Assembly (NCBI GenBank): GCA_001798185.1
Contig: MGRM01000009.1
Location: forward strand, 85,745-149,744
Source: Deltaproteobacteria bacterium RIFCSPHIGHO2_02_FULL_44_16
Lineage (GTDB): Bacteria > UBA10199 > 2-02-FULL-44-16
Length of the DNA stretch: 64,000 bases
Reading direction: 5' to 3'
Positions within the stretch are counted from its first letter, which is position 1; each line of letters begins with the position of its first letter. Made by a program: the position numbers and the translations under genes. This document shows, in pieces, positions 1 through 64,000 of the stretch. The notes beneath the pieces were generated by a model. That model was not told where the DNA came from. It saw nothing but the letters and a program-made list of their open reading frames with translations, and did not search any database.

Positions 1-806
1 CGATCCCCTTCTTCGATATTCTTGGCGCTCGAGGGGTCACGTACCTCATTATGGTTCTCAATTATCCCGCAAGCCAAGCTGCCTTTGCCTATTATCTGAA
101 ACGACGCTACAGCATTCCGATCTTTCATTGCCTCAGCATGTTTCTTCTTATTGTCGTGGTCGATCTTCTGTGGGTGACGACACTCGGATTTGCAGGAAGC
201 TTTGTGAGCACGGTTCAACTCGGAACGGTCAATCTCCAACCGACCATTCAAATAGCGGCGCTTTGTATTTATGTTGGATTTTTTTTATGGCTTCTTTTTT
301 GGAGAAAAAAATTTCGATTTCCCTTTCTTGAAAAATTTCGAACGCATCCAAGTTTTTCTATTTTCGCTCAAGCAAAATTATCTGACTATCTCTCCATTGC
401 AATCATGCGGATTCCTATTCACTTCACGCTTATTATCTCCATGTATATTGTCGTGCAGACGTTTCAAACGCACATTCCCTTTCTCGAAATTCTTGCAAAA
501 CTTCCTGTAGTCTTTTTCATCGGTACCATTCCGATTACTCCGGGGGGACTTGGGACCACCAATGCCGCGATGGTAGAACTCCTTGCTCCTTCCATGGTCA
601 GTTCTATTTTTGCCGAAGGGAAAGTAACCCCTGCAGAACTTATGTTTACGATTACCATTCTCTGGGTCTTCGCGAATTATGTCCTCAAAATCTTATCGGG
701 CATGTTTTTTTTGAAACGCATTTCGAAAAATCTCTTTAAACCGACACCCGATGTCCCCCTTGAAAAAGCCGAAAAGGCAGCTCCTCATCTGGGAGGAAAC
801 ATTTAA
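1..806 (+). CDS. Integral membrane protein, UPF0104 / lysylphosphatidylglycerol-synthase-TM-like (flippase-like) family; 5' end runs off the window
   Basis: Multiple hydrophobic segments; conserved 'GTIPITPGGLGTTNAAMVELL' motif typical of the PF03706-like family. Reading frame is open upstream of the first ATG (pos 51) to the window start. Confidence 0.45.
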   Translation, partial: IPFFDILGARGVTYLIMVLNYPASQAAFAYYLKRRYSIPIFHCLSMFLLIVVVDLLWVTTLGFAGSFVSTVQLGTVNLQPTIQIAALCIYVGFFLWLLFWRKKFRFPFLEKFRTHPSFSIFAQAKLSDYLSIAIMRIPIHFTLIISMYIVVQTFQTHIPFLEILAKLPVVFFIGTIPITPGGLGTTNAAMVELLAPSMVSSIFAEGKVTPAELMFTITILWVFANYVLKILSGMFFLKRISKNLFKPTPDVPLEKAEKAAPHLGGNI

Positions 807-969
807 CATCCTGCCTGATTTCGTGTATCTTTAGGCTCGTCACGCCGAAGCCCTTCGACAAGCTCTGGGCGGAGGCGGAAAAGTTGGCGTATTCCTTGCA
901 TATTTAATGTTTTTGTAACCCTCCACTGAAACTTTGGAGGGTTCCCCTTTCGGGGAAGCGGAGGCCAAC

Positions 970-1569
970 ATGAAGAAAAAAGAACTCGTCGAGGGGGCAG
1001 AACTCACCGAATATTTCCGCGAAAAAATTCAGCACGCACTGGCCATTACCAATGTCGAAACCAGTGAAATGACAGAATACTATCTCGTCAATCTCCTCCA
1101 TGAATTCCGCCGTGCGGAAACACTTCATGCAAAAGATGGAGAACAGGAGAAACCTCTGGCCATTCTTTTTCTGGAAGCGATGGAAGGAAATCTGGGAACA
1201 AAAACGCGATGCCTCAAAAAGATCGGAGACATCTCACTCTACACCGCTGGTTTTTTTGCTGACAACGTGAAGGAAAGTGTCGTCAATCTCAGTTACTATA
1301 TTTCCATGGGTGGAAGCGCGTATCGCAGCCTTGCTGCCATGTTCGAAAATGAAACAACTTTTGGTGAAATTTATCATGAGCTCGGTGAAAAATTTTCCAG
1401 CTACGTCAACGTACTCACAGAAATTGCGCCGTGGCATAATGCGGAAAATTATCAAAATCTCATTCGTCTCTATGAACGTTGGCTTTTCAAGCGCGACGAG
1501 AACGTCGCGAATCTCTTACGTCGTCAAGGGATTGTCATTGATCCCCTGGCAAAGAGGAACATCCAATGA
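970..1569 (+). CDS. Hypothetical protein (start chosen at MKKKEL with GGAGG ~7 nt upstream; ORF track starts at 934)
   Basis: Long ORF; ATGA overlap with the downstream ORF (1566) suggests an operon. No recognisable domain. Confidence 0.45.
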   Translation: MKKKELVEGAELTEYFREKIQHALAITNVETSEMTEYYLVNLLHEFRRAETLHAKDGEQEKPLAILFLEAMEGNLGTKTRCLKKIGDISLYTAGFFADNVKESVVNLSYYISMGGSAYRSLAAMFENETTFGEIYHELGEKFSSYVNVLTEIAPWHNAENYQNLIRLYERWLFKRDENVANLLRRQGIVIDPLAKRNIQ

Positions 1570-2195
1570 ATTTTTATGAGATGTATTCCCTCTTTCGTCG
1601 TTTCTATCACGTCGCGGAAGCGCCTGAAAAAATTGACTCCTATCTTATAACTTCACTTTCGTTTCCAGCCACATCTCTCTTCCACCACATCGGTCACCGT
1701 TTATCACATCGAGAAACATTATTCGTGCGTGAAGAAGAAAATGCAGTTGAACTTGGTCTTTATATTGCTCCGGAAATCCTTCAACATCTGGAAGATCATC
1801 GAGCATCGCTCGATGACATTGCGTGTGCAACAGAAGGTATCAGTCATTTTCTTTACATCGTTGATCGCGCTTCAAAAAACCAGAGTTGCACGCTTTTAGA
1901 ACTCGAACTTCAAGCAGAGGTCGATAAATTTTTATCTCTTCATCATCTGGCACTGACATCACACCAATCGTGCGATTCACTTTTCCGTCAACTTTTTGAA
2001 AACTTTACCTACGATGACGCTTTAACCACAGAAGAAAAAAACAGATACCAAACCGCACATCATCTTGCCGCGCATTATTGTCATTACCTTCAAGAGCGTT
2101 ACTTTCATCCTTTACGGAAAGCTGAACTTGCTGAAGAAGCCCGCAGATTCTTTCAAAAACGCTTTCCGGAGAAGATGAAATATCTCATTGCATAA
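1566..2195 (+). CDS. Hypothetical protein
   Basis: 209 aa ORF translationally coupled (ATGA) to the upstream gene. No recognisable motifs. Confidence 0.45.
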   Translation: MNFYEMYSLFRRFYHVAEAPEKIDSYLITSLSFPATSLFHHIGHRLSHRETLFVREEENAVELGLYIAPEILQHLEDHRASLDDIACATEGISHFLYIVDRASKNQSCTLLELELQAEVDKFLSLHHLALTSHQSCDSLFRQLFENFTYDDALTTEEKNRYQTAHHLAAHYCHYLQERYFHPLRKAELAEEARRFFQKRFPEKMKYLIA

Positions 2196-2224
2196 CCTTC
2201 TCTTTCCCCTTAGATGCTTTTTCC

Positions 2225-2599
2225 ATGCAATTTTTTCTCTCTCTTATGGCCATCGTTTTTGTAACGTGTGGGACAGATGGCAATACTGGAATTTCTAGCG
2301 ATATCTCTCTCAACATCACACCTGTTATTACTCGTATTTCACCGTCAAGCGCTGTCACCGGAGATGAAGTCACTATTTTTGGTCTCGGATTTTCTGTGGT
2401 TCCACAAAAAAATATTATCTCTGTTGGTAATGCAGCCACTTCAGCGGAAACATACTCATTGGTAAGCCCACCGGCAGAGGGAGAAATAGAATCGATTACA
2501 TTTCGTGTACCTGCTGGAGTCACTGTTGGCGCAAATTCCATTTTTGTCACCGTTGGGGAAAATACGAGTAATGCAAATATGAATATTACGATTAACTAG
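2225..2599 (+). CDS. Small secreted/lipoprotein-like protein with an IPT/TIG-like Ig-fold domain
   Basis: N-terminal hydrophobic signal with Cys (…FVTCG…). 'ITRISPSSAVTGDEVTIFGLGFS…ISVGN' resembles an IPT/TIG domain. Confidence 0.4.
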   Translation: MQFFLSLMAIVFVTCGTDGNTGISSDISLNITPVITRISPSSAVTGDEVTIFGLGFSVVPQKNIISVGNAATSAETYSLVSPPAEGEIESITFRVPAGVTVGANSIFVTVGENTSNANMNITIN

Positions 2600-2617
2600 C
2601 GTCTGTTTTCAAAGAGT

Positions 2618-2650
2618 GTCATCGCGAGCCCGAAGGGCGTGGCGATCTCC
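2618..2650. repeat. Degenerate single-arm member of the GTCAT…ATCTC hairpin repeat family
   Basis: gtcatcgcgagcccgaagggcgtggcgatctcc directly after the stop of the 2225-2599 gene. Same GTCAT-stem-GAA-stem-ATCTC layout as the family at 4933, 5054, 7020, 42236 and 62941. Confidence 0.35.
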
Positions 2651-2750
2651 TGAAAAATACTATCTACAAGAGATTGCTTCGTCACTAACGCTCCTCGCAA
2701 TGACATACAAGGTTTTGAAGAGAGACATTTTCGCCGAATAGGATTTTAAA

Positions 2751-3779
2751 ATGAACGACCAGGAACTGACCTCAAAAGTTAGAGCGCTTCTTCAGAAAAA
2801 AGTTTCTCTGAGCGTTCCCATCGAACGAATCGAAAAACTTTTTGGCGATGCATCAGCGCGCGTTTACACGCGTATCTTTCTGACGAATGGACAAACTTTT
2901 ATTGCAATGCAGATGCCAAAGGGAAACGCTTCGGAAGAGATCACAAATGTAAAGCAGGCACCAGCGCAGCTGCCTTTTCTTAATATTCAGCGCTTTTTGA
3001 AAGAGCGAAAGCTTCCTGTTCCTCAAATTTTTGCGTACAACGCAGAAGACGCCTTGATGCTCCTCGAAGATTTAGGCAATACGGTTCTCGCCCATAAAGT
3101 GACGAATGTTCCTGAGTCGACGCAAGAAGAGTGGTACTTCAAAGCCATCGATCTTCTCTCTCTCTTTCAACAAAAAACAAAAGAACGTGATCACGATTGT
3201 ATCGCCTTCACTCGAAGTTTTGATGCAACACTTCTGAATTGGGAATTTGATCATTTTTTAGAATATGGTCTTGATGCTCGTGGTATTCATCTCACCCAAG
3301 AAGAGCGTGAGCTTTTTGAATCTGAGACACGAAAAATCACGGAAGAAATTCTTCAGTTTCCGACGTGCTTCACCCATCGTGATTTTCAAAGCCGAAACTT
3401 AATGGTTCGGAATAATGAACTGGTGCTCATCGATTTTCAAGATGCCCTTCTAGGGCCCGCAGTTTACGATCTGGTCGCACTTACACGCGATTCGTATATT
3501 TCGTTGTCGAAAAACCTTTTGAAAAAATTAATTGCTTATTACGCACAAAAAACAAAACAACCAGAAGACGCGGTGCGCAAGCACCATCAACTGATGACCG
3601 TGCAGCGAAAACTCAAGGATGCGGGACGATTTGTGTATATCGATCAGGTGAAAAAAAATCCTCATTTTCTCTCTTTTATTCCGACTTCACTTCAATATGT
3701 TCAAAATGCTTTGCAAGAGCTTCCTGAGTATAAAGCGCTTTATGAGTTGCTGGCAGCATGCCTTCCGGAGTGGCGATGA
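2751..3779 (+). CDS. amgK: Aminoglycoside-phosphotransferase-fold kinase, AmgK-like (anomeric MurNAc/GlcNAc kinase)
   Basis: Kinase-fold motifs 'HRDFQSRNLMV…LIDFQDA' (HxDxxxxN…DFQD). ~340 aa. ATGA-coupled to a MurU-like nucleotidyltransferase, as in the known amgK-murU cell-wall recycling pair. Confidence 0.55.
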   Translation: MNDQELTSKVRALLQKKVSLSVPIERIEKLFGDASARVYTRIFLTNGQTFIAMQMPKGNASEEITNVKQAPAQLPFLNIQRFLKERKLPVPQIFAYNAEDALMLLEDLGNTVLAHKVTNVPESTQEEWYFKAIDLLSLFQQKTKERDHDCIAFTRSFDATLLNWEFDHFLEYGLDARGIHLTQEERELFESETRKITEEILQFPTCFTHRDFQSRNLMVRNNELVLIDFQDALLGPAVYDLVALTRDSYISLSKNLLKKLIAYYAQKTKQPEDAVRKHHQLMTVQRKLKDAGRFVYIDQVKKNPHFLSFIPTSLQYVQNALQELPEYKALYELLAACLPEWR

Positions 3780-4483
3780 CCATTCAACGCGCAATGCTTC
3801 TTGCAGCGGGGTTTGGAAAACGTCTTCAGCCCCTCACGAACAACGTGCCAAAACCACTTATACCGCTGGATGGAAAACGACTCATCGATTTTGCGCTCGA
3901 ATATCTCGCAAAAGGAGGCGTAAAAGAAGTGATGATCAATTTACATCACCTTGGGGATCACATTGAGACGTATGTTGGCGATGGATATCGGTATCGATTG
4001 CGGATTTCTTATTCCCATGAAAAAGTAATTTTGGGAACTGGCGGTGGCATTAAAAGGGCTGCACCCTTTTTTAACCACGAACCGTTTATTTGTTTAAATG
4101 CAGACACACTTATCAATTATGATCTTAAAAAACTGCTCGCACATCATATGACACAAAAAGCTGATGCGACAATGGTGATTCGCCCGCTTCAACCGCACGA
4201 TCCCTTTCAAGCCGTCACTCTCAATGAACAAGGAACAGTGACAGGTTTTCAAAGCAAAGGAGATTATTTCTACACCGGTCTTCAAGTGATTGGACCGAAG
4301 CTCGTCGAGCTCCTTCCAGCAGCAGGACAACCTTCATGCCTTATCAATGACGGGTACATTCCTCTTCTCAGATCAAACGGAAAAGTCGCCTCCTGTATTC
4401 ACACCGGTTATTGGAATGATCTTGGAACCCTCGAACGATACGAACAAGCCAAAAAAGATTTTGCTCAGAAAAAAATTAAGTAG
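3776..4483 (+). CDS. murU: Sugar-1-phosphate nucleotidyltransferase, MurU-like (N-acetylmuramate alpha-1-phosphate uridylyltransferase)
   Basis: N-terminal 'LLAAGFGKRLQPLTNNVPKPLIPL' nucleotidyltransferase G-x-G-x-R-L motif. ~235 aa. Overlaps the amgK-like stop. Confidence 0.55.
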   Translation: MTIQRAMLLAAGFGKRLQPLTNNVPKPLIPLDGKRLIDFALEYLAKGGVKEVMINLHHLGDHIETYVGDGYRYRLRISYSHEKVILGTGGGIKRAAPFFNHEPFICLNADTLINYDLKKLLAHHMTQKADATMVIRPLQPHDPFQAVTLNEQGTVTGFQSKGDYFYTGLQVIGPKLVELLPAAGQPSCLINDGYIPLLRSNGKVASCIHTGYWNDLGTLERYEQAKKDFAQKKIK

Positions 4484-4709
4484 AACCAGCTTCAAACCAA
4501 CGAAAGACAAGTCTCCCCTCTTTATCGTGAAAGAGACCGATGAGGATTAACACCAAATCAACAATCCACCAAATACCTAAACCGCCAACCGTCAAAAACA
4601 TGAGCACTGCTGTTCCCACTTTTCCGACATAAAAGCGATGAGCTCCAAAAATTCCTAAAAACCAGCAAAGTAACAGTGTAACAAGACGTGAACGTGGTGA
4701 GTGATCCAT
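4476..4709 (-). CDS. TM2 domain-containing small membrane protein
   Basis: 'LGIFGAHRFYVGKVGTAVLMF…GGLGIWWIVDLVLILIG' is the characteristic TM2 domain signature; two TM helices. Confidence 0.6.
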   Translation of the reverse strand: MDHSPRSRLVTLLLCWFLGIFGAHRFYVGKVGTAVLMFLTVGGLGIWWIVDLVLILIGLFHDKEGRLVFRWFEAGST

Positions 4710-4932
4710 ATATCCTCCTTAAAGAAAATATCGAAAGACTTCGTTTGAGAGTTCAATGCTGCTAACGATAACTCAACAGTTGTCTTCTCATCAAGAAAAA
4801 GTTGTACTTTTTGAAGCTTTGACAGATTGGAACTGAAGAACGTAATCGTCAAAAGAGGCAACTTTTTTACAGGAGAGGCGATCATGCATAAGTAGTCATT
4901 ACTATACCGAATGAGTTTTTTGCTCGCACGGT

Positions 4933-5003
4933 GTCATTCCTGCGAAAGCAGGAATCCAGCCATTTATAAGCTTTTCTGGATCCCCGCCTACGCGAGGATG
5001 ACA
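4933..5003. repeat. Hairpin-pair palindromic repeat element (family 1), copy A
   Basis: gtcattcctgcgaaagcaggaatc…ggatccccgcctacgcgaggatgaca. The left arm forms an 8 bp stem with a GAAA loop; the right arm is degenerate. Confidence 0.6.
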
Positions 5004-5028
5004 TACTAAAAAAAATAAAAATATGACT

Positions 5029-5180
5029 AGGGCGTGTCCTCATTTGGTAGAATGTCATTCCCGCGAAAGCGGGAATCTCCAGTGTTTGAAGGAGATCCCC
5101 GCTTAAAGCATGCGGGGATGACAAATCATCGAGATTCCTTTTTGTTTCAAATAGTTACGCCTCAAATGAGGACACGCCCT
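5029..5180. mobile_element. ~152 bp element bounded by perfect 18 bp terminal inverted repeats (AGGGCGTGTCCTCATTTG … CAAATGAGGACACGCCCT) enclosing a family-1 hairpin-pair repeat
   Basis: Perfect 18 bp inverted repeats at ~5029-5046 and ~5163-5180 flank copy B (5054-5123). MITE-like nested structure. Confidence 0.35.
5054..5123. repeat. Hairpin-pair palindromic repeat element (family 1), copy B
   Basis: gtcattcccgcgaaagcgggaatctcc…gatccccgcttaaagcatgcggggatgaca. Both arms form perfect 8 bp hairpins. Confidence 0.65.
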
Positions 5181-6434
5181 AAACCTTCTCCGACAAATCT
5201 CACACACGCTTTTGTTCAACTCTTTGGGCTCAACGACTATGACACGAATGGTCGTTATGAACAAACATTCGCTCGAGCCGTGCAAGAAACGGGAGAAGTT
5301 CCATCTGCACTTTATCGTGATCTGGATGTCATCGATGGTAAGGAAGGAAATGGTTTTACCGAAAATGACGTTAAAACTTTTATGCAAAAATTCGGATTAG
5401 ATGCTCTTCAAAAAAAATATTATCCTTTTTACTCATTTCAATATCGAGAGCGATGTCAATGTATCCACATAACAGCTTTTGAGAACACTTTAGAGGGAAA
5501 TGTCCCCTTCGACGATAAGCACGTAGCAAAGACACTTCGCCGAATCGGGCTAGAGCAGAACGAGCTCAAGTCTCTGAATGTCCTTATTCCGGCCGTCTCA
5601 TATCAACCAGATAAACCACAACTGATTGCTATCGAGGATGTACATGGCAACCCCAAACACGGCGCTCTCATTTATAATCTCGCTTCACGTTTTGCTGAAA
5701 AACGGCGCCAGTTAGTTATACTCTTTGAAGAAGCAAGAGGACCCATTCGTTATGATGTCCGAGAGGCTCGCAAAGATTGGGACATCATCCAATATATTAT
5801 TTTAAATACATGGTACAAGGATCCGAATAGAGTTCCAAATGGCGAGACAACTGAAGGGCGAGCTATTCGGATTGCTATTAGAGCTCGCATGCAAGCTCGT
5901 GACATAAGTCAAACGACGATTAAATCGCTCACCGTTGAACAATTAAAAGATTTTTTTATTGCACATCCCGAATTCAAGACAATGATTCTCGCAATCTCAC
6001 CTAGTCTTGTTTTGTTCTGCGACTATGGCAATCAACTGCTCATCGCAAATAGCGAATCGGAAATACCTCTCAATTTCAAAGTTCCTTCAGAGAAAGGAGA
6101 CCATCGCACACCCGACATGCCTGAAATGAATACTCTGCTCCAGGCTAAAGACGCCACCTTTCGTGACCCTGCAGTTAAACAGAACCCCGTACTTGCGAGC
6201 AAACTCGTGCTGAGGGATCCCCTACTCACCCTCGTAAAAGAGGTAGACAGAGCATCTCAGGAAAGAACTAGAAGATGGGCCACCAATGTTCTAAGTTTAG
6301 CTCAAGACGAAGCTTCCTGTGGAAAGAGCAGTGAATGCATTGTTATCCTTTTCGGAGGAGCGAGTCACTTTCCTCTCCTGAAGGACGAATTAGACGGAAA
6401 AATCTCACTTATGTTTTTGCGACCTGCGAACTAA
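5166..6434 (+). CDS. Hypothetical protein. Start uncertain: the ORF track start at 5034 lies inside the repeat elements.
   Basis: Long ORF with no recognisable catalytic motifs. Its N-terminal ~44 codons in the track are translated repeat sequence. Convergent 4 bp overlap with the hemW-like gene. Confidence 0.35.
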   Translation: MRTRPKPSPTNLTHAFVQLFGLNDYDTNGRYEQTFARAVQETGEVPSALYRDLDVIDGKEGNGFTENDVKTFMQKFGLDALQKKYYPFYSFQYRERCQCIHITAFENTLEGNVPFDDKHVAKTLRRIGLEQNELKSLNVLIPAVSYQPDKPQLIAIEDVHGNPKHGALIYNLASRFAEKRRQLVILFEEARGPIRYDVREARKDWDIIQYIILNTWYKDPNRVPNGETTEGRAIRIAIRARMQARDISQTTIKSLTVEQLKDFFIAHPEFKTMILAISPSLVLFCDYGNQLLIANSESEIPLNFKVPSEKGDHRTPDMPEMNTLLQAKDATFRDPAVKQNPVLASKLVLRDPLLTLVKEVDRASQERTRRWATNVLSLAQDEASCGKSSECIVILFGGASHFPLLKDELDGKISLMFLRPAN

Positions 6435-7753
6435 AGAAAATGTCGAAAGACTTCGTTCGAGAGTTCAATGCCTAAAAAAGTTAACGTAAAAGAATTCTCA
6501 TGTCGAAGAAGAAGTTTTTGTTGTTCAAGTTTTTTTGTCAGTCCCGGATAAACAGATTCGAGTGATACACCAAATCGTTTCTCAAACTCAGATAGTGAAA
6601 TTCCCTCTCGCGTTCGTAGTCCCAAAAAACAAAACTCAGCCATTGCAGTTTTGTGATCAATGACATCGACATCTTTTGGTTCAAAGTCTCCTTCAAGATA
6701 ACGGTGGACGTTACGAGTGGTTGTAAATCGCTCCGCGATGCGCCTGTCTGCTTGACCTTTGTGCGCGCGGTCCAGTTGGTCCGTGCTGACAAAGGTCTGC
6801 ACAGCGGCGCATGGAGATGAAAGAAACGATACAGCACCGCTTCCAAGTCCAAGATATTCTCCATAGCGCCAATAATTCAGATTGTGTCGCGATTCAAAAC
6901 TTGGACGCGCAAAATTCGAGATCTCATATCGATGCAATCCTGCTTTGTCTAAAAGTTGATGAACGAGACGAAATTGCTCAAGAGATGTTTCATCATCAAG
7001 TTTTGGTGGAAACATCTTTGTCATTCCCGCGGAAGCGGGAATCTCTTGACTGTCATGAGATCCCTGCCTTCGCAGGGATGACAAGTCTCTATATCTTTTC
7101 TCCAGCAGCGTTCCTGGTTCGAATGTCAATTGATACGCAGAAATATGATCCGGCTCAAACGAAAGCGCTCGTCTGATATCATCTTCCACTTCTTTCGTTG
7201 TTTGTCCTGGAATGGAGTAGATCAGATCGCAACTGAGATTTTGAAAACCGGCTTCTCTCGCATCGATAAGCACATGCTGAACATCATCAGCTGTGTGATC
7301 GCGATCGAGAAAGGTGAGATATTTTGGATTGAAAGATTGAATACCAATCGATAATCGATTCACTCCCGCTTTTTGCACAGACTTTAACCAATCGATGGCG
7401 CTGGTCCGCTGCGAAGTTTCGTCAGCACGGACCGACTGGACCGCGCCACCCATTGGATTCATCTCTGATGTAATTTCAATATCAGCCGAAAACGAAAATA
7501 TTTTGTGCAGTTCATTCAAAACATTTTCAAAAAATGAAGAATCCATGAGCGATGGTGTTCCACCACCAAAAAAGACTGCGTCTACTTTTCTTCCTTGAAG
7601 CGAATACAACGGAACCAAAGAGTGCAACTGCTTTATAACCGCTTGGGTATAGGCATGATGCGGAATCTCATCGCGTTTCGTCGGCAGCGAATGAAAATCA
7701 CAGTATCCGCACTTCACAATGCAATAAGGGATATGGATGTAGATGGTGAACAC
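6431..7753 (-). CDS. hemW: Radical SAM protein, HemW/HemN-like (heme chaperone / oxygen-independent coproporphyrinogen III oxidase-like)
   Basis: N-terminal 'YIHIPYCIVKCGYCDF' CxxxCxxC radical-SAM motif and HemN-like C-terminal region. Contains an in-frame family-1 repeat (translated …EIPASAGMT…). Confidence 0.7.
   Translation of the reverse strand: MFTIYIHIPYCIVKCGYCDFHSLPTKRDEIPHHAYTQAVIKQLHSLVPLYSLQGRKVDAVFFGGGTPSLMDSSFFENVLNELHKIFSFSADIEITSEMNPMGGAVQSVRADETSQRTSAIDWLKSVQKAGVNRLSIGIQSFNPKYLTFLDRDHTADDVQHVLIDAREAGFQNLSCDLIYSIPGQTTKEVEDDIRRALSFEPDHISAYQLTFEPGTLLEKRYRDLSSLRRQGSHDSQEIPASAGMTKMFPPKLDDETSLEQFRLVHQLLDKAGLHRYEISNFARPSFESRHNLNYWRYGEYLGLGSGAVSFLSSPCAAVQTFVSTDQLDRAHKGQADRRIAERFTTTRNVHRYLEGDFEPKDVDVIDHKTAMAEFCFLGLRTREGISLSEFEKRFGVSLESVYPGLTKKLEQQKLLLRHENSFTLTFLGIELSNEVFRHFL
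7020..7083. repeat. Hairpin-pair palindromic repeat element (family 1), copy C, embedded in frame inside the hemW-like coding sequence
   Basis: gtcattcccgcggaagcgggaatctcttgactgtcatgagatccctgccttcgcagggatgaca lies within the continuous 440 aa ORF. Confidence 0.6.
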
Positions 7754-7807
7754 CGACGACCAATAAGTGTCGGATACTTTCTGGTCAATAACCTAATTCA
7801 TGTCAGA

Positions 7808-7828
7808 AACTGTCGAAATATGACAGTT
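7808..7828. promoter_or_regulatory. Inverted repeat AACTGTC-N7-GACAGTT, candidate AbiEi operator (site 1)
   Basis: aactgtcgaaatatgacagtt in the promoter region upstream of abiEi. A second copy lies ~71 bp downstream. Confidence 0.4.
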
Positions 7829-7878
7829 TTTAACATATATCTTGATTGTTTCAATAAAATTCTGTAATTTATGCTAAC

Positions 7879-7899
7879 AACTGTCAAAAAATGACAGTT
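7879..7899. promoter_or_regulatory. Inverted repeat AACTGTC-N7-GACAGTT, candidate AbiEi operator (site 2)
   Basis: aactgtcaaaaaatgacagtt immediately upstream of the abiEi start (7911). AbiEi antitoxins are known to autoregulate through paired inverted repeats. Confidence 0.4.
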
Positions 7900-7910
7900 T
7901 CAAACTTATT

Positions 7911-8546
7911 ATGAATCAACTTCTCGCAAAAATTAAAGAGAAGATTCCTTCTGAATGCTTCACGGACACCGAACTTGCCACCATTCTGGAGGGATCTAAG
8001 CATCGCCGCTATGGCCTCGTGAAGCGAGCCATCGCTCACGGCGATCTCATTTCGCTGCGCCGTGGACTCTATTGTCTCGGCTCCCTGCATCAACAATCTT
8101 CCCTTGATTCCCTCGCATTAAGCCAACGTCTGTATGGTCCTTCCTACATCAGTTTTGAACTTGCTCTCTCCCACCATGGATGGATTCCTGAAGGGGTGCA
8201 CGTTGTCACCGCTGCTTGTCTTAAACGCTCGCAACAATTTAAAACACCCCTTGGAACTTTTTCCTACCGACATGTAAGCTCAAAACCTTTTTTCGCAGGA
8301 GTCCGCACGATTCCCCTTGAAAAGGGAACGATCTTTATGGCCACTCCCTGGAAAGCACTCGCTGATTATATTTTTTTCTTTCACAAGAAATGGAAAGGGC
8401 TCACACCCCTTCTTCATTCACTCCGAATCGACGAAGATATTTTTCAACAGATGAACATGGAAGAATTCACTGAAGCAGAACAAGCTTATAAAAATCATCG
8501 CGTCATATCATTTTTTGCACATCTTCGAAAGGATCTCTTGCTATGA
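7911..8546 (+). CDS. abiEi: AbiEi-family antitoxin / transcriptional regulator (type IV TA / abortive infection)
   Basis: N-terminal AbiEi_4-like wHTH with '…HGDLISLRRGLYCLGS…'. ATGA overlap with the downstream AbiEii gene. Confidence 0.65.
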   Translation: MNQLLAKIKEKIPSECFTDTELATILEGSKHRRYGLVKRAIAHGDLISLRRGLYCLGSLHQQSSLDSLALSQRLYGPSYISFELALSHHGWIPEGVHVVTAACLKRSQQFKTPLGTFSYRHVSSKPFFAGVRTIPLEKGTIFMATPWKALADYIFFFHKKWKGLTPLLHSLRIDEDIFQQMNMEEFTEAEQAYKNHRVISFFAHLRKDLLL

Positions 8547-9424
8547 GCACAAAAATTCTTCAGGATCGACTTGATACCTACAATGCTCAAACTTCGTGGG
8601 AAGAAGAGATCGCGCTGAAAGAAATTCTTCAAGAGATTATTCTTGCAGCTCTTGGGAGAACCGATTTTTTTAAATATGCTGCGTTCCAGGGAGGAACAGC
8701 TCTTCGCATTCTTTATAGTCTTGAACGCTTTTCCGAAGATCTTGATTTTATTTTGCAGCAGGAAGAGAAAAGTTTTGCAATCACATCTTATCTTCAAGCA
8801 ATCCAACTTGAATGCACCTCGTATGGTATGTCACTTGAATTTCAGGATCGATCAAAAGCAGATCAAGCTGTTAAAAAAGCTTTTCTCAAAGACAATTCTC
8901 TCGGTAAAATTTTGCACATCAAACATCCCAGCATCTCTTCGCCTTCAACCCCTAAAAAACTACGCATTAAACTAGAGATCGATACGAATCCACCTGCAGG
9001 GAGTCATACAGAAATCAAATATCTGAACTTTCCCTTTGCTTCAGCTGTAACGATGCAGAATCTTCCAAGTCTTTTTGCAGGAAAAAGTCACGCGCTGCTC
9101 TGTCGCGAATATGTGAAGGGAAGAGATTGGTACGATTTTCTCTGGTACGTCGTCCGAAAAACATCTCTCAATTTTGAATTCCTGACACAGGCTTGTCGAC
9201 AACAGGGACCATGGAAACATCAAACGATGGTGATCACCCAAGAATGGTATTTGCATGAAATGAAAAAAAAGATTGAGTCCATCAATTGGCAAGAAGCGCA
9301 ACAAGATGTGATGCCATTTCTCCGTGCACATCATCTGAAGTCTCTTGAACTCTGGAGCACTGATTTTTTTCTGGATGCACTTCAAAAACTTGAACAGATC
9401 TTATCTGAAAAATCCGTAAGCTAA
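8543..9424 (+). CDS. abiEii: AbiEii/AbiGii-family nucleotidyltransferase toxin (DUF1814)
   Basis: Signature 'AAFQGGTALRILYSLERFSEDLDFI' (GGTAL…RFSEDLDF) of AbiEii nucleotidyltransferases. Confidence 0.75.
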   Translation: MSTKILQDRLDTYNAQTSWEEEIALKEILQEIILAALGRTDFFKYAAFQGGTALRILYSLERFSEDLDFILQQEEKSFAITSYLQAIQLECTSYGMSLEFQDRSKADQAVKKAFLKDNSLGKILHIKHPSISSPSTPKKLRIKLEIDTNPPAGSHTEIKYLNFPFASAVTMQNLPSLFAGKSHALLCREYVKGRDWYDFLWYVVRKTSLNFEFLTQACRQQGPWKHQTMVITQEWYLHEMKKKIESINWQEAQQDVMPFLRAHHLKSLELWSTDFFLDALQKLEQILSEKSVS

Positions 9425-10032
9425 AACCGCCCTGACACGGAAACACCAGGCGCTGCTTCTCGTGTGGACATTTGGGTCGGAAGAATGGTGATTTTTGCTT
9501 TGGCAGGAGTTGCTGCGCCAACACCAAGACCAATAGCGCCACCAATCAGAGCACCGAGAGGAAAGGAAAGAAGATAAAAAGCTGCTCTCATAGCTTCACA
9601 ATCATCAGTTTCTATTGCATTTCTACAATCCGAAACTGAATTACCGATAATCGCAGTAGTGCCAAGCACGCCTGCACCAATAAGTGCACCATACCCCAAT
9701 CCTGCGAGAGCACGATTGCCAACGCGTTCAGTTCCAACACCATCGATTCGATAAATATGCTCTGGCTTGAAGAGATACGTTTTCCCTTCTTCACTCACCG
9801 TCACACGCACATTCTCTTCGCTCCATGAAAGATGTGTTCCCGGCTCTCGGATTTTTCCATACTCGCGCACACGAACAGTGTACGTGGAGGTCAGTTCAAA
9901 AGGGGTCTCTCCCCACTTTCCATATCGATGTTTCGGAATGTCGGATTTTTTCGCGCAAGCAAATGCGTGGAAGAAAATGAACAAGAGCAAAAGAGATGCT
10001 CTTTTCCTGTTCGATCTTTTTGTCTGAGCCAT
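9421..10032 (-). CDS. Hypothetical lipoprotein-like / glycine-zipper protein (start chosen at MAQTKR; ORF track extends to 10083)
   Basis: Basic N-terminus, then a hydrophobic stretch and Cys (…FFHAFACAKK…). Gly-rich C-terminal hydrophobic segments. Confidence 0.3.
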   Translation of the reverse strand: MAQTKRSNRKRASLLLLFIFFHAFACAKKSDIPKHRYGKWGETPFELTSTYTVRVREYGKIREPGTHLSWSEENVRVTVSEEGKTYLFKPEHIYRIDGVGTERVGNRALAGLGYGALIGAGVLGTTAIIGNSVSDCRNAIETDDCEAMRAAFYLLSFPLGALIGGAIGLGVGAATPAKAKITILPTQMSTREAAPGVSVSGRF

Positions 10033-10090
10033 AGCATCAATGATAAACCTCAGACCAATAAGTGTCTGACACTTATTGGTCAAAATTGGA

Positions 10091-10993
10091 TTATCGTCTC
10101 GTCATTACTCTCGCCAAGGACTCTAGCTGACATAACTGATCATTGTCATCAATTTCAAAACCTCCTGCAATTCCAACGTACGGCGAAAAAAGCCGAATTT
10201 TTTTGTGATCCTCTCCAGAAGAAGTAAGAAAAGCACACCCTTGAAGCATCTGATTTGCAGACCAATGTGCCTTACGAAGAGCATCAATATGTTTCTGAAG
10301 TACAGAAGGAATATCATCGAGATTAAAATAAAAAGCAGACATGAACCCGCAAGCATCTCCAAATGCGGGAGAAAAGCGTGTTGCGGGCATTTCCCTCATG
10401 AGCGAAGAACGAAAACTATAACTCTGAGGATCGCTGAGATCATGAATCATAAAATAAAAAAGTGTGTGATAAGAATTGATATTTACAAAGTTCGCATTCG
10501 GGTTTTCATGAGCCACAAAATATGTTTCATCTTGAAAAAAAGGAGCTACCGATGCATCCCAAATGTCTCCCGATAGTGCACAAGAATTTCCTGACTGTTG
10601 AAGAGCTTCACCCCAACGCGTGAGAATATCGTGCAGAACAACAAAACGATTATAGTCGCCAAAAAATCGCTGAAAAGCAGTCTGCTGCAAAGACGAAAGA
10701 TGTTCTACGTCAGCAAAGGCTCCCACAACTATTTTGCTTAATTCAAAACGGGCATAGAGAATTTCTTCCTCTGTAGGATTTATTTTGTTCTTCAAAAAAT
10801 CATCGACAGAGAGAATGCCATCATCCGTTCCAAAAGAATCATAATCTCCGAGTCTTTTCTGAACACGAAGATCTTCAACCTGAATACTCAAAGCGCGATC
10901 GCGAACTTCTTTCACAAGCATAGTTTCACCTTTCAAGAGGGTTATCGCAGATTTTAAAAAAAGTTGCGTCCATTCCCAATAACTAACTCTCAA
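10091..10993 (-). CDS. Hypothetical protein (alternative start with an AGGTGA RBS at 10921)
   Basis: 300 aa ORF with no recognisable motifs. Confidence 0.35.
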   Translation of the reverse strand: MRVSYWEWTQLFLKSAITLLKGETMLVKEVRDRALSIQVEDLRVQKRLGDYDSFGTDDGILSVDDFLKNKINPTEEEILYARFELSKIVVGAFADVEHLSSLQQTAFQRFFGDYNRFVVLHDILTRWGEALQQSGNSCALSGDIWDASVAPFFQDETYFVAHENPNANFVNINSYHTLFYFMIHDLSDPQSYSFRSSLMREMPATRFSPAFGDACGFMSAFYFNLDDIPSVLQKHIDALRKAHWSANQMLQGCAFLTSSGEDHKKIRLFSPYVGIAGGFEIDDNDQLCQLESLARVMTRR

Positions 10994-11060
10994 TTATTGG
11001 TAAATGATCTTTAAAGAAGCGGCTTGTCATAGCGGCGAAAACCCGTTAGGAGCGGTGTTC

Positions 11061-14000
11061 ATGTCAGATAACCGACAACAACGCGTGAAAGCCTTGAAAC
11101 AGGCGCTTCAGGAACGAATTCTCGTCCTTGATGGGGCCATGGGGACAGCACTGCAAGGTTTTAATCTGACAGCCGATGATTTCGGAGGAGAAAAATATGA
11201 AGGATGTAATGAGCATCTGATTCTGACGCGGCCCGATGTCGTTAAAAAAATTCACAACAGCTATTTAGAAGCGGGGGCTGATATTATTGAAACGAACACA
11301 TTTGGCGGCACTCCTCTGGTGCTCGCTGAATACGATTTGCAAGAGAAAGCATATGAGATCAACAAACGTGGTGCTGAAATAGCTCGCGGCTGCGCTGATT
11401 CCTTTTCAACTGCTGCGCAGCCACGGTGGATTGCTGGTTCCATTGGTCCCACCACAAAAGCCATTACGGTCACTGGCGGTGTTACGTTTCAACAACTCAT
11501 TGATCATTTTTATGCGCAAGCAAAAGGTCTCTATGATGGTGGTGTCGATTATTTTCTGATCGAAACCTGTCAAGATACGCGCAACATTAAAGCAGCTATT
11601 CTTGGCATTCAAAAATTATTTCAGGAAGGGCGACAGCCCCTGCCGATTGCAGTTTCCGGAACGATTGAAAACACCGGAACTATGCTGGCTGGACAATCTG
11701 CTGAAGCACTTGTCGTTTCACTTTCACATCTCGATCTTCTCTATATCGGTATTAACTGCGCTACTGGTCCTGACTTCATGACCGATCACATCCGTTCGAT
11801 GTCAGGGCTAGCGCCCTTTTCTGTTGCTTGTGTGCCAAATGCCGGCTTGCCCGATGTCGATGGAAATTATCTTGAGACACCACAAATGATGGCAACGATT
11901 CTCGCACGCTTTTGCGAGGCGGGATGGATCAATCTCCTCGGCGGTTGCTGTGGCACCACTCCAGCGCATATTCGAACATTTGTGGACGTGGCAAAGAAAT
12001 ATCGACCGCGTGTTCCAAAAAAACAAGGGACCAGCCTTTTGGCGGGGATTGAACTTCTCGAAGTCACCGATGAAAAACGACCGATGCTTGTGGGAGAGCG
12101 AACCAATGTCATCGGCAGTCGAAAATTTAAAAAACTGATTTGCGAAGAAAAGTTCGACGAAGCGAGTGAAATTGCGCGAGCGCAAGTGAAAGCTGGAGCT
12201 CATGTCATTGATGTTTGTCTCGCAAATCCTGACCGAGATGAACTGTCAGACATGAAACAGTTCCTCGAAAAAGTGATTCATAAAATCAAAGTTCCACTCA
12301 TGATTGATTCCACGGATGAAAAAGTTGTGGAACTGGCACTCACCTATTCTCAAGGCAAAGCCATTATTAACTCTATTAATCTTGAAGATGGCGAAGAGCG
12401 CTTTGAAAAAATTATTCCACTGGTGAAAAAATATGGCGCTGCTGTTGTCGTGGGATGTATTGATGATGACCCACAACAAGGGATGGGAGTCACACGAGAG
12501 CGCAAACTTGAAATTGCAACACGATCGCATGAACTCCTTACCAAAAAACATGGTCTTCCTTCTGAAGATATTTACTGGGATCCACTTGTCTTCCCATGCG
12601 CGACTGGCGATGCACAGTACATCGGTTCTGCAGCAGAAACCATTGAAGGTGTCGGACTCATCAAACAAAAACTTCCACAAACAAAAACGGTTCTGGGTAT
12701 CTCCAATGTCTCGTTTGGTTTGCCGCCAGCTGGACGCGAAGTTCTCAATTCTGTTTTTCTTCATCATTGCGTCAAAAAGGGTCTCGACCTCGCAATTGTG
12801 AATGCAGAGCAGCTCGTGCGCTTTGCTTCTATTTCAGAAGAAGAGTTACAACTTGCGGATGACCTTCTTTACAATCGTGGTGAAGATCCAATCGCAGCTT
12901 TTGCTGCGTTCTATCGTGGAAAGAAAAAAGAAAAGCAGGTCTCTTCTCGCGAGCACATGTCGCTCGATGAACGACTCGCCGCATATATTGTTGAAGGAAC
13001 AAAAGATGGTCTCTTTCCAGATTTAGATGCAACATTAAAAGAGGAGCGCAGTCCTTTGGAAGTAATCAATGGCCCTCTCATGAAAGGGATGGATGAAGTC
13101 GGTCGTCTTTTTAATAACAATGAATTGATTGTCGCTGAAGTGTTGCAAAGCGCTGAGTCGATGAAAGCGGCGGTTGAATATTTAAAACCACACATGCCAA
13201 AAAATGAGAACACGTCTTCCCGCGGAAAAGTTATCCTCGCAACGGTGAAAGGTGATGTGCACGATATCGGAAAAAATCTCGTCGAAATTATTCTTTCGAA
13301 TAACGGATTTGAAGTGGTCAACCTTGGCATCAAAGTGCCATCAGAACAGCTGATCAAAGCGATCTCAGAGCACCGCCCTGATATCGTCGGTCTCTCAGGG
13401 CTTCTCGTGAAATCAGCGCAGCAGATGCAACTGACTGCTGATGATTTGAATCGTGCAGGCATTGATCTTCCGATTATGGTGGGAGGCGCTGCGCTTTCAG
13501 AAAATTTTACCAATAAACGCATCGCTCCTGCATACGGCGAAGGAACAGTGGTCTATGCAAAAGATGCGATGGAAGGTTTAAATCTCGCGCGTCGTATTCG
13601 AAATCCGAAAGAATTTATTTTGTTGAAAGAAAAATTAAAAACAAAGCAAACAGCATCGGTTGAAAATGAAAAAATTGAGGCGCTGAAACAAGAATCTGCG
13701 CAGCAGAGATCTTCTCTCATAGAAACAGCGTCGCTTCCAGTTCCACCTGATTTTGAACCGCATATTCTTACCAACACCCCGCTCGATCACATCTGGCCCT
13801 ACATTAACAATCTCATGCTCTATACACGTCATCTTGGTGTGAAGGGAAAATATGTAAAACTCCTGGATGCAAAAAAATTTGATGAACTCAAAAAGGACCC
13901 AGAAGAAGGACGTAAGGCCTTTGAAATATTTGAAACGCTTGAAGAGCTGAAAAAAGAATGCCGCGCTGGCCTCATGCACGTGAAAGCGACCTTTCAATTC

Positions 14001-14666
14001 TTTCGTGCAACAAGTCATGGCAATACAATAGACCTTTTTCAAAACGTTGTTTCGAAACGGGTCCTGCCGTCTGCGGTGTTCCGGCCCTCCCGCTTATCGC
14101 GGGAGACCCTCCCGGAAGCACCTCCGACGTCACCCGATTCATGGAATTTTGAAAAAGATCTATTGTCACCAGATGCAACCTTTACATTTCCACGACAACA
14201 AAAAGAAGAGGGTCTATGTCTCGCTGATTATGTGCTTCCAAAAGAACGAGATGCTATTGACACCGTCGCTCTTTTTGTTGTTACGGCCGGAAAAGGCATT
14301 CGCCATCTCGCAGAGAAATGGAAGCAAGAAGGACTTTATCTCAAATCGCATCTCATCCAAGCACTCGCGATTGAAACAGCTGAAGCCTATGCAGAAATGT
14401 TACATGCGAAACTTCGCTCTATGTGGGGTTTCCCTGATCCAATTGACATGACCATGATGCAGCGCTTTCAAGCAAAATATCGTGGCAAGCGATATTCTTT
14501 TGGATATCCGGCATGTCCGAATCTGGAAGATCAGAAAACACTTTTCGATCTTTTATCTCCAAAAAACATTGGCGTCGAACTCACCGAAGGATTCATGATG
14601 GATCCTGAGGCGAGCGTCTCCGCCATTGTTTTTCATCATCCACAGTGTACGTATTTTGGTGTTTAA
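11061..14666 (+). CDS. metH: Cobalamin-dependent methionine synthase
   Basis: Hcy-binding, pterin-binding and B12-binding ('TVKGDVHDIGKNLV', DxHxxG) domains plus an AdoMet activation domain; ~1200 aa. Confidence 0.9.
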   Translation: MSDNRQQRVKALKQALQERILVLDGAMGTALQGFNLTADDFGGEKYEGCNEHLILTRPDVVKKIHNSYLEAGADIIETNTFGGTPLVLAEYDLQEKAYEINKRGAEIARGCADSFSTAAQPRWIAGSIGPTTKAITVTGGVTFQQLIDHFYAQAKGLYDGGVDYFLIETCQDTRNIKAAILGIQKLFQEGRQPLPIAVSGTIENTGTMLAGQSAEALVVSLSHLDLLYIGINCATGPDFMTDHIRSMSGLAPFSVACVPNAGLPDVDGNYLETPQMMATILARFCEAGWINLLGGCCGTTPAHIRTFVDVAKKYRPRVPKKQGTSLLAGIELLEVTDEKRPMLVGERTNVIGSRKFKKLICEEKFDEASEIARAQVKAGAHVIDVCLANPDRDELSDMKQFLEKVIHKIKVPLMIDSTDEKVVELALTYSQGKAIINSINLEDGEERFEKIIPLVKKYGAAVVVGCIDDDPQQGMGVTRERKLEIATRSHELLTKKHGLPSEDIYWDPLVFPCATGDAQYIGSAAETIEGVGLIKQKLPQTKTVLGISNVSFGLPPAGREVLNSVFLHHCVKKGLDLAIVNAEQLVRFASISEEELQLADDLLYNRGEDPIAAFAAFYRGKKKEKQVSSREHMSLDERLAAYIVEGTKDGLFPDLDATLKEERSPLEVINGPLMKGMDEVGRLFNNNELIVAEVLQSAESMKAAVEYLKPHMPKNENTSSRGKVILATVKGDVHDIGKNLVEIILSNNGFEVVNLGIKVPSEQLIKAISEHRPDIVGLSGLLVKSAQQMQLTADDLNRAGIDLPIMVGGAALSENFTNKRIAPAYGEGTVVYAKDAMEGLNLARRIRNPKEFILLKEKLKTKQTASVENEKIEALKQESAQQRSSLIETASLPVPPDFEPHILTNTPLDHIWPYINNLMLYTRHLGVKGKYVKLLDAKKFDELKKDPEEGRKAFEIFETLEELKKECRAGLMHVKATFQFFRATSHGNTIDLFQNVVSKRVLPSAVFRPSRLSRETLPEAPPTSPDSWNFEKDLLSPDATFTFPRQQKEEGLCLADYVLPKERDAIDTVALFVVTAGKGIRHLAEKWKQEGLYLKSHLIQALAIETAEAYAEMLHAKLRSMWGFPDPIDMTMMQRFQAKYRGKRYSFGYPACPNLEDQKTLFDLLSPKNIGVELTEGFMMDPEASVSAIVFHHPQCTYFGV
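14059..14136. repeat. GC-rich palindromic segment embedded in frame in metH (linker before the activation domain)
   Basis: gggtcctgccgtctgcggtgttccggccctcccgcttatcgcgggagaccctcccgg… contains the hairpin ctcccgc-ttatc-gcgggag. The local GC content clearly exceeds that of the surrounding coding sequence. Confidence 0.35.
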
Positions 14667-14729
14667 ATGTCGCGTGCTTCCACTTGAAAGGTAGACACAA
14701 CAATTTTGAAGAAAGGTCGATAAAGAGTC

Positions 14730-17078
14730 GTGACATTTATCAATTCTAAATCATTCTGTAAAATCGATATTCCTGAGGTTCCAAGAATCGAAGAACTCAC
14801 CGTGGGAAATCCCGAGGTTCTGGATGAAGTTCTTCCTCAAATTGAAGCGCAACAACAGTTCATAGCAACAAAACCACAACATCATCTCATTGCAAAAAGA
14901 ACTGCATTAGAAAATGAGGCAAAGACATTGAGGGATAAAGGTCCTCCTGAAGAAAAAGAACATGCGCGTCTTCTCGATATTGAAACACAACTCAAAGCCA
15001 TTCCGCGAAGTGATGCTCCGATTACGATCAAGAGCAAATGGGATGCTGTCAAAATGCCGATCGTCAGTCGTCTCTTCGGCGGATTTGATTTCAATAACGA
15101 CAATCATGAAGATTTTGTTTTGATTCGCTCCTTTACCATTTACGTTGCAAAAGGAGAAACACCTCAAACCATTTCCTTCGTTTCGAAAATTATGGGAACT
15201 GAAGCTTCAGACGTTTCAGGAAAACCTGATGCGCAGATGCTCGCATCTGCAGAATTTATGTGGTCAGAGAAACATGCTGTCAGCGAACGCATGGATGCGT
15301 TCCAAAAAGTCATTTTTCATGATGGAAAAGAATCCATCAAACTCTTTTTCTATAATGCCGACAAAATGGAACGACGTGAAGTCATTGTCCCTTCTTCCAT
15401 TGCACGTTCTTCCCTCGAAGAAGCCTATCAAGCTGATCTTCGACTTTATAAACATATAAGTGAAGTGCAGGCCTATATTGGAAACTCTTCAGGATATTTT
15501 TCAATGTTACGCGGCGTTTCCATGTCACCAGAAGAGAAAAAAACCGCTCAGGCAGCGCGCGATAAAATGCACCCAACCCTTTATAGCCGTTCACATGCTG
15601 CTCTTCGTGCATTAAAACTCCGTTATGCAGAAGTGATGGGAGATCCACAAAAGAAATCATTTTATGAACTCCGAAAACCGGACCTTCTTCCTTTTATGTG
15701 CGCGATTATTAGAGATGCGGCTCAGTATACAACCTACACCGAAGAAGAAGAGGCGTTCTTTTCTGAACTTATTCCACAAAAGGCATACGGCATCTCTGAT
15801 ACGGCAGCAAAAACATTTGAGTGGAAAGGAGCAAAGATGGACCGATGGAAATTCTTTGCAGACCTTCGCATGATTTCTGATCCAATAGAACGGCGTGAAC
15901 TCTTTCAAGCCTACACCCATCATCATCTTGTGGCGATGCAACAAAAAGATGGTCTTTTGCATGAAGAAAACGGCGAACTCGTTGTCATTCGCGAACTCAA
16001 TGCACTTGCACGAAACCACGGGTTTCGCAGCCATGCTGATTTCATCACCAAAGTAAACTACGCCACAAGTGTCGAAGATGTTGATCGAGCTTTTCAAGAA
16101 CATGCCGACAAAAAACAAAATGATGTCAATGCCTATGTGGCTGAACTCGAAGCCCTCAACGGGGGACCAGTTGCAGAATGGGATGTTCCCTATCTCACCC
16201 AACAACTCATCTCGTCACGTTTTGGTGGAAAAGAAATTCCTAAGTTGAGTATTGAAGAAGCAGGATCGGTTGCAAAAGACTATTTGCGTGATCTCGGTTT
16301 TGATTTGGATCAACCTCCTTTTCAGGGGAAAATCATTATGGATTTGTATGCCCGAGAGGGGAAAGATGCACAAACGCATGCACGGGGAGTACACGATGGG
16401 AGTTCTACTGTACTCCATGGAAATTTTAAACCAGGACAACAGATTTCGCTTGAAGAATTTAATGTTCTCCTTCATGAACTTTTTCACAATATTCATTTTA
16501 TTCTTGGTGCAGAAAAAGCTGGTGGGAAGAGCATCAATGGTTTTTATGGACAACCACGAGTATGGGGAGAAGGGAGTGCTCAAGCCATTGCAAATGTCAT
16601 CTATGAAAAATCATGGATGGATCGTTACTTGAAACTGCTTCCTCAGTTTGCAGATGACAAATTCCGTGCAGCCATCAGCAATGCGAAAAAAATTGCGATT
16701 GCGTATGAAGAAATGCAGTTCTTCTGTTACGCAAAATGGGAAATTAATCTCTACGAAAGAACTGACCTTCCTGTCAAAGATCGTCTGGCGCTTTGGAGAG
16801 AGATGTCCAAAAAATATCTTGGTGTTGAAACAATGGATATGATGGAGGGGGGATATCCCTATACACGAAGTCAATTCTCATCCTTCCCCATATACTATGT
16901 CAATTATGCTCTCAGTTCTCCTCTTGCAACTCCAGCTGTAGAAGCAATTGTGAATGGACTGAACGAAAATGATCTCCCAGCAGTTCAGCGTGCAGGAGTG
17001 AAAATGAGGAATATCCTACGCGCTGGAAGCCGACTCCCCACAACTGCAGATGTGAGTCGCGCTCTCAAAGCAAATTAA
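14730..17078 (+). CDS. Large hypothetical protein with an HExxH zinc-metallopeptidase-like motif (possibly M3/gluzincin-like); GTG start per ORF track
   Basis: 'LLHELFHNIHFILG' (HExxH) with downstream Glu residues. No other assignable domains. Confidence 0.4.
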   Translation: MTFINSKSFCKIDIPEVPRIEELTVGNPEVLDEVLPQIEAQQQFIATKPQHHLIAKRTALENEAKTLRDKGPPEEKEHARLLDIETQLKAIPRSDAPITIKSKWDAVKMPIVSRLFGGFDFNNDNHEDFVLIRSFTIYVAKGETPQTISFVSKIMGTEASDVSGKPDAQMLASAEFMWSEKHAVSERMDAFQKVIFHDGKESIKLFFYNADKMERREVIVPSSIARSSLEEAYQADLRLYKHISEVQAYIGNSSGYFSMLRGVSMSPEEKKTAQAARDKMHPTLYSRSHAALRALKLRYAEVMGDPQKKSFYELRKPDLLPFMCAIIRDAAQYTTYTEEEEAFFSELIPQKAYGISDTAAKTFEWKGAKMDRWKFFADLRMISDPIERRELFQAYTHHHLVAMQQKDGLLHEENGELVVIRELNALARNHGFRSHADFITKVNYATSVEDVDRAFQEHADKKQNDVNAYVAELEALNGGPVAEWDVPYLTQQLISSRFGGKEIPKLSIEEAGSVAKDYLRDLGFDLDQPPFQGKIIMDLYAREGKDAQTHARGVHDGSSTVLHGNFKPGQQISLEEFNVLLHELFHNIHFILGAEKAGGKSINGFYGQPRVWGEGSAQAIANVIYEKSWMDRYLKLLPQFADDKFRAAISNAKKIAIAYEEMQFFCYAKWEINLYERTDLPVKDRLALWREMSKKYLGVETMDMMEGGYPYTRSQFSSFPIYYVNYALSSPLATPAVEAIVNGLNENDLPAVQRAGVKMRNILRAGSRLPTTADVSRALKAN

Positions 17079-17140
17079 AATAAAACTCCTTTTCTCACGC
17101 TCATTTCCTTGTTAAGAATAGAAATCTTTTAGAGGAAAGC

Positions 17141-17530
17141 ATGCGTCACATTTCAGGTTTTACGCTGATTGAACTGATCGTTACCTTGCTTCTTGTCGCG
17201 ATTCTTGCGGTCGCGGCTCTTCCCCGTTTTATGAATCTCAGCACCGAAGCTGAAAACTCGAATGAAGCTGCTGTCGTCAGTGCTCTCAGAACTTCACTTC
17301 AGATATGGAAAGCCAATGATATGCTCCAAAATGGAGGGAGTGGCGCTTATCCTCCAGAACTCGATAGTAATGCGAATAGCAGTCCTTGTGCTTCGTGTTT
17401 CAGTACTCTCTTAGATTATGGAGTCACCGACAACAGTTGGTGGCGTATTCATGCAACACAGTACAGTTTCAGCGATGGAACAGATACCACAATTTATACG
17501 TATGACCCTGTCGCAGGGACGTTTCAATAA
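17141..17530 (+). CDS. Type IV pilin / pseudopilin-like protein with a prepilin-type N-terminal cleavage/methylation domain
   Basis: 'GFTLIELIVTLLLVAILAVAALP' class III signal peptide motif (G-F-T-L-I-E). Confidence 0.6.
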   Translation: MRHISGFTLIELIVTLLLVAILAVAALPRFMNLSTEAENSNEAAVVSALRTSLQIWKANDMLQNGGSGAYPPELDSNANSSPCASCFSTLLDYGVTDNSWWRIHATQYSFSDGTDTTIYTYDPVAGTFQ

Positions 17531-17537
17531 TTTCTTT

Positions 17538-17945
17538 TTATTTCTCTAAAAATAAAGAAATTGTTTTGTAGAGTTTTTCGGCTGTCGCGAAAGCTTGTGC
17601 AGCATCGGTTTTATTGGGGAGACGATGAGGAAAACTTCCCGGAATCCCGTCGGGATATCGAGTTGGAGCGTAGTAAAGATTGAGCACCATCAGCGGTTCC
17701 TCAAAAACTTGGAGTATTTCTTCATTCACAGGAAGACATATTCGAAACAGTTCATTGAGATCATGTATTTTTTTAAACGAAATAGCGTGAAAATGAAGAA
17801 AGGCTTTCAATAATTTTTCAGCACATTGTTGAGCATGAAAACAGGCTTGTGAATAAATTCCTTCTTTGGAAAGAACATGCGCTGCTTGCAAATCCTCTCC
17901 TGCAAAGACTAGCCATTCAAGCGCCAGATCACGCTGCTTTGTCAT
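17538..17945 (-). CDS. HEPN domain protein (toxin partner of the HEPN/MNT module)
   Basis: HEPN-like helical protein (PF05168-type, '…AHVLSKEGIYSQACFHAQQCAEKLLKA…'). Overlaps the upstream MNT gene by 17 nt. Confidence 0.55.
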   Translation of the reverse strand: MTKQRDLALEWLVFAGEDLQAAHVLSKEGIYSQACFHAQQCAEKLLKAFLHFHAISFKKIHDLNELFRICLPVNEEILQVFEEPLMVLNLYYAPTRYPDGIPGSFPHRLPNKTDAAQAFATAEKLYKTISLFLEK

Positions 17946-18444
17946 AGAGCACTTTTCCTTTTCCCTTTATCTCTTCCGTAAAAAAAGGCCGTTCACTTTT
18001 CTCAGCATCAGCCCATTCCTTTGGCGTATAGACAAAAAAATCACACGCAAGCTTCGGACGAATGAGCTTCACCACTTCTTTTTGTCGATCCCAAAATCGT
18101 TTCTTCGTCTGCTTGATGATGACTAAATCGATGTCACTGCTTTCGTGAACTTTTCCCGCGGCAAGCGAGCCAAAAAGAATAATTTTTTCTGGCTGATATT
18201 CAGCAGCAAGTTTCGTGACCATACGCAAAAGCTCCCCCGTCAACTCACGCTCACGGATTGAAACCGTATCAAGCGCACGTTGAGTGAGCTTCTCAAACAC
18301 GTCGCAGCCAACAAGAACTAAGGTGGGTTTCCCATGTTGCGTTAAGATCACCGGTTCTTTTGCTTCCAGCACGCGCTCAATGAGCTTTCCCGGTTCCCGC
18401 TGCATTTCCGTAGCGGTGGCTAAATGTTCTGATTTGAGTTGCAT
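17929..18444 (-). CDS. Minimal nucleotidyltransferase (MNT) with an N-terminal Phd/YefM-like antitoxin domain
   Basis: 'ILFGSLAAGKVHESSDIDLVII' (GS…SDIDL) MNT motif. The N-terminal ~60 aa ('…PVILTQHGKPTLVLVGCDVFEKL') resembles Phd/YefM. Confidence 0.55.
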   Translation of the reverse strand: MQLKSEHLATATEMQREPGKLIERVLEAKEPVILTQHGKPTLVLVGCDVFEKLTQRALDTVSIRERELTGELLRMVTKLAAEYQPEKIILFGSLAAGKVHESSDIDLVIIKQTKKRFWDRQKEVVKLIRPKLACDFFVYTPKEWADAEKSERPFFTEEIKGKGKVLYDKAA

Positions 18445-18456
18445 ACGCCTCCTGTA

Positions 18457-18488
18457 TTACGTATAAGATTATGTATTTTTATACGTAA
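18457..18488. promoter_or_regulatory. Palindrome TTACGTATA…TATACGTAA in the promoter region of the MNT/HEPN operon (candidate autoregulatory operator)
   Basis: attacgtataagattatgtatttttatacgtaa lies just upstream (on the minus strand) of the MNT start. Confidence 0.3.
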
Positions 18489-18721
18489 AAATACAACTTC
18501 TTTTTTAAGGAGAGAAATATCGCGAAAACTTTTTTAAAAGGGCACCTCTGAGCAGACGGAGATTCAGATTATTTTTATCCCTCAGGGAATACAGACAGTA
18601 GGAATTTTTGCAGAAAGTCCGACAGGACTCCATTTTTTCCCTCCACCATCATTATGATACGGTCATCAATCGTGCATTCACTGAATTCTTGACACGGAAG
18701 ATCAGTTCGTCGAAAACGCGA

Positions 18722-21466
18722 ATGGCTATGACCATCTCTCTTCATCCCACAAATGTCGTTTATATTGAGCAGCTTCTCCAACAGTATCGGGACAATCCTT
18801 CTTCTCTTGAGCCAACATGGCGCGCTTTTTTTGATGGGATTGAATTTGCGCGCGAAAATGGAAAGGATCTCGGAGACAAACTTCTTTTTGAGTTCAATGT
18901 GTTTCAACTCATTCAGGCGTACCGAGAAATGGGATTTCTCATTGCCGATGTTAATCCACTCGACCGCACCCCAAAGTCTCATCCTCTTTTGACATTGGAA
19001 CAATATCATCTCTCTCCCTTCGATCTCGATCGTCCCTGTGACGCAGGAAAACTTTTAGGTTTAGAAGCAGCCACCCTGGGCGATATTGTGGCACATTTAC
19101 GAACCTCCTATTGCGGGCCGGCCACTGTAGAATTTAGTCATATTGGAGATCCAGAACGTCGACTCTGGATTCAACAGCGCATCGAATCACATGAGCTTCT
19201 TCAATCTACTGAAGCAACAACGAAAAAAAATATTCTTCATCTTCTGGTTCAGTCTGAAACATTTGACATGACGCTTCACAAACGTTTCGTGGGACAAAAA
19301 CGTTTTTCCGGTGAAGGAAACGACGCCATGATTCCGATGTTGGCTGATCTTATCGAACAATCAGCACAGACACATACAGATGAAATCATTTTTGGCATGG
19401 CGCATCGAGGACGGCTCTCATTTTTAACCAATGTTCTCAAAAAAGATCTCAAAACTCTTTTTGCTGAATTCTTGGGAAATCTCGAAACAAATACAACTCC
19501 AGGCGATGGCGATGTGAAATATCATTTAGGTTTTTCAGGAGAAATCACAACTTCTTCTGGGAAGGAAGTTCACCTTTCACTTGTTCCAAACCCCAGTCAC
19601 CTCGAAGCCATTAATGCTGTGGTCATGGGCATGGTCCGTGCAAAACAGCAATGCAAAGATGACAGCACACGGATGAAAACACTCGCGGTGTTGTTGCATG
19701 GAGATGCTTCCTTTGCAGGTCAAGGAAATGTCTATGAAACCCTGAACATGTCGGGCTTACGCGGCTATACGATTGGTGGCACCATTCACGTGATCATCAA
19801 TAATCAAATTGGTTTTACCACAAACCCGAAAGATGCTCGATCAACTCCGAATACGACTGATATTGCCAAAATGCTTCAGACTCCCATCTTCCGGGTCAAT
19901 GCGGACGAGCCGGAAATGGCAGTACGATGCATGCGGCTTGCACTCGAATATCGCAACCTTTTTCAGGATGATGTTTTTATCGATCTCATGGGCTACCGTC
20001 GCTATGGACACAATGAAGGAGATGAACCCTCTTTTACCCAACCTCTTCTCTCTGAAAAAATTAAACATCACCCTCGTGTGGCTGAAATCTATACCGCTCG
20101 ACTTCTCGAAGAGGGAATCATCACCCAAGAAGAGGCGCAAGCCTTTCGTGAAAAACTTCAGACTTCCTATGAAACATTGATTGAAGAAGCAAAAAAAGCA
20201 AAAATTCCTCGCACCATGAGTGCGTTTGAAAAAACATGGCACGATTTTTCTCCTGTTCCTCAAACAGAAACTTTTTTTCAAACCATCGACACCGCAGTTG
20301 CCGAAAAAATTCTTCAGAAGATGGGAGATGAACTTTCAACCTCTCCAGAAAATTTTCAACCTCATCCAAAACTGATCCGTTTTTTTGAGGATCGAAAAGA
20401 GATGATCGACGGAAAACGCGGAATTGACTGGAGTTTAGGAGAAGCTTTGGCTTTTGGCTCTCTTCTTTGTGACAATTTCTCGATACGATTGTCGGGCCAA
20501 GATGTGGAACGAGGAACATTTTCGCATCGGCACTCTGTGCTTTATGACATCACCAATAATGAACGATATATTCCTCTCAATCATCTCTCTGAAAGAAAAA
20601 AAGATTATGAAGTGGTGAATAGTTTGCTTTCAGAATTTGCTGCCATGGGTTTTGAATTTGGTCAAAGTCTTGCTGATCCTTACAAACTCACCCTTTGGGA
20701 AGCACAGTTCGGTGATTTCTTTAATGGCGCCCAAGTGATCGTCGATCAATTCTTGGTAAGTTCAGCCATTAAGTGGCAACGCTCGAGTGGACTCGTTCTC
20801 CTGCTCCCTCATGGCTACGAAGGGATGGGGCCGGAGCATTCATCGGCACGACTGGAACGATTTTTACAGGCATGTGCGCAACAGAATATTCAAGTCTGCA
20901 ATGTCAGTACACCTGCACAATACTTTCATCTGTTGCGTCGTCAAATGCTTCGATCCTTTCGTCTTCCCCTTGTCATCATGTCGCCGAAAAGCCTTCTTCG
21001 ACATCCACGTGCAACTTCATCGATGGCTGAACTTACCACCGGAACCTTTTGCGAAATACTCGACGAAACGATGCTCAAGTCATCAAAAGAGATGAAACGT
21101 CTCATTCTTTGCAGCGGTAAAATTTATTACGAACTCTTGGCAGAGCGCGAAGCACAAAAAATAATGAATGTTCCGCTCATTCGTATTGAACAATTTTATC
21201 CTTTTCATGCGAAATATTTACAAACGATTTTTCAACGATATCCAAAAATAAAAGAAATCGTCTGGTGTCAGGAAGAAGCGCAAAACATGGGAGGTTGGCA
21301 TTTCATGAAAAATCAGCTTGTGCCACTTCTTGACCAGAAGGTGAAGCTTCAGTATGTCGGTCGTCCACCGCAAGCAAGTGTTTCGGGTGGTTATCTGCAT
21401 GTTCACGAAGCAGAACAAAAACGAATCGTCACCACCGCATTCAGCGATCTTGAAGGAGCACTATGA
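18722..21466 (+). CDS. sucA: 2-oxoglutarate dehydrogenase E1 component
   Basis: ~915 aa; the N-terminal region aligns with SucA ('…VYIEQLLQQYRDNPSSLEPTWRAFF'); transketolase-like ThDP domains. Confidence 0.85.
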   Translation: MAMTISLHPTNVVYIEQLLQQYRDNPSSLEPTWRAFFDGIEFARENGKDLGDKLLFEFNVFQLIQAYREMGFLIADVNPLDRTPKSHPLLTLEQYHLSPFDLDRPCDAGKLLGLEAATLGDIVAHLRTSYCGPATVEFSHIGDPERRLWIQQRIESHELLQSTEATTKKNILHLLVQSETFDMTLHKRFVGQKRFSGEGNDAMIPMLADLIEQSAQTHTDEIIFGMAHRGRLSFLTNVLKKDLKTLFAEFLGNLETNTTPGDGDVKYHLGFSGEITTSSGKEVHLSLVPNPSHLEAINAVVMGMVRAKQQCKDDSTRMKTLAVLLHGDASFAGQGNVYETLNMSGLRGYTIGGTIHVIINNQIGFTTNPKDARSTPNTTDIAKMLQTPIFRVNADEPEMAVRCMRLALEYRNLFQDDVFIDLMGYRRYGHNEGDEPSFTQPLLSEKIKHHPRVAEIYTARLLEEGIITQEEAQAFREKLQTSYETLIEEAKKAKIPRTMSAFEKTWHDFSPVPQTETFFQTIDTAVAEKILQKMGDELSTSPENFQPHPKLIRFFEDRKEMIDGKRGIDWSLGEALAFGSLLCDNFSIRLSGQDVERGTFSHRHSVLYDITNNERYIPLNHLSERKKDYEVVNSLLSEFAAMGFEFGQSLADPYKLTLWEAQFGDFFNGAQVIVDQFLVSSAIKWQRSSGLVLLLPHGYEGMGPEHSSARLERFLQACAQQNIQVCNVSTPAQYFHLLRRQMLRSFRLPLVIMSPKSLLRHPRATSSMAELTTGTFCEILDETMLKSSKEMKRLILCSGKIYYELLAEREAQKIMNVPLIRIEQFYPFHAKYLQTIFQRYPKIKEIVWCQEEAQNMGGWHFMKNQLVPLLDQKVKLQYVGRPPQASVSGGYLHVHEAEQKRIVTTAFSDLEGAL

Positions 21467-22647
21467 TTCATCCTGTGAAAGTACCAAGTGCTGGCGAATC
21501 CGTAACAGAAGCGTTCATTGGCGAATGGAAAGTCCATAATGGTGATGTCGTCAAAAAAGGCCAGGTGATTGTCGATCTTGAAAGTCAAAAAGCAACGTTT
21601 GAACTGGAAGCTGAATCAACAGGACGCATTGAGATCAAACGTCCAACTGAAGGCGATCGCGTTACAATTGGCGAAGTCATCGCAACGATTGATGATGCCA
21701 ATGGAAAATCTGTAGGGGCGCATGGCCATGCGCCTGAGGGCGAACGCCGTTCGCCCCTACAGCAACAAACATTCATGCAAACATCCCAGAAAACTTCTTC
21801 TTCGCAAGTTGGTCCTGCTGCACGACGACGTGGAGCTGAAGTTATAGAGGTACCGGGCTCTGCGCCCGAGGGCGAACGCCGTTCGCCCCTACCTGCAACC
21901 CCATCTGTACAACCGATAAAATATACGCTCGATACAGCACGCGGTGAGCGAGCTGAAAAAGCATCACGCATTCGAAAACAGATCGCGCAAAATTTAGTTA
22001 CAGCTCAACATACTGCTGCGATTCTCACGACCTTTAATGAAGTCGACATGTCAGCAATCACTGAACTTCGAAAAAAGTATAAAGATTCCATCCTCAAAAA
22101 ACATGGTGTGAAAATCGGAATGGTTGGACCTTTTGCGATGGCCGCAAAACGAGCTCTCCTCAAATATCCTCTCGTGAATTCAACTTTTACGGGCGAAGAA
22201 ATTATCAAGCGCGATTTCATCGATCTCTCGATTGCTGTCAGCACTGAAAAAGGACTTGTGGTTCCCGTCATAAAAGACCTGCAAGGTCTCGATTGGATCG
22301 GATTTGAAAAAAAATTAACTGAACTCGCCACCAAAGCACGAGATGGAAAACTCTCCATTCCAGAGATGACCGGCGGAACGTTTACGATTACGAACGGCGG
22401 CGTGTTTGGTTCTCTCTTAGCCACTCCACTTCTCAATATGCCGCAAAGTGCGATTTTAGGCCTTCATAAAATCGAAGATCGTCCCGTTGCTCTCGAAGGA
22501 AAAGTGGTGGTACGTCCGATGATGTATATTGCTCTTTCGTATGATCACCGTCTGTTAGATGGAAAAGATGCCATTGAATTTATCGTCTCGATAAAAGAAG
22601 CAATCGAAAATCCGAGTTTGATCATTGATGAATCAATATTGAAATGA
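21463..22647 (+). CDS. sucB: Dihydrolipoyllysine-residue succinyltransferase (2-oxoglutarate dehydrogenase E2)
   Basis: N-terminal lipoyl domain ('…DLESQKATFELEAESTG…'), linker, and C-terminal catalytic domain ('…SYDHRLLDGKDA…'). Confidence 0.85.
   Translation: MIHPVKVPSAGESVTEAFIGEWKVHNGDVVKKGQVIVDLESQKATFELEAESTGRIEIKRPTEGDRVTIGEVIATIDDANGKSVGAHGHAPEGERRSPLQQQTFMQTSQKTSSSQVGPAARRRGAEVIEVPGSAPEGERRSPLPATPSVQPIKYTLDTARGERAEKASRIRKQIAQNLVTAQHTAAILTTFNEVDMSAITELRKKYKDSILKKHGVKIGMVGPFAMAAKRALLKYPLVNSTFTGEEIIKRDFIDLSIAVSTEKGLVVPVIKDLQGLDWIGFEKKLTELATKARDGKLSIPEMTGGTFTITNGGVFGSLLATPLLNMPQSAILGLHKIEDRPVALEGKVVVRPMMYIALSYDHRLLDGKDAIEFIVSIKEAIENPSLIIDESILK
21730..21760. repeat. 31 bp palindromic repeat embedded in frame in the sucB linker (copy 1)
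   Basis: gcgcctgagggcgaacgccgttcgcccctac. The core GGCGAACG/CGTTCGCC is a perfect palindrome and translates to APEGERRSP. Confidence 0.55.
21863..21893. repeat. 31 bp palindromic repeat embedded in frame in the sucB linker (copy 2)
   Basis: gcgcccgagggcgaacgccgttcgcccctac, 133 bp downstream of copy 1. It also translates to APEGERRSP. Confidence 0.55.
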
Positions 22648-22834
22648 AGAGGAGTTTGCTCGCAGGGCGACTATAAGCGAATATGAAGCGGAGTGTATAA
22701 GGAGTTTAAAATTGTATTGGTGTCACCATTTGGAGGCTGACGCGAGGAAGACATCCAAATGGAAAAGACACCAAACAATTTTGGACGACGAGTAACGTAG
22801 CGAAATGCGCGGAGCACGAGAGTAAACTCCTCTT
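22647..22834. repeat. ~188 bp structured element filling the sucB-lpdA spacer, closed by a ~17 bp imperfect terminal inverted repeat and nested internal stems
   Basis: 5' aagaggagtttgctcg … 3' cgagagtaaactcctctt. Internal ggtgtc/gacacc and ccatttgga/tccaaatgg pairings. MITE-like or a structured RNA. Confidence 0.35.
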
Positions 22835-22853
22835 CATTTAAAAGGAATGCGAA

Positions 22854-24254
22854 ATGACAGAACAAACATTTGATCTTATCGTTATTGGCGCTGGCCCTGC
22901 TGGCTATGTCGCTTCCATTCGCGCTGCGCAACTCGGAATAAATGTGGCGTGTGTTGAAAAAGAATATTTGGGTGGCACCTGTTTAAATGTTGGTTGTATT
23001 CCCAGCAAAGCACTTCTTGAGTCGAGTGAACTCTACTTCCAAGCCAAACACGGCATGAAAGACCATGGCATCAATGTCGGCGATCTCACCATCGATCTGC
23101 AAAAATTTATGGATCGCAAAAACCAGATCGTCAGCAAATTCACCTCCAACATCGGTATGCTCTTCAAAAAAAAGAAAGTAACGAGCATCAAGGGAAGAGC
23201 CAAGTTTACGAGCACCACAACACTTGAAGTGACGAGTTCTGAAGGAACGAAAACAGTTTCGGCGAAGAATATCCTCATCGCAACGGGAAGTGCCCCTGTC
23301 GCTATTCCTAACGTTCCCTTTGATGGAAAAAGAATTATCGATTCCACGGGAGCACTTGCGCTGACGGAAATTCCAAACGAATTAATTGTTATTGGTGGCG
23401 GTTACATTGGACTCGAAATGGGATCTGTTTACATGCGTCTTGGAAGCAAAGTGACCGTAATCGAAGCACTCGATCGACTTGTTCCTGCGATGGATAATGA
23501 CATCAGCAGCGGTTTACAAAAAGTTCTCACGAAACAAGGAATGGAATTTAAACTCTCCACCAAAGTACAGAAAGCGTCGGTTATCGGCAATCGTGTTGAG
23601 GTGACGACACTCGATCCGCAGGGGAATAGTACCGCCATTACCGCTGATTACGTTCTTGTCGCTGTTGGCCGTCGTCCGTATACTGACGGCCTCAACCTCA
23701 ATGCTGCAAATATCACAACAGATGAAAAGGGACGCGTCAGCGTCAACGAAAATTGGCAGACATCAACACCGAATATTTATGCGGTCGGCGATGTGATTGC
23801 AGGTCCCATGCTCGCGCACAAAGCTTCAGAAGAGGGGACTGCGTGTGTTGAGCGTATTGCAAACCATAACGCTTTTGTAAATTACGACACCATTCCGGGT
23901 GTTATTTATACCTGGCCAGAAGCAGCATCTGTCGGCATCACCGAAGAACAGGCGAAACAACAAAACATCAATTACAAAGTTTCAAAATTTCCGTTTATGG
24001 CCAATGGCCGCGCGATTTCGATGAACGAAAAGGACGGCTTTGTAAAATTGATTGCGAGCAAAGATGACGATCGCATCTTAGGCGCGCACATTTTAGGTCC
24101 GCGCGCTTCTGACATGATCGCCGAAATCGTCCTCGGTATGGAGTTTTCAACAACCGCCGCCGACATTGCTCTCACCATCCACGCCCATCCCACTCTTTCC
24201 GAAGCGGTTAAAGAAGCTGCCCTCGGCCTCGGCACCGGCATGATTCATTTGTAA
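22854..24254 (+). CDS. lpdA: Dihydrolipoyl dehydrogenase (E3)
   Basis: FAD-binding 'IGAGPAGY', redox-active 'GGTCLNVGCIPSK', dimerisation domain; 466 aa. Confidence 0.9.
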   Translation: MTEQTFDLIVIGAGPAGYVASIRAAQLGINVACVEKEYLGGTCLNVGCIPSKALLESSELYFQAKHGMKDHGINVGDLTIDLQKFMDRKNQIVSKFTSNIGMLFKKKKVTSIKGRAKFTSTTTLEVTSSEGTKTVSAKNILIATGSAPVAIPNVPFDGKRIIDSTGALALTEIPNELIVIGGGYIGLEMGSVYMRLGSKVTVIEALDRLVPAMDNDISSGLQKVLTKQGMEFKLSTKVQKASVIGNRVEVTTLDPQGNSTAITADYVLVAVGRRPYTDGLNLNAANITTDEKGRVSVNENWQTSTPNIYAVGDVIAGPMLAHKASEEGTACVERIANHNAFVNYDTIPGVIYTWPEAASVGITEEQAKQQNINYKVSKFPFMANGRAISMNEKDGFVKLIASKDDDRILGAHILGPRASDMIAEIVLGMEFSTTAADIALTIHAHPTLSEAVKEAALGLGTGMIHL

Positions 24255-24357
24255 GCCTAAACACCCTTCTTTTCGAACAATTTGCCTGCTAAAATAATAG
24301 TGGTAATAATAGATGTAATATGTGACATTTTTACTGAAGTCTGTGGAGGAAAGGCTC

Positions 24358-25269
24358 ATGACAAAATGGTATACATTAGCTCTGATCAATCCCTACTATC
24401 AAGATAACCATAATCTTTTCCAATCAGACATTTCTTTTGATGATGTGCTTATAACAAAAAAACCAACGTGGATCGATCGTGAGGATATCAAAAACAAGTT
24501 TGGTTTAAACCAAAGACGTATCATTGAAAACGCGGAGCTTTGTTTTATGACAGAATATAAAGCAAAATCTCTTGGAGAGCCCGATCCTTTGTGGAAAGGA
24601 AAAAAGCAGCGATCAAAACAAGATTTGCATGTTGAAAAGATCATGTTCTGTAACCAGGCACTGTGGCTATCTCAACCGACCTCTTTGAACTTTCAGGTTC
24701 TTCTCCACATTGAAAAAAGAAATGGAAAACATACCGGAAGAGAATTCTCAACTTTTCCAGCTGCTCTTCCTCATAGCGAAGATAGTGAAAGTCTGATTCA
24801 TCAAAAAAATATTCAGGAAGCTCAAACTCTTTTCAGTAAGATTTGCTCTTTACACCGTAAGGGTTCCACATGGATTGCTTTGCATAATCTTTGGTCCGCA
24901 CTTTCAGCTCCTCAAGGTCAATGGCTCATGAGATATTTGTTGCTGTGGATCGCTCTTGAAGCACTTTTTGGATCTGATATCGAGATTACACATCGACTTT
25001 CCGAAAGAATTTCCTTTTTCATTGCCGATGATCGTTTTCAAGCGAAGGATTTGTATGAAAGATCTAAGTATTGTTATCGCTGGCGCTCTAAAATTGTTCA
25101 CGGTAACGGAATGGATAAGCTTACACCAAATGATTCAGAGAAAATCATGTATGACTCTGAAGATTTGGTCAGAACTGCTTTGAAGAAAATTCTTTTGAAT
25201 GATGACCTGATAAATACGTTTAGCGGAAATGGACGAGAAAAATGTCTCGACGAACTGATTTTTGCTTAA
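24358..25269 (+). CDS. Hypothetical protein with a HEPN-like R-x4-H-G motif (candidate Abi/RNase effector); AT-rich gene
   Basis: 'YRWRSKIVHGNG' matches the Rx4-6H HEPN consensus in a predicted helical C-terminal region. GGAGGA RBS 8 nt upstream of ATG 24358. Confidence 0.3.
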   Translation: MTKWYTLALINPYYQDNHNLFQSDISFDDVLITKKPTWIDREDIKNKFGLNQRRIIENAELCFMTEYKAKSLGEPDPLWKGKKQRSKQDLHVEKIMFCNQALWLSQPTSLNFQVLLHIEKRNGKHTGREFSTFPAALPHSEDSESLIHQKNIQEAQTLFSKICSLHRKGSTWIALHNLWSALSAPQGQWLMRYLLLWIALEALFGSDIEITHRLSERISFFIADDRFQAKDLYERSKYCYRWRSKIVHGNGMDKLTPNDSEKIMYDSEDLVRTALKKILLNDDLINTFSGNGREKCLDELIFA

Positions 25270-25280
25270 AAATATTAACT

Positions 25281-26318
25281 ATGAAAACTCTCCAACAATT
25301 CGAAAATGAACTCAGAGAAGTACCGGCATCTGCCGCATGGTATATTGGCGACCTTGGAGAAGCACGCGGTAAGCAAGAACTCTTCACACGGCAATCTCAA
25401 CAGAGACTCAAGGTCCTACGTCAGCATGCGTTGATTGAAAGTGCGGTCTCGTCCAATCGGATCGAAGGAGTAACGGTTGATCAAGATCGTGTAAAAGCCG
25501 TGATTCTAGGCCGCTCAGCTCTGCACGATAGAGATGAAGAGGAGATACGGGGATATCGCAATGCACTTAAGTGGATTCACGAAAAGAAGCCAATGATTAC
25601 GGAAAAAACGATCAAAGAACTTCATCATCTCGCTCGGGGAAAAATTGGAGACGCTGGGCAATACAAAACAAAGGACAGTGATATTATCGAACGCCACACA
25701 GATGGTACATATACTGTTCGCTTCAAAACCGCTTCTGCAAAAGAGACATCCAAAAATATGAAGGAGCTTGTTTCGTTGTGGCAAGATCATCTCAAAAATA
25801 AAGCTATTCATCCACTTGTCATTTTGGCGGGATTTAATCTCGATTTTCTTTGCGTACATCCCTTGCGCGATGGCAATGGTCGTGTGTCGCGATTGCTGCT
25901 TCTGCTTCAGCTTTATCATCTGGGTTATGAAGTTGGACGGTACATTAGTCTTGAACGACTGATCGAAGAAAACAAAGAACGTTACTACGAAACCTTGAAG
26001 CTCAGCTCACAGGGTTGGCATGAGGGAAAGCATGATCCGTGGCACTACATCAACTTTTTACTATTCATTCTCAAAGAAGCCTACAAGGAATTTGAAAAAA
26101 GAGCCGGACAAATCAAAGAACCTAAAGGAGCCAAAACAGAATTGATTGAAGCGGCAATTCGATCACTGGGAAATGGATTCACGGTTTCGGATCTAGAAAA
26201 ATCCTGCCCTACTGTCAGTCGTGACATGATTCGCCGTGTGCTCCACAATTTGAAGAAAGCAAAAAAGGTTGAATGCCTTGCACGGGGCCCAGGGGCCACC
26301 TGGAAGCAAAAAGGGTAA
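25281..26318 (+). CDS. Fic-family protein (class II, auto-inhibited AMPylase type) with a C-terminal wHTH-like region
   Basis: Fic motif 'HPLRDGNGRVSRLL' (HPFx[DE]GNGR) and N-terminal inhibitory 'SSNRIEG' ([ST]xxxE[GN]). Confidence 0.8.
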   Translation: MKTLQQFENELREVPASAAWYIGDLGEARGKQELFTRQSQQRLKVLRQHALIESAVSSNRIEGVTVDQDRVKAVILGRSALHDRDEEEIRGYRNALKWIHEKKPMITEKTIKELHHLARGKIGDAGQYKTKDSDIIERHTDGTYTVRFKTASAKETSKNMKELVSLWQDHLKNKAIHPLVILAGFNLDFLCVHPLRDGNGRVSRLLLLLQLYHLGYEVGRYISLERLIEENKERYYETLKLSSQGWHEGKHDPWHYINFLLFILKEAYKEFEKRAGQIKEPKGAKTELIEAAIRSLGNGFTVSDLEKSCPTVSRDMIRRVLHNLKKAKKVECLARGPGATWKQKG

Positions 26319-26411
26319 TACACATTAATAAGTGTAATAATAAGTGTAATGTATATAGGAATTTGTAGCGTTTTGTTTACGTTGTCTAAACCTCTCACTA
26401 CAGAATCATGA

Positions 26412-26440
26412 TTGAATTTTCGCCTGTAAAATTCTAGTAT
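26412..26440 (+). promoter_or_regulatory. Candidate sigma70-type promoter for the MTase operon (TTGAAT-17-TAGTAT)
   Basis: ttgaattttcgcctgtaaaattctagtat in an AT-rich spacer carrying 'ataagtgtaat' direct repeats, ~40 bp upstream of the MTase ATG. Confidence 0.3.
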
Positions 26441-26479
26441 TATGGCTCTCAAAATTTTGATTCGTGTAGACCTAAATCT

Positions 26480-28465
26480 ATGACTAAAGAAATTGAAAAA
26501 AACCAAACTTTGCCAACGCAAGAAAAGTTTTTTTCTACCGAGAAACTACGTCGGTCAGCGCGAGCGGGGACAAATCTACCTGACCCCACGATGGCACCCT
26601 ATGGGTATGATGCCAAACAGCACTACGGCCATCTCTTTCCCAAGTTGGAATTGCCGCGATTGTTTCCGCCGGCGTCGCATCATCCCGATGACCACGTTAG
26701 CTTTGGCTCGCCAAGTATGGAACCCCATCAGCTTTATCTGGGGGACAACCTCTATGTTCTGCGCCAGTTGCCCACTGAATCAATCGACCTGATTTACATC
26801 GACCCGCCCTTCTTTTCCAATCGGACCTACACCCAAATCTGGGGTGACGACAATGAAGTGCGTTCTTTCACCGATATTTTTCAGGATGGGATGTTTTCTT
26901 ATCTCGCTTGGCTGAATGCCCGATTGTGGGAAATGAAGCGGGTACTCAAGTCTACCGGTTCCATTTACGTTCATTGCGATTGGCATGCAGCTCATTACAT
27001 CAAGTGTGAACTCGATAAAATTTTCGGCTATGACAATCTTCGGAACGAGATTATCTGGTGTTACCAAAATGGCGGCAAAGGAAAGGAAAATTTTGCCCGC
27101 AAGCATGATATAATTTTTTGGTACTCAAAAACGCAACAATGGATTTTTAACGAAGCCGACGTTCATATACCCTATGAATTAATTTCGCCTAATTCTGTAA
27201 CGCCATTTAATCTGAAAGACGGACAAGGTAGACGCTATCGGGAGAGAATCTCAAATGGGAAGAAGTATGTCTACTATGAAGATAATGGGAAAATTCCCAA
27301 CGATTGGTGGTTAGATGTACAGCCGTTGACTGGGCGTCATGGGTGGGATGAGAGATTAGGGTATCCTACACAAAAACCGGAATCTTTACTTGAAAGAATC
27401 GTTAAGGCGTCTTCAACTTCCAACGGTATAGTCGCTGATTTTTTCATGGGTGGTGGCACAGCGGGATCTGTCGCTCTGAAATTGGATCGCCGTTTTATCG
27501 GCTGTGACATTTCTCGCGTTGCTGTCAGCGTTACCGCTAGCCGTTTAATTGATATCGCTGAAAATATTTCAGGCATAACAGTAACAAACAAAGCCCAGCC
27601 GACTCTACCAATGAAACAGGCAGACGTTGCCGATATTCGCGTGGGCTATGTGGGGAGCTACCCTCAAGATAAATTTCGCGGTATCTCCCATGAGGAATTT
27701 TCAAAATTCATCCGCACTGTATACCAGGCCATGCCCTTTACGGGTCAGGCTCAATGGATTCATGGCTTGGCCAACAACAAAATTATCCTTTCCATTGGCC
27801 CGGGCGACCCCAATGAACGGGTGACGCTTACACAAGTGGATGGCGCCGTCAAAGACACGGTCAAACAGTATTCTCGACAATTCGCCGAGGGAGAAGACAA
27901 AATTCTTCAGATTATCGGGTGGTCTTTTGATCCTCAGTGTGAAGGTTGGAAGCGCAAGGCGGCAGAAACCCTCAACAGCAAGGGAGTCAAGTTACAAATC
28001 GATCTGATTTCTTTGGGGAGCGAGAGTTTCCGTCAGAAAATTTTCCGCAACGTTGGTGAAAGCAATCTTGATCTCAAATTCAATCGTCTTAATCAACTCC
28101 TCTCATTCACCGGCGCGCCCTATGCCGGAAAAATCACTGTCACCAGTAGGAACAAGTTGACCGTCTCTTTTGCTTTGGAAGGGGCAAGGGCTATCGGTGC
28201 GGGCGCCAAGCTGATCAACTGTCAGTGGGATTTTTCCTATGACAACAACCGCTTTGCCAGTCGGGAACATGCTTTGAACCGGGACGGAAAGAATGGAGAT
28301 TTTATCGCTATCCTGACAACGGATCACACGTTTCCAAAGTCAGGAACGTACAGCATTGCGGCGAGGGTACAGGACAATCTCGACGGACAAGCCACAGTTG
28401 CCGCCCGAATCGAAGTGAGTGAAACCGATTGCAGGATTATTGAAGAGAAGATCGTGAATGTATGA
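26480..28465 (+). CDS. DNA methyltransferase (N6-adenine/N4-cytosine, beta-class, type III Mod-like / PF01555) with a ~300 aa C-terminal extension of unknown function
   Basis: Motif IV 'IYIDPPFFSN' precedes motif I 'DFFMGGGTAGSV' by ~220 aa (beta class), with 'SIYVHCDW…NEIIWCY' in between. 661 aa total. Confidence 0.8.
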   Translation: MTKEIEKNQTLPTQEKFFSTEKLRRSARAGTNLPDPTMAPYGYDAKQHYGHLFPKLELPRLFPPASHHPDDHVSFGSPSMEPHQLYLGDNLYVLRQLPTESIDLIYIDPPFFSNRTYTQIWGDDNEVRSFTDIFQDGMFSYLAWLNARLWEMKRVLKSTGSIYVHCDWHAAHYIKCELDKIFGYDNLRNEIIWCYQNGGKGKENFARKHDIIFWYSKTQQWIFNEADVHIPYELISPNSVTPFNLKDGQGRRYRERISNGKKYVYYEDNGKIPNDWWLDVQPLTGRHGWDERLGYPTQKPESLLERIVKASSTSNGIVADFFMGGGTAGSVALKLDRRFIGCDISRVAVSVTASRLIDIAENISGITVTNKAQPTLPMKQADVADIRVGYVGSYPQDKFRGISHEEFSKFIRTVYQAMPFTGQAQWIHGLANNKIILSIGPGDPNERVTLTQVDGAVKDTVKQYSRQFAEGEDKILQIIGWSFDPQCEGWKRKAAETLNSKGVKLQIDLISLGSESFRQKIFRNVGESNLDLKFNRLNQLLSFTGAPYAGKITVTSRNKLTVSFALEGARAIGAGAKLINCQWDFSYDNNRFASREHALNRDGKNGDFIAILTTDHTFPKSGTYSIAARVQDNLDGQATVAARIEVSETDCRIIEEKIVNV

Positions 28466-29556
28466 TGGTATCAAAAGGAAACAAAATGGAAGGACTCAAA
28501 CCTCAAGATTGGAAGGATTTACTAAGCGGGGTACGCAATCTTATTATTTCAGCCAGGCGAGCCGCCTCGCGAAGCATTGACACTCTTCAGGTGTTCACCA
28601 GCTTTGAGATCGGACGCCGTGTTGTCGAACATGAACAACTCGGAGAAAAGCGAGCCACTTATGGAAAACACGTGCTTACAAGACTTTCAGAGAGCCTAAC
28701 TCGTGAGTTCGGGCGCGGATTTTCAGAGGACAATCTCTCAAATATGCGGCGTTTTTATCTTGAATATCGGAAATGCTTGCCGAAGATTTCCGAGAAGCCT
28801 TCTCGGAAATCCATTTCCGCGCCAGGCCAGTCAATCTTATCGAATGTCAGCTCTGTTTTGAGCTGGTCCCATTACGTTTTTCTGATGACAATTTCAGACA
28901 AGGATGAACGACAATTCTATGAAATCGAATCTGCCCAAAACGGCTGGTCTCTGCCGGAACTCAAACGCCAGTTCAATTCCAGCCTTTATGAACGTCTGGC
29001 CTTAAGCCGGAACAAGAAAAAAGTCCTGGAGTTGGCCAAAAAGGGCCAATTGATAGAAACTTCCTCCGACCTGATCAAGCAACCCCTTGTGCTGGAATTT
29101 CTCGGCTTGGATGAAAAAAACAAATATGCGGAGTCGGATCTGGAATCCGCCATTATCGATAAACTGGAACATTTTCTGCTTGAGTTGGGCAAAGGCTTTC
29201 TTTTCGAAGCCCGGCAAAAACGTTTCACCTTTGACACCGATCACTTCTACGTTGACCTTGTATTTTATAATCGCCTTCTACGCTGCTACGTGCTCATCGA
29301 TCTCAAGATCGGCAAACTCACCCACCAAGATTTGGGACAGATGCAGATGTACGTCAATTATTTCGACCGCTTTGTAAAAAGGGATGGCGAACATCCCACC
29401 ATCGGCATCATTCTTTGCCGAACAAAAGGTAGTGCCTTGGTTGAAATCACGCTTCCTGAAAAAGCCAACATCTATGCGTCAGAATATAAACTCTACCTCC
29501 CATCGAAAAAAGATCTGAAAAGAAAACTTTTGGCATGGGCCGCAGAGGAAGAATAA
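28462..29556 (+). CDS. DUF1016 / YhcG-family PD-(D/E)xK nuclease-like protein (alternative start at 28486)
   Basis: YhcG-like N-terminal region plus a C-terminal '…FYVDLVFYNRLLRCYVLIDLKIGKL…' (D…[I]DLK) PD-(D/E)xK core. ATGA overlap with the MTase. Confidence 0.6.
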   Translation: MMVSKGNKMEGLKPQDWKDLLSGVRNLIISARRAASRSIDTLQVFTSFEIGRRVVEHEQLGEKRATYGKHVLTRLSESLTREFGRGFSEDNLSNMRRFYLEYRKCLPKISEKPSRKSISAPGQSILSNVSSVLSWSHYVFLMTISDKDERQFYEIESAQNGWSLPELKRQFNSSLYERLALSRNKKKVLELAKKGQLIETSSDLIKQPLVLEFLGLDEKNKYAESDLESAIIDKLEHFLLELGKGFLFEARQKRFTFDTDHFYVDLVFYNRLLRCYVLIDLKIGKLTHQDLGQMQMYVNYFDRFVKRDGEHPTIGIILCRTKGSALVEITLPEKANIYASEYKLYLPSKKDLKRKLLAWAAEEE

Positions 29557-29559
29557 TTC

Positions 29560-31695
29560 ATGATTACCGAAGAAGAATTACAATGGCGACTCTGGACGGA
29601 GACGCCCCAGTTCCCAAATCTGAATGACCATCAAAGACTGGTGGCTCAAAGGTTTTTCGAGCGCCTTAGCGGACAGGATTTCTTCAAACCACTTTATCGT
29701 CATCAATGGGAGGCGATTGCACGTGTTATTCATAATGGTGAAGTACGAGGAAAGTGGGAATGCCTTCTCGATATTGTAACCGGAGGCGGTAAGACCGTCA
29801 TCATGGCTGGTTTGATGTCGTACTTTTGGCAGGTTCGTAAGTGCGAAAAATTCCTGATTCTTGTTCCCAACACCATTGTTCGTGAACGGGTCAAAGACGA
29901 CTTTGAGTTTAATAATCCAGCTAATGCATTCAAAGAATTCCCTTTTTTCTTCAACTCTTGCTCCAGGGTACCTGAACGCCTTGTGTGTAAAGTCCTGCGG
30001 GATGGAAGCGACGCCTCCGGCATCCGTGACGCCCATGTGATTGTCGCAAACATCCATCAACTTTACGAAGGCAAGGGTTCTCCTGCCCTTGAAGTGCTCC
30101 TTGCAGACAAGGTTACACCCGAACTCGTGATTTTTAATGATGAGGCGCATAACGCAGCGGCGGGAGAATATCGGGAAGTGTTAAAACTTTTGCGTCGAAA
30201 AACCGTTGCCCGGATTGACCTGACTGCAACCCCTTACCGCCTCGACAAGCAGGACCTCGATACCTATCCGCCGCTGTATGAATACCATGTGCAGGAAGCC
30301 ATGCGCGATGGAGTGGTAAAACAGATCGTAGTGACCAGACCAGACATCCAGAGCGTCAAACTGCAATATGAAGAGTGGGACGAAAACAATCAGGTGATTC
30401 GCACGCTTGATGCCGAAGAAATGCCCTGGGAGCAGATCGAAAGTGAACTCAGGCGAAGCGGTGCCGTTCGTTTCGTCACGGCAGATAACGCCCGCAGACA
30501 ACAGCTTCAAATTGCAAAAAGCTGTTTGGATTATCAGAAAAAATGTGTCCCTCGCGGAGTGGATGATAAGCCACAATGGGAACCGTTGATGCTGACAGTT
30601 GCACTCTCCCAAAAAGATGCTTTTAAAATTTATGAAACCCTTCAGAAAAAACCATTTGGCTATAAACCAGAAGAATTATTGCTTGTTCACAGCAAACAAG
30701 AAGAACTGCAGAACAGGAAAGCATTTTTGCTTGGACGTAAAGGTCCAGAGGGTTTGAATAAAGAAGATGAAGAGTTATGGCATGAGACACGAAAAGTACG
30801 GGTCATCATTGCTGTTTCTATGTTGCGTGAAGGTTGGGATGTTAGAAATATTGCCATTATTTGCCTTTTTCGCAAATTCAGTTTTCAGAAAAAGGGGGAT
30901 CGGACTTATACAGTTTATGGCCCACAGATCATTGGTCGAGGCCTAAGACGAATCCGCCAGCCCAACGAACGGGATTTTCTGTTTGTCATCGATCATCCGG
31001 CTTTCAATCATGATTGGCTTTGGGAGATTCTTTCAGCTCACAAGTACGCCAAGCCACTGAATCCAGGCGACGCCGTGGAAGATTCTTGTATTGAAGACAT
31101 CCCTCTGGAAAAGCCGAAAATAGAGGAATCGGAGGAGGCCAATAAGGAAGACAAGAAACCGGAATTGGATGTTGAAGATATACTCAATAGTCTCCCTTCC
31201 ATTGATGGCAAGGGTGTTCATCCCATCGCCAATTGGCAAAAACATTTTCGAGAGTTTCCCCTAGCAAAAAAAATATCATCGGCCCTCCAAAGAATTACCA
31301 ATATAAAAAGTCAAAAGCTGGGGGGCGATACAACTGCGCATGTCTTGCCTGAAGAAGAGATTAATATTGAGGAACTCAATGAAAGTGTGGCCGGTCAATA
31401 CAAAGATAAAAAACGGGAAGACTTGATTCGGGAACTCCAAACAGACCTGCTCAACGAGCCTCATCATGCACTGATGCTTTGTTTCAAGATGGAGACCGCC
31501 GAGGAAACGCTTAAGTTGATGCAAGCGCTGGAATGGATTTTGACCGAACTTTTTGCCATTCAGGGGGTTAGTGGTTTGGGCGAATCTCCGGAGGCCCAAT
31601 TGCGTAAACTGCATTTTTCCTTACCCCAGATTTTGGATGAGTTTCGGAAGCCGGAAATCGTCTTGGGCATTCTTGGTGAGGGGTCTGAAAAATGA
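29560..31695 (+). CDS. SF2 DEAH-box helicase, type III restriction Res-subunit-like, lacking a recognisable C-terminal endonuclease domain
   Basis: Motif I 'DIVTGGGKTVIMAG', motif II 'VIFNDEAHNAAA', 'LTATPYR', motif VI 'QIIGRGLRR'. 711 aa. Begins 4 nt after the DUF1016 stop. Confidence 0.7.
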   Translation: MITEEELQWRLWTETPQFPNLNDHQRLVAQRFFERLSGQDFFKPLYRHQWEAIARVIHNGEVRGKWECLLDIVTGGGKTVIMAGLMSYFWQVRKCEKFLILVPNTIVRERVKDDFEFNNPANAFKEFPFFFNSCSRVPERLVCKVLRDGSDASGIRDAHVIVANIHQLYEGKGSPALEVLLADKVTPELVIFNDEAHNAAAGEYREVLKLLRRKTVARIDLTATPYRLDKQDLDTYPPLYEYHVQEAMRDGVVKQIVVTRPDIQSVKLQYEEWDENNQVIRTLDAEEMPWEQIESELRRSGAVRFVTADNARRQQLQIAKSCLDYQKKCVPRGVDDKPQWEPLMLTVALSQKDAFKIYETLQKKPFGYKPEELLLVHSKQEELQNRKAFLLGRKGPEGLNKEDEELWHETRKVRVIIAVSMLREGWDVRNIAIICLFRKFSFQKKGDRTYTVYGPQIIGRGLRRIRQPNERDFLFVIDHPAFNHDWLWEILSAHKYAKPLNPGDAVEDSCIEDIPLEKPKIEESEEANKEDKKPELDVEDILNSLPSIDGKGVHPIANWQKHFREFPLAKKISSALQRITNIKSQKLGGDTTAHVLPEEEINIEELNESVAGQYKDKKREDLIRELQTDLLNEPHHALMLCFKMETAEETLKLMQALEWILTELFAIQGVSGLGESPEAQLRKLHFSLPQILDEFRKPEIVLGILGEGSEK

Positions 31696-32138
31696 TTCAG
31701 TCGAAGAGAGGTATTCTTAAAGGACTCAAGAAAACTCCAAAAGGTGAATCTACTTATGACAGTCTTTTGGAGCGAGATTACATGTTTGAATTGGAAAATA
31801 TGGGTGGCGTGGTTTCATGGACCAAGGACCACGGGATCCGAATTCCCTACAAAATCTTCGGGATCATTTCACGCCACTACTTGCCGGACTTCCTTGTCAC
31901 CTATGCGGACGGGTCAAAGGAGATTCATGAAACCAAAGGTGCTGGCTTTCTCGCCTGGGTTTCCACGCACGCCAAACGGCATGCCGGTGATGCCTGGTGC
32001 CGCCAGCGCGGGATGGTTTACCGGTTTATTGAAAACTCCAAAGGGGCGCTGTTTGCGAAGAATAATAGCTTGTCTCAACTTGAGGGAAGTTCCTCCTTCA
32101 AGCAGAAAAAACAAGTCGGGTCATTTGAAGATTTGTGA
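31692..32138 (+). CDS. Small PD-(D/E)xK-type nuclease-like protein (148 aa), translationally coupled to the helicase
   Basis: 'YLPDFLVTYADGSKEIHETKG' is a D…ExK core. ATGA overlap with the helicase stop. Confidence 0.4.
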   Translation: MIQSKRGILKGLKKTPKGESTYDSLLERDYMFELENMGGVVSWTKDHGIRIPYKIFGIISRHYLPDFLVTYADGSKEIHETKGAGFLAWVSTHAKRHAGDAWCRQRGMVYRFIENSKGALFAKNNSLSQLEGSSSFKQKKQVGSFEDL

Positions 32139-32276
32139 ATGTGACTAGAAATGCGGGCATGGAAATTATTTGAACAATTATTTTACTCCACCTAACGCGT
32201 CTTTCGGGGGGAGTCGTAATAGAAACCGCGCTCCGCCCCAACTCTTTATATTCACCTTCTTTACACCATTGTTAAA

Positions 32277-32711
32277 TTGTTTAAAATTATTATTGCAATA
32301 TCTGTAAGAATGGCTTACTCGTCACAAATGGCCACCAAAGGTGAAAAGAAAAGTGAGTTTCTGAGACACAAGAAAGAGATCGAAGAGACTTACAACCGTA
32401 AACTTGAAGCCCTGTATGAGCTTTATCCTGAGTTCAAAAATACCACATCTTCAATCAATGGCGGCAGTGTTAGCACAAGCTCTTATGGCAGCCTTAAAAA
32501 GGTTTTACATCAAGCCATAGATAGGCGCGAGGGTGAGTTTACTTCGCGTGATCTAAAAAAATGGATCTCCGAGATTGATGCATCTGTGGGGGCGGCGATG
32601 ACACCTGCATCAGTTTCAAATGCGTTGGCGCGACTGAAGAAGGAGCAAAAAATAGAGCAAATTAAAAAGGGAGCAGGATCATCACCATCGATTTTTAAAA
32701 AGAAAAATTAA
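32277..32711 (+). CDS. Hypothetical protein (start uncertain)
   Basis: 144 aa ORF upstream of the HNH gene. Lys/Glu-rich; no recognisable motif. Confidence 0.3.
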   Translation: MFKIIIAISVRMAYSSQMATKGEKKSEFLRHKKEIEETYNRKLEALYELYPEFKNTTSSINGGSVSTSSYGSLKKVLHQAIDRREGEFTSRDLKKWISEIDASVGAAMTPASVSNALARLKKEQKIEQIKKGAGSSPSIFKKKN

Positions 32712-32862
32712 AGGCCAACCGCGCTAACGATTGGCCCTTAAATAGGGGACAGGAAAACCCGTCCACTTGTTCAATGCAAGTACACTTGTAGCGGTTCCCC
32801 TCCATTAAATCAAGAGCCCTTTCGTTTTCCTGTGGGTTCAATTTAAATAGGGAGGTTCTGAA

Positions 32863-33123
32863 ATGAACTTAACTCAAGAACAGCTTAAACAAATTTGGTT
32901 TAAAGCTAAAAACGCAGGTGCAGAAAACGACCGGAATGGCTTTCGTAAAGACAAATACGGAGCTTGGATAAAATGGTCTGACTACGGCAACAGAAACAGT
33001 CAATATGGATGGGAAGTTGACCACATTATTGCCACCGCAAATGGTGGGTCTGACACTATGAGCAATCTTTGCCCACTGCATTGGAAAAACAACGCATCCA
33101 AAAGCGGCAGCAGATTCTTATAG
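32863..33123 (+). CDS. Small HNH endonuclease
   Basis: 'YGWEVDHIIATANGGSDTMSNLCPLHWKNNASK' H-N-H core. GGGAGG RBS 6 nt upstream. Confidence 0.65.
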   Translation: MNLTQEQLKQIWFKAKNAGAENDRNGFRKDKYGAWIKWSDYGNRNSQYGWEVDHIIATANGGSDTMSNLCPLHWKNNASKSGSRFL

Positions 33124-33237
33124 CTTGAATGTTAATGGCCTTCAGAATAAAACGACGGTAGCTTGCAATGCCGTCGTTTTTATTTTGCAAGCAAACTGCT
33201 TGGGCGCCAGATATCAAGGATATTCCCTAGAGTGAGC

Positions 33238-33336
33238 ATGATGAAACACTACATCACCGCCACTGACCTCTATAATTTCAAAAAATGCGCTTATTGGCCG
33301 TACATGGATGGCAATACGTTGATAAAAGCACTTTAA
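33238..33336 (+). pseudogene. Orphan duplicated 5' fragment of the TM0106-type nuclease gene (encodes MMKHYITATDLYNFKKCAYWPYMDGNTLIKAL*)
   Basis: Its first ~23 codons are ~85% identical at the DNA level to 34580-34650, the N-terminus of the downstream nuclease ORF. It terminates after 32 codons. Confidence 0.4.
33244..33315 (+). repeat. Direct repeat DR-L (~70 bp) flanking the DUF4143 ATPase gene
   Basis: aaacactacatcaccgccactgacctctataatttcaaaaaatgcgcttattggccgtacatggatggcaat, matching 34580-34652. Confidence 0.55.
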
Positions 33337-33426
33337 AATCAATTGGTTATAAATAAATAAGCTCTGCGAAATATATGATGTTTTCAGCAACACCATTGCG
33401 TATTTTTTAACTTCTGTTAGGCTCTC

Positions 33427-34581
33427 ATGATGGTGGATTACACACGTATTCTTGACCTTCAAACTCCTCTCAAACGGAAAAGCCTTTTTCTTTTTGGGCC
33501 TCGCCAGACGGGGAAAACCTTTTATCTCAAGAAAACTTTTCCCAATATCCCTTTTTATAATTTGCTTGAGTCGAAAACATTTCTTCGGCTGAGTCAGCGC
33601 CCTCATTTACTCCGAGAAGAATTGATGGCAACTGCATCCGCGAATCCGCTGATTATTATAGATGAAATACAAAAACTTCCTCTTTTGCTTGATGAAGTTC
33701 ATTCATTGATTGAGGAAAAGAAAATGAAGTTTATTTTAACGGGGAGCAGCGCGCGGAAGTTAAAAAGAGGTGGAGCCAATCTTTTGGGAGGTCGGGCAAC
33801 AACGCTTCACCTCTATCCATTAGTTTCCGCTGAAATTCCCAATTTTGATTTGATCCGAGCTTTAAATTGGGGAACACTTCCTTCTCTTTACCCCTCTGAC
33901 GACCCGGAAAACGATCTTCATGATTATGTCGGAAATTATCTCAAAGAAGAAATCCAGGCGGAGGGGTTGGCGCGAAACATCGGAAATTTCTCTCGTTTTC
34001 TCCAAACAGCATCACTCTGCAACGCGGAACAAACTCATTTTACAAATATTGGAAACGATGCCCAAATATCGCCTCGCACTGTAGCGGAATATTTCTCCAT
34101 CTTGGAAGACACACTCATCGGATACATTTTAGAGCCCTATACAAAGACGAAAAAACGAAAGGCAGTTTCTACCGCGAAATTCTATTTTTTTGATTGCGGC
34201 GTTTGCAACGTTTTGGCCGGACGAAGAAACATCAGTCCAAAAACAGAACTGTTCGGAAAGTCGTTTGAGCAATTTATTTTTACAGAATTGAAAGCCTATC
34301 TTTCCTATAAGCGGGATTCCCGGCCGCTTACTTTTTGGAAATCCCAAATATCAGATTACGAAGTTGATTTTTTGATCGGAGATGAAATTGCCATTGAAGT
34401 AAAAGGTTCTGAATTGATTACAGAACGCCATTTAACGGGTATTAAGGCTCTTAAAGAAGAGTTGAAATTGAAAAAGAACATTATTGTTTCCATGGATGAA
34501 AAACCTCGAAAATTGGACGGCATTGATATTTTCCCCGTTTCTCATTTCCTTGAAATGTTATGGAGCGGAGAAATTGTCTAA
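33427..34581 (+). CDS. AAA+ ATPase, AAA_14 / DUF4143 family
   Basis: Walker A 'LFGPRQTGKTFYL', Walker B 'LIIIDEIQK', and a DUF4143-like C-terminal region. Confidence 0.7.
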   Translation: MMVDYTRILDLQTPLKRKSLFLFGPRQTGKTFYLKKTFPNIPFYNLLESKTFLRLSQRPHLLREELMATASANPLIIIDEIQKLPLLLDEVHSLIEEKKMKFILTGSSARKLKRGGANLLGGRATTLHLYPLVSAEIPNFDLIRALNWGTLPSLYPSDDPENDLHDYVGNYLKEEIQAEGLARNIGNFSRFLQTASLCNAEQTHFTNIGNDAQISPRTVAEYFSILEDTLIGYILEPYTKTKKRKAVSTAKFYFFDCGVCNVLAGRRNISPKTELFGKSFEQFIFTELKAYLSYKRDSRPLTFWKSQISDYEVDFLIGDEIAIEVKGSELITERHLTGIKALKEELKLKKNIIVSMDEKPRKLDGIDIFPVSHFLEMLWSGEIV

Positions 34582-36088
34582 ACACTACATCACCGCCACT
34601 GATCTCTATAATTTCAAGAAGTGCGCCTATCGACCATTTATGGATTTCAATGGGGATCTATCGTTGAAAGTCGACGTGCATCCGCTCGTGAAACTGCTGT
34701 GGGAATCGGGAGTGCAATATGAAGCAAAGGTCATTGAATCGTATCAGCGAGATCATTCCGAAAAATCGTTTCGTGCAATCGATCCTGAGAAGCCGGCATC
34801 CGAAGCTTTGGCCAAGGAAACGCTCAAAGCAATGCAAGATGGGATTGATATCATTTATCAAGGTGTTTTGATTTCAGGAAATAAACTCGGTCGTCCTGAT
34901 CTGCTTCTGAAAACACCGGGATCTTCGTCGCTCGGCGCGCATCATTATTATCCGATGGATATTAAACTCACTCGCATTGATGCGACATGGGATGATGGCA
35001 ATGAAAAGGTTCCCATAGAACAATTCTGGCAAATCTATTTTTATGGTGAACTTTTAGAGCACGTTCAAGGCAAGCGACCAGAGAAAGGTTATATCTATAA
35101 GACCAAGTCGCGCATTCTTCCGATTCCTCTTTATAAAGCTCCCAAGAATTACGAATGGTCAGTGAATCAATTAGAAAATTATCTTCAGGGAAATGCGTTC
35201 GGAGCAGAGCCAACGATCAACAGCAATTGCGGCTTATGCGACTGGAAAGATTCATGTCGAAGTTGGGCCGATGAAAAACAGGATATTTCACTCGTCTATT
35301 ATGTTGGTCAGGCAATGAAACTCGGACTCAATCAACTCGGCATTCGTTCGATCGAAGATCTTGCGGCGCAAGATCCAGACTATTTGACGAGAAAAGTTAT
35401 AGAACTGAAAAACCAAGGATTCTTTTGGAATGCAATGCCCGCCGATCTCCCTGCAAAATCTGTTGTGCGCGCGAAGATTCACCTGAGCAAAAAACCGGTC
35501 ATCCATAACCCCATCACTTTTCCTGATGCTGAAAAAGAGATTCATTACGATATCGAAGATGACCCAACACAGGATTTTGTCTATTTGCACGGCGCCTTGC
35601 TTATCGAGAAAGGGAAAGAGCCAAAGTATTACGCCTTCTTTGCAGAACATCGCGATGAGGAACGCACCATCACCGAACACCTGTTTGATTTTTTCAATCA
35701 GCACCCGGATGCGACTGTGTATCACTACAGTGATTACGAAAAGACAACGCTTAAGCGACTCATCAGTAAGCATCAACTCGATTCGACATCGTATGAACGA
35801 TTGTTCGGTAAAAATGGAACAGCAATCGATCTTTATAAAATTGTCACCGAGAATACTGACTGGCCGCTGACAAGCTATGGCGTCAAGGCGATCTGCAAGT
35901 TTTTGGGATTTCAGTGGGATGCCAGTGATGCTGGTGGCGCCGCATCGATTGTCTGGATGAATGAATATTTAAGCGGACATACAAGCATGAAAGAGAAAAT
36001 ACTCCGATATAATGAAGACGATTGTCGGGCGACCTCTTTTCTCAAAAACGAACTCATCAAAATGCAAAATCACACGAACGATGTGTAG
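34484..36088 (+). CDS. RecB-family nuclease, TM0106-like (Cas4/RecB-like N-terminal domain with Cys cluster, RNase-H-like C-terminal domain). Start ambiguous.
   Basis: Conserved N-terminal 'HYITATDLYNFKKCAYRPFMD'; Cys cluster 'CGLCDWKDSC'; C-terminal 'HYDIEDDP…VYLHG' RNase H-like. No ATG immediately precedes the conserved N-terminus, so the only in-frame ATG (34484) overlaps the ATPase gene. Confidence 0.5.
   Translation: MFPWMKNLENWTALIFSPFLISLKCYGAEKLSKHYITATDLYNFKKCAYRPFMDFNGDLSLKVDVHPLVKLLWESGVQYEAKVIESYQRDHSEKSFRAIDPEKPASEALAKETLKAMQDGIDIIYQGVLISGNKLGRPDLLLKTPGSSSLGAHHYYPMDIKLTRIDATWDDGNEKVPIEQFWQIYFYGELLEHVQGKRPEKGYIYKTKSRILPIPLYKAPKNYEWSVNQLENYLQGNAFGAEPTINSNCGLCDWKDSCRSWADEKQDISLVYYVGQAMKLGLNQLGIRSIEDLAAQDPDYLTRKVIELKNQGFFWNAMPADLPAKSVVRAKIHLSKKPVIHNPITFPDAEKEIHYDIEDDPTQDFVYLHGALLIEKGKEPKYYAFFAEHRDEERTITEHLFDFFNQHPDATVYHYSDYEKTTLKRLISKHQLDSTSYERLFGKNGTAIDLYKIVTENTDWPLTSYGVKAICKFLGFQWDASDAGGAASIVWMNEYLSGHTSMKEKILRYNEDDCRATSFLKNELIKMQNHTNDV
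34580..34652 (+). repeat. Direct repeat DR-R (~70 bp), coinciding with the conserved N-terminal coding region of the nuclease gene
   Basis: aaacactacatcaccgccactgatctctataatttcaagaagtgcgcctatcgaccatttatggatttcaatgggg. Confidence 0.55.
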
Positions 36089-36251
36089 CATTTTTTCACT
36101 TTCTGTACAGAATCACTCCACTTTCATTTTTGTAACTCACTGATTTTCAATAGCTAACACTGGCATTACTTTTGCTTTGTCTTTCTTTGACAATAAAAAG
36201 GAGGAGTGCCATGAGTGATCTCAGCTTGAACATACCTCCTAAGGAACATAT

Positions 36252-36704
36252 ATGCCCTGTAACGATGTGACAGACTCTTTAAAACTGACCCTTGATGAAC
36301 ACGACCACATTTTGAGCTATGAACTTTCAAAACGGACGTGTGGCGCCGAAGTTGGGGAGCTGTCGCTCATTTCTGATTGGATTAAAGAAAAAAAGATCAG
36401 CGAAATCCTTAGCACACCAGCAGAACACTTTTTGGAAGAATATCTTCCCCCAAAAGATGACATTGAAGAGTTTCTCTTCTTAAAACATTTCTTCTCGATT
36501 CAAAATGGTTTGCGATCTCTCTTAGGAGATGTCTCTGCAACGAACCAAGATGTCTGCACGGTGGACGGTGTCGAACAAGATGGAAATCTCACCCACCTTA
36601 TGGCTTCGCTCAAAGTCGATTTGATCACGAAGGAAATCAAGTCCTGCGCCGGTTGCGCTTGCACGAAAAAACGAGATGAGCGAAGAGCCAAAAGAGGTTT
36701 TTAG
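36252..36704 (+). CDS. Hypothetical protein (Cys-containing C-terminus CAGCAC)
   Basis: 150 aa ORF upstream of the DtxR-family gene. A 19-codon uORF with a strong SD overlaps its start. Confidence 0.3.
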   Translation: MPCNDVTDSLKLTLDEHDHILSYELSKRTCGAEVGELSLISDWIKEKKISEILSTPAEHFLEEYLPPKDDIEEFLFLKHFFSIQNGLRSLLGDVSATNQDVCTVDGVEQDGNLTHLMASLKVDLITKEIKSCAGCACTKKRDERRAKRGF

Positions 36705-36722
36705 CATATCCCATCTTTTTGT

Positions 36723-36750
36723 TTGACATATAAAACACTTGCTCTATAAG
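36723..36750 (+). promoter_or_regulatory. Candidate sigma70 promoter TTGACA-16-TATAAG for the DtxR-family gene
   Basis: ttgacatataaaacacttgctctataag ends ~10 bp upstream of the ATG at 36761. Confidence 0.35.
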
Positions 36751-36760
36751 CAGGCGCATT

Positions 36761-37288
36761 ATGTCACAAACCACGACCTGGAAACTCTTTGAAGAGAATG
36801 CCCTCACCCACAGTGCGGCTCATTATTTGATGACGGTTCATGAACTTATCGAAGAGCAAGGTTATGCGCGCGTGACCGATATTGCCAAAGCGCTCAATAT
36901 TACCCGTGGAAGTTGTTCGATCAGTTTAAAGCCTCTCAAAAAACGTGGCCTCATTCGTGAAGATCAAAATAAATTTCTCTCACTTTCAGAAGAAGGACTT
37001 CGCCTCACAAAGCTGATCGAAAAAAATGATGAACTTCTGGAAACTTTTTTCCGGGATGTGCTGAGTGTAGAAATTGATCAAGCGGAAATCGATGCCTGCA
37101 AAATCGAACATCTTATCAGCATTGAAACAAGCGTGAAACTCGCGCACTTCATTTCTTTTCTCAAAAGCGATCACGAAGCCGTACGCAATTTCATGATGGA
37201 ACTCAAAAAATTTCCGGCGTGCCAAACATTACTTCCTGTCACGCCAAAGAAAGGGACGCAGTCCCGAAGGGGGAAACAATGGAACTAG
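36761..37288 (+). CDS. DtxR/MntR-family metal-dependent transcriptional regulator
   Basis: N-terminal HTH '…AAHYLMTVHELIEEQGYARVTDIAKALNITRGSCSISLKPLKKRGLI…' typical of the DtxR family. Adjacent to feoAB. Confidence 0.7.
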   Translation: MSQTTTWKLFEENALTHSAAHYLMTVHELIEEQGYARVTDIAKALNITRGSCSISLKPLKKRGLIREDQNKFLSLSEEGLRLTKLIEKNDELLETFFRDVLSVEIDQAEIDACKIEHLISIETSVKLAHFISFLKSDHEAVRNFMMELKKFPACQTLLPVTPKKGTQSRRGKQWN

Positions 37289-37515
37289 TTTCACTTGCAA
37301 CGATTCAACCTGGGCAAAAAGGAACCATTAAACAAATTACCGGGGAAGGACTTTTCTTTACGCGACTTCGGGAACTCGGCATGCGCCCTGAAACAGCCAT
37401 CGCCGTTGTCCGTCGCGCTCCTTTCGGCGGCGCTCTTCATGTTCGTCTTGGAGATCAAAATAATATTGCGGTATCGATACAAGAAGCATCCCAGATTTTA
37501 TTAGCCATCATTTAA
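37279..37515 (+). CDS. feoA: Ferrous iron transport protein A
   Basis: ~78 aa SH3-like FeoA ('…LATIQPGQKGTIKQITGEG…GMRPETAIAVVRRAPFGG…'). Sits upstream of feoB. Confidence 0.7.
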   Translation: MELVSLATIQPGQKGTIKQITGEGLFFTRLRELGMRPETAIAVVRRAPFGGALHVRLGDQNNIAVSIQEASQILLAII

Positions 37516-37530
37516 TATTTGTTTGTACCG

Positions 37531-37566
37531 CTCATCCTGAGCCTGTCGAAGGATGAGCAGGATGAA
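37531..37566. repeat. Hairpin element in the feoA-feoB spacer
   Basis: gctcatcctgagcctgtcgaaggatgagcaggatga contains the perfect 8 bp stem gctcatcc/ggatgagc and is followed by a T-rich stretch. Confidence 0.35.
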
Positions 37567-37612
37567 GTTTTTCATGGTTCGACAGGCTCACCATGAGCGA
37601 ATTGTCATAAAG

Positions 37613-39823
37613 ATGAAAACTTTTCTCCTTGTTGGAAATCCTAATACCGGCAAAACCACTCTTTTCAATGCTCTCACCGGTCTTCATCAAAAAGTCGGAA
37701 ACTATGCAGGAGTCACCGTTGAAAAAAAAGAAGGAACGTTTCACGTCAACGATCAAAAAATTCGTCTCATTGATCTTCCTGGCACCTACAGTCTGACACC
37801 GAGTTCTCCTGACGAAGAGATTGTGGTCCAAACTCTATTGGGCCTTTCATCAGAGAAAATGTCCATTGATGGCGTCATTGTCGTTGCTGATGCCACGAAT
37901 CTCGAACGAAATCTTTATCTCACCACACAAGTCATTGATTGCGGTTTTCCGACAATTCTTGCGGTCAACATGATCGACGAAGCCAAGAAAAAGGGACAAT
38001 CCATTGAATTGGAGCTTCTTTCAAAGCGACTCGGAATTCCGGTTTTTTTTACGGCAGCAAATAAAAAAAGGGGTGTTGCTGAACTCAAAACGTATCTTGC
38101 CACAGAGACACTGCGTGCACCCCCTTCCATTTTGACACAACTGCAGCTCTCCTCTTCGGTTCGTTCACACTTAGAACAACTTGAACCGCATCTTGCTCAT
38201 ATCTCTCATTCCAATTCACGACGTGCGGAAGCGCTTCGTCTCCTTTCGCGAGATGACAAACTCGAAACTTATCCGCAGAAGCAAAATCTTTTGAAACTCT
38301 GTTCTACGATTCATTACATGCTCGAAACAGAACATGTTGATTGGAAATCTCTTGAAGCAGATGCGCGTTATCAGTGGATCAACCATGTCTGCAAATCTGC
38401 GTGCTCACGTCTTTTGCAGAAACCAAAGACTTCAATGACAGATCGCATTGATGCCATTGTCACCCATCGCATGGTGGGTCCGCTCTTCTTTTTTCTGATC
38501 GTCGGTATTATCTTCCAGGCTCTTTTTAGTTGGGCTACATTTCCGATGGACTTCATCGATAGTTTCTTTGGAAAAGCGAGCAATGTCATTCATCGGACGC
38601 TTCCCGAAGGACCAATTCGAAGTCTACTGGCTGATGGAGCAGTGGCGGGCATTGGCGGGATTATTATTTTTCTTCCTCAAATCGCGTTTCTTTTTTTCTT
38701 TATCGCGCTTCTTGAAGACTCTGGCTATATGGCACGCGCGGCATTTGTCATGGAACAGTTGATGGCAAAATTTGGTCTTCACGGAAAATCGTTCATCCCG
38801 CTCATCAGTTCTTTTGCATGTGCCATTCCGGGCATTATGGCCACACGAACGATTGAATCGAAACGAGATCGACTCATTACCATTCTCATCGCACCCCTCA
38901 TGAGTTGTAGCGCACGGCTTCCGGTGTATACGCTTCTCATTGCCGCATGCATTCCGTCACTCACGTTTCTTGGCATCTTCAATCTTCAAGGTATTGTCAT
39001 GTGGAGTCTCTATCTTTTAGGCGTTATCGCGGCTATTGCGGTTGCTTTTCTGCTCAAAAAAACAATTCTAAAAACTCCCTCACTCCCCTTTTTCATTGAG
39101 CTTCCTCCTTATCGTCTTCCTCAATTTTCAAATGTCTTTAAAAAAACGTGGGAGCGATCAAAACTTTTTTTGACGAATGCCGGGACGATTATCTTTGCCC
39201 TCTCGATCATCCTTTGGTTTTTGACGAGTTATCCGAAACCGAAAAATCATGTTGCAGAGAATTCATTTCAAAATGGACAAATGATTCGGGTGGCGTCGAC
39301 GTCGGATCCCAGGGGCGCCCCGCGTCAGCGGGGAGGTGGAACGACGGAGACGACAGGACCCGTATCAGAAAATAATTTTGAAATGAATTCTTCTGAGTCA
39401 AAAATCGCGTATAGTTTCGCCGGCCGCATGGGAAAAGCCATTGAACCTCTCATTGAACCGCTCGGTTTTAATTGGAAAATCGGAATCGGTTTGATCGCTT
39501 CTTTTGCAGCACGTGAAGTTTTTATCAGCACGATGGCCATTGTCTATAGTCTCGAAGATACTGACGAAACTTCTGAATCACTGATAAGTGCAATCAGAAA
39601 TGACGTTCATGCAGATGGACGAAAAGTTTTTAATCCGCTTGTGGCCTTAAGTCTTCTCGTTTTTTATGTGCTCGCTTGTCAGTGCATTTCTACTGTTGCG
39701 GTCGTCAAACGCGAAACCAACTCCTGGCGTTGGCCCATTTTTATGGTCGTCTATATGACTCTTCTCGCTTACGGGGCTTCGTTTATCGTCTATCAAGGAG
39801 GAAAATATTTTTTCCCTCTGTAA
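37613..39823 (+). CDS. feoB: Ferrous iron transport protein B
   Basis: G-domain 'LVGNPNTGKTTLFNALTG', 'DLPGTYSL', and a polytopic membrane domain. The ORF track start at 37553 lies within the upstream hairpin. Confidence 0.85.
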   Translation: MKTFLLVGNPNTGKTTLFNALTGLHQKVGNYAGVTVEKKEGTFHVNDQKIRLIDLPGTYSLTPSSPDEEIVVQTLLGLSSEKMSIDGVIVVADATNLERNLYLTTQVIDCGFPTILAVNMIDEAKKKGQSIELELLSKRLGIPVFFTAANKKRGVAELKTYLATETLRAPPSILTQLQLSSSVRSHLEQLEPHLAHISHSNSRRAEALRLLSRDDKLETYPQKQNLLKLCSTIHYMLETEHVDWKSLEADARYQWINHVCKSACSRLLQKPKTSMTDRIDAIVTHRMVGPLFFFLIVGIIFQALFSWATFPMDFIDSFFGKASNVIHRTLPEGPIRSLLADGAVAGIGGIIIFLPQIAFLFFFIALLEDSGYMARAAFVMEQLMAKFGLHGKSFIPLISSFACAIPGIMATRTIESKRDRLITILIAPLMSCSARLPVYTLLIAACIPSLTFLGIFNLQGIVMWSLYLLGVIAAIAVAFLLKKTILKTPSLPFFIELPPYRLPQFSNVFKKTWERSKLFLTNAGTIIFALSIILWFLTSYPKPKNHVAENSFQNGQMIRVASTSDPRGAPRQRGGGTTETTGPVSENNFEMNSSESKIAYSFAGRMGKAIEPLIEPLGFNWKIGIGLIASFAAREVFISTMAIVYSLEDTDETSESLISAIRNDVHADGRKVFNPLVALSLLVFYVLACQCISTVAVVKRETNSWRWPIFMVVYMTLLAYGASFIVYQGGKYFFPL
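39287..39365. repeat. GC-rich palindromic segment embedded in frame in feoB
   Basis: …gtcgacgtcggatcccaggggcgccccgcgtcagcggggaggtggaacgacggagacgac… contains the hairpin ccccgc-gtca-gcgggg. Encodes the hydrophilic stretch STSDPRGAPRQRGGGTTETTGP between membrane segments. Confidence 0.3.
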
Positions 39824-39827
39824 AGCA

Positions 39828-39974
39828 GACCAAACTGATTCACATTTTCTCTCGGGGCACGGACGCTTCGGTTGCGCTCCTCGCGTCCTCTCTTTCAGTC
39901 GGCGCGATTTATCACATCGCATCGACGCGCCTCCCTCAAAGGTCCCCTGCGAGAAAATCTTCACCAGTTTGGTC
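39828..39974 (+). mobile_element. MITE family 2 (~147 bp, terminal inverted repeats GACCAAACTG…CAGTTTGGTC), copy 1
   Basis: gaccaaactgattcacattttctctcggggcacggacgcttcgg…cccctgcgagaaaatcttcaccagtttggtc, immediately after the feoB stop. Confidence 0.7.
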
Positions 39975-39987
39975 TGTGGTTCATAAT

Positions 39988-40116
39988 ATGCAAGATATCA
40001 TCATCTACATCGTCGTCGGACTCACTACACTTTGGCTTCTGAAGCGTTTCTTTGGCAGGCGCCAGAAATCGATGTGCGGGGGAGCATGCAATTGTCCCTT
40101 CAAGTCAAAAAATTGA
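39988..40116 (+). CDS. FeoB-associated Cys-rich small membrane protein (42 aa)
   Basis: MQDIIIYIVVGLTTLWLLKRFFGRRQKSMCGGACNCPFKSKN: one TM helix, then a basic stretch and a CGGxCxC motif, downstream of feoB. The ORF track hides it inside a 146 aa ORF that translates the MITE. Confidence 0.5.
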   Translation: MQDIIIYIVVGLTTLWLLKRFFGRRQKSMCGGACNCPFKSKN

Positions 40117-40208
40117 TGTGTGTCATTTTTTTGACTTCCTCTTTCGCCAAAGAGACTGCTTCCACGCCTTTCTTCTTTATTGAACTCCATTAATCTTTAT
40201 AAAAATCA

Positions 40209-40823
40209 ATGAGTTATGTATTTGCACCGGCGCAAGCCGGCTGGCACAATCTTTGCTTTTTTAGTTCTCTAGCAAGTGGAGACAAGGAGATCTTTATGGG
40301 AAGAAACCAAGAACCGGTTCCAAATTTTGCCGAATCGCTGCGTGCTCTCGTTGCTCCTCTCTGCAAATTGCAACCGAGCAAAATCAACATGGTGCATGTG
40401 CGAGCGAGCTATGGAAATTACAAAATAACTCTCGGCCAAAACACAGAGCAAGATCCTTCCGTTGAAATTGATGGAGAGATTCATCATCTTTTTCTGACCC
40501 CTGGCCGTATTGCTCCAAATCCGACCAATCTTCAGATCGAAAAAAATATGAAAGATACCGTCATTATGCGCGATTTGAGTGTTCATCTTTTGAATCCAGA
40601 TGGACAGGCCGAGGAACAGAATGATGCAGCGGAAAAAGGGAATCACTCTGTTGAAGCACGTGAAATGATTAATCTTGCCGGAGAACGGGGAGAAGAACTC
40701 ATTCAAGAAGCCGTGGCCAGTGGAAAACTTTCAAAAGCAGCGTATGAAATCATTCGGCATGATATTTTGACAGCTCTCACCGATCATCCCGAAGACTCGC
40801 TCGGAGAAGTTTCCGAGTTTTAA
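40209..40823 (+). CDS. Hypothetical protein (possible start at 40296)
   Basis: 204 aa acidic ORF with no recognisable motif. Confidence 0.3.
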   Translation: MSYVFAPAQAGWHNLCFFSSLASGDKEIFMGRNQEPVPNFAESLRALVAPLCKLQPSKINMVHVRASYGNYKITLGQNTEQDPSVEIDGEIHHLFLTPGRIAPNPTNLQIEKNMKDTVIMRDLSVHLLNPDGQAEEQNDAAEKGNHSVEAREMINLAGERGEELIQEAVASGKLSKAAYEIIRHDILTALTDHPEDSLGEVSEF

Positions 40824-40886
40824 TTCGAGGGTTGTTTTTCTTCTCATCTCGATTAAAGAGATACACTCTAAAGGGAGTAACGTAGA

Positions 40887-42236
40887 GTGAAGAAAACCAA
40901 CTATCTCCTCACATCCTTTCTTTTTTTTTCGCTTCTTTTTTCTTCTTTTCCTGCAGCAGCAGCGAAAAACGGTGATGTCATCAACCTTTTCCCGACCAAT
41001 GATAGCGGGCTCTTTTTAAGTATCTATGACAGTCATACCTTTGGTTGGAGAAGTTTTTCCATCAGAACCGTTTGGAATTATGCACCACGTACGCTTGAAC
41101 TCAACAATACATCAGGTCGACGTGTACGAGGTGTGATCGATGATCTGCTCATCACGGATATTGGGGGGGCCATTGGGATTCTCCCCTGGTGGCATATCGG
41201 TTTTAATCAACCTGTCATCCTCTGGCAAACCTATCAAGATCCTTCTCTTCTCACGACAACTGCGCCAAAAGAGAATCGATTTGGGAAACTCGGTGATCCT
41301 CGTCTCGATATGAAATTTCGCTTGCTGGAAAATTATAGAACTCCTCTTGGAATTGCCATCATCCCCTTTGTGTATCTCCCTTATGGTGATGAAGAACATT
41401 TTTTAGGAAATGGAATGTGGTCTCCAGGCGCCACGTTAGCGCTCGACACTTCTTTGAGAAAGCGACTCTTTTTTGCTTTCAACATTACCTATCGAAATTA
41501 CGAAAAATTTCAGTATCGAACTGGCGCCAATTCTTTTATCGATGACACGCTCGGTTTCGGCCTGGGATTCCGTATTCAGATGAGCGAAAAACTCGCACTT
41601 TTAAGCGAACTTTGGGGTGAAAGCGTCATCAGTTCATTTGCAAAAAACAGTTTGCAGAACCCATCGGAATTTTTAGCAGGATTACGCTATGAACCTTCTC
41701 GCAAAAAATCACATCTGGGAATGACGCTCGCTGGCGGAAGATCCATCGTTTCAGGTCTTGGATCTCCTGAATACAGAGTCACCGCTGGCATTGATTATCT
41801 TCACTATGCCAGCGCAAAGAAAGAAAAACAAAAAGAGGCGGAGAAAGAGAAAAAGGAGAAGAGAAGAGAAGAGAAAAAAATAATAGAATTTAAGATTGAT
41901 CAGAAGATTCATTTTTCTTTCGCAAGCGCTTATATCAAAGAAGTCTGGAATCCGGTACTTGAAGAAGTGGCAACATTTCTTCTGAAACATCCTCGACTCA
42001 ATAAAATGATCGTCGAAGGATACACTGATGTACTGGGACCTCAAAAGTACAATCAGCGACTCTCTGAAGAACGAGCGAAAGCAGTGCGGGATGCTCTTAT
42101 TGCACGTGGGGTTGAACCAGATCGTCTTGAAGTTATTGGCTTTGGATCGAGCCAACCTCTCGCTGACAATGCGACCGCAGCAGGAAGAGCGCTCAATCGG
42201 CGTGTTGAATTTTCTCTTCCGGTGCAGCAACCATAG
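40887..42236 (+). CDS. OmpA-family outer membrane protein (N-terminal beta-barrel, K/E-rich linker, C-terminal OmpA domain)
   Basis: Signal peptide; C-terminal 'VEGYTDVLGPQKYNQRLSEERAKAV…NRRVEF' peptidoglycan-binding OmpA domain. GTG start. Confidence 0.7.
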   Translation: MKKTNYLLTSFLFFSLLFSSFPAAAAKNGDVINLFPTNDSGLFLSIYDSHTFGWRSFSIRTVWNYAPRTLELNNTSGRRVRGVIDDLLITDIGGAIGILPWWHIGFNQPVILWQTYQDPSLLTTTAPKENRFGKLGDPRLDMKFRLLENYRTPLGIAIIPFVYLPYGDEEHFLGNGMWSPGATLALDTSLRKRLFFAFNITYRNYEKFQYRTGANSFIDDTLGFGLGFRIQMSEKLALLSELWGESVISSFAKNSLQNPSEFLAGLRYEPSRKKSHLGMTLAGGRSIVSGLGSPEYRVTAGIDYLHYASAKKEKQKEAEKEKKEKRREEKKIIEFKIDQKIHFSFASAYIKEVWNPVLEEVATFLLKHPRLNKMIVEGYTDVLGPQKYNQRLSEERAKAVRDALIARGVEPDRLEVIGFGSSQPLADNATAAGRALNRRVEFSLPVQQP

Positions 42237-42299
42237 TCATCCCCGCGAAAGCAGGGATCTCATGTTTTGACTCGAGATTTCCGCTTTCGCGGGAATGAC
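42236..42299. repeat. Hairpin-pair palindromic repeat element (family 1), copy D, between the convergent OmpA and giant-protein genes
   Basis: gtcatccccgcgaaagcagggatctcatgttttgactcgagatttccgctttcgcgggaatgac followed by TTTTT. Probably acts as a bidirectional terminator. Confidence 0.6.
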
Positions 42300-45200
42300 T
42301 TTTTGATACCCACAAGCAGTATGAGGAAGAAAAGAAGCATCTGCTTCGAAGAAGCTTTAGTTGAAAGCGAACATCCTCCGCCACCATCAAAGGAGAACTC
42401 ATCTCCTGGGTTGGTGTTAATAGAACCATAAAGGTCCACTTTATAAACACTACTCGTCGATTTCGTCGTAAAGATTTCATCAATTCCATCTGAATTTGTA
42501 TCTCTGAGGAAGATACCTGCAAAACATCGATCGCCACTCGACTCACACGGAACTTGGATAATTCCCTTTTCATCATTGACATTCATCGTACTGCTCCACG
42601 TCGTTCCTCCCGGGATGACATAGAGAATTCCAGTATCATTATTATGTGTTGGAGCGCCGATCAGCAGATCAATATAGCCGTCACCTGTCACATCTTTAAA
42701 TGCCAGACTTTGACCAAATCCGTCACTGGCGCTTCCATTACTGATCACCACAGCAGCATCGTCTTCAGAATAGACCGTGCCATCAACGAGAGGACCATTG
42801 ATAATGTAAACAGCTCCGTTCGTTGTTGCCAAAGCAACGTCTTGATTGCCGTCAGCGTTATAATCTCCAACTGCTGTCGTTTGAATATTTGCATCGGGAC
42901 TGAGCGATGCATCGACACCAGTGCTTGAAAGCTGGACTTCTCCGGTTAAACTCGACGCTTCATTCAACGCAAAACTCTTGGAGACGGCTACTTTCACCGT
43001 AAGCGTGCTTCCCACTTGAAGATTTTTCTTAATGCCTGGATTATCCGGACCAACGAGAAAAGCATTGTTGGTCTTGGTAAAAAGATTTTGGACGACGAGA
43101 GAATAAATAGGATTATTGCTGCTTCCAAAAATGAGGCCCGTAAGCACATAGTTCTGGTTGTAGAGATAGATACAACCATTAAATCCGCAACCGGGCGCCG
43201 CAATCGCAATATCAATTTCTCCATCACCGTTGATATCGCCTGTCCCGAGATAGGAAGCAAAACCATCACTTTCATTGCGTTCAAGAATCAAGAAGGGGTC
43301 AGAGCTTGACGCTGAGAGCACTGCTGGCAGCAAATCACTCTCAAATTTGGAAGATGCTTTTGAAACAGACTTTGAAACTGCAAGATCAGCAAGCTCGCTC
43401 AAATCAATCGTCCTTGGAAGATTAGCTAACGTTCCTGTGCTCTCTGTTGCGAGGAAAACCTGCGATCTTCCACTCGGGAATTGAATACCGACCATCATTC
43501 TTCCGGTACTGGTTTCATCAATTGTATAACTTGAATATCCTGAGGGAAGTGTCAGCGTCAGGAATCCGATTTCAAGAAAATGAGCTTCACTTCCTCTTAT
43601 TTGCGTGCGGCGTTCATAGACCGTATATCCTCCAACAGATCCAACCACCATGAGGTTACTCTGGGTCTCTGTTTGAATGCTGACCGCTTCGAGATAACGA
43701 TTCACTGTCACAACCGCATCGTCAGTTGCTGAGGTACTGCCATCAGTCACCGTGAGGCGTAAGGTAAGTGATCGACTGCGAGCGCTTTGTGAAACCGAAA
43801 GCGTTGATGAAGCGGAAGTCGCGCTTCCAAGCGATGCAACTCCGTCAGTATTTCCGCTGATGATCGTCCATGAATAACTGATACTTGAACCTGTTCCACT
43901 TCCACTTAACGTAATCGATTCGCCTGCATTCATGCGTCGATCACTTCCGGCACTCGCTGAAACAAGTGTTGATTCTGTATCGTTATCGGTGATCGTTCCG
44001 GTTCCCTGACTGTCGTTGATCGTGGCATTGGCATTCACGTTGCTCAAGTTGATGACAAAGGTCTCATCGCTTTCGGTCGTGCTATCGTCAGTTGTCGAAA
44101 CGGAAACCGTCTTGCTCGTTTCCAGTGCAGCGAATGTCAGCGTTCCACTATTTGCAGTGTAATCAGAACTTGTTGTGGCAGTTCCATTGGCAGTGGCATA
44201 GTCAACCGTAATTGTTTGCGTGCTGGCACGATTCAACAACACCGTAAATTGAAGAGTGTTGCCCTCTGTTGCAGAGACATCATCGATGGTGATTCTCGGC
44301 TTAGGTCCAGATGTATCATTATTCGTTAATGTGCCAGTCCCCTGGCTATCGCTGATCGTGGCATTGGCATTCACGTTGCTCAAGTTGACGACAAAGGTCT
44401 CATCAATTTCATTGAGACTATCATCAGCTGTCGTTACAGAGATCGTCTTACTGGTTTCCAACGCTGCAAACGTCACTGTTCCACTGGTCGCAGTGTAATC
44501 GGAACTGGAGGAGGCTGTCTCGTTCGCGGTGGCATAGTCAACCGTAATCGTTTGAATGCTGGCATGATTCAATGACACAGTAAATTGAAAGGTATTCCCC
44601 TCTGTTGCAGAAACATTGTCGATGCTGATCGTCGGAATTGAACCACTATCCGTGATCGTACCAGTTCCCTGACTGTCGCTGATCGTGGCATTGGCATTCA
44701 CGTTGCTCAAGTTGATGACAAAGGTCTCATCGCCTTCGGTCGTGCTGTCGCTGGCGGTGGAAACATCGACCGTCTTCGTGGTCTGCCCTGCTGTGAATGT
44801 CAATGTCCCGCTTGTCGCAGTGTAATCAGAATCTGCAGTCGTCGCTGTCCCATTGGCGGTGGCATAGTCGACGGTGATCGTCTGAGAACTTGCGTTGCTC
44901 AACGAGACCGTAAATTGAATACTACTCCCCTCCACCGCAGAAACATCGTTGACGCTGATGCCTGGAGTACTATCGTCATCGGTAATCGTCACCGTATGTA
45001 GGGTCGGACTAATCGCAACAGCATTGGTGGGAGTTCCCATTGTCAGAATGACGGTTTCATCACTCTCATCGATCGTATCTGCTGTTACGGTAAAAGTTGT
45101 AGTCCCGGTAGAAACATTATCCGCACTCAAAATTGTAATATTGCCATCGGCGAGATTATGGTCTGTTCCGCTCGCCGTTGCACTTCCACTGACCGTGAAC

Positions 45201-46690
45201 GGGATCGTGACATCTGAAGAGGGAACTTCAGGAAGGGTAGCAGTCACCGTCACCGTCCCTACTGCTTCAGCTACACTCTGCGATGATGCAGAGAAAGAGA
45301 CACCGGGATCTACGGTAATATCGGTTACATTTCCGGAATGATAACTATTGGTCGTCGTAATCGTTCCACCAACACCATCAGCATCCTTTAAATCGCAATA
45401 GTCCATGGTGTTATTACTTCCTTGATCGATCCCAAATTGGGTTCCTGCAACACTGGAACGAAGTGCCAGATAGGCGCCAGAGGCACCTTGAAAGGTCATG
45501 TTGTTTGTAATCGTCACTGTTTTGCTTGCTTCTATGGTAAGGGTATCAGCCGTATTCACACTTTTTGAAAAATTATAAAATGTGGGAGAGCCATTAATGG
45601 CTTGATTTGTTCCATCCAGGGTAACCGTACATGTGCGTCTATTGAACACCCCTCCGGAAGTAAACGTAAAATCTCCACCAACCGTAATATCGTAACAAGT
45701 TGGAGTTCCTGCCTCCAAAGTTCCGTCAGCACTGATGGAAAGATCGTCGTTAATATCAATGGCAGCTGCTAAGGTGGCTGACGCATCTTCAATATCCACG
45801 TCATTGAACGACATACTACTGGCAGGAGCATTCACGATCATATTACGGAAGACGATTTTCGCATTGGCAGTATGAGCAACAGTTCCGGCGGTATGTGTAA
45901 AATTCTTGGTCACGCGCAATGTGCCGTCAAACGTAAGTGTTCCGCCAGTTTTGTTGATCACGATCTCCGTCGTGGTTCCACTCGACGTGCTGTGATTTCC
46001 CGTACAGGTTTGATTGTTATCGCCAGTAAAAGTAATTTTACCGTTCGGAAAATCTGTAAACCCACTTTCAAAAGAAACATCTCCCTGTGCTTCAACCCCT
46101 GAGCCTGAGTTTCCACTCTGGAGTTTTCCAGAAGTCAACGTTGTGGTTGCTGTCACAATAAGCGTATCGTCATTTGCCACCGTAAGGTTTGCGAAAGCAT
46201 TTTTTGCGACCGTAAAATTTTTCATCGTAAATGACGTGCTCACATCGATCGTTGACGAGCTTCCCGTGAACTTCAGCGTCGCCGCATCAGCATCCAATGT
46301 ATTTGCGCCAAGGGTAAAATTCCCTGAAGTCGTGAACGTCGTTGTTCCGATATCAAGAACGCCGGTGTAGTTTGTCGTCGTTAATGAACTCACAGTGGTA
46401 TTGGACGAAAGCGTACAATTTCCCGTTCCACTTGCATCAAACGTGACCGCATCAGAACTTCCTGGAACGGAACCTGTTGTCAGTTTTGATCCACCGCTCG
46501 TACCGGACCAACAGGCCAGCTCACTCCACAGACCAGTACATGCAGAATCACCATCAGCAGTATCGTAAATCCAAAAACGAGACGCAGCATGCGCTTCGGA
46601 GATAAGAGCCCAGGAAAAAATCAGAACGGGGATGAAGTATTTGAGTGCGTATTTCTTCACGACTTTTCCTCCACCAACATTGTACCGCAA
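42260..46690 (-). CDS. Giant repetitive cell-surface protein (1476 aa): signal peptide, FG-GAP/VCBS-like and Calx-beta repeats, C-terminal hydrophobic anchor with a basic tail
   Basis: Calx-beta signatures ('DETFVINLSNVNANATISDSQGTGTITD' x3-4), FG-GAP-like 'DINGDGEIDIAIAAPG'. C-terminus 'GGGGCSLS…LLFFLILLVGIKKSFPRKRKSR'. Confidence 0.75.
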   Translation of the reverse strand: MRYNVGGGKVVKKYALKYFIPVLIFSWALISEAHAASRFWIYDTADGDSACTGLWSELACWSGTSGGSKLTTGSVPGSSDAVTFDASGTGNCTLSSNTTVSSLTTTNYTGVLDIGTTTFTTSGNFTLGANTLDADAATLKFTGSSSTIDVSTSFTMKNFTVAKNAFANLTVANDDTLIVTATTTLTSGKLQSGNSGSGVEAQGDVSFESGFTDFPNGKITFTGDNNQTCTGNHSTSSGTTTEIVINKTGGTLTFDGTLRVTKNFTHTAGTVAHTANAKIVFRNMIVNAPASSMSFNDVDIEDASATLAAAIDINDDLSISADGTLEAGTPTCYDITVGGDFTFTSGGVFNRRTCTVTLDGTNQAINGSPTFYNFSKSVNTADTLTIEASKTVTITNNMTFQGASGAYLALRSSVAGTQFGIDQGSNNTMDYCDLKDADGVGGTITTTNSYHSGNVTDITVDPGVSFSASSQSVAEAVGTVTVTATLPEVPSSDVTIPFTVSGSATASGTDHNLADGNITILSADNVSTGTTTFTVTADTIDESDETVILTMGTPTNAVAISPTLHTVTITDDDSTPGISVNDVSAVEGSSIQFTVSLSNASSQTITVDYATANGTATTADSDYTATSGTLTFTAGQTTKTVDVSTASDSTTEGDETFVINLSNVNANATISDSQGTGTITDSGSIPTISIDNVSATEGNTFQFTVSLNHASIQTITVDYATANETASSSSDYTATSGTVTFAALETSKTISVTTADDSLNEIDETFVVNLSNVNANATISDSQGTGTLTNNDTSGPKPRITIDDVSATEGNTLQFTVLLNRASTQTITVDYATANGTATTSSDYTANSGTLTFAALETSKTVSVSTTDDSTTESDETFVINLSNVNANATINDSQGTGTITDNDTESTLVSASAGSDRRMNAGESITLSGSGTGSSISYSWTIISGNTDGVASLGSATSASSTLSVSQSARSRSLTLRLTVTDGSTSATDDAVVTVNRYLEAVSIQTETQSNLMVVGSVGGYTVYERRTQIRGSEAHFLEIGFLTLTLPSGYSSYTIDETSTGRMMVGIQFPSGRSQVFLATESTGTLANLPRTIDLSELADLAVSKSVSKASSKFESDLLPAVLSASSSDPFLILERNESDGFASYLGTGDINGDGEIDIAIAAPGCGFNGCIYLYNQNYVLTGLIFGSSNNPIYSLVVQNLFTKTNNAFLVGPDNPGIKKNLQVGSTLTVKVAVSKSFALNEASSLTGEVQLSSTGVDASLSPDANIQTTAVGDYNADGNQDVALATTNGAVYIINGPLVDGTVYSEDDAAVVISNGSASDGFGQSLAFKDVTGDGYIDLLIGAPTHNNDTGILYVIPGGTTWSSTMNVNDEKGIIQVPCESSGDRCFAGIFLRDTNSDGIDEIFTTKSTSSVYKVDLYGSINTNPGDEFSFDGGGGCSLSTKASSKQMLLFFLILLVGIKKSFPRKRKSRVKT
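44003..45000. repeat. Three near-identical ~333 bp tandem repeats inside the giant surface-protein gene, each encoding a Calx-beta unit
   Basis: The block …ctgtcgctgatcgtggcattggcattcacgttgctcaagttgatgacaaaggtctcatc… recurs at ~44003, ~44341 and ~44669. Confidence 0.65.
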
Positions 46691-46854
46691 CTTATGTGCC
46701 AGCTTAGAGGGAAATTTTTTACTATAACTACATGATATTATTTATATTTTTAAATTCCCCTCTTTCTCAAAATGGGAGAAAAAAGGGGCAAAAAGTCAAA
46801 AAAATGACGCTTTTCAGGAGTATAACAAAAAACTTTCGACATGCATGTAAAAAC

Positions 46855-48600
46855 TTATGCTATTCCAAGCTCTTTGAGCTGTTTCGCGGAGACCTGCGAT
46901 GGAGCATCGCACATGAGATCAGAAGCGCTTGTGGTTTTGGGAAAGGCGATCACATCGCGAATATTTTCCGTTCCCGTGAGAAGCATGATCAGACGATCAA
47001 ACCCCAAAGCAATGCCACCATGTGGAGGGGCTCCCATTTGTAAGGCTTCGAGCAAAAAACCAAATTTTTGCTGCGCCTCTTCTTTACCAATACCGAGCAA
47101 GCGAAAGACTTGATCTTGAATCTGCTGGTGATGAATTCGAATCGAACCCCCACCGATTTCAGAACCGTTGAGCACAATATCATACGCGAGCGCGCGAACT
47201 CGCCCAGGATCGTTTTCCAAAAATGGAAAATCTTCTATATGCGGCGAAGTAAAGGGATGATGCACTGCCACAAACCTTTTTTCCTCTTCGCTCCAATCAA
47301 AAAGAGGAAAATCATAGACCCACAAAAAATCAGGCTGCACCTTTTCTAGGAAACCTTGTCTCTTTCCAAGGTGCAAGCGAACTGCTCCAAGCGCTGCATT
47401 CGCAACAGATGCTTTATCAGCGACAAACAAGAGAAGATCTCCTTCTTTGATTGAACAGATTTTTGTCAGCGGCGCTTTTTCTTGCTCCAAAAATTTTGCA
47501 ATCGCTCCCTTCCATTCTTTCTCTGCTTTAATCCACGCAAGTCCTTTTGCTCCATGTGTTTTTGCAACTGCTTCGAGATCATCAATCTCTTTTCGAGAAA
47601 GGTCCTGCGCACCGCAGTTAAGAACTTTTACAATCCCTTGGTTTTCAACCACAGAGGCAAATGTTTTGAACGAGGCATTCCGAAAAATCTCTGTCACATT
47701 CTGCAACTCCCACGGAATGCGACGATCAGGACGATCATTGCCGTAACGTTCCATAGCGTCAGCATAACGAAGTCGATCAAATTGTTTCGGAATTTCAACA
47801 GCGCAAATTTCTTGAAAAAGGGTACGCAATACCTTCTCAATCAATGCAAAAACAGTTTCCTGTGTTGGGAATGAAATCTCAATATCGACTTGCGTAAATT
47901 CCGGTTGGCGATCCGCACGAAGATCCTCATCGCGAAAACATTTGACGATTTGAAAATAGCGATCAAATCCCGCAACCATCAAAAGCTGTTTGAACAATTG
48001 CGGTGACTGTGGAAGCGCATAAAATTTTCCCTTCGCAATGCGCGAGGGGACAAGATAGTCGCGCGCTCCTTCAGGTGTCGATTTCGTGAGAACCGGTGTT
48101 TCGATTTCCAGAAAATTTTCTTCCGAAAGAACACGACGGACAATTTGTGCTGCTCGGTGTCGAGTGATCAATTGCCGTTGAAGAACCGGACGACGAAGAT
48201 CGAGATAACGATATTTGAGTCGCAACTCTTCTGAAGCTGTCGTGTCGTTTTCAATCAGAAAAGGGAGCGGCTTCGCGGTGTTCAATATTTCAATCGATGA
48301 GACTTCGACTTCAATCTCACCGGTCGCAAATGCTTTATTGACTTGATCGTCAGGACGCTTCTGAACCACCCCTTCGACTTCGATCACATATTCATAACGA
48401 AGGTCATGCGCACGCTTCATCGTTTCTTTCTCAACGGTATCAGGGTTCAGCACTACTTGCGTAATCCCATAACGATCGCGAAGCTGCAGAAAAATAAGCC
48501 CTCCAAGATCGCGACGTGCATGGATCCAACCTTGAAGAATCACTTTTTTCTTTGTCTCATTTTTGGTCAACTCACCACATGTGTGTGTACGCTGTTTCAT
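46855..48600 (-). CDS. aspS: Aspartyl-tRNA synthetase (start corrected to [11 protein letters not shown]; the ORF track N-terminus is translated MITE)
   Basis: Class II aaRS motifs ('…FLQLRDRYG…', '…GGGSIRIHH…'); ~580 aa after start correction. Confidence 0.9.
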
Positions 48601-48622
48601 GAAAGCTCCGCTAAAAACTATG

Positions 48623-48769
48623 GACCAAAGTGGTGAAGATTTTCTCGCAGGGGGCCTTTGACTGAGGCGCGTCGATGCAGTTTGATAAATCGCGCCGATG
48701 GAAACAGAAGACGCGAGGAGCGTAATCGAAGCGTCTGTACCCCGAGAGAAAATGTGAACCAGTTTGGTC
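48623..48769 (-). mobile_element. MITE family 2, copy 2 (reverse orientation), in the hisS-aspS spacer
   Basis: gaccaaagtggtgaagattttctcgcagggggc…ccccgagagaaaatgtgaaccagtttggtc is the reverse complement of the other copies. Confidence 0.7.
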
Positions 48770-48771
48770 AA

Positions 48772-50034
48772 TTAATTCCATAGATTTTCTAAATCAGAAA
48801 GTTTGACTTCCTTCTGCTCTTTGGTCACCAGATTTCGAACGATCACACTCTGTTTTGCAATTTCATCATCACCCACAATGATCACCATTTCAGCTCCTGA
48901 TTTATCAGCACGTTTCATGAGACTCTTCAGCGATTTCGGTTCATAATCCCATTCAACGTGAATTCCCTTTTGGCGCAGTGACTGAATTTTTGGGGACATC
49001 ACTTCAATGGCCTTCTCACTCATCGCCGCCACATAGGCCTTGCAGCCTTTCTGGGTAAAGTTTGATTGTAGTGACTGCAGAAGCAAGATGAGTCTTTCAA
49101 TTCCAATCGCAAATCCGACTGCTGGAATATCAGGCCCACCAAGATCACGCACAAGACCGTCATAGCGACCGCCGGCAGCTACTGCATTTTGCGCACCGAG
49201 TTGATCGGTCGTAAACTCAAAGGCAGTCCGTGTATAGTAATCGAGTCCTCTCACGATTCGTTCATTCACCACATATTTCACATTGAGCAATGTCAGATAT
49301 TTTTGAACGGCCTCAAAATGCTCACGATCTTCGACAGAAAGAAATTCAGCAAAACGGGGAGCATTTTTTAAAATGTGTTGGGTCGACTCCACTTTACTAT
49401 CGAAAATACGAAGTGGATTTCGATGCAAACGTTTTTGAGAATCTTCGTCAAGTTTCCGTCGATAGGGTTCAAGATAGGATAAAAGCTTCTCGATATATTT
49501 CTTCCGCGATGATTCTGATCCGATCGAATTGATCTCAAGCGTTATATGTTCCAATTTCATGCGATCAAAAAAATGCGAAAGCATGGCCATCACTTCAGCA
49601 TCGGAAGAAGGATGCGAAGGGCCGAGCAACTCAGCACCAAGTTGATAAAACTGTCGTTGTCTCCCTTTTTGCGGACGTTCGTAACGAAACATCGGACCAA
49701 AATACCAGTACCGTGAAATCGGCTCGAGTCCATGGACGTTTGCGTTGATATAAGCGCGCACCACAGAAGCCGTCCCTTCGGGACGAAGCGTCACTTCATG
49801 TCCACCTTTATCGACAAAATCATACATCTCTTTGGACACAATATCGGTCGACTCTCCAACGCTTCGTTTGAAGAGAGCCAGAGGCTCGAGAATGGGAGTG
49901 ACAATCTCGTCATATCCATACGACGAAAAAACAGCTTGCGCCGTTTCAATGACTTTTCTCCAAAGATGACTCTCAGGAGGAAGAATGTCTTCCATCCCGC
50001 GGAGGATTTCGACTTTGTTTCCGTGGTTCTTCAT
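48772..50034 (-). CDS. hisS: Histidyl-tRNA synthetase
   Basis: Class II motifs, 'RPEGTASVVRAY', HisRS anticodon-binding domain; 420 aa. Confidence 0.9.
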   Translation of the reverse strand: MKNHGNKVEILRGMEDILPPESHLWRKVIETAQAVFSSYGYDEIVTPILEPLALFKRSVGESTDIVSKEMYDFVDKGGHEVTLRPEGTASVVRAYINANVHGLEPISRYWYFGPMFRYERPQKGRQRQFYQLGAELLGPSHPSSDAEVMAMLSHFFDRMKLEHITLEINSIGSESSRKKYIEKLLSYLEPYRRKLDEDSQKRLHRNPLRIFDSKVESTQHILKNAPRFAEFLSVEDREHFEAVQKYLTLLNVKYVVNERIVRGLDYYTRTAFEFTTDQLGAQNAVAAGGRYDGLVRDLGGPDIPAVGFAIGIERLILLLQSLQSNFTQKGCKAYVAAMSEKAIEVMSPKIQSLRQKGIHVEWDYEPKSLKSLMKRADKSGAEMVIIVGDDEIAKQSVIVRNLVTKEQKEVKLSDLENLWN

Positions 50035-50070
50035 AAGAACGAGGAGATGTAACAGAGCGGAAAAGGAGCG

Positions 50071-50901
50071 TCAATTGTTGGCTGCGACAAGACGAAGGTC
50101 TTCAGCCACACTCATAATGATGTCAGGAGTCAGAGGAAAAGAGGCTTTTCGGATATATCCTTCGAAGAGGGCATTATCACAGATGACATTCACGAGACGC
50201 GGAATCCCTTTCGAAAAAGAAAAGATAGCAGCAAGAGCCGCTCCAGAAAATATTTCTCGACTCGCACCCGCATGCTGCAAACGAAAACGAATATAGTCGA
50301 CCATGACATTTTGAGGAAATGGTTTGAGTTCACATCGAACGGCTGTTCGTTGTGCGAGCGCTGGCTCCAAAGCAATCACTTGATCGAGCTCCGGCATTCC
50401 AAAAAAAACAAAGGAGATTAATTTTTGTTCTGGAAGTTCAAGATTGAGTAAGCCTCGAATTTCTTCAAGCAAATCTTGCGTGCGAAGCATATGCGCTTCA
50501 TCAATCAGAACTGCAGCGCGCTTTCCGGTCTCGGCAATTTCTTCTAAACGACGATACAAGCGCGTCATGATATCGACCTTTTTTTCATCTTCTTTAACTT
50601 CAATTCCAAATTGCGCTGCGATTCTTCGCACAAGCCAATTGCTATCGACATCGCTATGGAGCACCACAAGCAGAGAGACTTCATATTCTTCTTCCGGAAG
50701 ACTTTCAAAAAGACGACGCGCCAAGAGCGATTTTCCCGTCCCAACAGGACCGGTCAGAAGCGCTAAGCCCTTCATCGCTTGAATCGCTCGATGAAGATGA
50801 AGATAGGCGCGATCATGCTGCTCATTGTTATAATAAAAATCGGTCAACGGCATGATGGAGAAAGGTTCTTTTTTCAATCCATAATATTCAAGATGACTCA
50901 T
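50071..50901 (-). CDS. ExeA/GspA-like AAA ATPase (type II secretion / T4P-associated)
   Basis: 'GLALLTGPVGTGKSLLARRL' Walker A and an ExeA-like N-terminal region. Confidence 0.55.
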   Translation of the reverse strand: MSHLEYYGLKKEPFSIMPLTDFYYNNEQHDRAYLHLHRAIQAMKGLALLTGPVGTGKSLLARRLFESLPEEEYEVSLLVVLHSDVDSNWLVRRIAAQFGIEVKEDEKKVDIMTRLYRRLEEIAETGKRAAVLIDEAHMLRTQDLLEEIRGLLNLELPEQKLISFVFFGMPELDQVIALEPALAQRTAVRCELKPFPQNVMVDYIRFRLQHAGASREIFSGAALAAIFSFSKGIPRLVNVICDNALFEGYIRKASFPLTPDIIMSVAEDLRLVAANN

Positions 50902-50913
50902 GGGATCCTCTCG

Positions 50914-52335
50914 TTAAACAAAGGAAGCTTTCTTTTTGGATTTTGGAAACGGTGGCGTATCTTGCTTCGGTTTTTCTTCTTTTTTTTGAACTTTTTTTTC
51001 GCCGCGCAAATCTTCAATGCGCTGCACAAGAAAAGGATCGGGTTTCCCTTGCGTTTGAAGCGCTTCGTACAACTCCAGCGCTCTGCGGCGCTCTTCGTCA
51101 GCTTCTTTTTCCAACCCCATCTGTTCATACATGTTCATCAGTCGAAAAGCTGCATCAGCTTCGTGTGTCTCATTTTTTGGAGCTGCAACGGACGGAGGTG
51201 GCGGAGGAAGCGATGAAGGGACAACGCCCTTTTCCGCTAATCGTTTTTGGATTTTTTCACGACGGATTTTTTGCGCCTCTTCTTCTTGAACACGACGCGT
51301 TTCATCTTCTCGTCGGCGAAGTGAGACTTCACGTTTTCGTTCTTCTTCTTCTCTCTCTTTTAATTCTTCATCAAGTTCTTTCCGTCGCTTCAGCGCCCAC
51401 GCTTCGGCGCGAGCAAAAGCATCAGGACCCAAGAGACTTATCTTTGTTCGCACTTCTTCTTTTTCTCCTGGAATATATACCAAAATTTCAGCATACGCTC
51501 TCAGCGCTCCTTCAACATCTCCATTTTCCTGATAGAGTTCTGCCAGAGAAAAATATTTGCTCTTTGCGGTATCAAATTGATTGAGAGAGGCATAGATTTC
51601 AGCCTGCATTCCTAAAAGTTCGGGGTCATACGGAGTCAGATCTTCGGCAGCATCCAGCCACTTGAGCGCTCTCTTTTTATCCCCCTCAACATACGCATAT
51701 CGAATAAGTCTCTCGATCAGAAACGTTCGATCGGGACGATGTGAAAGAATCTTTTCGTAAAGTTCGATCAGTTTCTTTTCTCGTCCCCCTCTTTTTTCCA
51801 GAGCTTTTGCAAGCTCTTCAAATTGATCAAGGGCTTGTTCTGTTTTCCCCACACTTTGATAAAATTCTGCAAGTCGAGTCCGCGATGCAATGTCATCAGG
51901 ATGCAACTGAACAATTTTTTCTCGAATTTCGAGTGAACGTTCTCGATCGCCACGACGATCTAAAGCATTTGCCACAATGTCATATTGCCGAACAGCGTCT
52001 CCAAGAATCCCCATACGCTCATACAGTTTCGCAAGTTCTTCGTTGATCTCAATCAATGACGGATTTAAACGCAAAATTTGTTTATAGACCGTGACGGCTT
52101 TGAGATAAAAACCTTCATCAGTATATTGCAATGCTACTTCTCGATAAAGTTTGATCGCTTGTTCACTCTGTTTTTGTTTTGTGTAGAGTTCTGCAATCCG
52201 AATTTTGACGCGCAAATCTTTCACATCTGAGAAAAGAATTTTCTCATATTCACGAATAGCCTTATCAATCTTTCCCTCATCGACAAAAGCTTGAGCCTGT
52301 TCAAGCAATTTTTCTTTATTGAGAATGGTCGTCAC
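50914..52335 (-). CDS. TPR-repeat protein with a charged coiled-coil region and a Pro-rich C-terminus
   Basis: Multiple TPR-like helical repeats; 'EEEERKREVSLRRREDETRRVQEEEAQK' and 'SSLPPPPPSVAAP'. Confidence 0.5.
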   Translation of the reverse strand: MTTILNKEKLLEQAQAFVDEGKIDKAIREYEKILFSDVKDLRVKIRIAELYTKQKQSEQAIKLYREVALQYTDEGFYLKAVTVYKQILRLNPSLIEINEELAKLYERMGILGDAVRQYDIVANALDRRGDRERSLEIREKIVQLHPDDIASRTRLAEFYQSVGKTEQALDQFEELAKALEKRGGREKKLIELYEKILSHRPDRTFLIERLIRYAYVEGDKKRALKWLDAAEDLTPYDPELLGMQAEIYASLNQFDTAKSKYFSLAELYQENGDVEGALRAYAEILVYIPGEKEEVRTKISLLGPDAFARAEAWALKRRKELDEELKEREEEERKREVSLRRREDETRRVQEEEAQKIRREKIQKRLAEKGVVPSSLPPPPPSVAAPKNETHEADAAFRLMNMYEQMGLEKEADEERRRALELYEALQTQGKPDPFLVQRIEDLRGEKKVQKKEEKPKQDTPPFPKSKKKASFV

Positions 52336-52345
52336 GTCTCTCGCC

Positions 52346-52837
52346 TCATTTCGATAGCTCGATTAATCTCTTTTCTGCTTCATGATTATGAGGGTCGCGG
52401 CGAAGAATGGATTCAAAAATTTTCCGCGCTTTGTCAGCATGTCCTTGAGCTTGGAAAATTTCTGCCATCGTAATGGTCTCCCAATTTTCCGGAAGTTTCT
52501 CTTCATGTTTTTCTTCTTGGATTTTGGACTCTTTGATTTTCTGATGAAGAATCAAAGCTTGCTGATGGCCTGGATGATTTGCGAGAATGGTCTGAACTTC
52601 TTCTTCTGCCTCTTCCCAATTTCCGCGCGCAATATGGACCCTTGCCAGAAGCAACTTCGCGCTGAGACACTGAGGATGATGACGCAACCCTTCCCGACAT
52701 ACCTTTAAGGCATCGTCCAAAAGATGATAGCGGAGAAAAAAATCAGCAATGGCGACAAAAACAATGGATTGAGGATCGCGTTGCCATTGATGGTAATAGC
52801 GCAAAAAGAGAGGATTGTTCAAAAGATCTGGATGCAT
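52346..52837 (-). CDS. TPR-repeat protein
   Basis: 163 aa with TPR-like repeats ('…LLLARVHIARGNWEEAEEEVQTIL…'). Confidence 0.45.
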   Translation of the reverse strand: MHPDLLNNPLFLRYYHQWQRDPQSIVFVAIADFFLRYHLLDDALKVCREGLRHHPQCLSAKLLLARVHIARGNWEEAEEEVQTILANHPGHQQALILHQKIKESKIQEEKHEEKLPENWETITMAEIFQAQGHADKARKIFESILRRDPHNHEAEKRLIELSK

Positions 52838-52875
52838 TGATCTGATATCAAAGATTTTTCTTCAAGGATCAAGAT

Positions 52876-53130
52876 TTAAATGACTGGCTTTGGAAAAACC
52901 TTTTCTTTGTCCGTGAGTTTGAGACCAAGCGCGAGCAAAATTTTACGCATCGTATCCATGCGACACGACATCCCATGTTCAATGCGATCAATCGTGAGAG
53001 AAGAGATGCCGGCTTTACGAGCAAGCTCCGCTTTACTCATTAAGAGTTCTTCACGAAACTGACGAACATTATTTCCTATCGACTCTTTGCTTTTCACATT
53101 CTTCTCCTGAATCTGTATGACGGCTTTCAT
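52876..53130 (-). CDS. XRE-family helix-turn-helix transcriptional regulator
   Basis: 'LMSKAELARKAGISSLTIDRIEHG' HTH_3-like. Confidence 0.55.
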   Translation of the reverse strand: MKAVIQIQEKNVKSKESIGNNVRQFREELLMSKAELARKAGISSLTIDRIEHGMSCRMDTMRKILLALGLKLTDKEKVFPKPVI

Positions 53131-53232
53131 GAAGCGGGATATAGACTCAGAAATGCAAAGAGCGTCAAGGCTTTTCTTAAATTATATTAAAATATATATA
53201 ATTTTTAATCTTTTATATATAAAAGATCAGCT

Positions 53233-54030
53233 TTAAAAAAGGCTGAGGTACCAGGAAACCATTTGAGGACCAATGAAGAGATAGATGATACCGGCAAAAG
53301 CAATAAAAGGACCAAAAGGGAGTTGATATTGAAATCCTTTGCGAAAGAAAATCATCAACACGATACCAATCAAAAGTCCTAAGACAGAACTGAGAAGCAT
53401 GATGAAAAGAGTTGCTTGCCATCCAAAAAAAGCGCCGAGCATGGCCATTAACTTTACATCCCCTCCTCCAAGGCCCTCCCGCTTTTTTATTTTTTCATAG
53501 GCAAACGCGATGAGGAAAAGAGTTCCTCCTCCTACAAGAATACCAATGACACCATCCATCAATGCAGAAAGATGAGTACCTTCAGGTGCAAGAAGAAGAC
53601 GCACGATCAAACCGACCACAATTCCCGGCAAGGAAATGGAGTCAGGAATGATAAGATGTTTCAGATCAATAAAAGAGATGACCATAAGAGGAGCGATGAA
53701 AAAAAGAAAATAGAGGAGATAGGAGAGAATATCGCGAAACCACCACCAGGTCAGAAGAGAAAAAAAGATCGTGAACAGTTCAACCAAAGGATATTGCCAT
53801 GAAATGGCTGCGTGACAATGACGACATTTGGCTCGGAGAAAGAAAAAGCTGAAAAGAGGAATATTTTCGTACCACGAGAGGGAGTGGCGACAGTTGGCAC
53901 AGTGCGAACCGGGGAAAATAATCGATTCACCTTGAGGTAAACGCGAAATACAGACATTCAAAAAACTTCCGACAATAGCGCCGAGCACGCCGACAACAAT
54001 CCAAAGGTAAATTTCTGGGAGAAAATGCAT
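53233..54030 (-). CDS. pilD: Prepilin peptidase (A24 family, PilD-like)
   Basis: N-terminal tetra-Cys 'CANCRHSL…CRHCHAAIS', 'GGGDVKLMAMLGAFFGW', polytopic membrane protein. Confidence 0.75.
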   Translation of the reverse strand: MHFLPEIYLWIVVGVLGAIVGSFLNVCISRLPQGESIIFPGSHCANCRHSLSWYENIPLFSFFFLRAKCRHCHAAISWQYPLVELFTIFFSLLTWWWFRDILSYLLYFLFFIAPLMVISFIDLKHLIIPDSISLPGIVVGLIVRLLLAPEGTHLSALMDGVIGILVGGGTLFLIAFAYEKIKKREGLGGGDVKLMAMLGAFFGWQATLFIMLLSSVLGLLIGIVLMIFFRKGFQYQLPFGPFIAFAGIIYLFIGPQMVSWYLSLF

Positions 54031-54071
54031 TGAACATCTTTAACATAGAAAACAGTTGATGACTATAGATT

Positions 54072-54219
54072 AGCCAAACTGATTTCGCATTTTTTCTCGG
54101 GGTACAGCGGCTTCGGTTACGCTCCTCGCCGCTTCTGTTTCCGTCGGCGCGATTTATTATATTGCATCGACGCGCCTCCCTCAAATGCCCCCTGCGAAAA
54201 AATCCTTATCAGTCTGGCT
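54072..54219 (+). mobile_element. MITE family 2, copy 3 (degenerate termini), between the divergent prepilin peptidase and gatC genes
   Basis: agccaaactgatttcgcattttttctcggggtacagcggcttcggttacgctcctcgcc…ccccctgcgaaaaaatccttatcagtctggct. Confidence 0.6.
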
Positions 54220-54265
54220 TTATCATTGTCAGTTCTTTTCCCCTATGTTAGCCCCGCATGCATCT

Positions 54266-54562
54266 ATGAAAAAAGAGCTTATCGAACATGTGCGCCAACT
54301 TTCTCGCCTTCGTTTTTCCAAAGAAGTCGAAGAACGCCTCGTGAAAAAAGTAACAGCAATCATGGGCTATGTCGAACGCCTCAATGAATTAAATACCGAA
54401 CATATTGAACCAACCTCACATGCGATGATCTCCTCTGGCCCCTCTTCGGGAAATCTTCGTGAGGATCGCGTGATTCTCTCCACACTTGCATCAGACATTT
54501 TATCTGTCGCCCCAGAGCGGGACGGCGCTTCTATTCAAGTTCCCAAGGTAATCGATTCATGA
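54266..54562 (+). CDS. gatC: Glu-tRNA(Gln)/Asp-tRNA(Asn) amidotransferase subunit C (start corrected; the ORF track N-terminus is MITE-derived)
   Basis: ~98 aa; '[25 protein letters not shown]…' is typical of GatC. Overlaps the gatA start. Confidence 0.8.
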
Positions 54563-56022
54563 ATGAACTCACTTCTCTGACACTTCATGAAACGCATGAC
54601 CTTCTCACCAAAGGTGAAATCTCTTCCGTTGAATTGACGAAGCAATATTTTTCGAGAATCGAAAAATATGACACCACACTCCACTGCTATCTTACATTAT
54701 CTGCGGAAGCAGCACTCCAGCAAGCAGAAGCATCTGATCAACGTCTCAAAAGGAAAAGAGAGCTGACCCCCTTCACCGGAATCCCCCTCGGTCTCAAAGA
54801 TATTTTCGTCACCAAAGGGATTCGCACCACTTGTGCTTCAAAAATTTTAGAGAACTATGTTCCCCCCTATTCTGGAACGATTGTTGAAAAACTCGATCAG
54901 GCAGGAGCTATCCTCCTGGGAAAATTGAATATGGACGAGTTTGCCATGGGATCATCAAATGAACACTCGGCCTTTGGAACTACGTTGAATCCATGGAACC
55001 CCTTCGTTATTCCAGGAGGATCCAGTGGCGGCAGCGCTGCTGCGGTCGCTGCAGATCTCTGCACGGCTTCTCTCGGTACTGACACTGGTGGTTCCATTCG
55101 TCAGCCCGCGGCAATGTGCGGTATTGTGGGACTGAAACCGACCTATGGTCGCGTCTCGCGTTACGGCATTATCGCGTTTGCGTCATCTCTTGATCAACTT
55201 GGTCCTATGACTAAAGATGTCACGGATGCAGCACTCATGATGAATCTGATTGCAGGGAGAGATGAACGCGATGCGACATCTCTTGATGCTCCGGTTCCAG
55301 ATTATACGAAAAATCTTTCCCAAGGGATCAAAGGAATGCGCCTTGGCATTCCGAAAGAATATTTTGTGAAAGGAATTGATCCTGAAGTCGAAGCAGCTGT
55401 AAAAGCAGCCATTCAACAACTTTCTGAACTCGGTGCAAGCATTGAAGAGGTGACACTTCCGCATACCGAGTACGCAATTCCTGCCTACTATATTATTGCT
55501 CCTGCTGAAGCCTCTTCGAATCTCGCGCGCTACGATGGCGTTCGATATGGAGTGCGGAGCAACGAAGCACACGACCTTCTCGAACTTTACGAAAAAACGC
55601 GCTCTGAAGCTTTTGGTCCAGAAGTCACGCTTCGCATTATGATCGGGACGTACGTCCTTTCATCCGGTTATTATGATGCCTATTATCGTAAGGCGCAGAA
55701 AGTTCGGACTCTTATTGCGCAGGATTTTACAAACGTCTTTCAACAGGTCGATGCGCTGGTGACGCCAACAGCACCGACGGCTGCATTTAAAATTGGAGAA
55801 AAAACAGAAGATCCACTAAAAATGTATCTCAATGATATCTTTACCTGTCCGGTGAATCTTGCGGGACTTCCGGCAATATCGGTACCATGTGGTTTTACCA
55901 ACGCGAAGCTCCCGATCGGACTTCAATTGATTGGAAAACCTCTTGATGAAGCAACCCTGCTCCGCGTTGCATATACGTATGAACAATCAACGCCGTGGCA
56001 TAAACAAAAACCGACGCTATGA
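54559..56022 (+). CDS. gatA: Glu-tRNA(Gln) amidotransferase subunit A (amidase)
   Basis: Amidase signature '[13 protein letters not shown]…[13 protein letters not shown]'; 487 aa. Confidence 0.9.
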
Positions 56023-56032
56023 CCAATGACTC

Positions 56033-56179
56033 TTCCAAACTGGTTCACATTTTCTCTCGGGGTACAGACGCTTCGGTTACGCTCCTCGCGTCTTCTGTTT
56101 CCATCGGCGCGATTGATCGAATTGCATTGACGCGCCTCAGTCAAATGCCCCCTGCGAGAAAATCTTCACCAGTTTGGTC
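56033..56179 (+). mobile_element. MITE family 2, copy 4, in the gatA-gatB spacer
   Basis: ccaaactggttcacattttctctcggggtacagacgcttcggttacgctcctcgcgtcttc…ccccctgcgagaaaatcttcaccagtttggtc. Confidence 0.7.
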
Positions 56180-56215
56180 CATCGTCAATAGTCCATGGTC
56201 AATGGTCGATTGTTT

Positions 56216-57637
56216 ATGACAACTTACGAAGCCATCATTGGATTAGAAGTCCACGCTCAGCTCAAAACAGCGAGCAAAATGTTTTGTGGCTGTGCCACTT
56301 CATTTGGGAATCCACCTAATAGCAACATTTGCCCGGTGTGCATGGCACATCCAGGCACTCTTCCGACGGTGAATAAACGAGCTATTGAAATGGCAATCAA
56401 AGCAGGACTTGCTGTTGGATCCAATATCCAGGAAAAGAGCATCTTCGCTCGAAAAAATTATTTTTATCCTGATCTCAGCAAAGGTTATCAAATTTCCCAA
56501 TATGAGTTCCCTCTTTGCCTCGGCGGGGCTATCGCGCTTTCCACTAAAACTGTCTCTATCATTCGCATTCATCTCGAAGAAGACGCGGGAAAACTGACGC
56601 ATGATCTTGGCCATCCCGATAAAAGTCATGTCGATTTTAATCGGTGTGGCGCTCCCCTGATCGAAATCGTCTCTGGGCCTGACATGCGCACGCCAGAAGA
56701 GGCGGGAGAATATTTACGAAAACTCCGCACGCTTCTTGTCTATCTCGATGTCTGTGAAGGCAATATGCAAGAAGGGAACTTGCGTTGCGATGCCAATGTT
56801 TCAATTCGTCCACTCGGAGAAGAAAAATTTGGAACTCGAACTGAAATGAAAAATTTAAATTCCTTTCGTGCTGTAGAACGCAGCATTGCCCATGAAATTG
56901 GACGCCAAACACAAATGATTCAAGAAGGAAAAAAAATTATCCAAGAGACACGTCTTTGGGATGAACAAGCTGGCGTCACAAAACCGATGCGGGGAAAAGA
57001 AGAGGCGCACGACTATCGTTATTTTCCTGACCCCGATCTTTTACCTCTTATCGTCGAAAAATCGTGGATAGAAAACGTGCGCAGCACTCTGCCCGAACTT
57101 CCAGATGCAAAACAAAAACGTTTTGTCACAGATTACGGCATTCCTGAATATGATGCCGAAGTGCTCACCGCAGAAAAGGAATTGGCACATTATTATGAAG
57201 CCTGCATCGCTGTTCATGCTTCCCCAAAAATGATTTCAAATTGGATGATGACCGAACTGCTGCGAGAGCTAAAAAACGAAAATATTTCCATTACGAAATG
57301 CAAGATCACACCAGAACAGCTCGCCACTCTTGTGAAACTGATCGATGAAGGAACGATTTCGGGGAAAATTGCGAAAGATGTTTTCGCGGAGATGTACAGA
57401 TCGGGGAAAGATCCGACGAAAATTATCGAAGAAAAAGGATTGAAACTGGTAAGCGACACCGGAGAACTGGAATCAATTATTGAACGTGTCCTTGCGAACA
57501 ACACAAAACAAGTGGAACAATATCGCTCCGGAAAAACCGCTGTCTTCGGCTTCCTCGTCGGTCAAGTCATGAAGGAAACCAAAGGCCAAGCAAATCCAAA
57601 TGTGGTGAATGACTTGTTGAAAAGGAAATTAGCATGA
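56216..57637 (+). CDS. gatB: Glu-tRNA(Gln) amidotransferase subunit B (start corrected to MTTYEAIIGLEVH)
   Basis: Canonical GatB N-terminus 'YEAIIGLEVHAQL' and GatB/YqeY C-terminal domain. Confidence 0.9.
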   Translation: MTTYEAIIGLEVHAQLKTASKMFCGCATSFGNPPNSNICPVCMAHPGTLPTVNKRAIEMAIKAGLAVGSNIQEKSIFARKNYFYPDLSKGYQISQYEFPLCLGGAIALSTKTVSIIRIHLEEDAGKLTHDLGHPDKSHVDFNRCGAPLIEIVSGPDMRTPEEAGEYLRKLRTLLVYLDVCEGNMQEGNLRCDANVSIRPLGEEKFGTRTEMKNLNSFRAVERSIAHEIGRQTQMIQEGKKIIQETRLWDEQAGVTKPMRGKEEAHDYRYFPDPDLLPLIVEKSWIENVRSTLPELPDAKQKRFVTDYGIPEYDAEVLTAEKELAHYYEACIAVHASPKMISNWMMTELLRELKNENISITKCKITPEQLATLVKLIDEGTISGKIAKDVFAEMYRSGKDPTKIIEEKGLKLVSDTGELESIIERVLANNTKQVEQYRSGKTAVFGFLVGQVMKETKGQANPNVVNDLLKRKLA

Positions 57638-58668
57638 ACCTTATCAAAACTCTTCAATGGAAAGATGACAAAGTGATTTTACTCGATCAGCGGAAGCTCC
57701 CGCATGAAGAAATTTATGTGGTCTGTGAAGATTATGAAAGTGTGGCACAAGCCATTGAACAGATGATCGTACGTGGCGCCCCTGCAATCGGCGTTGCAGC
57801 GGCCATGGGAGTAGCACTTGGTGCCATGGGGATCGGCGTTTTATCGAAAGAAATCTTCTTTCAAAAATTAAGCGGGATTTGTGAACGACTCACAAAAACG
57901 CGACCAACCGCAATCAATCTTTTTTGGGGTATCGAACGAATGAGAGCTATCGCTCTTTCTTTATCAGATCCTTCCATCGATCAACTCATTTTGGCACTCA
58001 AAAATGAAGCGCTGAAAATTTATCACGAAGATATTGAATCGGGTCAGCGCATTGGAAAATTTGGGGCTTCACTTCTGCATGATGGAGATACGGTGCTCAC
58101 GCATTGCAATGCCGGCGGACTTGCAACAGCCGGCTATGGAACTGCACTCGGAGTCATCTATGCCGCAGCTGATGCCGGAAAAACAATTCATGTGATTGCT
58201 GATGAAACCCGACCTCGTTTACAAGGGGCAAGCCTCACCGCATGGGAACTTCAGAAACATGGCATTGATGTCACGGTCATTAGTGACAACATGGCCGCAA
58301 GTCTCATGCGTGCGAAAAAAATCGACAACGTGATTGTGGGTGCTGATCGCATCGCCGCAAATGGGGATACAGCGAATAAAATCGGAACCTATGGTGTGGC
58401 GGTGCTTGCGTCTTATCACAAAATTCCTTTTTATGTAGCTGCCCCTTTTTCGACGATTGACCTGACAATCTCTGACGGATCACAAATACCGATTGAAGAA
58501 CGTGATCATCGCGAAGTAACCCATATTGGACACACACAAATTACTCCAACGCTTGTGAATGTGATCAATCCATCATTTGATGTCACTCCTCACACACTCA
58601 TTACTGCAATCATCACTGACCGTGGAATTGTAGAAGCACCATATCAAGAAACAATAAGAAACATCTGA
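57634..58668 (+). CDS. mtnA: S-methyl-5-thioribose-1-phosphate isomerase (eIF-2B alpha/beta/delta-like family)
   Basis: '…VIVGADRIAANGDTANKIGTY…' eIF-2B-like isomerase signature; 344 aa. ATGA-coupled to gatB. Confidence 0.7.
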   Translation: MNLIKTLQWKDDKVILLDQRKLPHEEIYVVCEDYESVAQAIEQMIVRGAPAIGVAAAMGVALGAMGIGVLSKEIFFQKLSGICERLTKTRPTAINLFWGIERMRAIALSLSDPSIDQLILALKNEALKIYHEDIESGQRIGKFGASLLHDGDTVLTHCNAGGLATAGYGTALGVIYAAADAGKTIHVIADETRPRLQGASLTAWELQKHGIDVTVISDNMAASLMRAKKIDNVIVGADRIAANGDTANKIGTYGVAVLASYHKIPFYVAAPFSTIDLTISDGSQIPIEERDHREVTHIGHTQITPTLVNVINPSFDVTPHTLITAIITDRGIVEAPYQETIRNI

Positions 58669-58740
58669 ACTGGTCGCAAATTGTGACCGGTTAAGCAAAA
58701 TTAAGTTGCATCAGGACAAGTGTTTTTGTAGCTATTTCGT

Positions 58741-58785
58741 GCGCCAGACTTCGGTTTTTTCCCGAAGCTGGCGTTTTTTGTTTTG
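58741..58785 (+). terminator. Rho-independent terminator after mtnA
   Basis: gcgccagacttcgg-ttttttc-ccgaagctggcg followed by ttttttgtttt. Confidence 0.5.
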
Positions 58786-58861
58786 AAGTTCAAAAAACAT
58801 ATATTTTTCAATTAGTTACAATCTTGATATCGCAAACTGCGATACCAAGTTGGGAGGAACA

Positions 58862-59395
58862 ATGAAAAATACCAGCCTGATTCCAATCAATGTCATTGCA
58901 AATCAAATCTACCTGATCCGCGGCACGAAAGTAATGTTGGATAAAGATTTAGCCAAACTTTATGGTGTAAAAACATTTCACCTCAATGAGGCAGTAAAGC
59001 GTAATATGGAACGCTTCCCCCTCAATTTTATGTTTCGGCTTACAGAAGCGGAGTTTGGAGAAATACGCGGTTCCGGATGGGGCGGCAGACGCACTCTTCC
59101 ATACGCATTCACCGAACAAGGGGTTTCAATGCTTTCGAGTGTTCTTCGGAGTAAACGAGCAATTCAGGTCAACATTGCGATTATGAACACTTTCGTTCGA
59201 TTACGACAAATGATTGCATCCCACGAAGATATTGTTCATAAAATCGATGCCATGGAGAAAAAATACGATTCGCAATTTAAAGTTGTTTTTGATGCTCTTC
59301 GTCAGATGATGCTTCCAGCAAAAACGAAAGACAAATCGATTGGATTTGAGTTGAAGAAAAAAGAGCAAAAACAAAACCCGCTACGGGTGAGGTAG
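58862..59395 (+). CDS. ORF6N-domain protein (phage-type DNA-binding/antirepressor-like)
   Basis: 'NQIYLIRGTKVMLDKDLAKLYGVKTFHLNEAVKRNMERFP…FMFRLTEAE' ORF6N signature. GGGAGG RBS. Confidence 0.6.
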   Translation: MKNTSLIPINVIANQIYLIRGTKVMLDKDLAKLYGVKTFHLNEAVKRNMERFPLNFMFRLTEAEFGEIRGSGWGGRRTLPYAFTEQGVSMLSSVLRSKRAIQVNIAIMNTFVRLRQMIASHEDIVHKIDAMEKKYDSQFKVVFDALRQMMLPAKTKDKSIGFELKKKEQKQNPLRVR

Positions 59396-59440
59396 CGGGC
59401 TCGAGGAAAAGGAGAGGATATGATCCTCCCGAGGATTTCG

Positions 59441-59779
59441 TTAGTTCATCGATTCTTTTTGCTTCACGAGATACAAAACATTTTGCGGCTTTCGTCCTGC
59501 AACCACTTTGACCGGCGCTTGATCATTCGGCGTAGTTAAAATGTGATACAAAAGATGTTTCGCTTTCTGGTGCGCGTACGGAATATAAATACCGCCACAG
59601 GAAAGAATGAGTGGATTTTTGGTGGAAAGTTCTTTTGAGTCTTGATCCATCACCTCTTTGAGAATCAACTCTCCACATCCTTGCTTTGCCTCTTGATCCC
59701 GTTTCATGTTTCCCCCTTGGGCACAATGCCAAGAAGAGCAAAGAATATGCCAAGAGAGAAAGAGAACTCCTTCGATCAC
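59441..59779 (-). CDS. Hypothetical small protein
   Basis: 112 aa ORF downstream of uvrC; no recognisable motif. Confidence 0.25.
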   Translation of the reverse strand: MIEGVLFLSWHILCSSWHCAQGGNMKRDQEAKQGCGELILKEVMDQDSKELSTKNPLILSCGGIYIPYAHQKAKHLLYHILTTPNDQAPVKVVAGRKPQNVLYLVKQKESMN

Positions 59780-59887
59780 AAACCTACTGAATTTTCAGGA
59801 TAATTTTCTCTTTTATCGCGAAGTTCTTAAAAGAGAATTGACGAAGCGTGTGATTTCCAACCCAGAAACGTCAATCCTTCGACTTAC

Positions 59888-61552
59888 TCAGGATGAACTC
59901 GTCGCTTTGTCGGTGAGCATTTTTCGGGTCCGTTGCTTGCGGTGAGTTTTGAGTCCAAAGCGATGAGCTTCGTCCCGAATCCGCATCAAATACAAAAGTT
60001 CTTTACTCCCTTTCTTGAACGTCACCGGATTTTTTCGCAGAGGAATATAAATCTGATCGCTTTCTCTCTCCTCTTTTGCTTTGGCAATAGCCGCAACCGA
60101 AAGTCCTGTCACGCCAATCTCTTCCAACGCACGAAGCGCAACAGCAAGTTGTCCTTTGCCACCATCAATAAGAAGAATATCTGGAAATGGTAGGGACAGG
60201 CCACTCGCCTCTACACCAAATCGGCGTTTCAGCACTTCCATCATCATCCCATAGTCATCCGGAGTATTGAGACTGCGGATCGTGTAGAGACGATAGCGAT
60301 TTTTTTGAGGCTCTCCATCCACAAAACAGACAAGAGAACCGACTGCTTCGCGTCCTGAAAGATTGGAAATATCGACACACTCCACAACACGAGGGATGTT
60401 TGAAAGCCCCAATTTTTGTGCAAGTTGCGAAAGAATCTCTTCGATCCCCTCTTTTTTCTCGCGCAACCGCTTGAGTTCTTCCTGAGCATTTCTTTCAGCG
60501 AGGAGCACCATATCGCGCTTGAGTCCGCGCTTCGGCGTTATCAGTCGCACAGCTCTTCCACTTTTTTCTCTCAAAAGTTCTTCTCCAGCCTGTTGGCCTT
60601 CGAAAGAAAAGGGAATCAGAATTTCCGGGGGAATGTCAGAACGCTTCAAATAATGTTGGACCAAAAAATCAGAGAGAAGATCGTCGTCTTCGCTTTTGAT
60701 ATGGTGAAAACGATACTGCAAGCGATCAAGCAAAGCTCCATGACGAACCATCAAAAGACAAAGCGAAACATCATCTCCGACTCTTGCAAAAGAGATTGCA
60801 TCGTAATCTCCACCGCCGTGCACGACCACCTTCTGTTTTGCGTTCAGTCCTTCGAGAAGAAACAGAGCATCGCGCATCCGTGCTGCTTCTTCAAAATGAG
60901 CTTGGAGCGAAGCTTCATCCATTCTCTCTTTCAGACGATGCAGTAACTCACGACTTCTGCCACGCAAAAAAAGGACGGCGTCCTCTACTTGATGGGCATA
61001 CGCTTCCTTTGAAACCAATTTCACACAGGGAGCAGTGCAACGGCCGATATCATATTTTAAACAGGGACGAACACGATTGGAAAACTCACGATCGGTACAC
61101 GTTCGCACACGGAAAAAACGGGTGATCTGATCAACCGCTTCTCGCGCGCCAGCGGCAGATGCGTACGGTCCAAAATAACTCGCTCCATCTTTGATCACGC
61201 GACGAGTCGTCGCAATTCCGGGAGAAGAATGTTCGAGACCGATACGAATACTGATGTAATTTTTGTCATCGCGAAGATCGATGTTGTAATGAGGCCGATG
61301 TTGCTTAATCAGCGTATTTTCAAGGAGCAGCGCCTCTTTTTCTGTATCCGTCACGATAAATTCGAGCTGCGAAGCTTTTTTGAGAAGAAACGAAATTTGA
61401 GTGCGATCATCTTTTCCAAAAAAATAAGCCTGAATTCTTTTTTTGAGATTCTTCGCCTTCCCCACATAGAGCATCTCGTTTTTCTTCCCTTTAAAAAGAT
61501 AAACTCCCGGAGATGTCGGAAAGGTGCGGGCTTGTTCTGTGAGAGACTTCAT
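59888..61552 (-). CDS. uvrC: Excinuclease ABC subunit C
   Basis: N-terminal GIY-YIG ('PTSPGVYLFKGKKNEMLYVGKAKNLKKR'), UvrBC-interaction region, C-terminal RNase H-like/HhH. Confidence 0.85.
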   Translation of the reverse strand: MKSLTEQARTFPTSPGVYLFKGKKNEMLYVGKAKNLKKRIQAYFFGKDDRTQISFLLKKASQLEFIVTDTEKEALLLENTLIKQHRPHYNIDLRDDKNYISIRIGLEHSSPGIATTRRVIKDGASYFGPYASAAGAREAVDQITRFFRVRTCTDREFSNRVRPCLKYDIGRCTAPCVKLVSKEAYAHQVEDAVLFLRGRSRELLHRLKERMDEASLQAHFEEAARMRDALFLLEGLNAKQKVVVHGGGDYDAISFARVGDDVSLCLLMVRHGALLDRLQYRFHHIKSEDDDLLSDFLVQHYLKRSDIPPEILIPFSFEGQQAGEELLREKSGRAVRLITPKRGLKRDMVLLAERNAQEELKRLREKKEGIEEILSQLAQKLGLSNIPRVVECVDISNLSGREAVGSLVCFVDGEPQKNRYRLYTIRSLNTPDDYGMMMEVLKRRFGVEASGLSLPFPDILLIDGGKGQLAVALRALEEIGVTGLSVAAIAKAKEERESDQIYIPLRKNPVTFKKGSKELLYLMRIRDEAHRFGLKTHRKQRTRKMLTDKATSSS

Positions 61553-62343
61553 CGAGATGAGGCAATATAAGAACGTAAATATTCTTTTGCTTCAGAAGTT
61601 GCTTCGGGAAGCAAGCGTCCTTTGGCAAGTGAAGCCGCAAGCGCTGATGAAAAACGGCACCCTGTTCCTCGCGGGTTTTTTCCTGGGATACGTGCTGCAG
61701 AAAAAGGGAGAAATTGTTGACCATCGTAGAGCATATCCACAGCATCACCTTGCAGATGTCCCCCCTTAATTAAAATCGCAAGAGCAGGAGCGTTCTGAGA
61801 ACGAAATTGCATGACATGATCATAGATCACTTTTGCTGCTGTACGCATTGTTTCAAGGTTTGCGACTTGCATTCCTGCAAGCGCAGAGGCTTCCGACAAA
61901 TTAGGCGTAATGACGGTTGCCAGGGGAAAAAGTTCTTGTCGATAAAAAGCAGTTGCCTTGCTTTCAAGAAGAGCAATGCCCGAAGAGGAATGTAATATCG
62001 GATCAAGAATCACATGCGATGTTTTCAACTGTTTTAAAAACCAACTGATCACACGAATATTCGCCTGCGTTGCCACCATTCCGATCTTTACCGCATCGGG
62101 AATCTGTTTCTTACATGCTGTAGAGAGCTGCTGACTTAAAATGTCCGCTGGAGTCGGATGAATCGCAATGACCGCTTGGTCTGTCTGTGCCGTGATTGCC
62201 GTGATCGCAGAAATACCGCGCACACCACAATCCGAAAGCGTTTTGAGATCTGCCTGCACTCCTGCTCCTCCAGAAGGATCACTTCCAGCAATCGCAAGAA
62301 CCACTTTTTTTTCAGGAGATGAGGTCATATGCATGAGCTTCAT
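61549..62343 (-). CDS. thiD: Hydroxymethylpyrimidine/phosphomethylpyrimidine kinase
   Basis: 'LAIAGSDPSGGAGVQADLKT' ribokinase-like ThiD motif; overlaps the uvrC start. Confidence 0.75.
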   Translation of the reverse strand: MKLMHMTSSPEKKVVLAIAGSDPSGGAGVQADLKTLSDCGVRGISAITAITAQTDQAVIAIHPTPADILSQQLSTACKKQIPDAVKIGMVATQANIRVISWFLKQLKTSHVILDPILHSSSGIALLESKATAFYRQELFPLATVITPNLSEASALAGMQVANLETMRTAAKVIYDHVMQFRSQNAPALAILIKGGHLQGDAVDMLYDGQQFLPFSAARIPGKNPRGTGCRFSSALAASLAKGRLLPEATSEAKEYLRSYIASSR

Positions 62344-62849
62344 TATTTAATATCGAGTTGTTTGATCTTTGCCCGCAACGTATTGCGATGCATTCCAAGA
62401 AGCCTTGCTGCCTTGAGATGATTCCCCTCTGCCCACTGAATCGCAAGTGAAATCATCGGTCGCTCAACATGTTCGACCACCGTGCGATGAATGCCGGTGA
62501 CTTCGTGCCGTCCAAGGCGTTCAAAAAAATGCGCAAGCTTATGAAAAACAGCGTCGCCAAGGGAAAGTTCATCAAAATGGGTATTGAAAAAAGCTTCATG
62601 ATCTTGACGATAGCGAGGAGGAAAATGAAACACATCGACTTCCGCTGTCGAAGAGAGAAGGGCAGCGGTAAAAATCAGACGACGAAGTTCATCCTCCTTG
62701 CTTTCATCAAAGGTGCGACGCTCAATCCATTCTTTTGCTTTTTCCGAAAAATATTTTTGTGGCAGAGAAAGAAGAAAACAACATTCGTGAAGATACATTT
62801 CGGCAGATGCAATTTTTTCTTTCACCTTTTCTGATCCGTTTGAGTTCAT
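62343..62849 (-). CDS. Fis-family helix-turn-helix DNA-binding protein
   Basis: C-terminal '…NHLKAARLLGMHRNTLRAKIKQL' Fis-type HTH. Confidence 0.45.
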   Translation of the reverse strand: MNSNGSEKVKEKIASAEMYLHECCFLLSLPQKYFSEKAKEWIERRTFDESKEDELRRLIFTAALLSSTAEVDVFHFPPRYRQDHEAFFNTHFDELSLGDAVFHKLAHFFERLGRHEVTGIHRTVVEHVERPMISLAIQWAEGNHLKAARLLGMHRNTLRAKIKQLDIK

Positions 62850-62940
62850 GCGAAAGCACTACTATCTTTTTGCTTCATGATTGCAAGCCTTGAATCATGA
62901 TGTTAGAATCCACCTCACAAATGTCTTTTGATCATTTGTT

Positions 62941-63010
62941 GTCATCCCTGCGAAGGCAGGGATCCAGTGTTTTTGATGCTTTCTGGATTCCCGCCTCCGC
63001 GGGAATGACA
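62941..63010. repeat. Hairpin-pair palindromic repeat element (family 1), copy E
   Basis: gtcatccctgcgaaggcagggatccagtgtttttgatgctttctggattcccgcctccgcgggaatgaca; the right arm is a perfect 8 bp hairpin. Confidence 0.6.
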
Positions 63011-63049
63011 ATAAAAGTGATTTATAAGATAGCCTCTAGCACCTTTCAC

Positions 63050-64000
63050 ATGCGACAAATATTTTTCACTTTTTTTCTCTTTTTTTTCGCTCTCTTTCCC
63101 TTTTTTCTTCATGCACAAGAAAAAATTCCCGTTCACGATATTTATATCATCCATTTTATTCTTGACGGAGCAAATGCAGATTTCTTTCATCAACTTTTGG
63201 CTGATGGAAAACTTCCAACGGTTCAAAAAGAAATAGTAGAAAAAGGCATAAAATTTACAGAGGCAATTGCCTCTTTTCCGAGTGTCTCAGGAGCTAACTA
63301 TCAAAGTTTTGTCACCGGACTTTTTCCAGGTCATGCGGGTATTCCGCATCTTGAACGCTTTGATCGAGAAAAAAATAAAAACATCGGCTATCTCACTCTT
63401 TCGGGATATCGACGTATTAATGATGACCTCATCAACATGAGATCTTTTGAAACTGGCGGATCACTTCAACCATCCACTACAATTTTTGAACTTCTCAGCG
63501 GACATCCGACAGCATCGATTTACTCTTCTTTTTATCGCGGCGCTTCTTACGTCGCTCCACACTTTCTTCCCATGCGCGCAATTTGGGCGGCTTTTGTTTC
63601 AAAGCGAACCTGGTACGTTGATCTGCTCGCGATGCGAAAAGTCTTCAGACAGTTTCGAAAGCAAGAGCGTAAGCTTCCGCGTTATACCTTGGTGGGGCTT
63701 ATTGGAACTGATCTTGCCGGGCACGCCAATGGCGCACGGAGCAAAGAAGTGGAAAAAACGCTCGTGCACTTTGACACACAACTTGAGCGCTTCATCGTCC
63801 TTTTAAAAAAACGAAAGCTTTTGGACAAAACTTATATCATCATTTCATCTGATCACGGCATGCATGATACGCAAAAATATTTTGCGCTCAAAACACGGCT
63901 CGAAAAAGAACCATTCGACGATCTTCTTTTTGTAGGAGATCGGGGTGTTGCATCGAGTCAAATTTATTTCAAACAATCTCTCTCTTCAGAAAAGAGAGAG
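63050..64000 (+). CDS. Alkaline-phosphatase-superfamily phosphodiesterase/nucleotide pyrophosphatase-like protein with a signal peptide; 3' end runs off the window (unterminated, so absent from the ORF track)
   Basis: Manual translation gives MRQIFFTFFLFFFALFPFFLHAQE… with 'HFILDGANADFF', 'PSVSGANYQSFVTG' and 'IIISSDHGMHD' (AlkP/PF01663-like metal-binding motifs). No stop codon before 64000. Confidence 0.45.
   Translation, partial: MRQIFFTFFLFFFALFPFFLHAQEKIPVHDIYIIHFILDGANADFFHQLLADGKLPTVQKEIVEKGIKFTEAIASFPSVSGANYQSFVTGLFPGHAGIPHLERFDREKNKNIGYLTLSGYRRINDDLINMRSFETGGSLQPSTTIFELLSGHPTASIYSSFYRGASYVAPHFLPMRAIWAAFVSKRTWYVDLLAMRKVFRQFRKQERKLPRYTLVGLIGTDLAGHANGARSKEVEKTLVHFDTQLERFIVLLKKRKLLDKTYIIISSDHGMHDTQKYFALKTRLEKEPFDDLLFVGDRGVASSQIYFKQSLSSEKRE

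What the first reader, a model, noticed from the sequence alone, without database searches (positions are those of the whole stretch)
24322..36088. Mosaic defense/accessory island inserted between lpdA and the DtxR-feoAB iron locus
The backbone around this region is core metabolism (sucAB-lpdA upstream, iron uptake downstream). Between them lie ~12 kb of genes typical of anti-phage islands. These are a HEPN-like Rx4HG protein, a class II Fic, an MTase/nuclease/helicase operon, a small HNH nuclease, a DUF4143 AAA ATPase and a TM0106 RecB/Cas4-like nuclease. Base composition shifts block by block: the first gene is very AT-rich and the MTase cassette is more GC-rich. No integrase, transposase or tRNA is present, so the acquisition mechanism is not obvious.
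Basis: partly seen in the sequence, partly recalled or inferred. Interest (0 to 1): 0.7.

Follow-up and report, generated by a model that had tools for sequence, protein, structure and literature searches.

The report
Mosaic anti-phage defence gene island
An ordinary patchwork cluster of anti-phage and toxin-type genes sits between core metabolic and iron-uptake genes of an uncultured groundwater bacterium; its pieces came from different sources, and one gene cassette left a visible recombination scar.

Summary
The gene inventory holds up. It comprises a rare HEPN-like protein, a class II SoFic-like Fic, and a methyltransferase / DUF1016 / helicase / small-nuclease operon. It also has a small HNH protein, a DUF4143 ATPase and a TM0106 RecB-like nuclease. 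No tRNA, integrase or transposase occurs anywhere in the 64 kb. Overall GC is normal, but the first gene is the AT-richest of 46 genes. The methyltransferase cassette has raised GC3, and the island's dinucleotide signature exceeds every same-size background segment. Each module has a different closest relative, in a different context. The "helicase plus separate nuclease" layout is native to its family, and DUF1016 is an extra gene nested in that operon. The DUF4143 cassette is bracketed by an 85%-identical duplication of the 5' end of the TM0106 gene. It recurs at 91.5% identity in an unrelated locus of another contig. Insertion "between lpdA and DtxR-feoAB" cannot be shown, because no close relative is available (next lpdA homologue 68%). 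Verdict: a real but ordinary, non-autonomous defence island, probably built piecemeal by recombination.

The parts
24358..25269 (+). 303-aa protein (the ORF can start at GTG 24322). N-terminal beta/alpha domain plus a C-terminal helical, HEPN-like domain with WIALEALFG and RSKIVHG (Rx4HG).
25281..26318 (+). Class II Fic (SoFic-like AMP-transferase). Inhibitory SNRIEG at aa 58-63, core HPLRDGNGRVSR at aa 193-204.
   Evidence: PF02661 2e-13. PADLOC SoFic 6e-33. PDB 8uqu_A 1.7e-86. 87% identical to the Fic of L015. Motifs.
26480..28465 (+). Beta-class N6A/N4C DNA methyltransferase, 661 aa (DPPF at aa 108, FMGGG at aa 322).
   Evidence: PF01555 1e-43. PADLOC MTase_II and MTase_III. PDB CcrM, MboIIA, RsrI and EcoP15I Mod. 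64% identical to the L049 Mod.
28462..29556 (+). DUF1016/YhcG PD-(D/E)xK protein nested between the methyltransferase and helicase genes.
   Evidence: PF17761 + PF06250. PADLOC PDC-S02 5e-138. Absent from the otherwise collinear L049 operon.
29560..31695 (+). SF2 helicase-type restriction subunit without a nuclease domain (GGGKT, DEAH, TATP, QIIGRGLR).
   Evidence: PF04851 9e-22. Full-length homologues are 655-714 aa. 67% identical to the L049 helicase. Motifs.
31692..32138 (+). 148-aa TnsA-N-like PD-(D/E)xK nuclease. Its start overlaps the helicase stop (ATGA).
   Evidence: PF08722 1e-7. Matches the C-terminal nuclease part (858-940 of 970) of NCBIfam restr_BPTD_3080. Same gene follows the helicase in L049, 68% identity. 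PD...ETK motif.
32277..32711 (+). 133/144-aa protein of unknown function, followed by a hairpin at 32708-32741.
   Evidence: Only sub-threshold hits. Hairpin.
32863..33123 (+). 86-aa HNH nuclease, with a terminator-like hairpin at 33149-33180.
   Evidence: PF01844 25.2 bits against a cut-off of 21.4. PHROG HNH / endonuclease VII families. Terminator.
33238..33330 (+). 5' fragment of a TM0106-type gene: ATGATG + KHYITATDLYNFKKCAYWPYMDGN, then a stop. Left copy of the 72-nt direct repeat (33244-33315).
33365..34581 (+). DUF4143 (COG1373) AAA ATPase cassette (gene 33427-34581). The C-terminus carries EVD...EVK, a PD-(D/E)xK-like motif.
   Evidence: PF13173 + PF13635. PADLOC PDC-S01. 91.5% nt identity to L026 over exactly this span. 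Classified as a PD-(D/E)xK family in PMC3424549.
34574..36088 (+). TM0106-family RecB/Cas4-like nuclease with a C-terminal RNase H-like domain. TTG start 5 nt before the DUF4143 stop. Right repeat copy at 34580-34651. Cys17, 219, 222, 228; D...DIK.
   Evidence: TIGR03491 1e-88. PF13482. The 504-aa product is on record from this start. Sequence. Motifs.

Best explanation
This is a chromosomal, non-autonomous defence island. It is a run of independent innate-immunity and toxin modules that accumulated at one locus by separate horizontal acquisitions and recombination, not as one integrase-borne element.

The modules and their inferred actions are:
1. A stand-alone HEPN-like protein, a probable RNase-type abortive-infection toxin with an N-terminal sensor domain.
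2. A class II Fic, SoFic-like. Its AMPylation activity would be held off by its own N-terminal inhibitory helix.
3. A restriction-modification-like operon. A beta-class methyltransferase marks self DNA. An SF2 ATPase and a separately encoded small PD-(D/E)xK nuclease cut unmarked DNA. A DUF1016 nuclease-fold gene is nested inside the operon.
4. Two orphan genes with their own terminators: an unknown 133-aa protein and an 86-aa HNH.
5. A DUF4143 ATPase cassette that recombined into the first ~30 codons of a resident TM0106 Cas4-like nuclease gene. TM0106 now lacks its ATG and probably depends on translational coupling (TTG start, GGAG upstream).

What is shown: domain content, motif integrity, the composition shift, the different nearest relatives, and the repeat scar. 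What is inferred: anti-phage activity of every module, the order of acquisition, and the recombination route.
For: Defence-model hits come: SoFic 6e-33, MTase_II/III, PDC-S02 5e-138, PDC-S01 4e-45, weak REase_III.

Catalytic motifs are intact in all enzymes.

Composition. Island delta* is 64 against 23.6 +/- 4.8 (0 of 116 background segments reach it). The RM cassette is 82.8 against 39 +/- 15 (0 of 165). Fic and TM0106 fall inside the background. RM-cassette GC3 is 0.46-0.54 against 0.39. Its closest relative, L049, lies in 54-56% GC DNA.

Different nearest relatives:
- Fic: 87% in L015.
- TM0106: 74-76% in L015, L016 and L018.
- Mod, helicase, nuclease: 64-68% in L049.
- DUF4143: 93% in L026.
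- p303: at most 43%.
- lpdA: at most 68%.

Related TM0106 loci show the same kind of neighbourhood with different cassettes: Fic, HNH, DUF1016, type I RM.

L049 has Mod-helicase-nuclease without DUF1016. Helicase homologues are natively about 700 aa.

A 72-nt, 85%-identical direct repeat of the TM0106 5' end brackets the DUF4143 cassette. The same cassette recurs in L026, with homology ending exactly at the stop codon.

No tRNA, integrase or transposase is present.

DUF1016 nested in RM operons is already documented (PMC9881135 and PMC3424549).
Against: No empty site was found. Every contig of this population carries the island, and no relative closer than 68% lpdA identity exists. Insertion at this locus is therefore inferred from composition only, against a background of just 52 kb.

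None of the modules has been tested for defence. PDC-S01 and PDC-S02 are only candidates. TM0106 has no known function and no solved relative.

The helicase has no sequence match to a solved Type III Res. Calling the operon restriction-modification therefore rests on architecture.

Confidence: 0.7

Rival explanations
1. The region is the decayed remnant of a single integrative element (prophage, ICE or IME) that has lost its recombinase and ends.
For: In L015 the 87%-identical Fic and a 74%-identical TM0106 lie 2.5 kb from a large serine recombinase, with a Bro-N protein between them.
Against: The 64-kb window has no recombinase, phage structural gene or conjugation gene. No direct repeats sit at the outer borders. 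Composition differs block by block rather than as one unit. Close relatives of Fic and TM0106 were not found in viral contigs.
Confidence: 0.12
2. The cluster is largely ancestral to this lineage and was not inserted. The locus downstream of sucAB-lpdA is simply poorly conserved. Only the RM cassette and the DUF4143 cassette are later additions to a resident Fic...TM0106 pair.
For: Fic and TM0106 have native-like signatures. Fic and TM0106 co-occur in three related contigs of 42-45% GC. The island is fixed in all samples. The nearest lpdA relative (L013) also has a DUF4143-type ATPase two genes after lpdA, though only 24% identical.
Against: Fic (87%) and TM0106 (74%) diverge unequally from their L015 counterparts. 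L015, L016 and L018 share nothing else with the window. Those contigs are not next to sucAB-lpdA.
Confidence: 0.15
3. Several members (TM0106, DUF4143, HNH, DUF1016) serve DNA repair or recombination housekeeping rather than phage defence, so 'defence island' overstates the case.
For: TM0106 is widespread across phyla, with 630 homologues at E<=1e-20. It has no defence-model hit beyond weak Cas4 similarity. The function of DUF4143 is unknown (PMC3424549).
Against: The closest TM0106 homologues all sit among Fic, RM, HNH and DUF1016 genes. PDC-S01 and PDC-S02 were defined by enrichment near defence genes (PADLOC models).
Confidence: 0.1

Closest known systems
Defence islands (clusters of immunity and toxin genes in prokaryotic chromosomes)
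   Same: Dense, same-strand run of RM, Abi-type toxin (Fic, HEPN) and nuclease/ATPase genes. Mosaic composition. Variable content between relatives.
   Different: No associated mobile-element gene or tRNA. Embedded between housekeeping operons. The hotspot cannot be confirmed for lack of close relatives.
SoFic single-gene anti-phage system (class II Fic AMP-transferase)
   Same: Fic core motif, N-terminal inhibitory (S/T)xxxE(G/N) motif, about 350 aa with a C-terminal domain. PADLOC SoFic 6e-33.
   Different: Far below the NCBIfam SoFic equivalog cut-off (45 against 550 bits). The core has Leu in place of the canonical Phe. No small downstream antitoxin-like ORF comparable to AS1 (PMC12249575) was seen in 26319-26479. 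The closest solved relative is 8uqu_A, not SoFic.
Type III restriction-modification (EcoP15I-like Mod/Res)
   Same: Beta-class adenine/cytosine MTase followed by an SF2 'ResIII' ATPase and a PD-(D/E)xK nuclease, in that order, tightly coupled.
   Different: The nuclease is a separate 148-aa polypeptide, and this is native to the family. The helicase has no detectable similarity to a solved Type III Res. The MTase is closer to Type II beta enzymes. A DUF1016 gene is nested in the operon.
DUF1016/YhcG genes nested in RM operons
   Same: A PD-(D/E)xK-fold gene placed between the core genes of an RM system, as reported for Type I and Type IIG loci (PMC9881135, PMC3424549).
   Different: Here the host operon is the three-gene Mod-helicase-nuclease type.
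HEPN abortive-infection / toxin proteins (AbiA C-terminal domain, MNT-HEPN toxins, Csm6)
   Different: No HEPN Pfam model matches. The N-terminal beta/alpha domain is unassigned. No partner antitoxin gene. The family has only 14 detectable members.

Membership tests
Genomic island acquired horizontally | Composition differs from the host background | tested here: met
   delta* 64 against 23.6 +/- 4.8. Tetranucleotide distance 0.163 against 0.089 +/- 0.010. 0 of 116 background segments reach it. The effect is driven by the RM cassette, the p144+HNH block and the DUF4143 block. Overall GC is not different.
Genomic island acquired horizontally | Absent from the same locus in close relatives | tested here: inconclusive
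   Only the same population (99.8-100%) and relatives at 68% lpdA identity or less are available. In the latter, the genes downstream of lpdA are unrelated to each other.
Genomic island acquired horizontally | Flanking tRNA, integrase or transposase, and terminal direct repeats | tested here: not met
   No tRNA. No recombinase domains in the window. No border repeats.
Defence island | Several adjacent genes matching known or candidate defence families | tested here: met
   PADLOC SoFic, MTase_II/III, PDC-S02, PDC-S01 and weak REase_III.
Class II Fic | HxFx(D/E)GNGRxxR core plus an inhibitory (S/T)xxxE(G/N) motif N-terminal to it in the same chain | tested here: met
   HPLRDGNGRVSR (F replaced by L) at aa 193-204. 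SNRIEG at aa 58-63.
SoFic equivalog (NCBIfam NF046030) | Score above the curated cut-off | tested here: not met
   45.4 bits against a cut-off of 550.
Type III restriction-modification | Res subunit with helicase motifs and a fused C-terminal PD-(D/E)xK nuclease | tested here: not met
   The helicase (711 aa) and nuclease (148 aa) are separate genes. Close homologues are 655-714 aa, and L049 keeps the same split.
Type III restriction-modification | Beta-class Mod methyltransferase adjacent to res | tested here: met
   DPPF precedes FxGxG. PF01555. Weak EcoP15I Mod match, 2e-11.
HEPN superfamily | Conserved Rx4-6H motif | tested here: met
   R243 and H248-G249 are invariant in 14 sequences.
HEPN superfamily | HEPN helical fold | tested here: inconclusive
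TM0106 RecB-like nuclease (TIGR03491) | Score above the curated cut-off; Cas4-type Cys cluster and D...DxK motif | tested here: met
   298 bits against 97. C17, C219, C222, C228 and D109...D129-I-K131.
DUF4143 / COG1373 ATPase | AAA_14 + DUF4143 domains above the Pfam cut-offs | tested here: met
   80.5 bits against 27, and 97.9 bits against 28.1.
DUF1016 / YhcG | DUF1016_N + YhcG_C above the Pfam cut-offs | tested here: met
   129.9 and 178.7 bits.

The most novel reading that the evidence does not exclude
The 1.2-1.3-kb DUF4143 (COG1373) gene may be a self-contained mobile cassette. It would target the 5' end of Cas4/RecB-like TM0106 nuclease genes. Entry would be either by carrying a TM0106-derived homology arm (Campbell-type single crossover) or by action of its own ATPase / PD-(D/E)xK-like protein. 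On insertion it would re-supply a start codon, so that the host nuclease becomes translationally dependent on it. That would give a mobility mechanism for a very abundant gene family that is enriched in defence islands and has no known function.
Probability: 0.12. Interest if true: 0.55.

Novelty: new member of a known kind. Interest (0 to 1): 0.3.

Why it matters
The locus adds little conceptually, because defence islands of this make-up are common. Three things are useful.
1. It documents a conserved three-gene methyltransferase / helicase / stand-alone-nuclease system, which standard Type III models would miss.
2. It defines a very rare HEPN-like family: 14 members in 5.8 billion proteins, with a confident model.
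3. It gives a concrete example of how a defence island can grow without an integrase. A single-gene cassette recombined into the 5' end of a resident gene and left a diverged duplication.

Tried and rejected
Approaches that gave no usable result:
- An empty site was sought with one genome-contig scan on lpdA, a protein search on lpdA and context look-ups of the nearest homologues. Only distant relatives without shared synteny were found.
- The apparent size match of two downstream ORFs in L001 (148 and 176 aa) to the 150-aa gene and DtxR proved to be chance.
- An exact FeoB look-up failed because the start differs.
- A cassette-free TM0106 allele (a protein starting MMKHY...) was sought in the 90% cluster. 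None exists there.
- Foldseek of the HEPN-like model against the PDB gave nothing. The afdb50 library was unavailable.
- Viral-contig scans for TM0106 and Fic were negative.
- Rfam found no RNA family in the window.

Hypotheses rejected:
- Frameshift pseudogene for the helicase/nuclease split. Homologues are natively about 700 aa, and L049 has the same two genes.
- DUF4143-TM0106 as a conserved pair. No TM0106 lies next to the 22 other DUF4143 loci.
- Flanking duplications as a general property of DUF4143 genes. They were not seen in 15 other loci.
- p303-Fic as a two-gene system. p303 homologues occur without Fic, and the 87% Fic of L015 occurs without p303.
Full report
OBSERVATION

The interval 24322-36088 holds ten + strand genes with short or overlapping junctions.

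- Fic: PF02661; PADLOC SoFic 6e-33.
- N6_N4 methyltransferase: 1e-43.
- DUF1016_N / YhcG_C PD-(D/E)xK protein: PADLOC PDC-S02 5e-138.
- ResIII helicase.
- TnsA-N-like nuclease, 148 aa.
- HNH protein, 86 aa, just above the Pfam cut-off.
- AAA_14 + DUF4143 ATPase: PADLOC PDC-S01.
- TM0106-family RecB-like nuclease: TIGR03491, 298 bits against a cut-off of 97.

Upstream are sucA, sucB and lpdA. Downstream are an unknown 150-aa gene, a DtxR/MntR regulator, FeoA and FeoB.

The window has no tRNA and no Rfam family. The Pfam labels of the called genes on the matching 90-kb contig show only housekeeping genes and three further small toxin-type loci. No integrase or transposase is among them.

THE FIRST GENE

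The first gene has no Pfam, NCBIfam or PADLOC match. Its family is tiny, with 14 homologues among 5.8 billion proteins and none carrying a Pfam domain.

WIALEALFG and R-x4-H-G are invariant in the family. An AlphaFold model built from that alignment is confident (pLDDT 92, pTM 0.90). It shows an N-terminal beta/alpha domain and a C-terminal helical domain.

Homologues sit in other defence-like contexts, next to HATPase_c_3, DUF4145 and AAA_15/21 genes. They are not linked to Fic.

FIC

The protein has the core motif HPLRDGNGRVSR and an N-terminal SNRIEG inhibitory motif, so it is class II. It scores far below the SoFic equivalog cut-off. Its closest solved relative is 8uqu_A, at 1.7e-86. SoFic-type proteins are reported as abortive-infection AMPylators (PMC12249575).

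THE METHYLTRANSFERASE OPERON

The methyltransferase is beta-class, with DPPF before FxGxG. It is nearest to CcrM, MboIIA and RsrI, with a weaker EcoP15I Mod match. The helicase has all the SF2 motifs but no nuclease domain. The next ORF overlaps its stop by ATGA and carries PD...ExK.

Both ORFs match different parts of the 970-aa NCBIfam restr_BPTD_3080 model, which raised the possibility of a frameshift. An exhaustive HMMER search argues against that, because close full-length homologues are 655-714 aa. The best homologue (67%) lies in L049, in a collinear Mod (64%) - helicase - 148-aa nuclease (68%) operon.

The split is therefore native to this family. L049 lacks DUF1016, so DUF1016 is an extra gene nested precisely between mod and the helicase gene. 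Nesting of DUF1016 in RM operons is already documented (PMC9881135, PMC3424549).

The helicase has no sequence match to a solved Type III Res. The operon is Type III-like in architecture only.

COMPOSITION

Overall GC is 0.438 for the island against 0.443 for the rest. The first gene, at 0.376, is the lowest of 46 genes (background 0.443 +/- 0.020). GC3 of Mod, DUF1016 and the nuclease is 0.50-0.54, above every background gene (0.393 +/- 0.043, maximum 0.481).

Karlin's delta*, measured against the rest of the window:
- Whole island: 64 against 23.6 +/- 4.8 (0 of 116 same-size background segments reach it).
- RM cassette: 82.8 against 39 +/- 15 (0 of 165).
- p144+HNH block and DUF4143 block: near the 5% tail.
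- Fic and TM0106: indistinguishable from background.

The closest relative of the RM cassette lies in 54-56% GC DNA. Relatives of Fic and TM0106 lie in 42-45% GC DNA, like the window. The background is only 52 kb, so these statistics are indicative.

COMPARATIVE CONTEXT

Contigs encoding an identical lpdA are 99.8-100% identical to the window. All of them carry the island as far as they extend. They include Rifle-aquifer "Deltaproteobacteria bacterium" MAGs.

The next lpdA homologues are 64-68% identical. Downstream of their sucAB-lpdA operons are unrelated genes. The nearest (L013) has an unknown gene and a DUF4143-type ATPase that is only 24% identical.

The proposed test, adjacency of lpdA and DtxR-feoAB in close relatives, cannot be done with the available data.

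The closest TM0106 homologues (71-76%) all sit in similar mosaics:
- L015: HNH - Fic (87% identical to the window's) - 217 aa - TM0106 - Bro-N - DUF6933 - large serine recombinase.
- L016: Fic fragment - TM0106 - DUF1016.
- L018: hsdR - Fic - hsdM - hsdS - DUF3644 - 244 aa - TM0106 - DUF6933.

A Fic...TM0106 neighbourhood with changing cassettes is thus recurrent. Identity to the nearest relative differs by module (43%, 87%, 64-68%, 93%, 75%), and each nearest relative is on a different contig.

A RECOMBINATION SCAR

A 72-nt direct repeat at 85% identity (33244-33315 and 34580-34651) brackets the DUF4143 gene.

The left copy starts with ATGATG. It encodes MMKHYITATDLYNFKKCAYWPYMDGN, then decays into a stop. 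Homologues start the same way, for example MKKYITATDLY....

The right copy is codons 3-26 of the intact TM0106 gene. Here the ATGATG is replaced by the last bases of the DUF4143 gene. A TTG at 34574 with GGAG upstream gives the 504-aa product that gene callers record.

Of the 11 nucleotide differences, 5 are synonymous. The left copy carries changes at conserved residues (R to W, F/Y to G) and an indel. The duplicated segment includes Cys17, the first Cys of the Cas4-type cluster.

The cassette (33365-34581) recurs at 91.5% nt identity in L026. L026 comes from another Rifle MAG lineage and lies next to a LysM protein gene and ftsZ. The homology ends exactly at the stop codon. L026 also has a decayed TM0106-like 5' fragment (…CHCWPFMDYDGN) just upstream of the cassette.

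No TM0106 lies next to the 22 other DUF4143 loci, and flanking duplications are not general for this family.

The simplest reading is that a cassette carrying a TM0106-derived arm entered by a single crossover within the first 23 identical bases. This is inference. Alternative routes are replacement by an incoming DUF4143-TM0106 block, or a site-specific mechanism. I cannot tell whether L026's organism is a close relative of the window's.

VERDICT

The interpretation as a mosaic defence island is supported. Insertion between lpdA and DtxR-feoAB is plausible for the RM, orphan and DUF4143 blocks but unproven for the island as a whole.

The island is ordinary in kind. The minor points of novelty are the native three-gene Mod / helicase / stand-alone-nuclease family, the rare HEPN-like family, and the integrase-free cassette insertion scar.

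Noticed in passing
window 33238-33330 and 34574-34651; L026 3404-4713: The DUF4143 cassette is bracketed by an 85%-identical duplication of the first ~26 codons of the TM0106 gene. The same cassette (91.5% nt) sits in an unrelated locus of another Rifle MAG contig. That copy is also preceded by a decayed TM0106-like 5' fragment, and the homology ends exactly at the stop codon.
   Followed up: partly
window 7911-9424: An AbiEi-like (211 aa) / AbiEii (PF08843, 293 aa) toxin-antitoxin pair lies among housekeeping genes, 15 kb upstream of the island.
   Followed up: no
window 17538-18444 (- strand): An MNT (NTP_transf_2 / PhdYeFM) plus HEPN (PF05168) toxin-antitoxin pair lies immediately upstream of sucA.
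   Followed up: no
window 58850-59395: An ORF6N (KilA-N-like, PF10543) gene stands alone between IF-2B-family and uvrC genes. It is the only phage-flavoured domain outside the island.
   Followed up: no
window 36252-36704: A 150-aa protein between the island and DtxR has no Pfam, NCBIfam, PADLOC or PHROG match. Its C-terminus carries CAGCAC. It is unclear whether it belongs to the island or to the iron locus.
   Followed up: partly
window 27620-28465 and 31240-31695: The C-terminal ~280 aa of the methyltransferase and ~150 aa of the helicase have no domain assignment. They are conserved in the L049 homologues.
   Followed up: no
L027 1355-5266: A 34-nt palindromic repeat (AAAGGGGACACTTTATTGTGTCCCCTTT) occurs four times and flanks two tandem DUF4143 paralogues. 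It looks REP- or terminator-like.
   Followed up: no
L018 1218-7847: A Fic gene (48% identical to the window's) is nested between hsdR and hsdM of a Type I RM operon, upstream of a TM0106 homologue.
   Followed up: no
L016 5596-8556: An SMC-like ATPase gene carries an intein with a LAGLIDADG domain, 2.3 kb downstream of the TM0106-DUF1016 pair.
   Followed up: no
L013 6319-8359: In the nearest lpdA relative (68%), the two genes after lpdA are an unknown 212-aa protein and a DUF4143-type ATPase only 24% identical to the window's. This hints that the position after sucAB-lpdA is variable in this clade.
   Followed up: partly

Follow-up and report, generated by a model that had tools for sequence, protein, structure and literature searches.

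The window analysed here (the whole 64-kb stretch of DNA) contains two neighbouring genes, ORF1 and a gene for a class II Fic protein. We propose, with moderate confidence, that they encode two separate single-gene toxins or abortive-infection effectors, and that an insertion of ORF1 into the leader of a mobile Fic gene placed both in one transcription unit. The small ORF1 protein is remotely related to the anti-phage protein ApeA and joins a 145-residue alpha/beta N-terminal domain to an ApeA-type HEPN domain. The window Fic is one of a very large family of Fic proteins that are mobile and associated with defence islands. The pairing was found in this genome only, so ORF1 and Fic look like two independent defence toxins.

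Gene Arrangement at the Edge of a Defence Island

The two genes are encoded as follows:

24358-25269, + strand: ORF1, 303 aa, a two-domain protein with a remotely ApeA-like HEPN domain, 37.6% GC
25281-26318, + strand: Fic gene; its class II product has 345 aa and carries a winged helix at the C-terminus

These coordinates bear out an earlier reading made from the sequence only, which had described the genes as co-directional and 11 bp apart. The 11-bp gap holds only with the Fic start at ATG 25281, a start that agrees with the homologues of 345 aa, among them database entry P0015, which is identical. An alternative in-frame ATG for Fic at position 25242 would overlap ORF1. The ATG start of ORF1 is preceded by GGAGGAAAGG. 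The length of 304 aa given before for the first protein is the codon count including the stop, and ORF1 has 303 residues. Calling ORF1 strongly AT-rich was an overstatement, as it has 37.6% GC versus 44.8% for Fic and 44.3% for the window; the contrast between ORF1 and Fic was counted towards the independence of the two genes.

Upstream of the pair lies sucA-sucB-lpdA, and downstream of Fic are genes for an N6_N4 methyltransferase, YhcG/PDC-S02, a ResIII helicase, a TnsA-like nuclease and AAA_14-DUF4143/PDC-S01. The pair is located at the edge of an anti-phage defence island, as had been noted from the sequence. A Rfam scan detected no RNA family in positions 24100-26600. A scan for promoters and terminators gave counts no higher than the shuffled expectation, and in the same scan, which overall was not above chance, no terminator-like or promoter-like site was located within the 11-bp gap between ORF1 and Fic.

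ORF1 Combines an ApeA-Type HEPN Domain with a Different N-Terminal Domain

The following domains and motifs were recognised in ORF1:

24358-24792, + strand: alpha/beta domain at the N-terminus, residues 1 to about 145, with a putative sensory or regulatory role
24793-25266, + strand: C-terminal helical domain, with HEPN core helices at residues 189-204, 211-222, 226-247 and 257-279
24946-24972, + strand: WIALEALFG motif, residues 197-205, with E201 invariant in 150/150 relatives
25084-25104, + strand: RSKIVHG, residues 243-249, HEPN R-x4-H motif formed by R243 and H248, where the third core helix (226-247) ends

The RSKIVHG motif had led the sequence-only reading to assign ORF1 to the HEPN family and to suggest structure prediction as a check. 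The motif is present and the assignment was right: the predicted structure is confident (pLDDT 92, pTM 0.90) and recovers the four-helix up-down core of the HEPN superfamily, with a conserved R-x4-6-H on the third core helix. By itself such a motif is weak evidence, because ORF1 contains a second match, R85-H91, which is not conserved. R243 and H248 are meaningful because they are kept in 146 and 147, respectively, of 150 diverse relatives, among which R217 and R293 are, like E201, near-invariant as well.

The relationship to ApeA was reached only by the deeper alignments A2 and A5. A Foldseek search of the whole ORF1 model against the PDB was uninformative (vinculin tails and a D-Ala ligase at E > 0.1) and the full-length profile A1 found nothing among PDB sequences. 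When profile A5 of the C-terminal domain was compared with the PDB, the eight best matches were all ApeA structures (E 7.9e-6, 1.2e-5, 3.9e-5 ... 0.14), with Ec4, Ec1, Ec2 and Ec3 ApeA matched at E 7.9e-6 to 9.6e-4 (Ec1-Ec4ApeA structures 9hxn, 9hxd, 9hxj and 9hxm). In the A5 alignment the WIALE and R-x4-H helices of the ORF1 family are in register with those of Ec2ApeA, which carries the catalytic R502/H507. In the ApeA structures, WIALEALFG of ORF1 is matched by VWIALECIF, LWIAIESL and YWSALESL, and RSKIVHG aligns with RIYRTRNLIVH of Ec2ApeA. ORF1 and ApeA have the same HEPN sub-type, with a WIALE(A/C/S)L helix and a Y-x-R-(S/N)-x-I-x-H catalytic helix. The active-site residues of ApeA are on helix H3, and R502 of Ec2ApeA is an experimentally essential arginine (10.64898/2026.01.26.701840).

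ORF1 and ApeA are both stand-alone single genes in accessory or restriction-modification (R-M) contexts, and in both proteins the HEPN domain is preceded by a non-catalytic region. However, ORF1 is half as long (303 versus about 550-620 aa) and does not have the three-domain architecture of ApeA (N-terminal, Mid and split HEPN), as the ApeA N-terminal and Mid domains are missing, together with an insertion of roughly 100 residues that separates the two HEPN motifs in ApeA. As far as searches can tell, the alpha/beta domain at the N-terminus of ORF1 is not related to ApeA. Conserved in this domain are P36, Y67, an EYEA..LG.PDP motif, Q88, W103 and P107. A structural search with the N-terminal domain gave no informative relative and its role as a sensor is therefore conjecture. 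The PADLOC ApeA models and all Pfam models, Apea-like HEPN included, miss the window ORF1, which has no match in Pfam, NCBIfam or PADLOC (for Pfam and PADLOC at E <= 0.1). Within the family, the PADLOC ApeA model matches 2 of 150 members (best E 8e-5), and a Pfam scan of the 150 members gave scattered chance matches alone, none of them to a Pfam HEPN_Apea model.

ORF1 is a member of a sizeable uncharacterised family. A word-indexed search had given just 14 relatives, and the resulting picture of a rare orphan was overturned by an exhaustive HMM search, which returned 400, 2,736 and 11,848 cluster representatives (clustered at 50% identity) at E <= 1e-30, 1e-10 and 1e-3, respectively. As E <= 1e-30 represents a full-length-strength score, the family has at least 400 such clusters. 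A member on a Bacillus plasmid is named 'HEPN domain-containing protein' at NCBI, and hhalign of this protein to the ORF1 family gave a probability of 98.5% over 263 columns. With an Ec1ApeA fragment as query, a single partial protein and no plasmid match were obtained. A phage origin of ORF1 was also considered, and there were no matches in phage records or IMG/VR.

ApeA acts in abortive infection as a single gene; it is a HEPN nuclease for tRNA anticodons and is activated via a ligand pocket (10.64898/2026.01.26.701840). The experimental properties of the ApeA family also include a doughnut-shaped oligomer and protection against phage. From what ApeA, PrrC and further HEPN defence nucleases do, ORF1 is probably an RNA-cutting suicide enzyme. 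It would dimerise via its HEPN domain to create a composite R243/H248 active site and would stay silent until an infection cue is sensed via the N-terminal domain or the interdomain surface. It would then cut cellular RNA, most likely the anticodon loops of tRNA, which would result in growth arrest. Some HEPN members have a non-catalytic domain for nucleotide or ligand binding or as a scaffold, and the HEPN-like domain of ORF1 could be of this kind and the protein not a nuclease. This seems highly improbable, since the near-invariant R243, H248, E201, R217 and R293 in the 150 relatives point to a conserved active site and the R-x4-H motif aligns with residues that are experimentally essential in ApeA. 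It was only recently shown that ApeA-type HEPN nucleases sense small molecules made during infection and cut tRNA. Since the ORF1 family, for which there is no Pfam model, combines the ApeA catalytic module with a sensor scaffold that is different and much smaller, it provides a minimal system for the way in which a HEPN defence nuclease is switched on.

The Window Fic Belongs to a Large Mobile Family

Three features of the Fic protein are of importance here:

25452-25469, + strand: inhibitory motif S58-N-R-I-E62-G63, which fits (S/T)xxxE(G/N)
25857-25892, + strand: catalytic loop HPLRDGNGRVSR, residues 193-204, consensus HxFx[D/E]GNGRxxR with Leu for Phe
26178-26303, + strand: C-terminal winged-helix-like domain, residues 300-341, which includes CPTVSRDMIRRVLHNLKK and aligns with the C-terminal domain of 8uqu

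The catalytic motif and the inhibitory SxxxEG that had been recognised from the sequence are thus both present. The protein has a Fic domain (Pfam PF02661, E 2e-13) with an intact catalytic loop, and S58-NRI-E62-G63 sits 130 residues before this loop, in a region that includes a weak Fic_N match (residues 44-97). Fic is assigned to class II because the Fic core is preceded, within one chain, by the inhibitory motif; from its sequence, this helix is predicted to inhibit the enzyme. The closest solved structure is PDB 8uqu ('Fido domain-containing protein'), which matches over the full length with E 1.7e-86.

The PADLOC SoFic model matches the window Fic (E 8e-33), and both proteins have the Fic fold, an intact HxFx(D/E)GNGRxxR-type loop, the (S/T)xxxE(G/N) helix and the C-terminal winged helix. 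However, the score with the SoFic equivalog model (NCBIfam NF046030) is 45.6 bits versus a cut-off of 550. The window Fic further differs from SoFic in that no small AS1-like antitoxin ORF is evident downstream of the gene and in the GTAAT repeat that its family has at the stop codon. Judged by sequence, the window Fic is not a SoFic orthologue and the relationship is at the family level only. SoFic is an AMPylating abortive-infection toxin (PMC12249575). By analogy, the window Fic would be a class II AMP-transferase that is kept off by its own N-terminal S-x3-E-G helix and that, when relieved, AMPylates target proteins. The Fic family contains more than 8,000 relatives, the winged-helix-like C-terminal domain is conserved throughout, and relatives are found among genes for Cas1/4/6/7, HsdM/S/R, Eco57I, Mrr, Bro-N and RhuM.

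GTAAT Repeats and a Variable Slot Upstream of Fic

ORF1 and Fic together are bracketed by two copies of a tandem repeat:

24295-24319, + strand: Fic-associated tandem repeat, upstream copy (TAATAGTGGTAATAATAGATGTAAT), at 38 nt from the ORF1 start
26326-26350, + strand: downstream tandem repeat TAATAAGTGTAAT/AATAAGTGTAAT, 7 nt past the Fic stop

The stop codon of Fic is itself inside a further GGGTAAT unit. The 13-nt repeat unit is expected 0.75 times in 64 kb and was found upstream of ORF1 and twice after the Fic stop. Of 45 distinct loci of the Fic family, 34 have a GTAAT-N7-GTAAT tandem between -12 and +35 nt relative to the Fic stop, with an expectation of 0.003 per locus (binomial P about 1e-77). 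The papers searched and read do not mention this tandem, and to our knowledge the GTAAT repeats are unlike Xer/dif sites, integron attC sites or Tn7 ends. A promoter-like site at 24282-24310 overlaps the upstream repeat and is the only such match in the spacer between lpdA and ORF1; alone it is not above chance.

The upstream repeat also precedes the Fic unit in loci L019-L022 and, in a clade-specific form, in L042. In L020 and L021 it is followed by Fic after 44-140 nt and the slot between them is empty, whereas this slot contains ORF1 in the window, an HNH homing-endonuclease-like gene in L019 and a RhuM gene in L042. In L022 it holds a remnant of the HNH gene. The empty slots of L020 and L021, compared with the filled slots of the window, L019 and L042, support an insertion of ORF1 into the Fic leader. 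ORF1 lies after the conserved upstream repeat and before the start codon of Fic, so that a common transcript of both genes is probable. The upstream repeat was also considered as the remnant of a second, truncated Fic gene; this was rejected, as the stretch before this repeat in L042 contains no Fic-like coding remnant and the 64-kb window yielded no second Fic fragment.

We suggest, as a doubtful but possible extension, that tandem GTAAT repeats bound an as yet undescribed cassette-like unit, which has Fic as its core and captures toxin or nuclease genes in its upstream slot. The repeats could be operators for the Fic winged helix, which would bring a captured toxin under Fic control; in that case ORF1 would after all be a co-regulated partner of Fic. 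A second possibility is recombination: the repeats would then be sites by which the unit moves from one locus to another, CRISPR-Cas and restriction-modification loci among them. The combination of a conserved repeat in a very abundant Fic family with a variable toxin slot could reveal how genes of this kind are regulated or travel from one defence locus to the next.

Conservation of the Gene Pair and Alternative Explanations

The sequence-only reading had proposed that the two genes form a joint module, and had stated that a conserved housekeeping Fic present independently of the first gene would refute this. Each gene occurs without the other, so that the proposal fails on the independence of the two genes; the housekeeping part does not apply, as Fic is a mobile resident of defence islands. 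Fic was found near ORF1 relatives in none of 13 other genomic contexts of full-length relatives, when sought by tblastn in loci L001-L018 and by Pfam lists of called genes in L076-L078 and at the place of P0136. Likewise, none of about 50 other (metagenomic) Fic loci has an ORF1-family gene beside Fic, and a hmmsearch of the ORF1-family profile against 155 neighbouring ORFs of these loci returned the window's own ORF1 only. The six closest Fic relatives examined (71-88% identity) have no ORF1-family neighbour, and their upstream genes are other ones or absent. There is therefore no recurrent adjacency in unrelated genomes, as expected for a conserved two-gene HEPN-Fic operon, and the adjacency of HEPN and Fic genes in a defence island should not be annotated as a new two-component system when evidence for conservation is absent. 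A non-conserved pairing is still compatible with local co-operation, as both genes share a repeat-bounded unit and probably a promoter.

A true effector module would mean that Fic and the HEPN protein act together, for instance because Fic AMPylates and silences the HEPN nuclease or because both respond to one common trigger. The 11-bp distance, the common direction, the gap without terminator-like or promoter-like sites and the location of both genes inside one repeat-bracketed unit all fit with this, as do the other nuclease or toxin genes (HNH, RhuM) in the slot of relatives and the HepT toxins regulated by AMPylation (8xdj, 7ae2) among the structural matches of ORF1. Nevertheless, we consider a module very unlikely, given that the pairing is unique to this genome, the GC contents of ORF1 and Fic differ, and a class II Fic has its own inhibitor and needs no partner. 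Moreover, ORF1 reads RSKIVHGN and does not have the Tyr of the HepT RX4HXY motif that is AMPylated by the antitoxin MNT, which has a nucleotidyltransferase fold and not a Fic fold. Control of ORF1 by AMPylation in the manner of HepT-MNT was set aside because the acceptor Tyr is absent and the ORF1-Fic pair is not conserved.

Instead of two effectors brought together in the Fic leader, as we favour, ORF1 could belong functionally with the adjacent R-M operon as a back-up RNase of the PrrC/RloC kind, set off once phage have disabled the methyltransferase-YhcG-Res-nuclease system; Fic would then be an unrelated gene inserted between ORF1 and this operon. R-M operons do indeed hold the two closest relatives of ORF1: the first (50% identity, L077) is part of a YhcG-ORF1h-N6_N4 MTase operon so tight that its junctions are a 2-nt gap and an overlap of 4 nt, and the second (43%, L076) is followed by a Dam MTase and DpnII. 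The window carries the same YhcG and N6_N4 MTase set as L077, 1.2 kb downstream. ApeA-type HEPN genes embedded in R-M operons have been described, as have neighbourhoods of HEPN, R-M and DOC/Fic genes, for which multi-level defence on DNA, RNA and protein was proposed (Anantharaman et al., 2013, PMC3710099). The juxtaposition of a HEPN protein, Fic and R-M in a mobile island resembles these PrrC/RloC neighbourhoods, but ORF1 lacks an ABC ATPase and is of another HEPN family, and the linkage is not conserved. We regard this explanation as unlikely, since R-M genes are absent from most other ORF1-family contexts and, in the window, Fic, the Fic repeat and a 161-nt spacer lie between ORF1 and the MTase.

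The R-M operons of the two closest relatives also count towards our own reading of ORF1 as a defence effector, as does the location of ORF1 relatives next to integrases, transposases and AAA_21, HATPase_c_3 and DUF4145 genes. Against this, some ORF1 relatives adjoin ordinary metabolic genes, and the relatives are not always in recognisable defence islands.

Genomic Context of the ORF1–Fic Pair

The pair consists of two co-directional ORFs with an 11-bp gap, placed between the housekeeping genes sucA-sucB-lpdA (lpdA ends at 24254) and a restriction-modification cluster:

24358-25269, + strand: ORF1, HEPN-like gene, 303 aa, with a good Shine-Dalgarno sequence
25281-26318, + strand: Fic gene, 345 aa
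26480-28465: N6_N4 methyltransferase, 661 aa, with a long C-terminal extension
28462-29556: YhcG/DUF1016 PD-(D/E)XK protein, embedded in the restriction-modification operon
29560-31695: ResIII helicase, 711 aa
31692-32138: TnsA-like nuclease, 148 aa, a separate gene after the helicase

The Fic start at 25281 matches the start in all close homologues, including an identical protein (database entry P0015) from 'Deltaproteobacteria bacterium RIFCSPLOWO2_02_FULL_44_10'. The genes from 26480 to 32138 are tightly packed, with 4-bp overlaps or 3-bp spacing, and form a type III-like restriction-modification operon of unusual layout; Pfam detected no nuclease domain in its 711-aa helicase. An AAA_14-DUF4143 ATPase and an RNase_H_2-family protein follow 3' of the operon, and several downstream genes carry PADLOC labels for defence or candidate defence. 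The sequence-only reading, which had placed the pair at the edge of a defence island, was therefore correct on this point. The motifs it cited were all found: the HEPN R-x4-H motif RSKIVHG in ORF1 (residues 243-249) and, in Fic, the catalytic motif HPLRDGNGRVSR (residues 193-204) and the inhibitory motif S58-NRI-E62-G63. It had also called ORF1 strongly AT-rich; the gene is distinctly but not dramatically so (37.6% GC, against 44.3% for the window and 44.8% for Fic).

An ApeA-Type HEPN Domain in ORF1

Pfam, NCBIfam and PADLOC models gave no match to ORF1, and a word-indexed protein search returned 14 relatives. An exhaustive HMM search of cluster representatives retrieved 400 at E <= 1e-30, 2,736 at <= 1e-10 and 11,848 at <= 1e-3, and the family is therefore sizeable, though uncharacterised. 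Set against the 400 representatives, rarity judged from the word-indexed search alone is badly wrong. W103 and E201 are invariant in a 150-sequence family alignment (each 150/150), and R217 (148), H248, W197 and G205 (147 each), R243 (146) and R293 (145) are nearly so. A second R-x5-H in ORF1 (R85-H91) is unconserved, so that the bare pattern would by itself be no evidence.

The AlphaFold2 model of ORF1, made with the family alignment, was confident (pLDDT 92, pTM 0.90) and has two domains, one alpha/beta (residues 1-~145) and one helical (~146-303). In this model the core has four helices and RSKIVH closes the third of them (226-247), an arrangement that agrees with the HEPN fold expected from the sequence-only reading. 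The active-site residues of ApeA, a single-gene HEPN anti-phage protein, also sit on the third core helix (10.64898/2026.01.26.701840).

Searched against PDB, the 150-sequence family profile gave meaningful matches to Ec1ApeA and Ec4ApeA only. For a second profile, built from the C-terminal domain with distant relatives added, the top eight matches were all ApeA entries (Ec4, 7.9e-6; Ec1, 1.2e-5; Ec2, 3.9e-5; Ec3, 9.6e-4; Thr1, 0.14), and HEPN-containing Csx1-Crn2 proteins ranked after them. Two blocks align between the family and ApeA: WIALEAL with VWIALECIF, LWIAIESL and YWSALESL, and Y-x-x-R-S-K-I-V-H with RIYRTRNLIVH, whose arginine is R502 of Ec2ApeA; mutation of this residue abolishes defence (10.64898/2026.01.26.701840). 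The PADLOC ApeA model matches two of the 150 family members, at 8e-5. A Bacillus mycoides plasmid protein, named 'HEPN domain-containing protein' by NCBI, was joined to the family across both domains by hhalign with 98.5% probability. The model, the profiles and the conserved R243/H248 bear out the HEPN assignment and refine it to an HEPN domain of the ApeA type, carried on a compact scaffold that is new. Strictly speaking, ORF1 is still not an ApeA: it has half the length, and the N-terminal and Mid domains of ApeA are missing, as is the long insertion that separates the two HEPN blocks there.

The HEPN module (~110 residues, WIALEALF ... RSxxVHG) also exists alone as a 143-aa protein (L018, 7869-8300). 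In Chloroflexota and Actinomycetota MAGs it follows various N-terminal regions of 200-400 aa, unrelated to one another, in fusion proteins (L013-L017; e.g. L015, 6972-8492).

The Fic Family

The second gene had rightly been read as a class II Fic (Pfam Fic, 2e-13; PADLOC SoFic, 8e-33), and a full-length match to the solved Fido domain-containing protein 8uqu (1.7e-86) confirms this class with a C-terminal winged helix. Its score against SoFic, an AMPylating Fic defence toxin, is 45.6 bits, far under the equivalog cut-off of 550 bits. The family is huge, with at least 7,995 relatives at E <= 1e-30 among 8,000 candidates scored. Relatives in Nitrospirota, Brocadia, Latescibacteria and Burkholderiales keep an identity of 65-70%, and these sequence comparisons point to horizontal spread. 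Fic is not a housekeeping gene but a mobile resident of defence loci; neighbours of its relatives include Cas1, Cas4, Cas6, Cas7, HsdM/S/R, Eco57I, Mrr, Bro-N, RhuM, HNH and assorted others.

Family members were also seen inserted within CRISPR-Cas operons (L028, L038, L047, L039 and L060), directly 3' of cas7, cas6-like or cas4 and before cas4 or cas1. These Fic genes retain the family's 3' tandem repeat described below.

Conservation of the Pairing

The sequence-only reading had proposed that ORF1 and Fic act as a joint two-gene effector module. No Fic was found near ORF1 relatives by tblastn of Fic against their loci L001-L018, nor was it present beside the closest ORF1 relatives. Neighbours of ORF1 relatives vary (HATPase_c_3 with DUF4145, AAA_21, transposases, integrases, NYN, DUF3631), and some are plain metabolic genes. 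On the Fic side, the survey took in 51 metagenomic loci plus six from the closest Fic relatives, and 34 of the surveyed loci have room upstream for an ORF1-sized gene; among 155 ORFs neighbouring the surveyed Fic genes, the window's own ORF1 was the sole match to an ORF1-family HMM. Conserved from neither side, the joint module is unsupported. Fic therefore occurs independently of ORF1, a finding which that reading had itself named, for a housekeeping Fic, as counting against a joint function; this Fic, however, is mobile and resides in defence loci. That mobile neighbourhoods combine HEPN genes with Fic/DOC and restriction-modification genes is a theme already described (Anantharaman et al., 2013; PMC3710099).

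A Repeat-Bounded Fic Unit with a Variable Slot

We consider the repeat-bounded Fic unit with its variable toxin slot the most novel thread of this analysis. A 25-nt tandem repeat flanks the pair on both sides:

24295-24319: upstream repeat TAATAGTGGTAATAATAGATGTAAT, 5' of ORF1
26326-26350: downstream repeat TAATAAGTGTAATAATAAGTGTAAT, 3' of Fic

The downstream repeat characterises the Fic family: 34 of 45 distinct loci have a GTAAT-N7-GTAAT tandem (12-nt period) at -12 to +35 nt of the Fic stop, where 0.003 per locus is expected by chance (P about 1e-77). The region concerned, directly 3' of the Fic stop, is 26319-26350 in the window; the other Fic loci compared are L019-L074. In many loci one more unit extends over the last Fic codons and the stop codon. 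Units within one locus are more alike than units from different clades (types include AATAAGTGTAAT, AAAGAGGGTAAT, AAATTAGGTAAT and ACGCGAYAAT); by this comparison they undergo concerted evolution within a locus and diverge from clade to clade. Which type of unit a locus has goes along with changes in the winged-helix segment (..SRDMIRR.., ..GIDMIRR.., ..SRPMIRV..), a correlation confounded by phylogeny. The repeats could serve as operators for the Fic winged helix, as recombination sites or in some other role.

An upstream copy is found in six loci only and encloses a variable gene slot.

Gene content of the slot, from the upstream repeat to Fic
L020, L021: empty; upstream repeat-Fic distance 140 and 44 nt
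L019: HNH plus homing-endonuclease-repeat gene
L022: degenerate HNH remnant
L042: RhuM gene; whole three-unit, ~43-nt element duplicated
Window: ORF1 (HEPN)

ORF1 lies between the conserved upstream element and the Fic start and was therefore inserted there, with its own lower GC. In L019 (7001-11709, compared with 25281-36088 in the window), from a related genome whose Fic is 88% identical to that of the window, a UvrD helicase gene comes straight after Fic, and next to it lies an RNase_H_2-family gene that is 72% identical to window 34568-36070. The window instead has a ~8-kb block of restriction-modification and AAA_14 genes where L019 has the UvrD gene. This synteny speaks for a modular make-up of the region as a whole: separate insertions beside Fic, one after another, appear to have formed the island.

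Possible Functions of ORF1 and Fic

By analogy with characterised systems, we infer that ORF1 would work on its own as an abortive-infection RNase. Dimerisation through the HEPN domain would bring R243 and H248 together in a composite site, and before an infection cue arrives the N-terminal domain or the interdomain surface would keep the protein silent. It would most probably cut tRNA anticodon loops, by likeness to ApeA, PrrC and DARNA; cleavage of these loops has been shown for PrrC and DARNA and also for ApeA (10.64898/2026.01.26.701840). Fic would similarly be a SoFic-like toxin, an AMP-transferase that inhibits itself.

The two genes are probably on one transcript; their co-expression would reflect the insertion event and not mutual need, and a genuine HEPN-Fic partnership seems very improbable. 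That the HEPN domain of ORF1 is non-catalytic is likewise hardly to be expected, with both residues of its R-x4-H motif kept in nearly all aligned relatives. A PrrC-like functional tie of the proposed ORF1 RNase to the restriction-modification operon is unlikely, set beside the varied neighbours of the wider family; the two closest ORF1 relatives, whose surroundings tell the most, do both stand in restriction-modification contexts. In L077 (2-2861) the relative (50% identity) belongs to a tight YhcG-ORF1 homologue-N6_N4 methyltransferase operon, with a 2-nt gap and a 4-nt overlap, and in L076 (159-3020) it (43% identity) is followed by a Dam methyltransferase and DpnII. The trio of YhcG, HEPN and N6_N4 methyltransferase genes seen in L077 recurs in the window.

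What the first reader, a model, noticed from the sequence alone, without database searches (positions are those of the whole stretch)
26412..32138. Four-gene, translationally coupled MTase / DUF1016 / DEAH-helicase / mini-nuclease operon: a type III-like restriction system with its nuclease apparently split off
The operon is a beta-class (type III Mod-like) methyltransferase with a ~300 aa C-terminal domain of unknown function (26480-28465), ATGA-overlapped by a DUF1016/YhcG PD-(D/E)xK protein (28462-29556). Four nt later comes a 711 aa SF2 DEAH helicase with type III Res-like motifs I/II/III/VI (29560-31695), which is ATGA-overlapped by a 148 aa PD-(D/E)xK-like protein (31692-32138). Canonical type III Res subunits fuse the helicase to a C-terminal PD-(D/E)xK endonuclease. 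Here the ~250 aa after motif VI show no such motif, whereas two separate PD-(D/E)xK proteins sit in the same operon. The cassette also looks more GC-rich than its surroundings. The gene order and tight coupling imply one functional unit, which matches no classical type I/II/III/IV architecture that I know. It is a candidate undescribed helicase-assisted R-M/defense system.
Basis: partly seen in the sequence, partly recalled or inferred. Interest (0 to 1): 0.85.

Follow-up and report, generated by a model that had tools for sequence, protein, structure and literature searches.

The report
Split-nuclease type III-like restriction system with cargo

Summary
All four ORFs, their start/stop overlaps and their motifs are at the stated coordinates.

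The conserved unit has three genes, not four: a beta-class methyltransferase, an SF2 DEAH ATPase and a 148-aa PD-(D/E)xK nuclease. In 80 bacterial and archaeal loci, the MTase lies upstream in 76 and the nuclease downstream in 78. The exceptions are contig ends.

The ATPase and nuclease match the order and combined length of fused Res-like proteins. These carry Pfam's RE_endonuc domain, and one pairs with a type III Mod. So this is a type III-like system with a genuinely split Res, not a pseudogene.

DUF1016 is absent from relatives whose helicase is 84%, 74% and 68% identical. It sits in a ~1.1-kb insertion at the MTase-stop/helicase-start overlap. Other loci carry different cargo at this junction: DUF3800, HD, NYN, Schlafen/AlbA_2, MNT-HepT or AAA ATPases.

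The MTase's unassigned C-terminal 300 aa fold as a catalytically degenerate restriction-endonuclease-like domain plus a PKD-like beta-sandwich.

I found no published description or experimental data. I rate it a new variant of a known kind, of moderate interest.

The parts
26480..28465 (+). Mod-like beta-class DNA amino-methyltransferase (661 aa), the first gene of the conserved three-gene core
   Evidence: PF01555, E 1e-43. DPPF at aa 108 comes before FMGGGT at aa 322. An MTase lies upstream of the helicase in 76 of 80 loci. The closest solved relatives are M.RsrI, CcrM and M.MboIIA, followed by the type III Mods Mbo45V and EcoP15I.
27065..27349 (+). Central hypervariable segment of the MTase (aa 196-290), the probable target-recognition domain
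   Evidence: This segment is 16-34% identical among close relatives, whereas the flanking catalytic motif blocks are 70-89% identical. It shows almost no conservation across the family.
27665..28057 (+). Degenerate restriction-endonuclease-like (PD-(D/E)xK fold) alpha/beta domain of the MTase (aa ~396-526)
28115..28462 (+). PKD-like beta-sandwich at the C-terminus of the MTase (aa ~546-661)
28462..29556 (+). DUF1016/YhcG PD-(D/E)xK protein (364 aa): lineage-specific cargo inserted at the mod/res junction, not part of the conserved core
   Evidence: PF17761 plus PF06250. PADLOC candidate PDC-S02, E 5e-138. The gene is absent in L081, L082 and L084. The insertion boundaries are ATGA|...|ATGA when compared with L081. 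It occurs in only 2 of 80 loci, in other positions. The closest plasmid relative sits between hsdM and hsdS.
29560..31695 (+). Res-H: SF2 DEAH helicase-like ATPase (711 aa). RecA lobes span aa ~44-500, followed by a disordered linker and a C-terminal helical bundle, with no nuclease domain
   Evidence: ResIII, E 9e-22. Motifs I, II, III and VI are invariant in 77 homologues. AF2 model. The Foldseek top hit is EcoP15I Res 4zcf_C (E 1.9e-13), narrowly ahead of RadD, XPB and HsdR.
31692..32138 (+). Res-N: stand-alone TnsA-like/RE_endonuc-like PD-(D/E)xK nuclease (148 aa)
   Evidence: PF08722, E 1e-7. It matches positions 858-940 of 970 in NCBIfam NF046055. E27, P65-D66, E80-x-K82 and K95 are invariant in bacterial and archaeal members. 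It is 38% identical to the C-terminal domain of the fused Pseudomonas Res. A nuclease lies downstream of the helicase in 78 of 80 loci.

Best explanation
The core is a three-gene, translationally coupled, type III-like restriction-modification system.

**Components**
- The Mod-like beta-class MTase probably makes m6A. It recognises DNA through a short, swappable central TRD and methylates host sites.
- The SF2 DEAH ATPase (Res-H) and the 148-aa PD-(D/E)xK nuclease (Res-N) are separately translated halves of what is a single Res polypeptide in fused relatives.

**Inferred mechanism, by analogy with EcoP15I**
- Mod, Res-H and Res-N assemble on unmethylated sites.
- ATP hydrolysis by Res-H licenses long-range communication along the DNA.
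- Res-N then cuts.

**Mod C-terminus**
- It carries a catalytically dead endonuclease-fold domain and a PKD-like domain.
- Both are conserved and are not the specificity element. They most likely act as an assembly or DNA-contact platform (inferred).

**DUF1016**
- It is an autonomous accessory nuclease that was inserted exactly at the mod-stop/res-start overlap in this lineage, preserving the operon.
- It rides in a junction that recurrently accepts defence and toxin-antitoxin cargo.
- It is not a subunit of the restriction enzyme.

**Shown versus inferred**
- Shown: gene content, co-conservation, homology to fused Res proteins, intact catalytic motifs, the insertion boundaries and the variability of the TRD.
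- Inferred: complex formation, the methylated base, the cleavage mechanism and defence activity.
For: 1. **Co-conservation.** In 80 loci from many bacterial phyla and three archaeal lineages, the order is MTase, helicase, nuclease.
   - 76 of 80 have the MTase and 78 of 80 have the nuclease. The rest are truncated by contig ends.
   - 74 of 78 helicase-nuclease pairs overlap or abut.
2. **Conserved as separate proteins.** Helicase homologues are ~705-713 aa and nuclease homologues ~146-150 aa, at 55-85% identity across phyla. This excludes a frameshift artefact.
3. **Link to fused Res.**
   - NCBIfam NF046055 matches the helicase at model positions 570-619 and the nuclease at 858-940.
   - The fused Pseudomonas protein has ResIII plus PF19778 RE_endonuc, and its neighbour is a full-length PADLOC MTase_III.
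   - P0386 (856 aa) has a related helicase plus RE_endonuc, and its partner MTase shares the Mod core and the dead-nuclease domain.
4. **Catalytic residues are intact.** This holds for the ATPase, the nuclease and the MTase.
5. **TRD in the type III/beta position.** The central segment is hypervariable among close relatives.
6. **DUF1016 is an insertion.** The same slot holds DUF3800, NYN, HD, SLFN_AlbA_2, MNT+HepT, AAA_21/23, and AAA_15+DUF4276 in other loci. DUF1016 embedded in type I operons is seen and in PMC9881135.
Against: - There is no experimental evidence for methylation, restriction or complex formation in any member.
- The helicase is only generically SF2. EcoP15I Res is the top structural hit, but at 13% identity and nearly tied with RadD and XPB. 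By sequence it matches type I HsdR models about as well.
- The MTase profile is closer to type II beta MTases than to canonical type III Mods.
- The window's nuclease does not itself reach Pfam PF19778. The link runs through fused homologues.
- DUF1016 is start/stop-coupled to the MTase, so functional interplay cannot be excluded.
- The 80 loci are the top-scoring subset of at least 573 pattern-selected candidates, so the architecture statistics apply to this clade rather than to all relatives.
Confidence: 0.7

Rival explanations
1. DUF1016 is an integral second nuclease subunit of one MTase/DUF1016/helicase/mini-nuclease machine.
For: The genes are tightly packed. The MTase and DUF1016 overlap at ATGA, and only 3 nt separate DUF1016 from the helicase. 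DUF1016 has an intact D...DxK core (VDLVF at aa 264, IDLK at aa 279).
Against: DUF1016 is absent from relatives whose helicases are 84%, 74% and 68% identical; there the MTase stop directly overlaps or abuts the helicase start. It occurs in only 2 of 80 loci, once upstream of the MTase and once downstream of the nuclease. Other loci carry unrelated genes at the same junction. DUF1016 relatives occur alone or inside type I operons.
Confidence: 0.05
2. DUF1016 is not a subunit but a functionally coupled 'guard' embedded in the R-M operon. This is the PrrC/EcoprrI logic (from my own knowledge, not checked here). DUF1016 would be co-expressed with the restriction complex and kept silent by it, then released as a second-line nuclease when a phage inhibits restriction. 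The mod/res junction would be a dedicated slot for such back-up effectors.
For: 18 of 76 loci have more than 300 nt between mod and res. The ORFs scanned there are typical abortive-infection or toxin modules: HepT/MNT, HD, NYN, Schlafen/AlbA_2, DUF3800 and AAA_21. The helicase-nuclease junction carries no identified cargo. DUF1016 is PADLOC defence candidate PDC-S02, and such genes are enriched next to R-M genes (PMC9881135).
Against: The evidence is only positional. DUF1016 homologues also stand alone. Insertions may simply be tolerated at the one junction where operon polarity can be preserved. No interaction data exist.
Confidence: 0.2
3. The trio is an ATP-dependent restriction system that works more like CglI/NgoAVII or a translocating type I/ISP motor than like type III. 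The free nuclease would be delivered by a continuously translocating ATPase, not by an ATP-triggered sliding switch.
For: The nuclease and ATPase are separate proteins, as in CglI's R2H2 complex (PMC5737866). The helicase matches type I HsdR models about as well as type III models. The MTase is closer to type II beta enzymes.
Against: The 148-aa nuclease has no identified DNA-recognition domain, unlike the PLD+B3 architecture of R.CglI. Recognition must therefore come from Mod, as in type III. Fused relatives have the Res layout with RE_endonuc, and one pairs with a PADLOC type III Mod. The mod-then-res operon order and central TRD fit type III.
Confidence: 0.15
4. The split is a decayed or frameshifted canonical res gene, or an assembly error, and the system is non-functional.
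For: None beyond the unusual split.
Against: The same split occurs in 78 independent loci and in more than 150 protein clusters of ~148 aa. The catalytic residues are invariant. Start/stop overlaps are conserved, and the nuclease ATG has a Shine-Dalgarno-like GAGGGG upstream.
Confidence: 0.02

Closest known systems
Type III restriction-modification systems (EcoP15I/EcoPI; Mod2Res1)
   Same: The operon runs mod then res. Mod is a beta-class amino-MTase with a central variable TRD. The motor is an SF2 DEAH ATPase whose best structural match is EcoP15I Res. The PD-(D/E)xK nuclease is homologous, via fused relatives, to the RE_endonuc domain (PF19778), which from memory is the type III Res endonuclease domain.
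   Different: Res is encoded as two proteins (711 + 148 aa). Mod has a short TRD and is closer in sequence to type II beta MTases. Mod also carries a C-terminal dead endonuclease-fold domain plus a PKD-like domain, which no solved Mod matched by sequence. Sequence identity to canonical Res is very low (13%).
BPTD_3080 family restriction endonuclease (NCBIfam NF046055) and P0386-type fused Res proteins
   Same: The modules come in the same order: helicase motifs I-VI, then a ~240-aa spacer, then the TnsA-like/RE_endonuc nuclease. The nuclease is 38% identical to the fused C-terminal domain. P0386's helicase is 24% identical over the ATPase core and shares the family motif after motif VI. P0386's partner MTase shares the Mod core and the dead-nuclease domain.
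   Different: Those are single polypeptides of 856-1028 aa. The window's proteins score far below the NCBIfam cut-off (29-42 bits against 800). The Pseudomonas system runs res then mod and adds a UvrD-like gene.
CglI/NgoAVII ATP-dependent restriction enzymes (separately encoded R and H proteins; PMC5737866)
   Same: The nuclease and the SF2 helicase-like ATPase are separate polypeptides that must cooperate, and cleavage depends on NTP hydrolysis.
Accessory genes embedded in type I R-M operons (from my own knowledge, PrrC in EcoprrI; DUF1016 between hsd genes, PMC9881135)
   Same: A DUF1016 gene sits between core R-M genes and is co-oriented and tightly packed with them. The closest plasmid homologue lies between hsdM and hsdS.
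   Different: Here the host operon is a type III-like system, and the slot is the mod/res overlap. I found no paper describing such a slot in type III-like operons.

Membership tests
Type III R-M | Mod is a beta-class (motif IV before motif I) N6A/N4C amino-methyltransferase | tested here: met
   DPPF at aa 108 and FMGGGT at aa 322. PF01555. The profile hits M.RsrI, CcrM, MboIIA, Mbo45V and EcoP15I Mod.
Type III R-M | The TRD is inserted centrally between the two halves of the MTase fold and determines specificity | tested here: met
   aa 196-290 is 16-34% identical among close relatives, against 70-89% for the flanking motif blocks. The segment is short (~95 aa), as in type II beta enzymes.
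Type III R-M | Res is one polypeptide combining SF2 helicase motifs with a C-terminal PD-(D/E)xK endonuclease | tested here: not met
   The helicase (711 aa) has no nuclease fold. The nuclease is a separate 148-aa protein in 78 of 80 loci. Fused homologues exist elsewhere.
Type III R-M | The nuclease domain is homologous to the Res endonuclease domain (I take PF19778 RE_endonuc to be this domain, from memory) | tested here: inconclusive
   The window's nuclease hits PF08722 only. Its fused homologues (L086 protein, P0386, P0333) pass or approach the PF19778 threshold.
Type III R-M | A Mod2Res1 complex that hemimethylates asymmetric sites, with ATP-triggered sliding and cleavage needing inverted site pairs | not testable with these tools
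   This needs biochemistry or methylome data.
Type I R-M | HsdS specificity subunit, gamma-class HsdM, and HsdR with an N-terminal nuclease | tested here: not met
   There is no HsdS or HsdM in the operon, and the MTase is beta-class. The helicase gives only partial HsdR/EcoAI matches, far below their cut-offs (47 bits against 550).
BPTD_3080 family restriction endonuclease (NF046055) | Full-length equivalog match (cut-off 800 bits) to a ~970-aa fused helicase-nuclease | tested here: not met
   The helicase scores 42 bits and the nuclease 29 bits, each as a partial match. They are homologous but not members.
DUF1016/YhcG (PADLOC candidate PDC-S02) | DUF1016_N plus the YhcG_C PD-(D/E)xK domain over the full length | tested here: met
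   PF17761 (E 9e-38) and PF06250 (E 9e-53). PDLC04807, E 5.5e-138, covering aa 9-360.
Known multi-gene defence systems in PADLOC (DISARM, BREX, Dnd/Ssp/Pbe, Hma, MADS and others) | Full-length matches of the component proteins to the system's models | tested here: not met
   The helicase gives only partial ATPase-core matches (PbeA 7e-11, REase_III 6e-10). The nuclease gives none. The MTase matches generic MTase_II and MTase_III models.

The most novel reading that the evidence does not exclude
The family would be a distinct, cross-domain subtype of ATP-dependent R-M in which a free mini-nuclease is recruited to the enzyme rather than tethered to it. The nuclease might pair with the conserved dead endonuclease-fold domain on Mod, forming a FokI- or BspD6I-like pseudo-heterodimer. 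This would change how and where DNA is cut, for example by allowing single-site cleavage or regulated nuclease loading. In addition, the mod/res junction would be an evolved slot in which back-up effectors such as DUF1016 are co-expressed and guarded by the restriction complex.
Probability: 0.2. Interest if true: 0.75.

Novelty: new variant of a known kind. Interest (0 to 1): 0.5.

Why it matters
- **Annotation.** If confirmed, this would add a bipartite-Res subtype to type III restriction-modification. In the deposited records I could check, the window's MTase, DUF1016 protein and nuclease are 'hypothetical protein', and homologues of the helicase carry only generic helicase names. PADLOC's models give only weak, partial matches to the helicase. 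The clade spans many uncultivated bacterial phyla and several archaeal lineages, so current defence-system annotation may be missing it.
- **Mechanism.** A natural split between motor and nuclease offers a way to study how ATPase switching licenses cleavage in type III-like enzymes.
- **New recognition specificities.** The short, swappable TRD suggests a reservoir of new methylation and restriction specificities.
- **Operon evolution.** The repeatedly occupied mod/res junction extends to type III-like operons the 'defence genes nested inside R-M operons' pattern already known for type I. It also gives a concrete context for testing what DUF1016/YhcG (PDC-S02) does.

Tried and rejected
- **Pfam on unassigned regions.** A scan of the MTase C-terminal part, the helicase C-terminal part and the inter-lobe region at E up to 10 gave only sub-threshold PKD hints.
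- **PDB sequence searches.** The single nuclease sequence found nothing. The nuclease profile gave only marginal hits to TnsA, T7 endonuclease I and a chain deposited as an IF-2 homologue (E 0.1-1). The helicase reached only a type I HsdR fragment.
- **Last homology search.** I queried with the MTase C-terminal domain alone. It returned 20 mostly truncated proteins, so the MSA for that model is shallow.
- **'Mod's dead-nuclease domain is the docking site for the free nuclease'.** The correlation test did not support this. The partner MTase of the fused-Res P0386 has the same domain.
- **Apparent helicase-nuclease fusion in L079.** This is an artefact of my stop-to-stop ORF listing in a locus with long overlapping reading frames.
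- **Promoter and terminator scan.** Counts equal the shuffled expectation, so it is uninformative.
- **tRNA scan.** None in the window, so there is no tRNA-linked island boundary.
- **Plasmid search with the helicase.** No match at E 1e-20.
- **Literature.** I searched for BPTD_3080, split Res, and TnsA-like together with defence. Nothing describes this architecture.
Full report
**1. Observation**

- The MTase/DUF1016 junction and the helicase/nuclease junction are both ATGA overlaps.
- Three nucleotides separate the DUF1016 stop from the helicase ATG.
- Pfam assigns N6_N4_Mtase, DUF1016_N + YhcG_C, ResIII and Tn7_TnsA-like_N respectively.
The MTase has DPPF at aa 108 before FMGGGT at aa 322, which is the beta-class order. 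The helicase has TGGGKT at 74, DEAH at 194, TATP at 222 and QIIGRGLRR at 456.
- The cassette GC is 0.464 against a window mean of 0.443, ranking 2nd of 117 equal-sized windows. The difference is real but small.
- The window comes from the groundwater MAG 'Deltaproteobacteria bacterium RIFCSPLOWO2_02_FULL_44_10'. The MTase, DUF1016 protein and nuclease are deposited as hypothetical proteins.

**2. The conserved unit has three genes, not four**

Helicase homologues are ~705-713 aa and nuclease homologues ~146-150 aa. Both occur as separate proteins at 55-85% identity in many metagenomes.

I scanned one genome per species using two helicase motifs and kept the best 80 loci. They come from:
- Bacteria: Patescibacteria, Chloroflexota/Dehalococcoidia, Planctomycetota, Verrucomicrobiota, Bacteroidota, Nitrospinota and Proteobacteria.
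- Archaea: Thermoplasmata, Woesearchaeota and Hydrothermarchaeota.

I searched six-frame ORFs of these loci with the window's proteins:

| Feature | Count | Note |
|---|---|---|
| MTase upstream of the helicase | 76 of 80 | the other 4 have less than ~0.85 kb of contig upstream |
| MTase C-terminal region detected | 74 of 80 | |
| Nuclease downstream of the helicase | 78 of 80 | the other 2 end at the helicase |
| Helicase-nuclease overlapping or abutting | 74 of 78 | |
| DUF1016 present | 2 of 80 | once upstream of the MTase (L026), once downstream of the nuclease (L054) |

**3. DUF1016 is a precise cargo insertion**

- Relatives whose helicases are 84% (L081), 74% (L082/L083) and 68% (L084, Rhodanobacteraceae) identical have MTase, helicase and nuclease with nothing in between.
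- Only the 99%-identical contig from the same species shares DUF1016.
- At the DNA level L081 reads gcATGAttaccgaagaagaatta. The window reads gtATGA, then a ~1.1-kb insert (the two ATGA copies are 1098 nt apart), then ATGAttaccgaagaagaatta. The insert therefore sits exactly in the mod-stop/res-start overlap, with ATGA at both edges.
- 18 of 76 loci have more than 300 nt at this same junction. The ORFs I scanned there are DUF3800, NYN, HD + HD_assoc_2, Schlafen/AlbA_2 + HATPase_c_4, MNT + HepT and an AAA_21/23 ATPase.
- A fused-Res relative carries AAA_15/21 + DUF4276 in the same position.
- I found no cargo at the helicase-nuclease junction. The four wider gaps there follow a shortened helicase ORF.
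- DUF1016 itself is PADLOC defence candidate PDC-S02.
- Its closest plasmid homologue (52% identity) lies between hsdM and hsdS of a type I operon, while others stand alone. Its association with R-M genes has been noted before (PMC9881135).

**4. The helicase plus the 148-aa protein make a split Res**

- NCBIfam's 'BPTD_3080 family restriction endonuclease' model (970 positions) matches the helicase at positions 570-619 and the nuclease at 858-940.
- A member on a Pseudomonas avellanae plasmid is 1028 aa.
  - Motifs I and VI lie at ~170 and 603-647.
  - A C-terminal domain at 877-944 is 38% identical to the window's nuclease.
  - That domain passes Pfam's threshold for PF19778 (RE_endonuc). 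From memory this is the type III Res endonuclease domain; the output only calls it 'Endonuclease domain'.
  - Its neighbour is a full-length match to a PADLOC type III MTase model.
- An exhaustive profile search with the nuclease found 1215 representatives at E <= 1e-3.
  - The top ranks are small stand-alone proteins.
  - A population of ~250-340 aa proteins follows. Several of those scanned carry NUMOD3 or zinc-finger-type matches ahead of the nuclease domain, and I take them to belong to other contexts.
  - One 856-aa protein, P0386, combines a related helicase with RE_endonuc at 730-814. The helicase is 24% identical over the ATPase core (E 2e-24) and shares the HPxF...W motif after motif VI.
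  - 856 aa is almost exactly 711 + 148.
- The nuclease's E27, P65-D66, E80-x-K82 and K95 are invariant from bacteria to archaea.
- The helicase's ATPase motifs are invariant in 77 homologues.
- The helicase AF2 model (pLDDT 79) has two RecA lobes, a largely disordered linker (519-612) and a helical bundle (611-705). It has no nuclease fold.
- Its best PDB match is EcoP15I Res (E 1.9e-13), but RadD, XPB and HsdR are close behind.

**5. The Mod protein**

- By profile it is closest to the type II beta m6A MTases M.RsrI, CcrM and MboIIA. The type III Mods Mbo45V and EcoP15I come next, and N4C enzymes score lower. m6A is therefore the more likely product (inferred).
- aa 196-290 is 16-34% identical among close relatives, against 70-89% for the catalytic motif blocks. 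This marks a short central TRD.
- The previously unassigned C-terminal 300 aa are conserved, so they are not the specificity element.
- The AF2 model of this region (pLDDT 76) has two parts.
  - A PKD-like beta-sandwich.
- In alignments of 51 and 25 family MTases, the nuclease-fold part keeps only G, Y, F, V and W residues, with no catalytic acidic or lysine residues. The PKD part keeps the QWDF signature.
- The partner MTase of the fused-Res P0386 has the same dead-nuclease domain. That domain is therefore not a specific adaptation to the split nuclease.

**6. Mechanism**

The best-supported reading is a type III-like R-M system.
- Mod recognises and methylates DNA.
- Res-H provides the ATP-dependent switch or motor.
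- Res-N, translated separately but coupled to Res-H, supplies the cut.
- Mod's dead nuclease and PKD domains act as a scaffold or DNA contact.

Everything beyond domain content, conservation and homology is inference. The rival readings are:
- a PrrC-like guard role for DUF1016;
- a CglI-like translocating mechanism, since CglI is a characterised case of separately encoded nuclease and ATPase proteins (PMC5737866);
- the four-gene model, which lack of co-conservation largely refutes;
- pseudogenisation, which conservation refutes.

**7. Novelty**

Published diversity within type III systems includes m4C Mods and an extra ATPase (PMC8259958). I found no description of a bipartite Res, of this Mod architecture, or of a cargo slot in type III-like operons. 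PADLOC's models give only weak, partial REase_III matches to the helicase. I rate it a new variant of a known kind, with interest 0.5.

**8. Caveats**

- No experimental data exist for any member.
- The 80 loci are the best-scoring subset of at least 573 pattern-selected candidates.

Noticed in passing
window 33244-33315 and 34580-34651: A 72-nt direct repeat (85% identical) brackets the AAA_14/DUF4143 (PADLOC PDC-S01) gene at 33427-34581. The second copy covers roughly codons 3-26 of the TM0106-family RecB-like nuclease gene. The ATPase gene therefore looks like a cassette inserted into the 5' end of that gene with duplication of the target. This would be a second cassette-style insertion in the same island.
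   Followed up: partly
window 24322-36088: The R-M cassette lies in a defence-island-like stretch between the sucB/lpd genes and the feoAB genes (feoAB identified in L085). The stretch holds an unassigned 315-aa ORF, a Fic/SoFic-like gene (25242-26318), the cassette, an unassigned 144-aa ORF, an 86-aa HNH protein (32863-33123), PDC-S01 and a TM0106 RecB-like nuclease. There is no tRNA in the window. In relative L081 a TM0106-like gene sits directly upstream of the MTase.
   Followed up: partly
L038 2908-3809; L061 8615-9519; L077 9875-10839: Three loci carry two tandem paralogues of the small nuclease downstream of the helicase. Both copies keep E27, D66, E80, K82 and K95. The second copy has a hydrophobic C-terminal tail that could be a membrane anchor. 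This hints that the nuclease may act as a dimer or heterodimer.
   Followed up: partly
L001 (Gracilibacteria) 4325-10540: All three genes appear broken into several stop-to-stop ORFs under the standard bacterial code. This would fit UGA-recoded translation, which I recall for this lineage, rather than decay. The 1.7-kb mod/res gap holds ORFs that I did not identify.
   Followed up: no
window 29530-29557: The best sigma-70-like match in the region (TTGGCA, 16 nt, AATAAT; 10 of 12) lies at the 3' end of the DUF1016 insert, just upstream of the helicase ATG. It could drive res expression after the insertion, but such matches occur at the chance rate here.
   Followed up: no
window 28055-28114 (MTase aa ~526-545): The linker NVGESNLDLKFNRLNQLLSF between the dead-nuclease and PKD domains is 68-100% identical among the four closest relatives compared (89-100% in three of them), yet it is modelled with low confidence. 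It may be an interaction motif that only folds within a complex.
   Followed up: no
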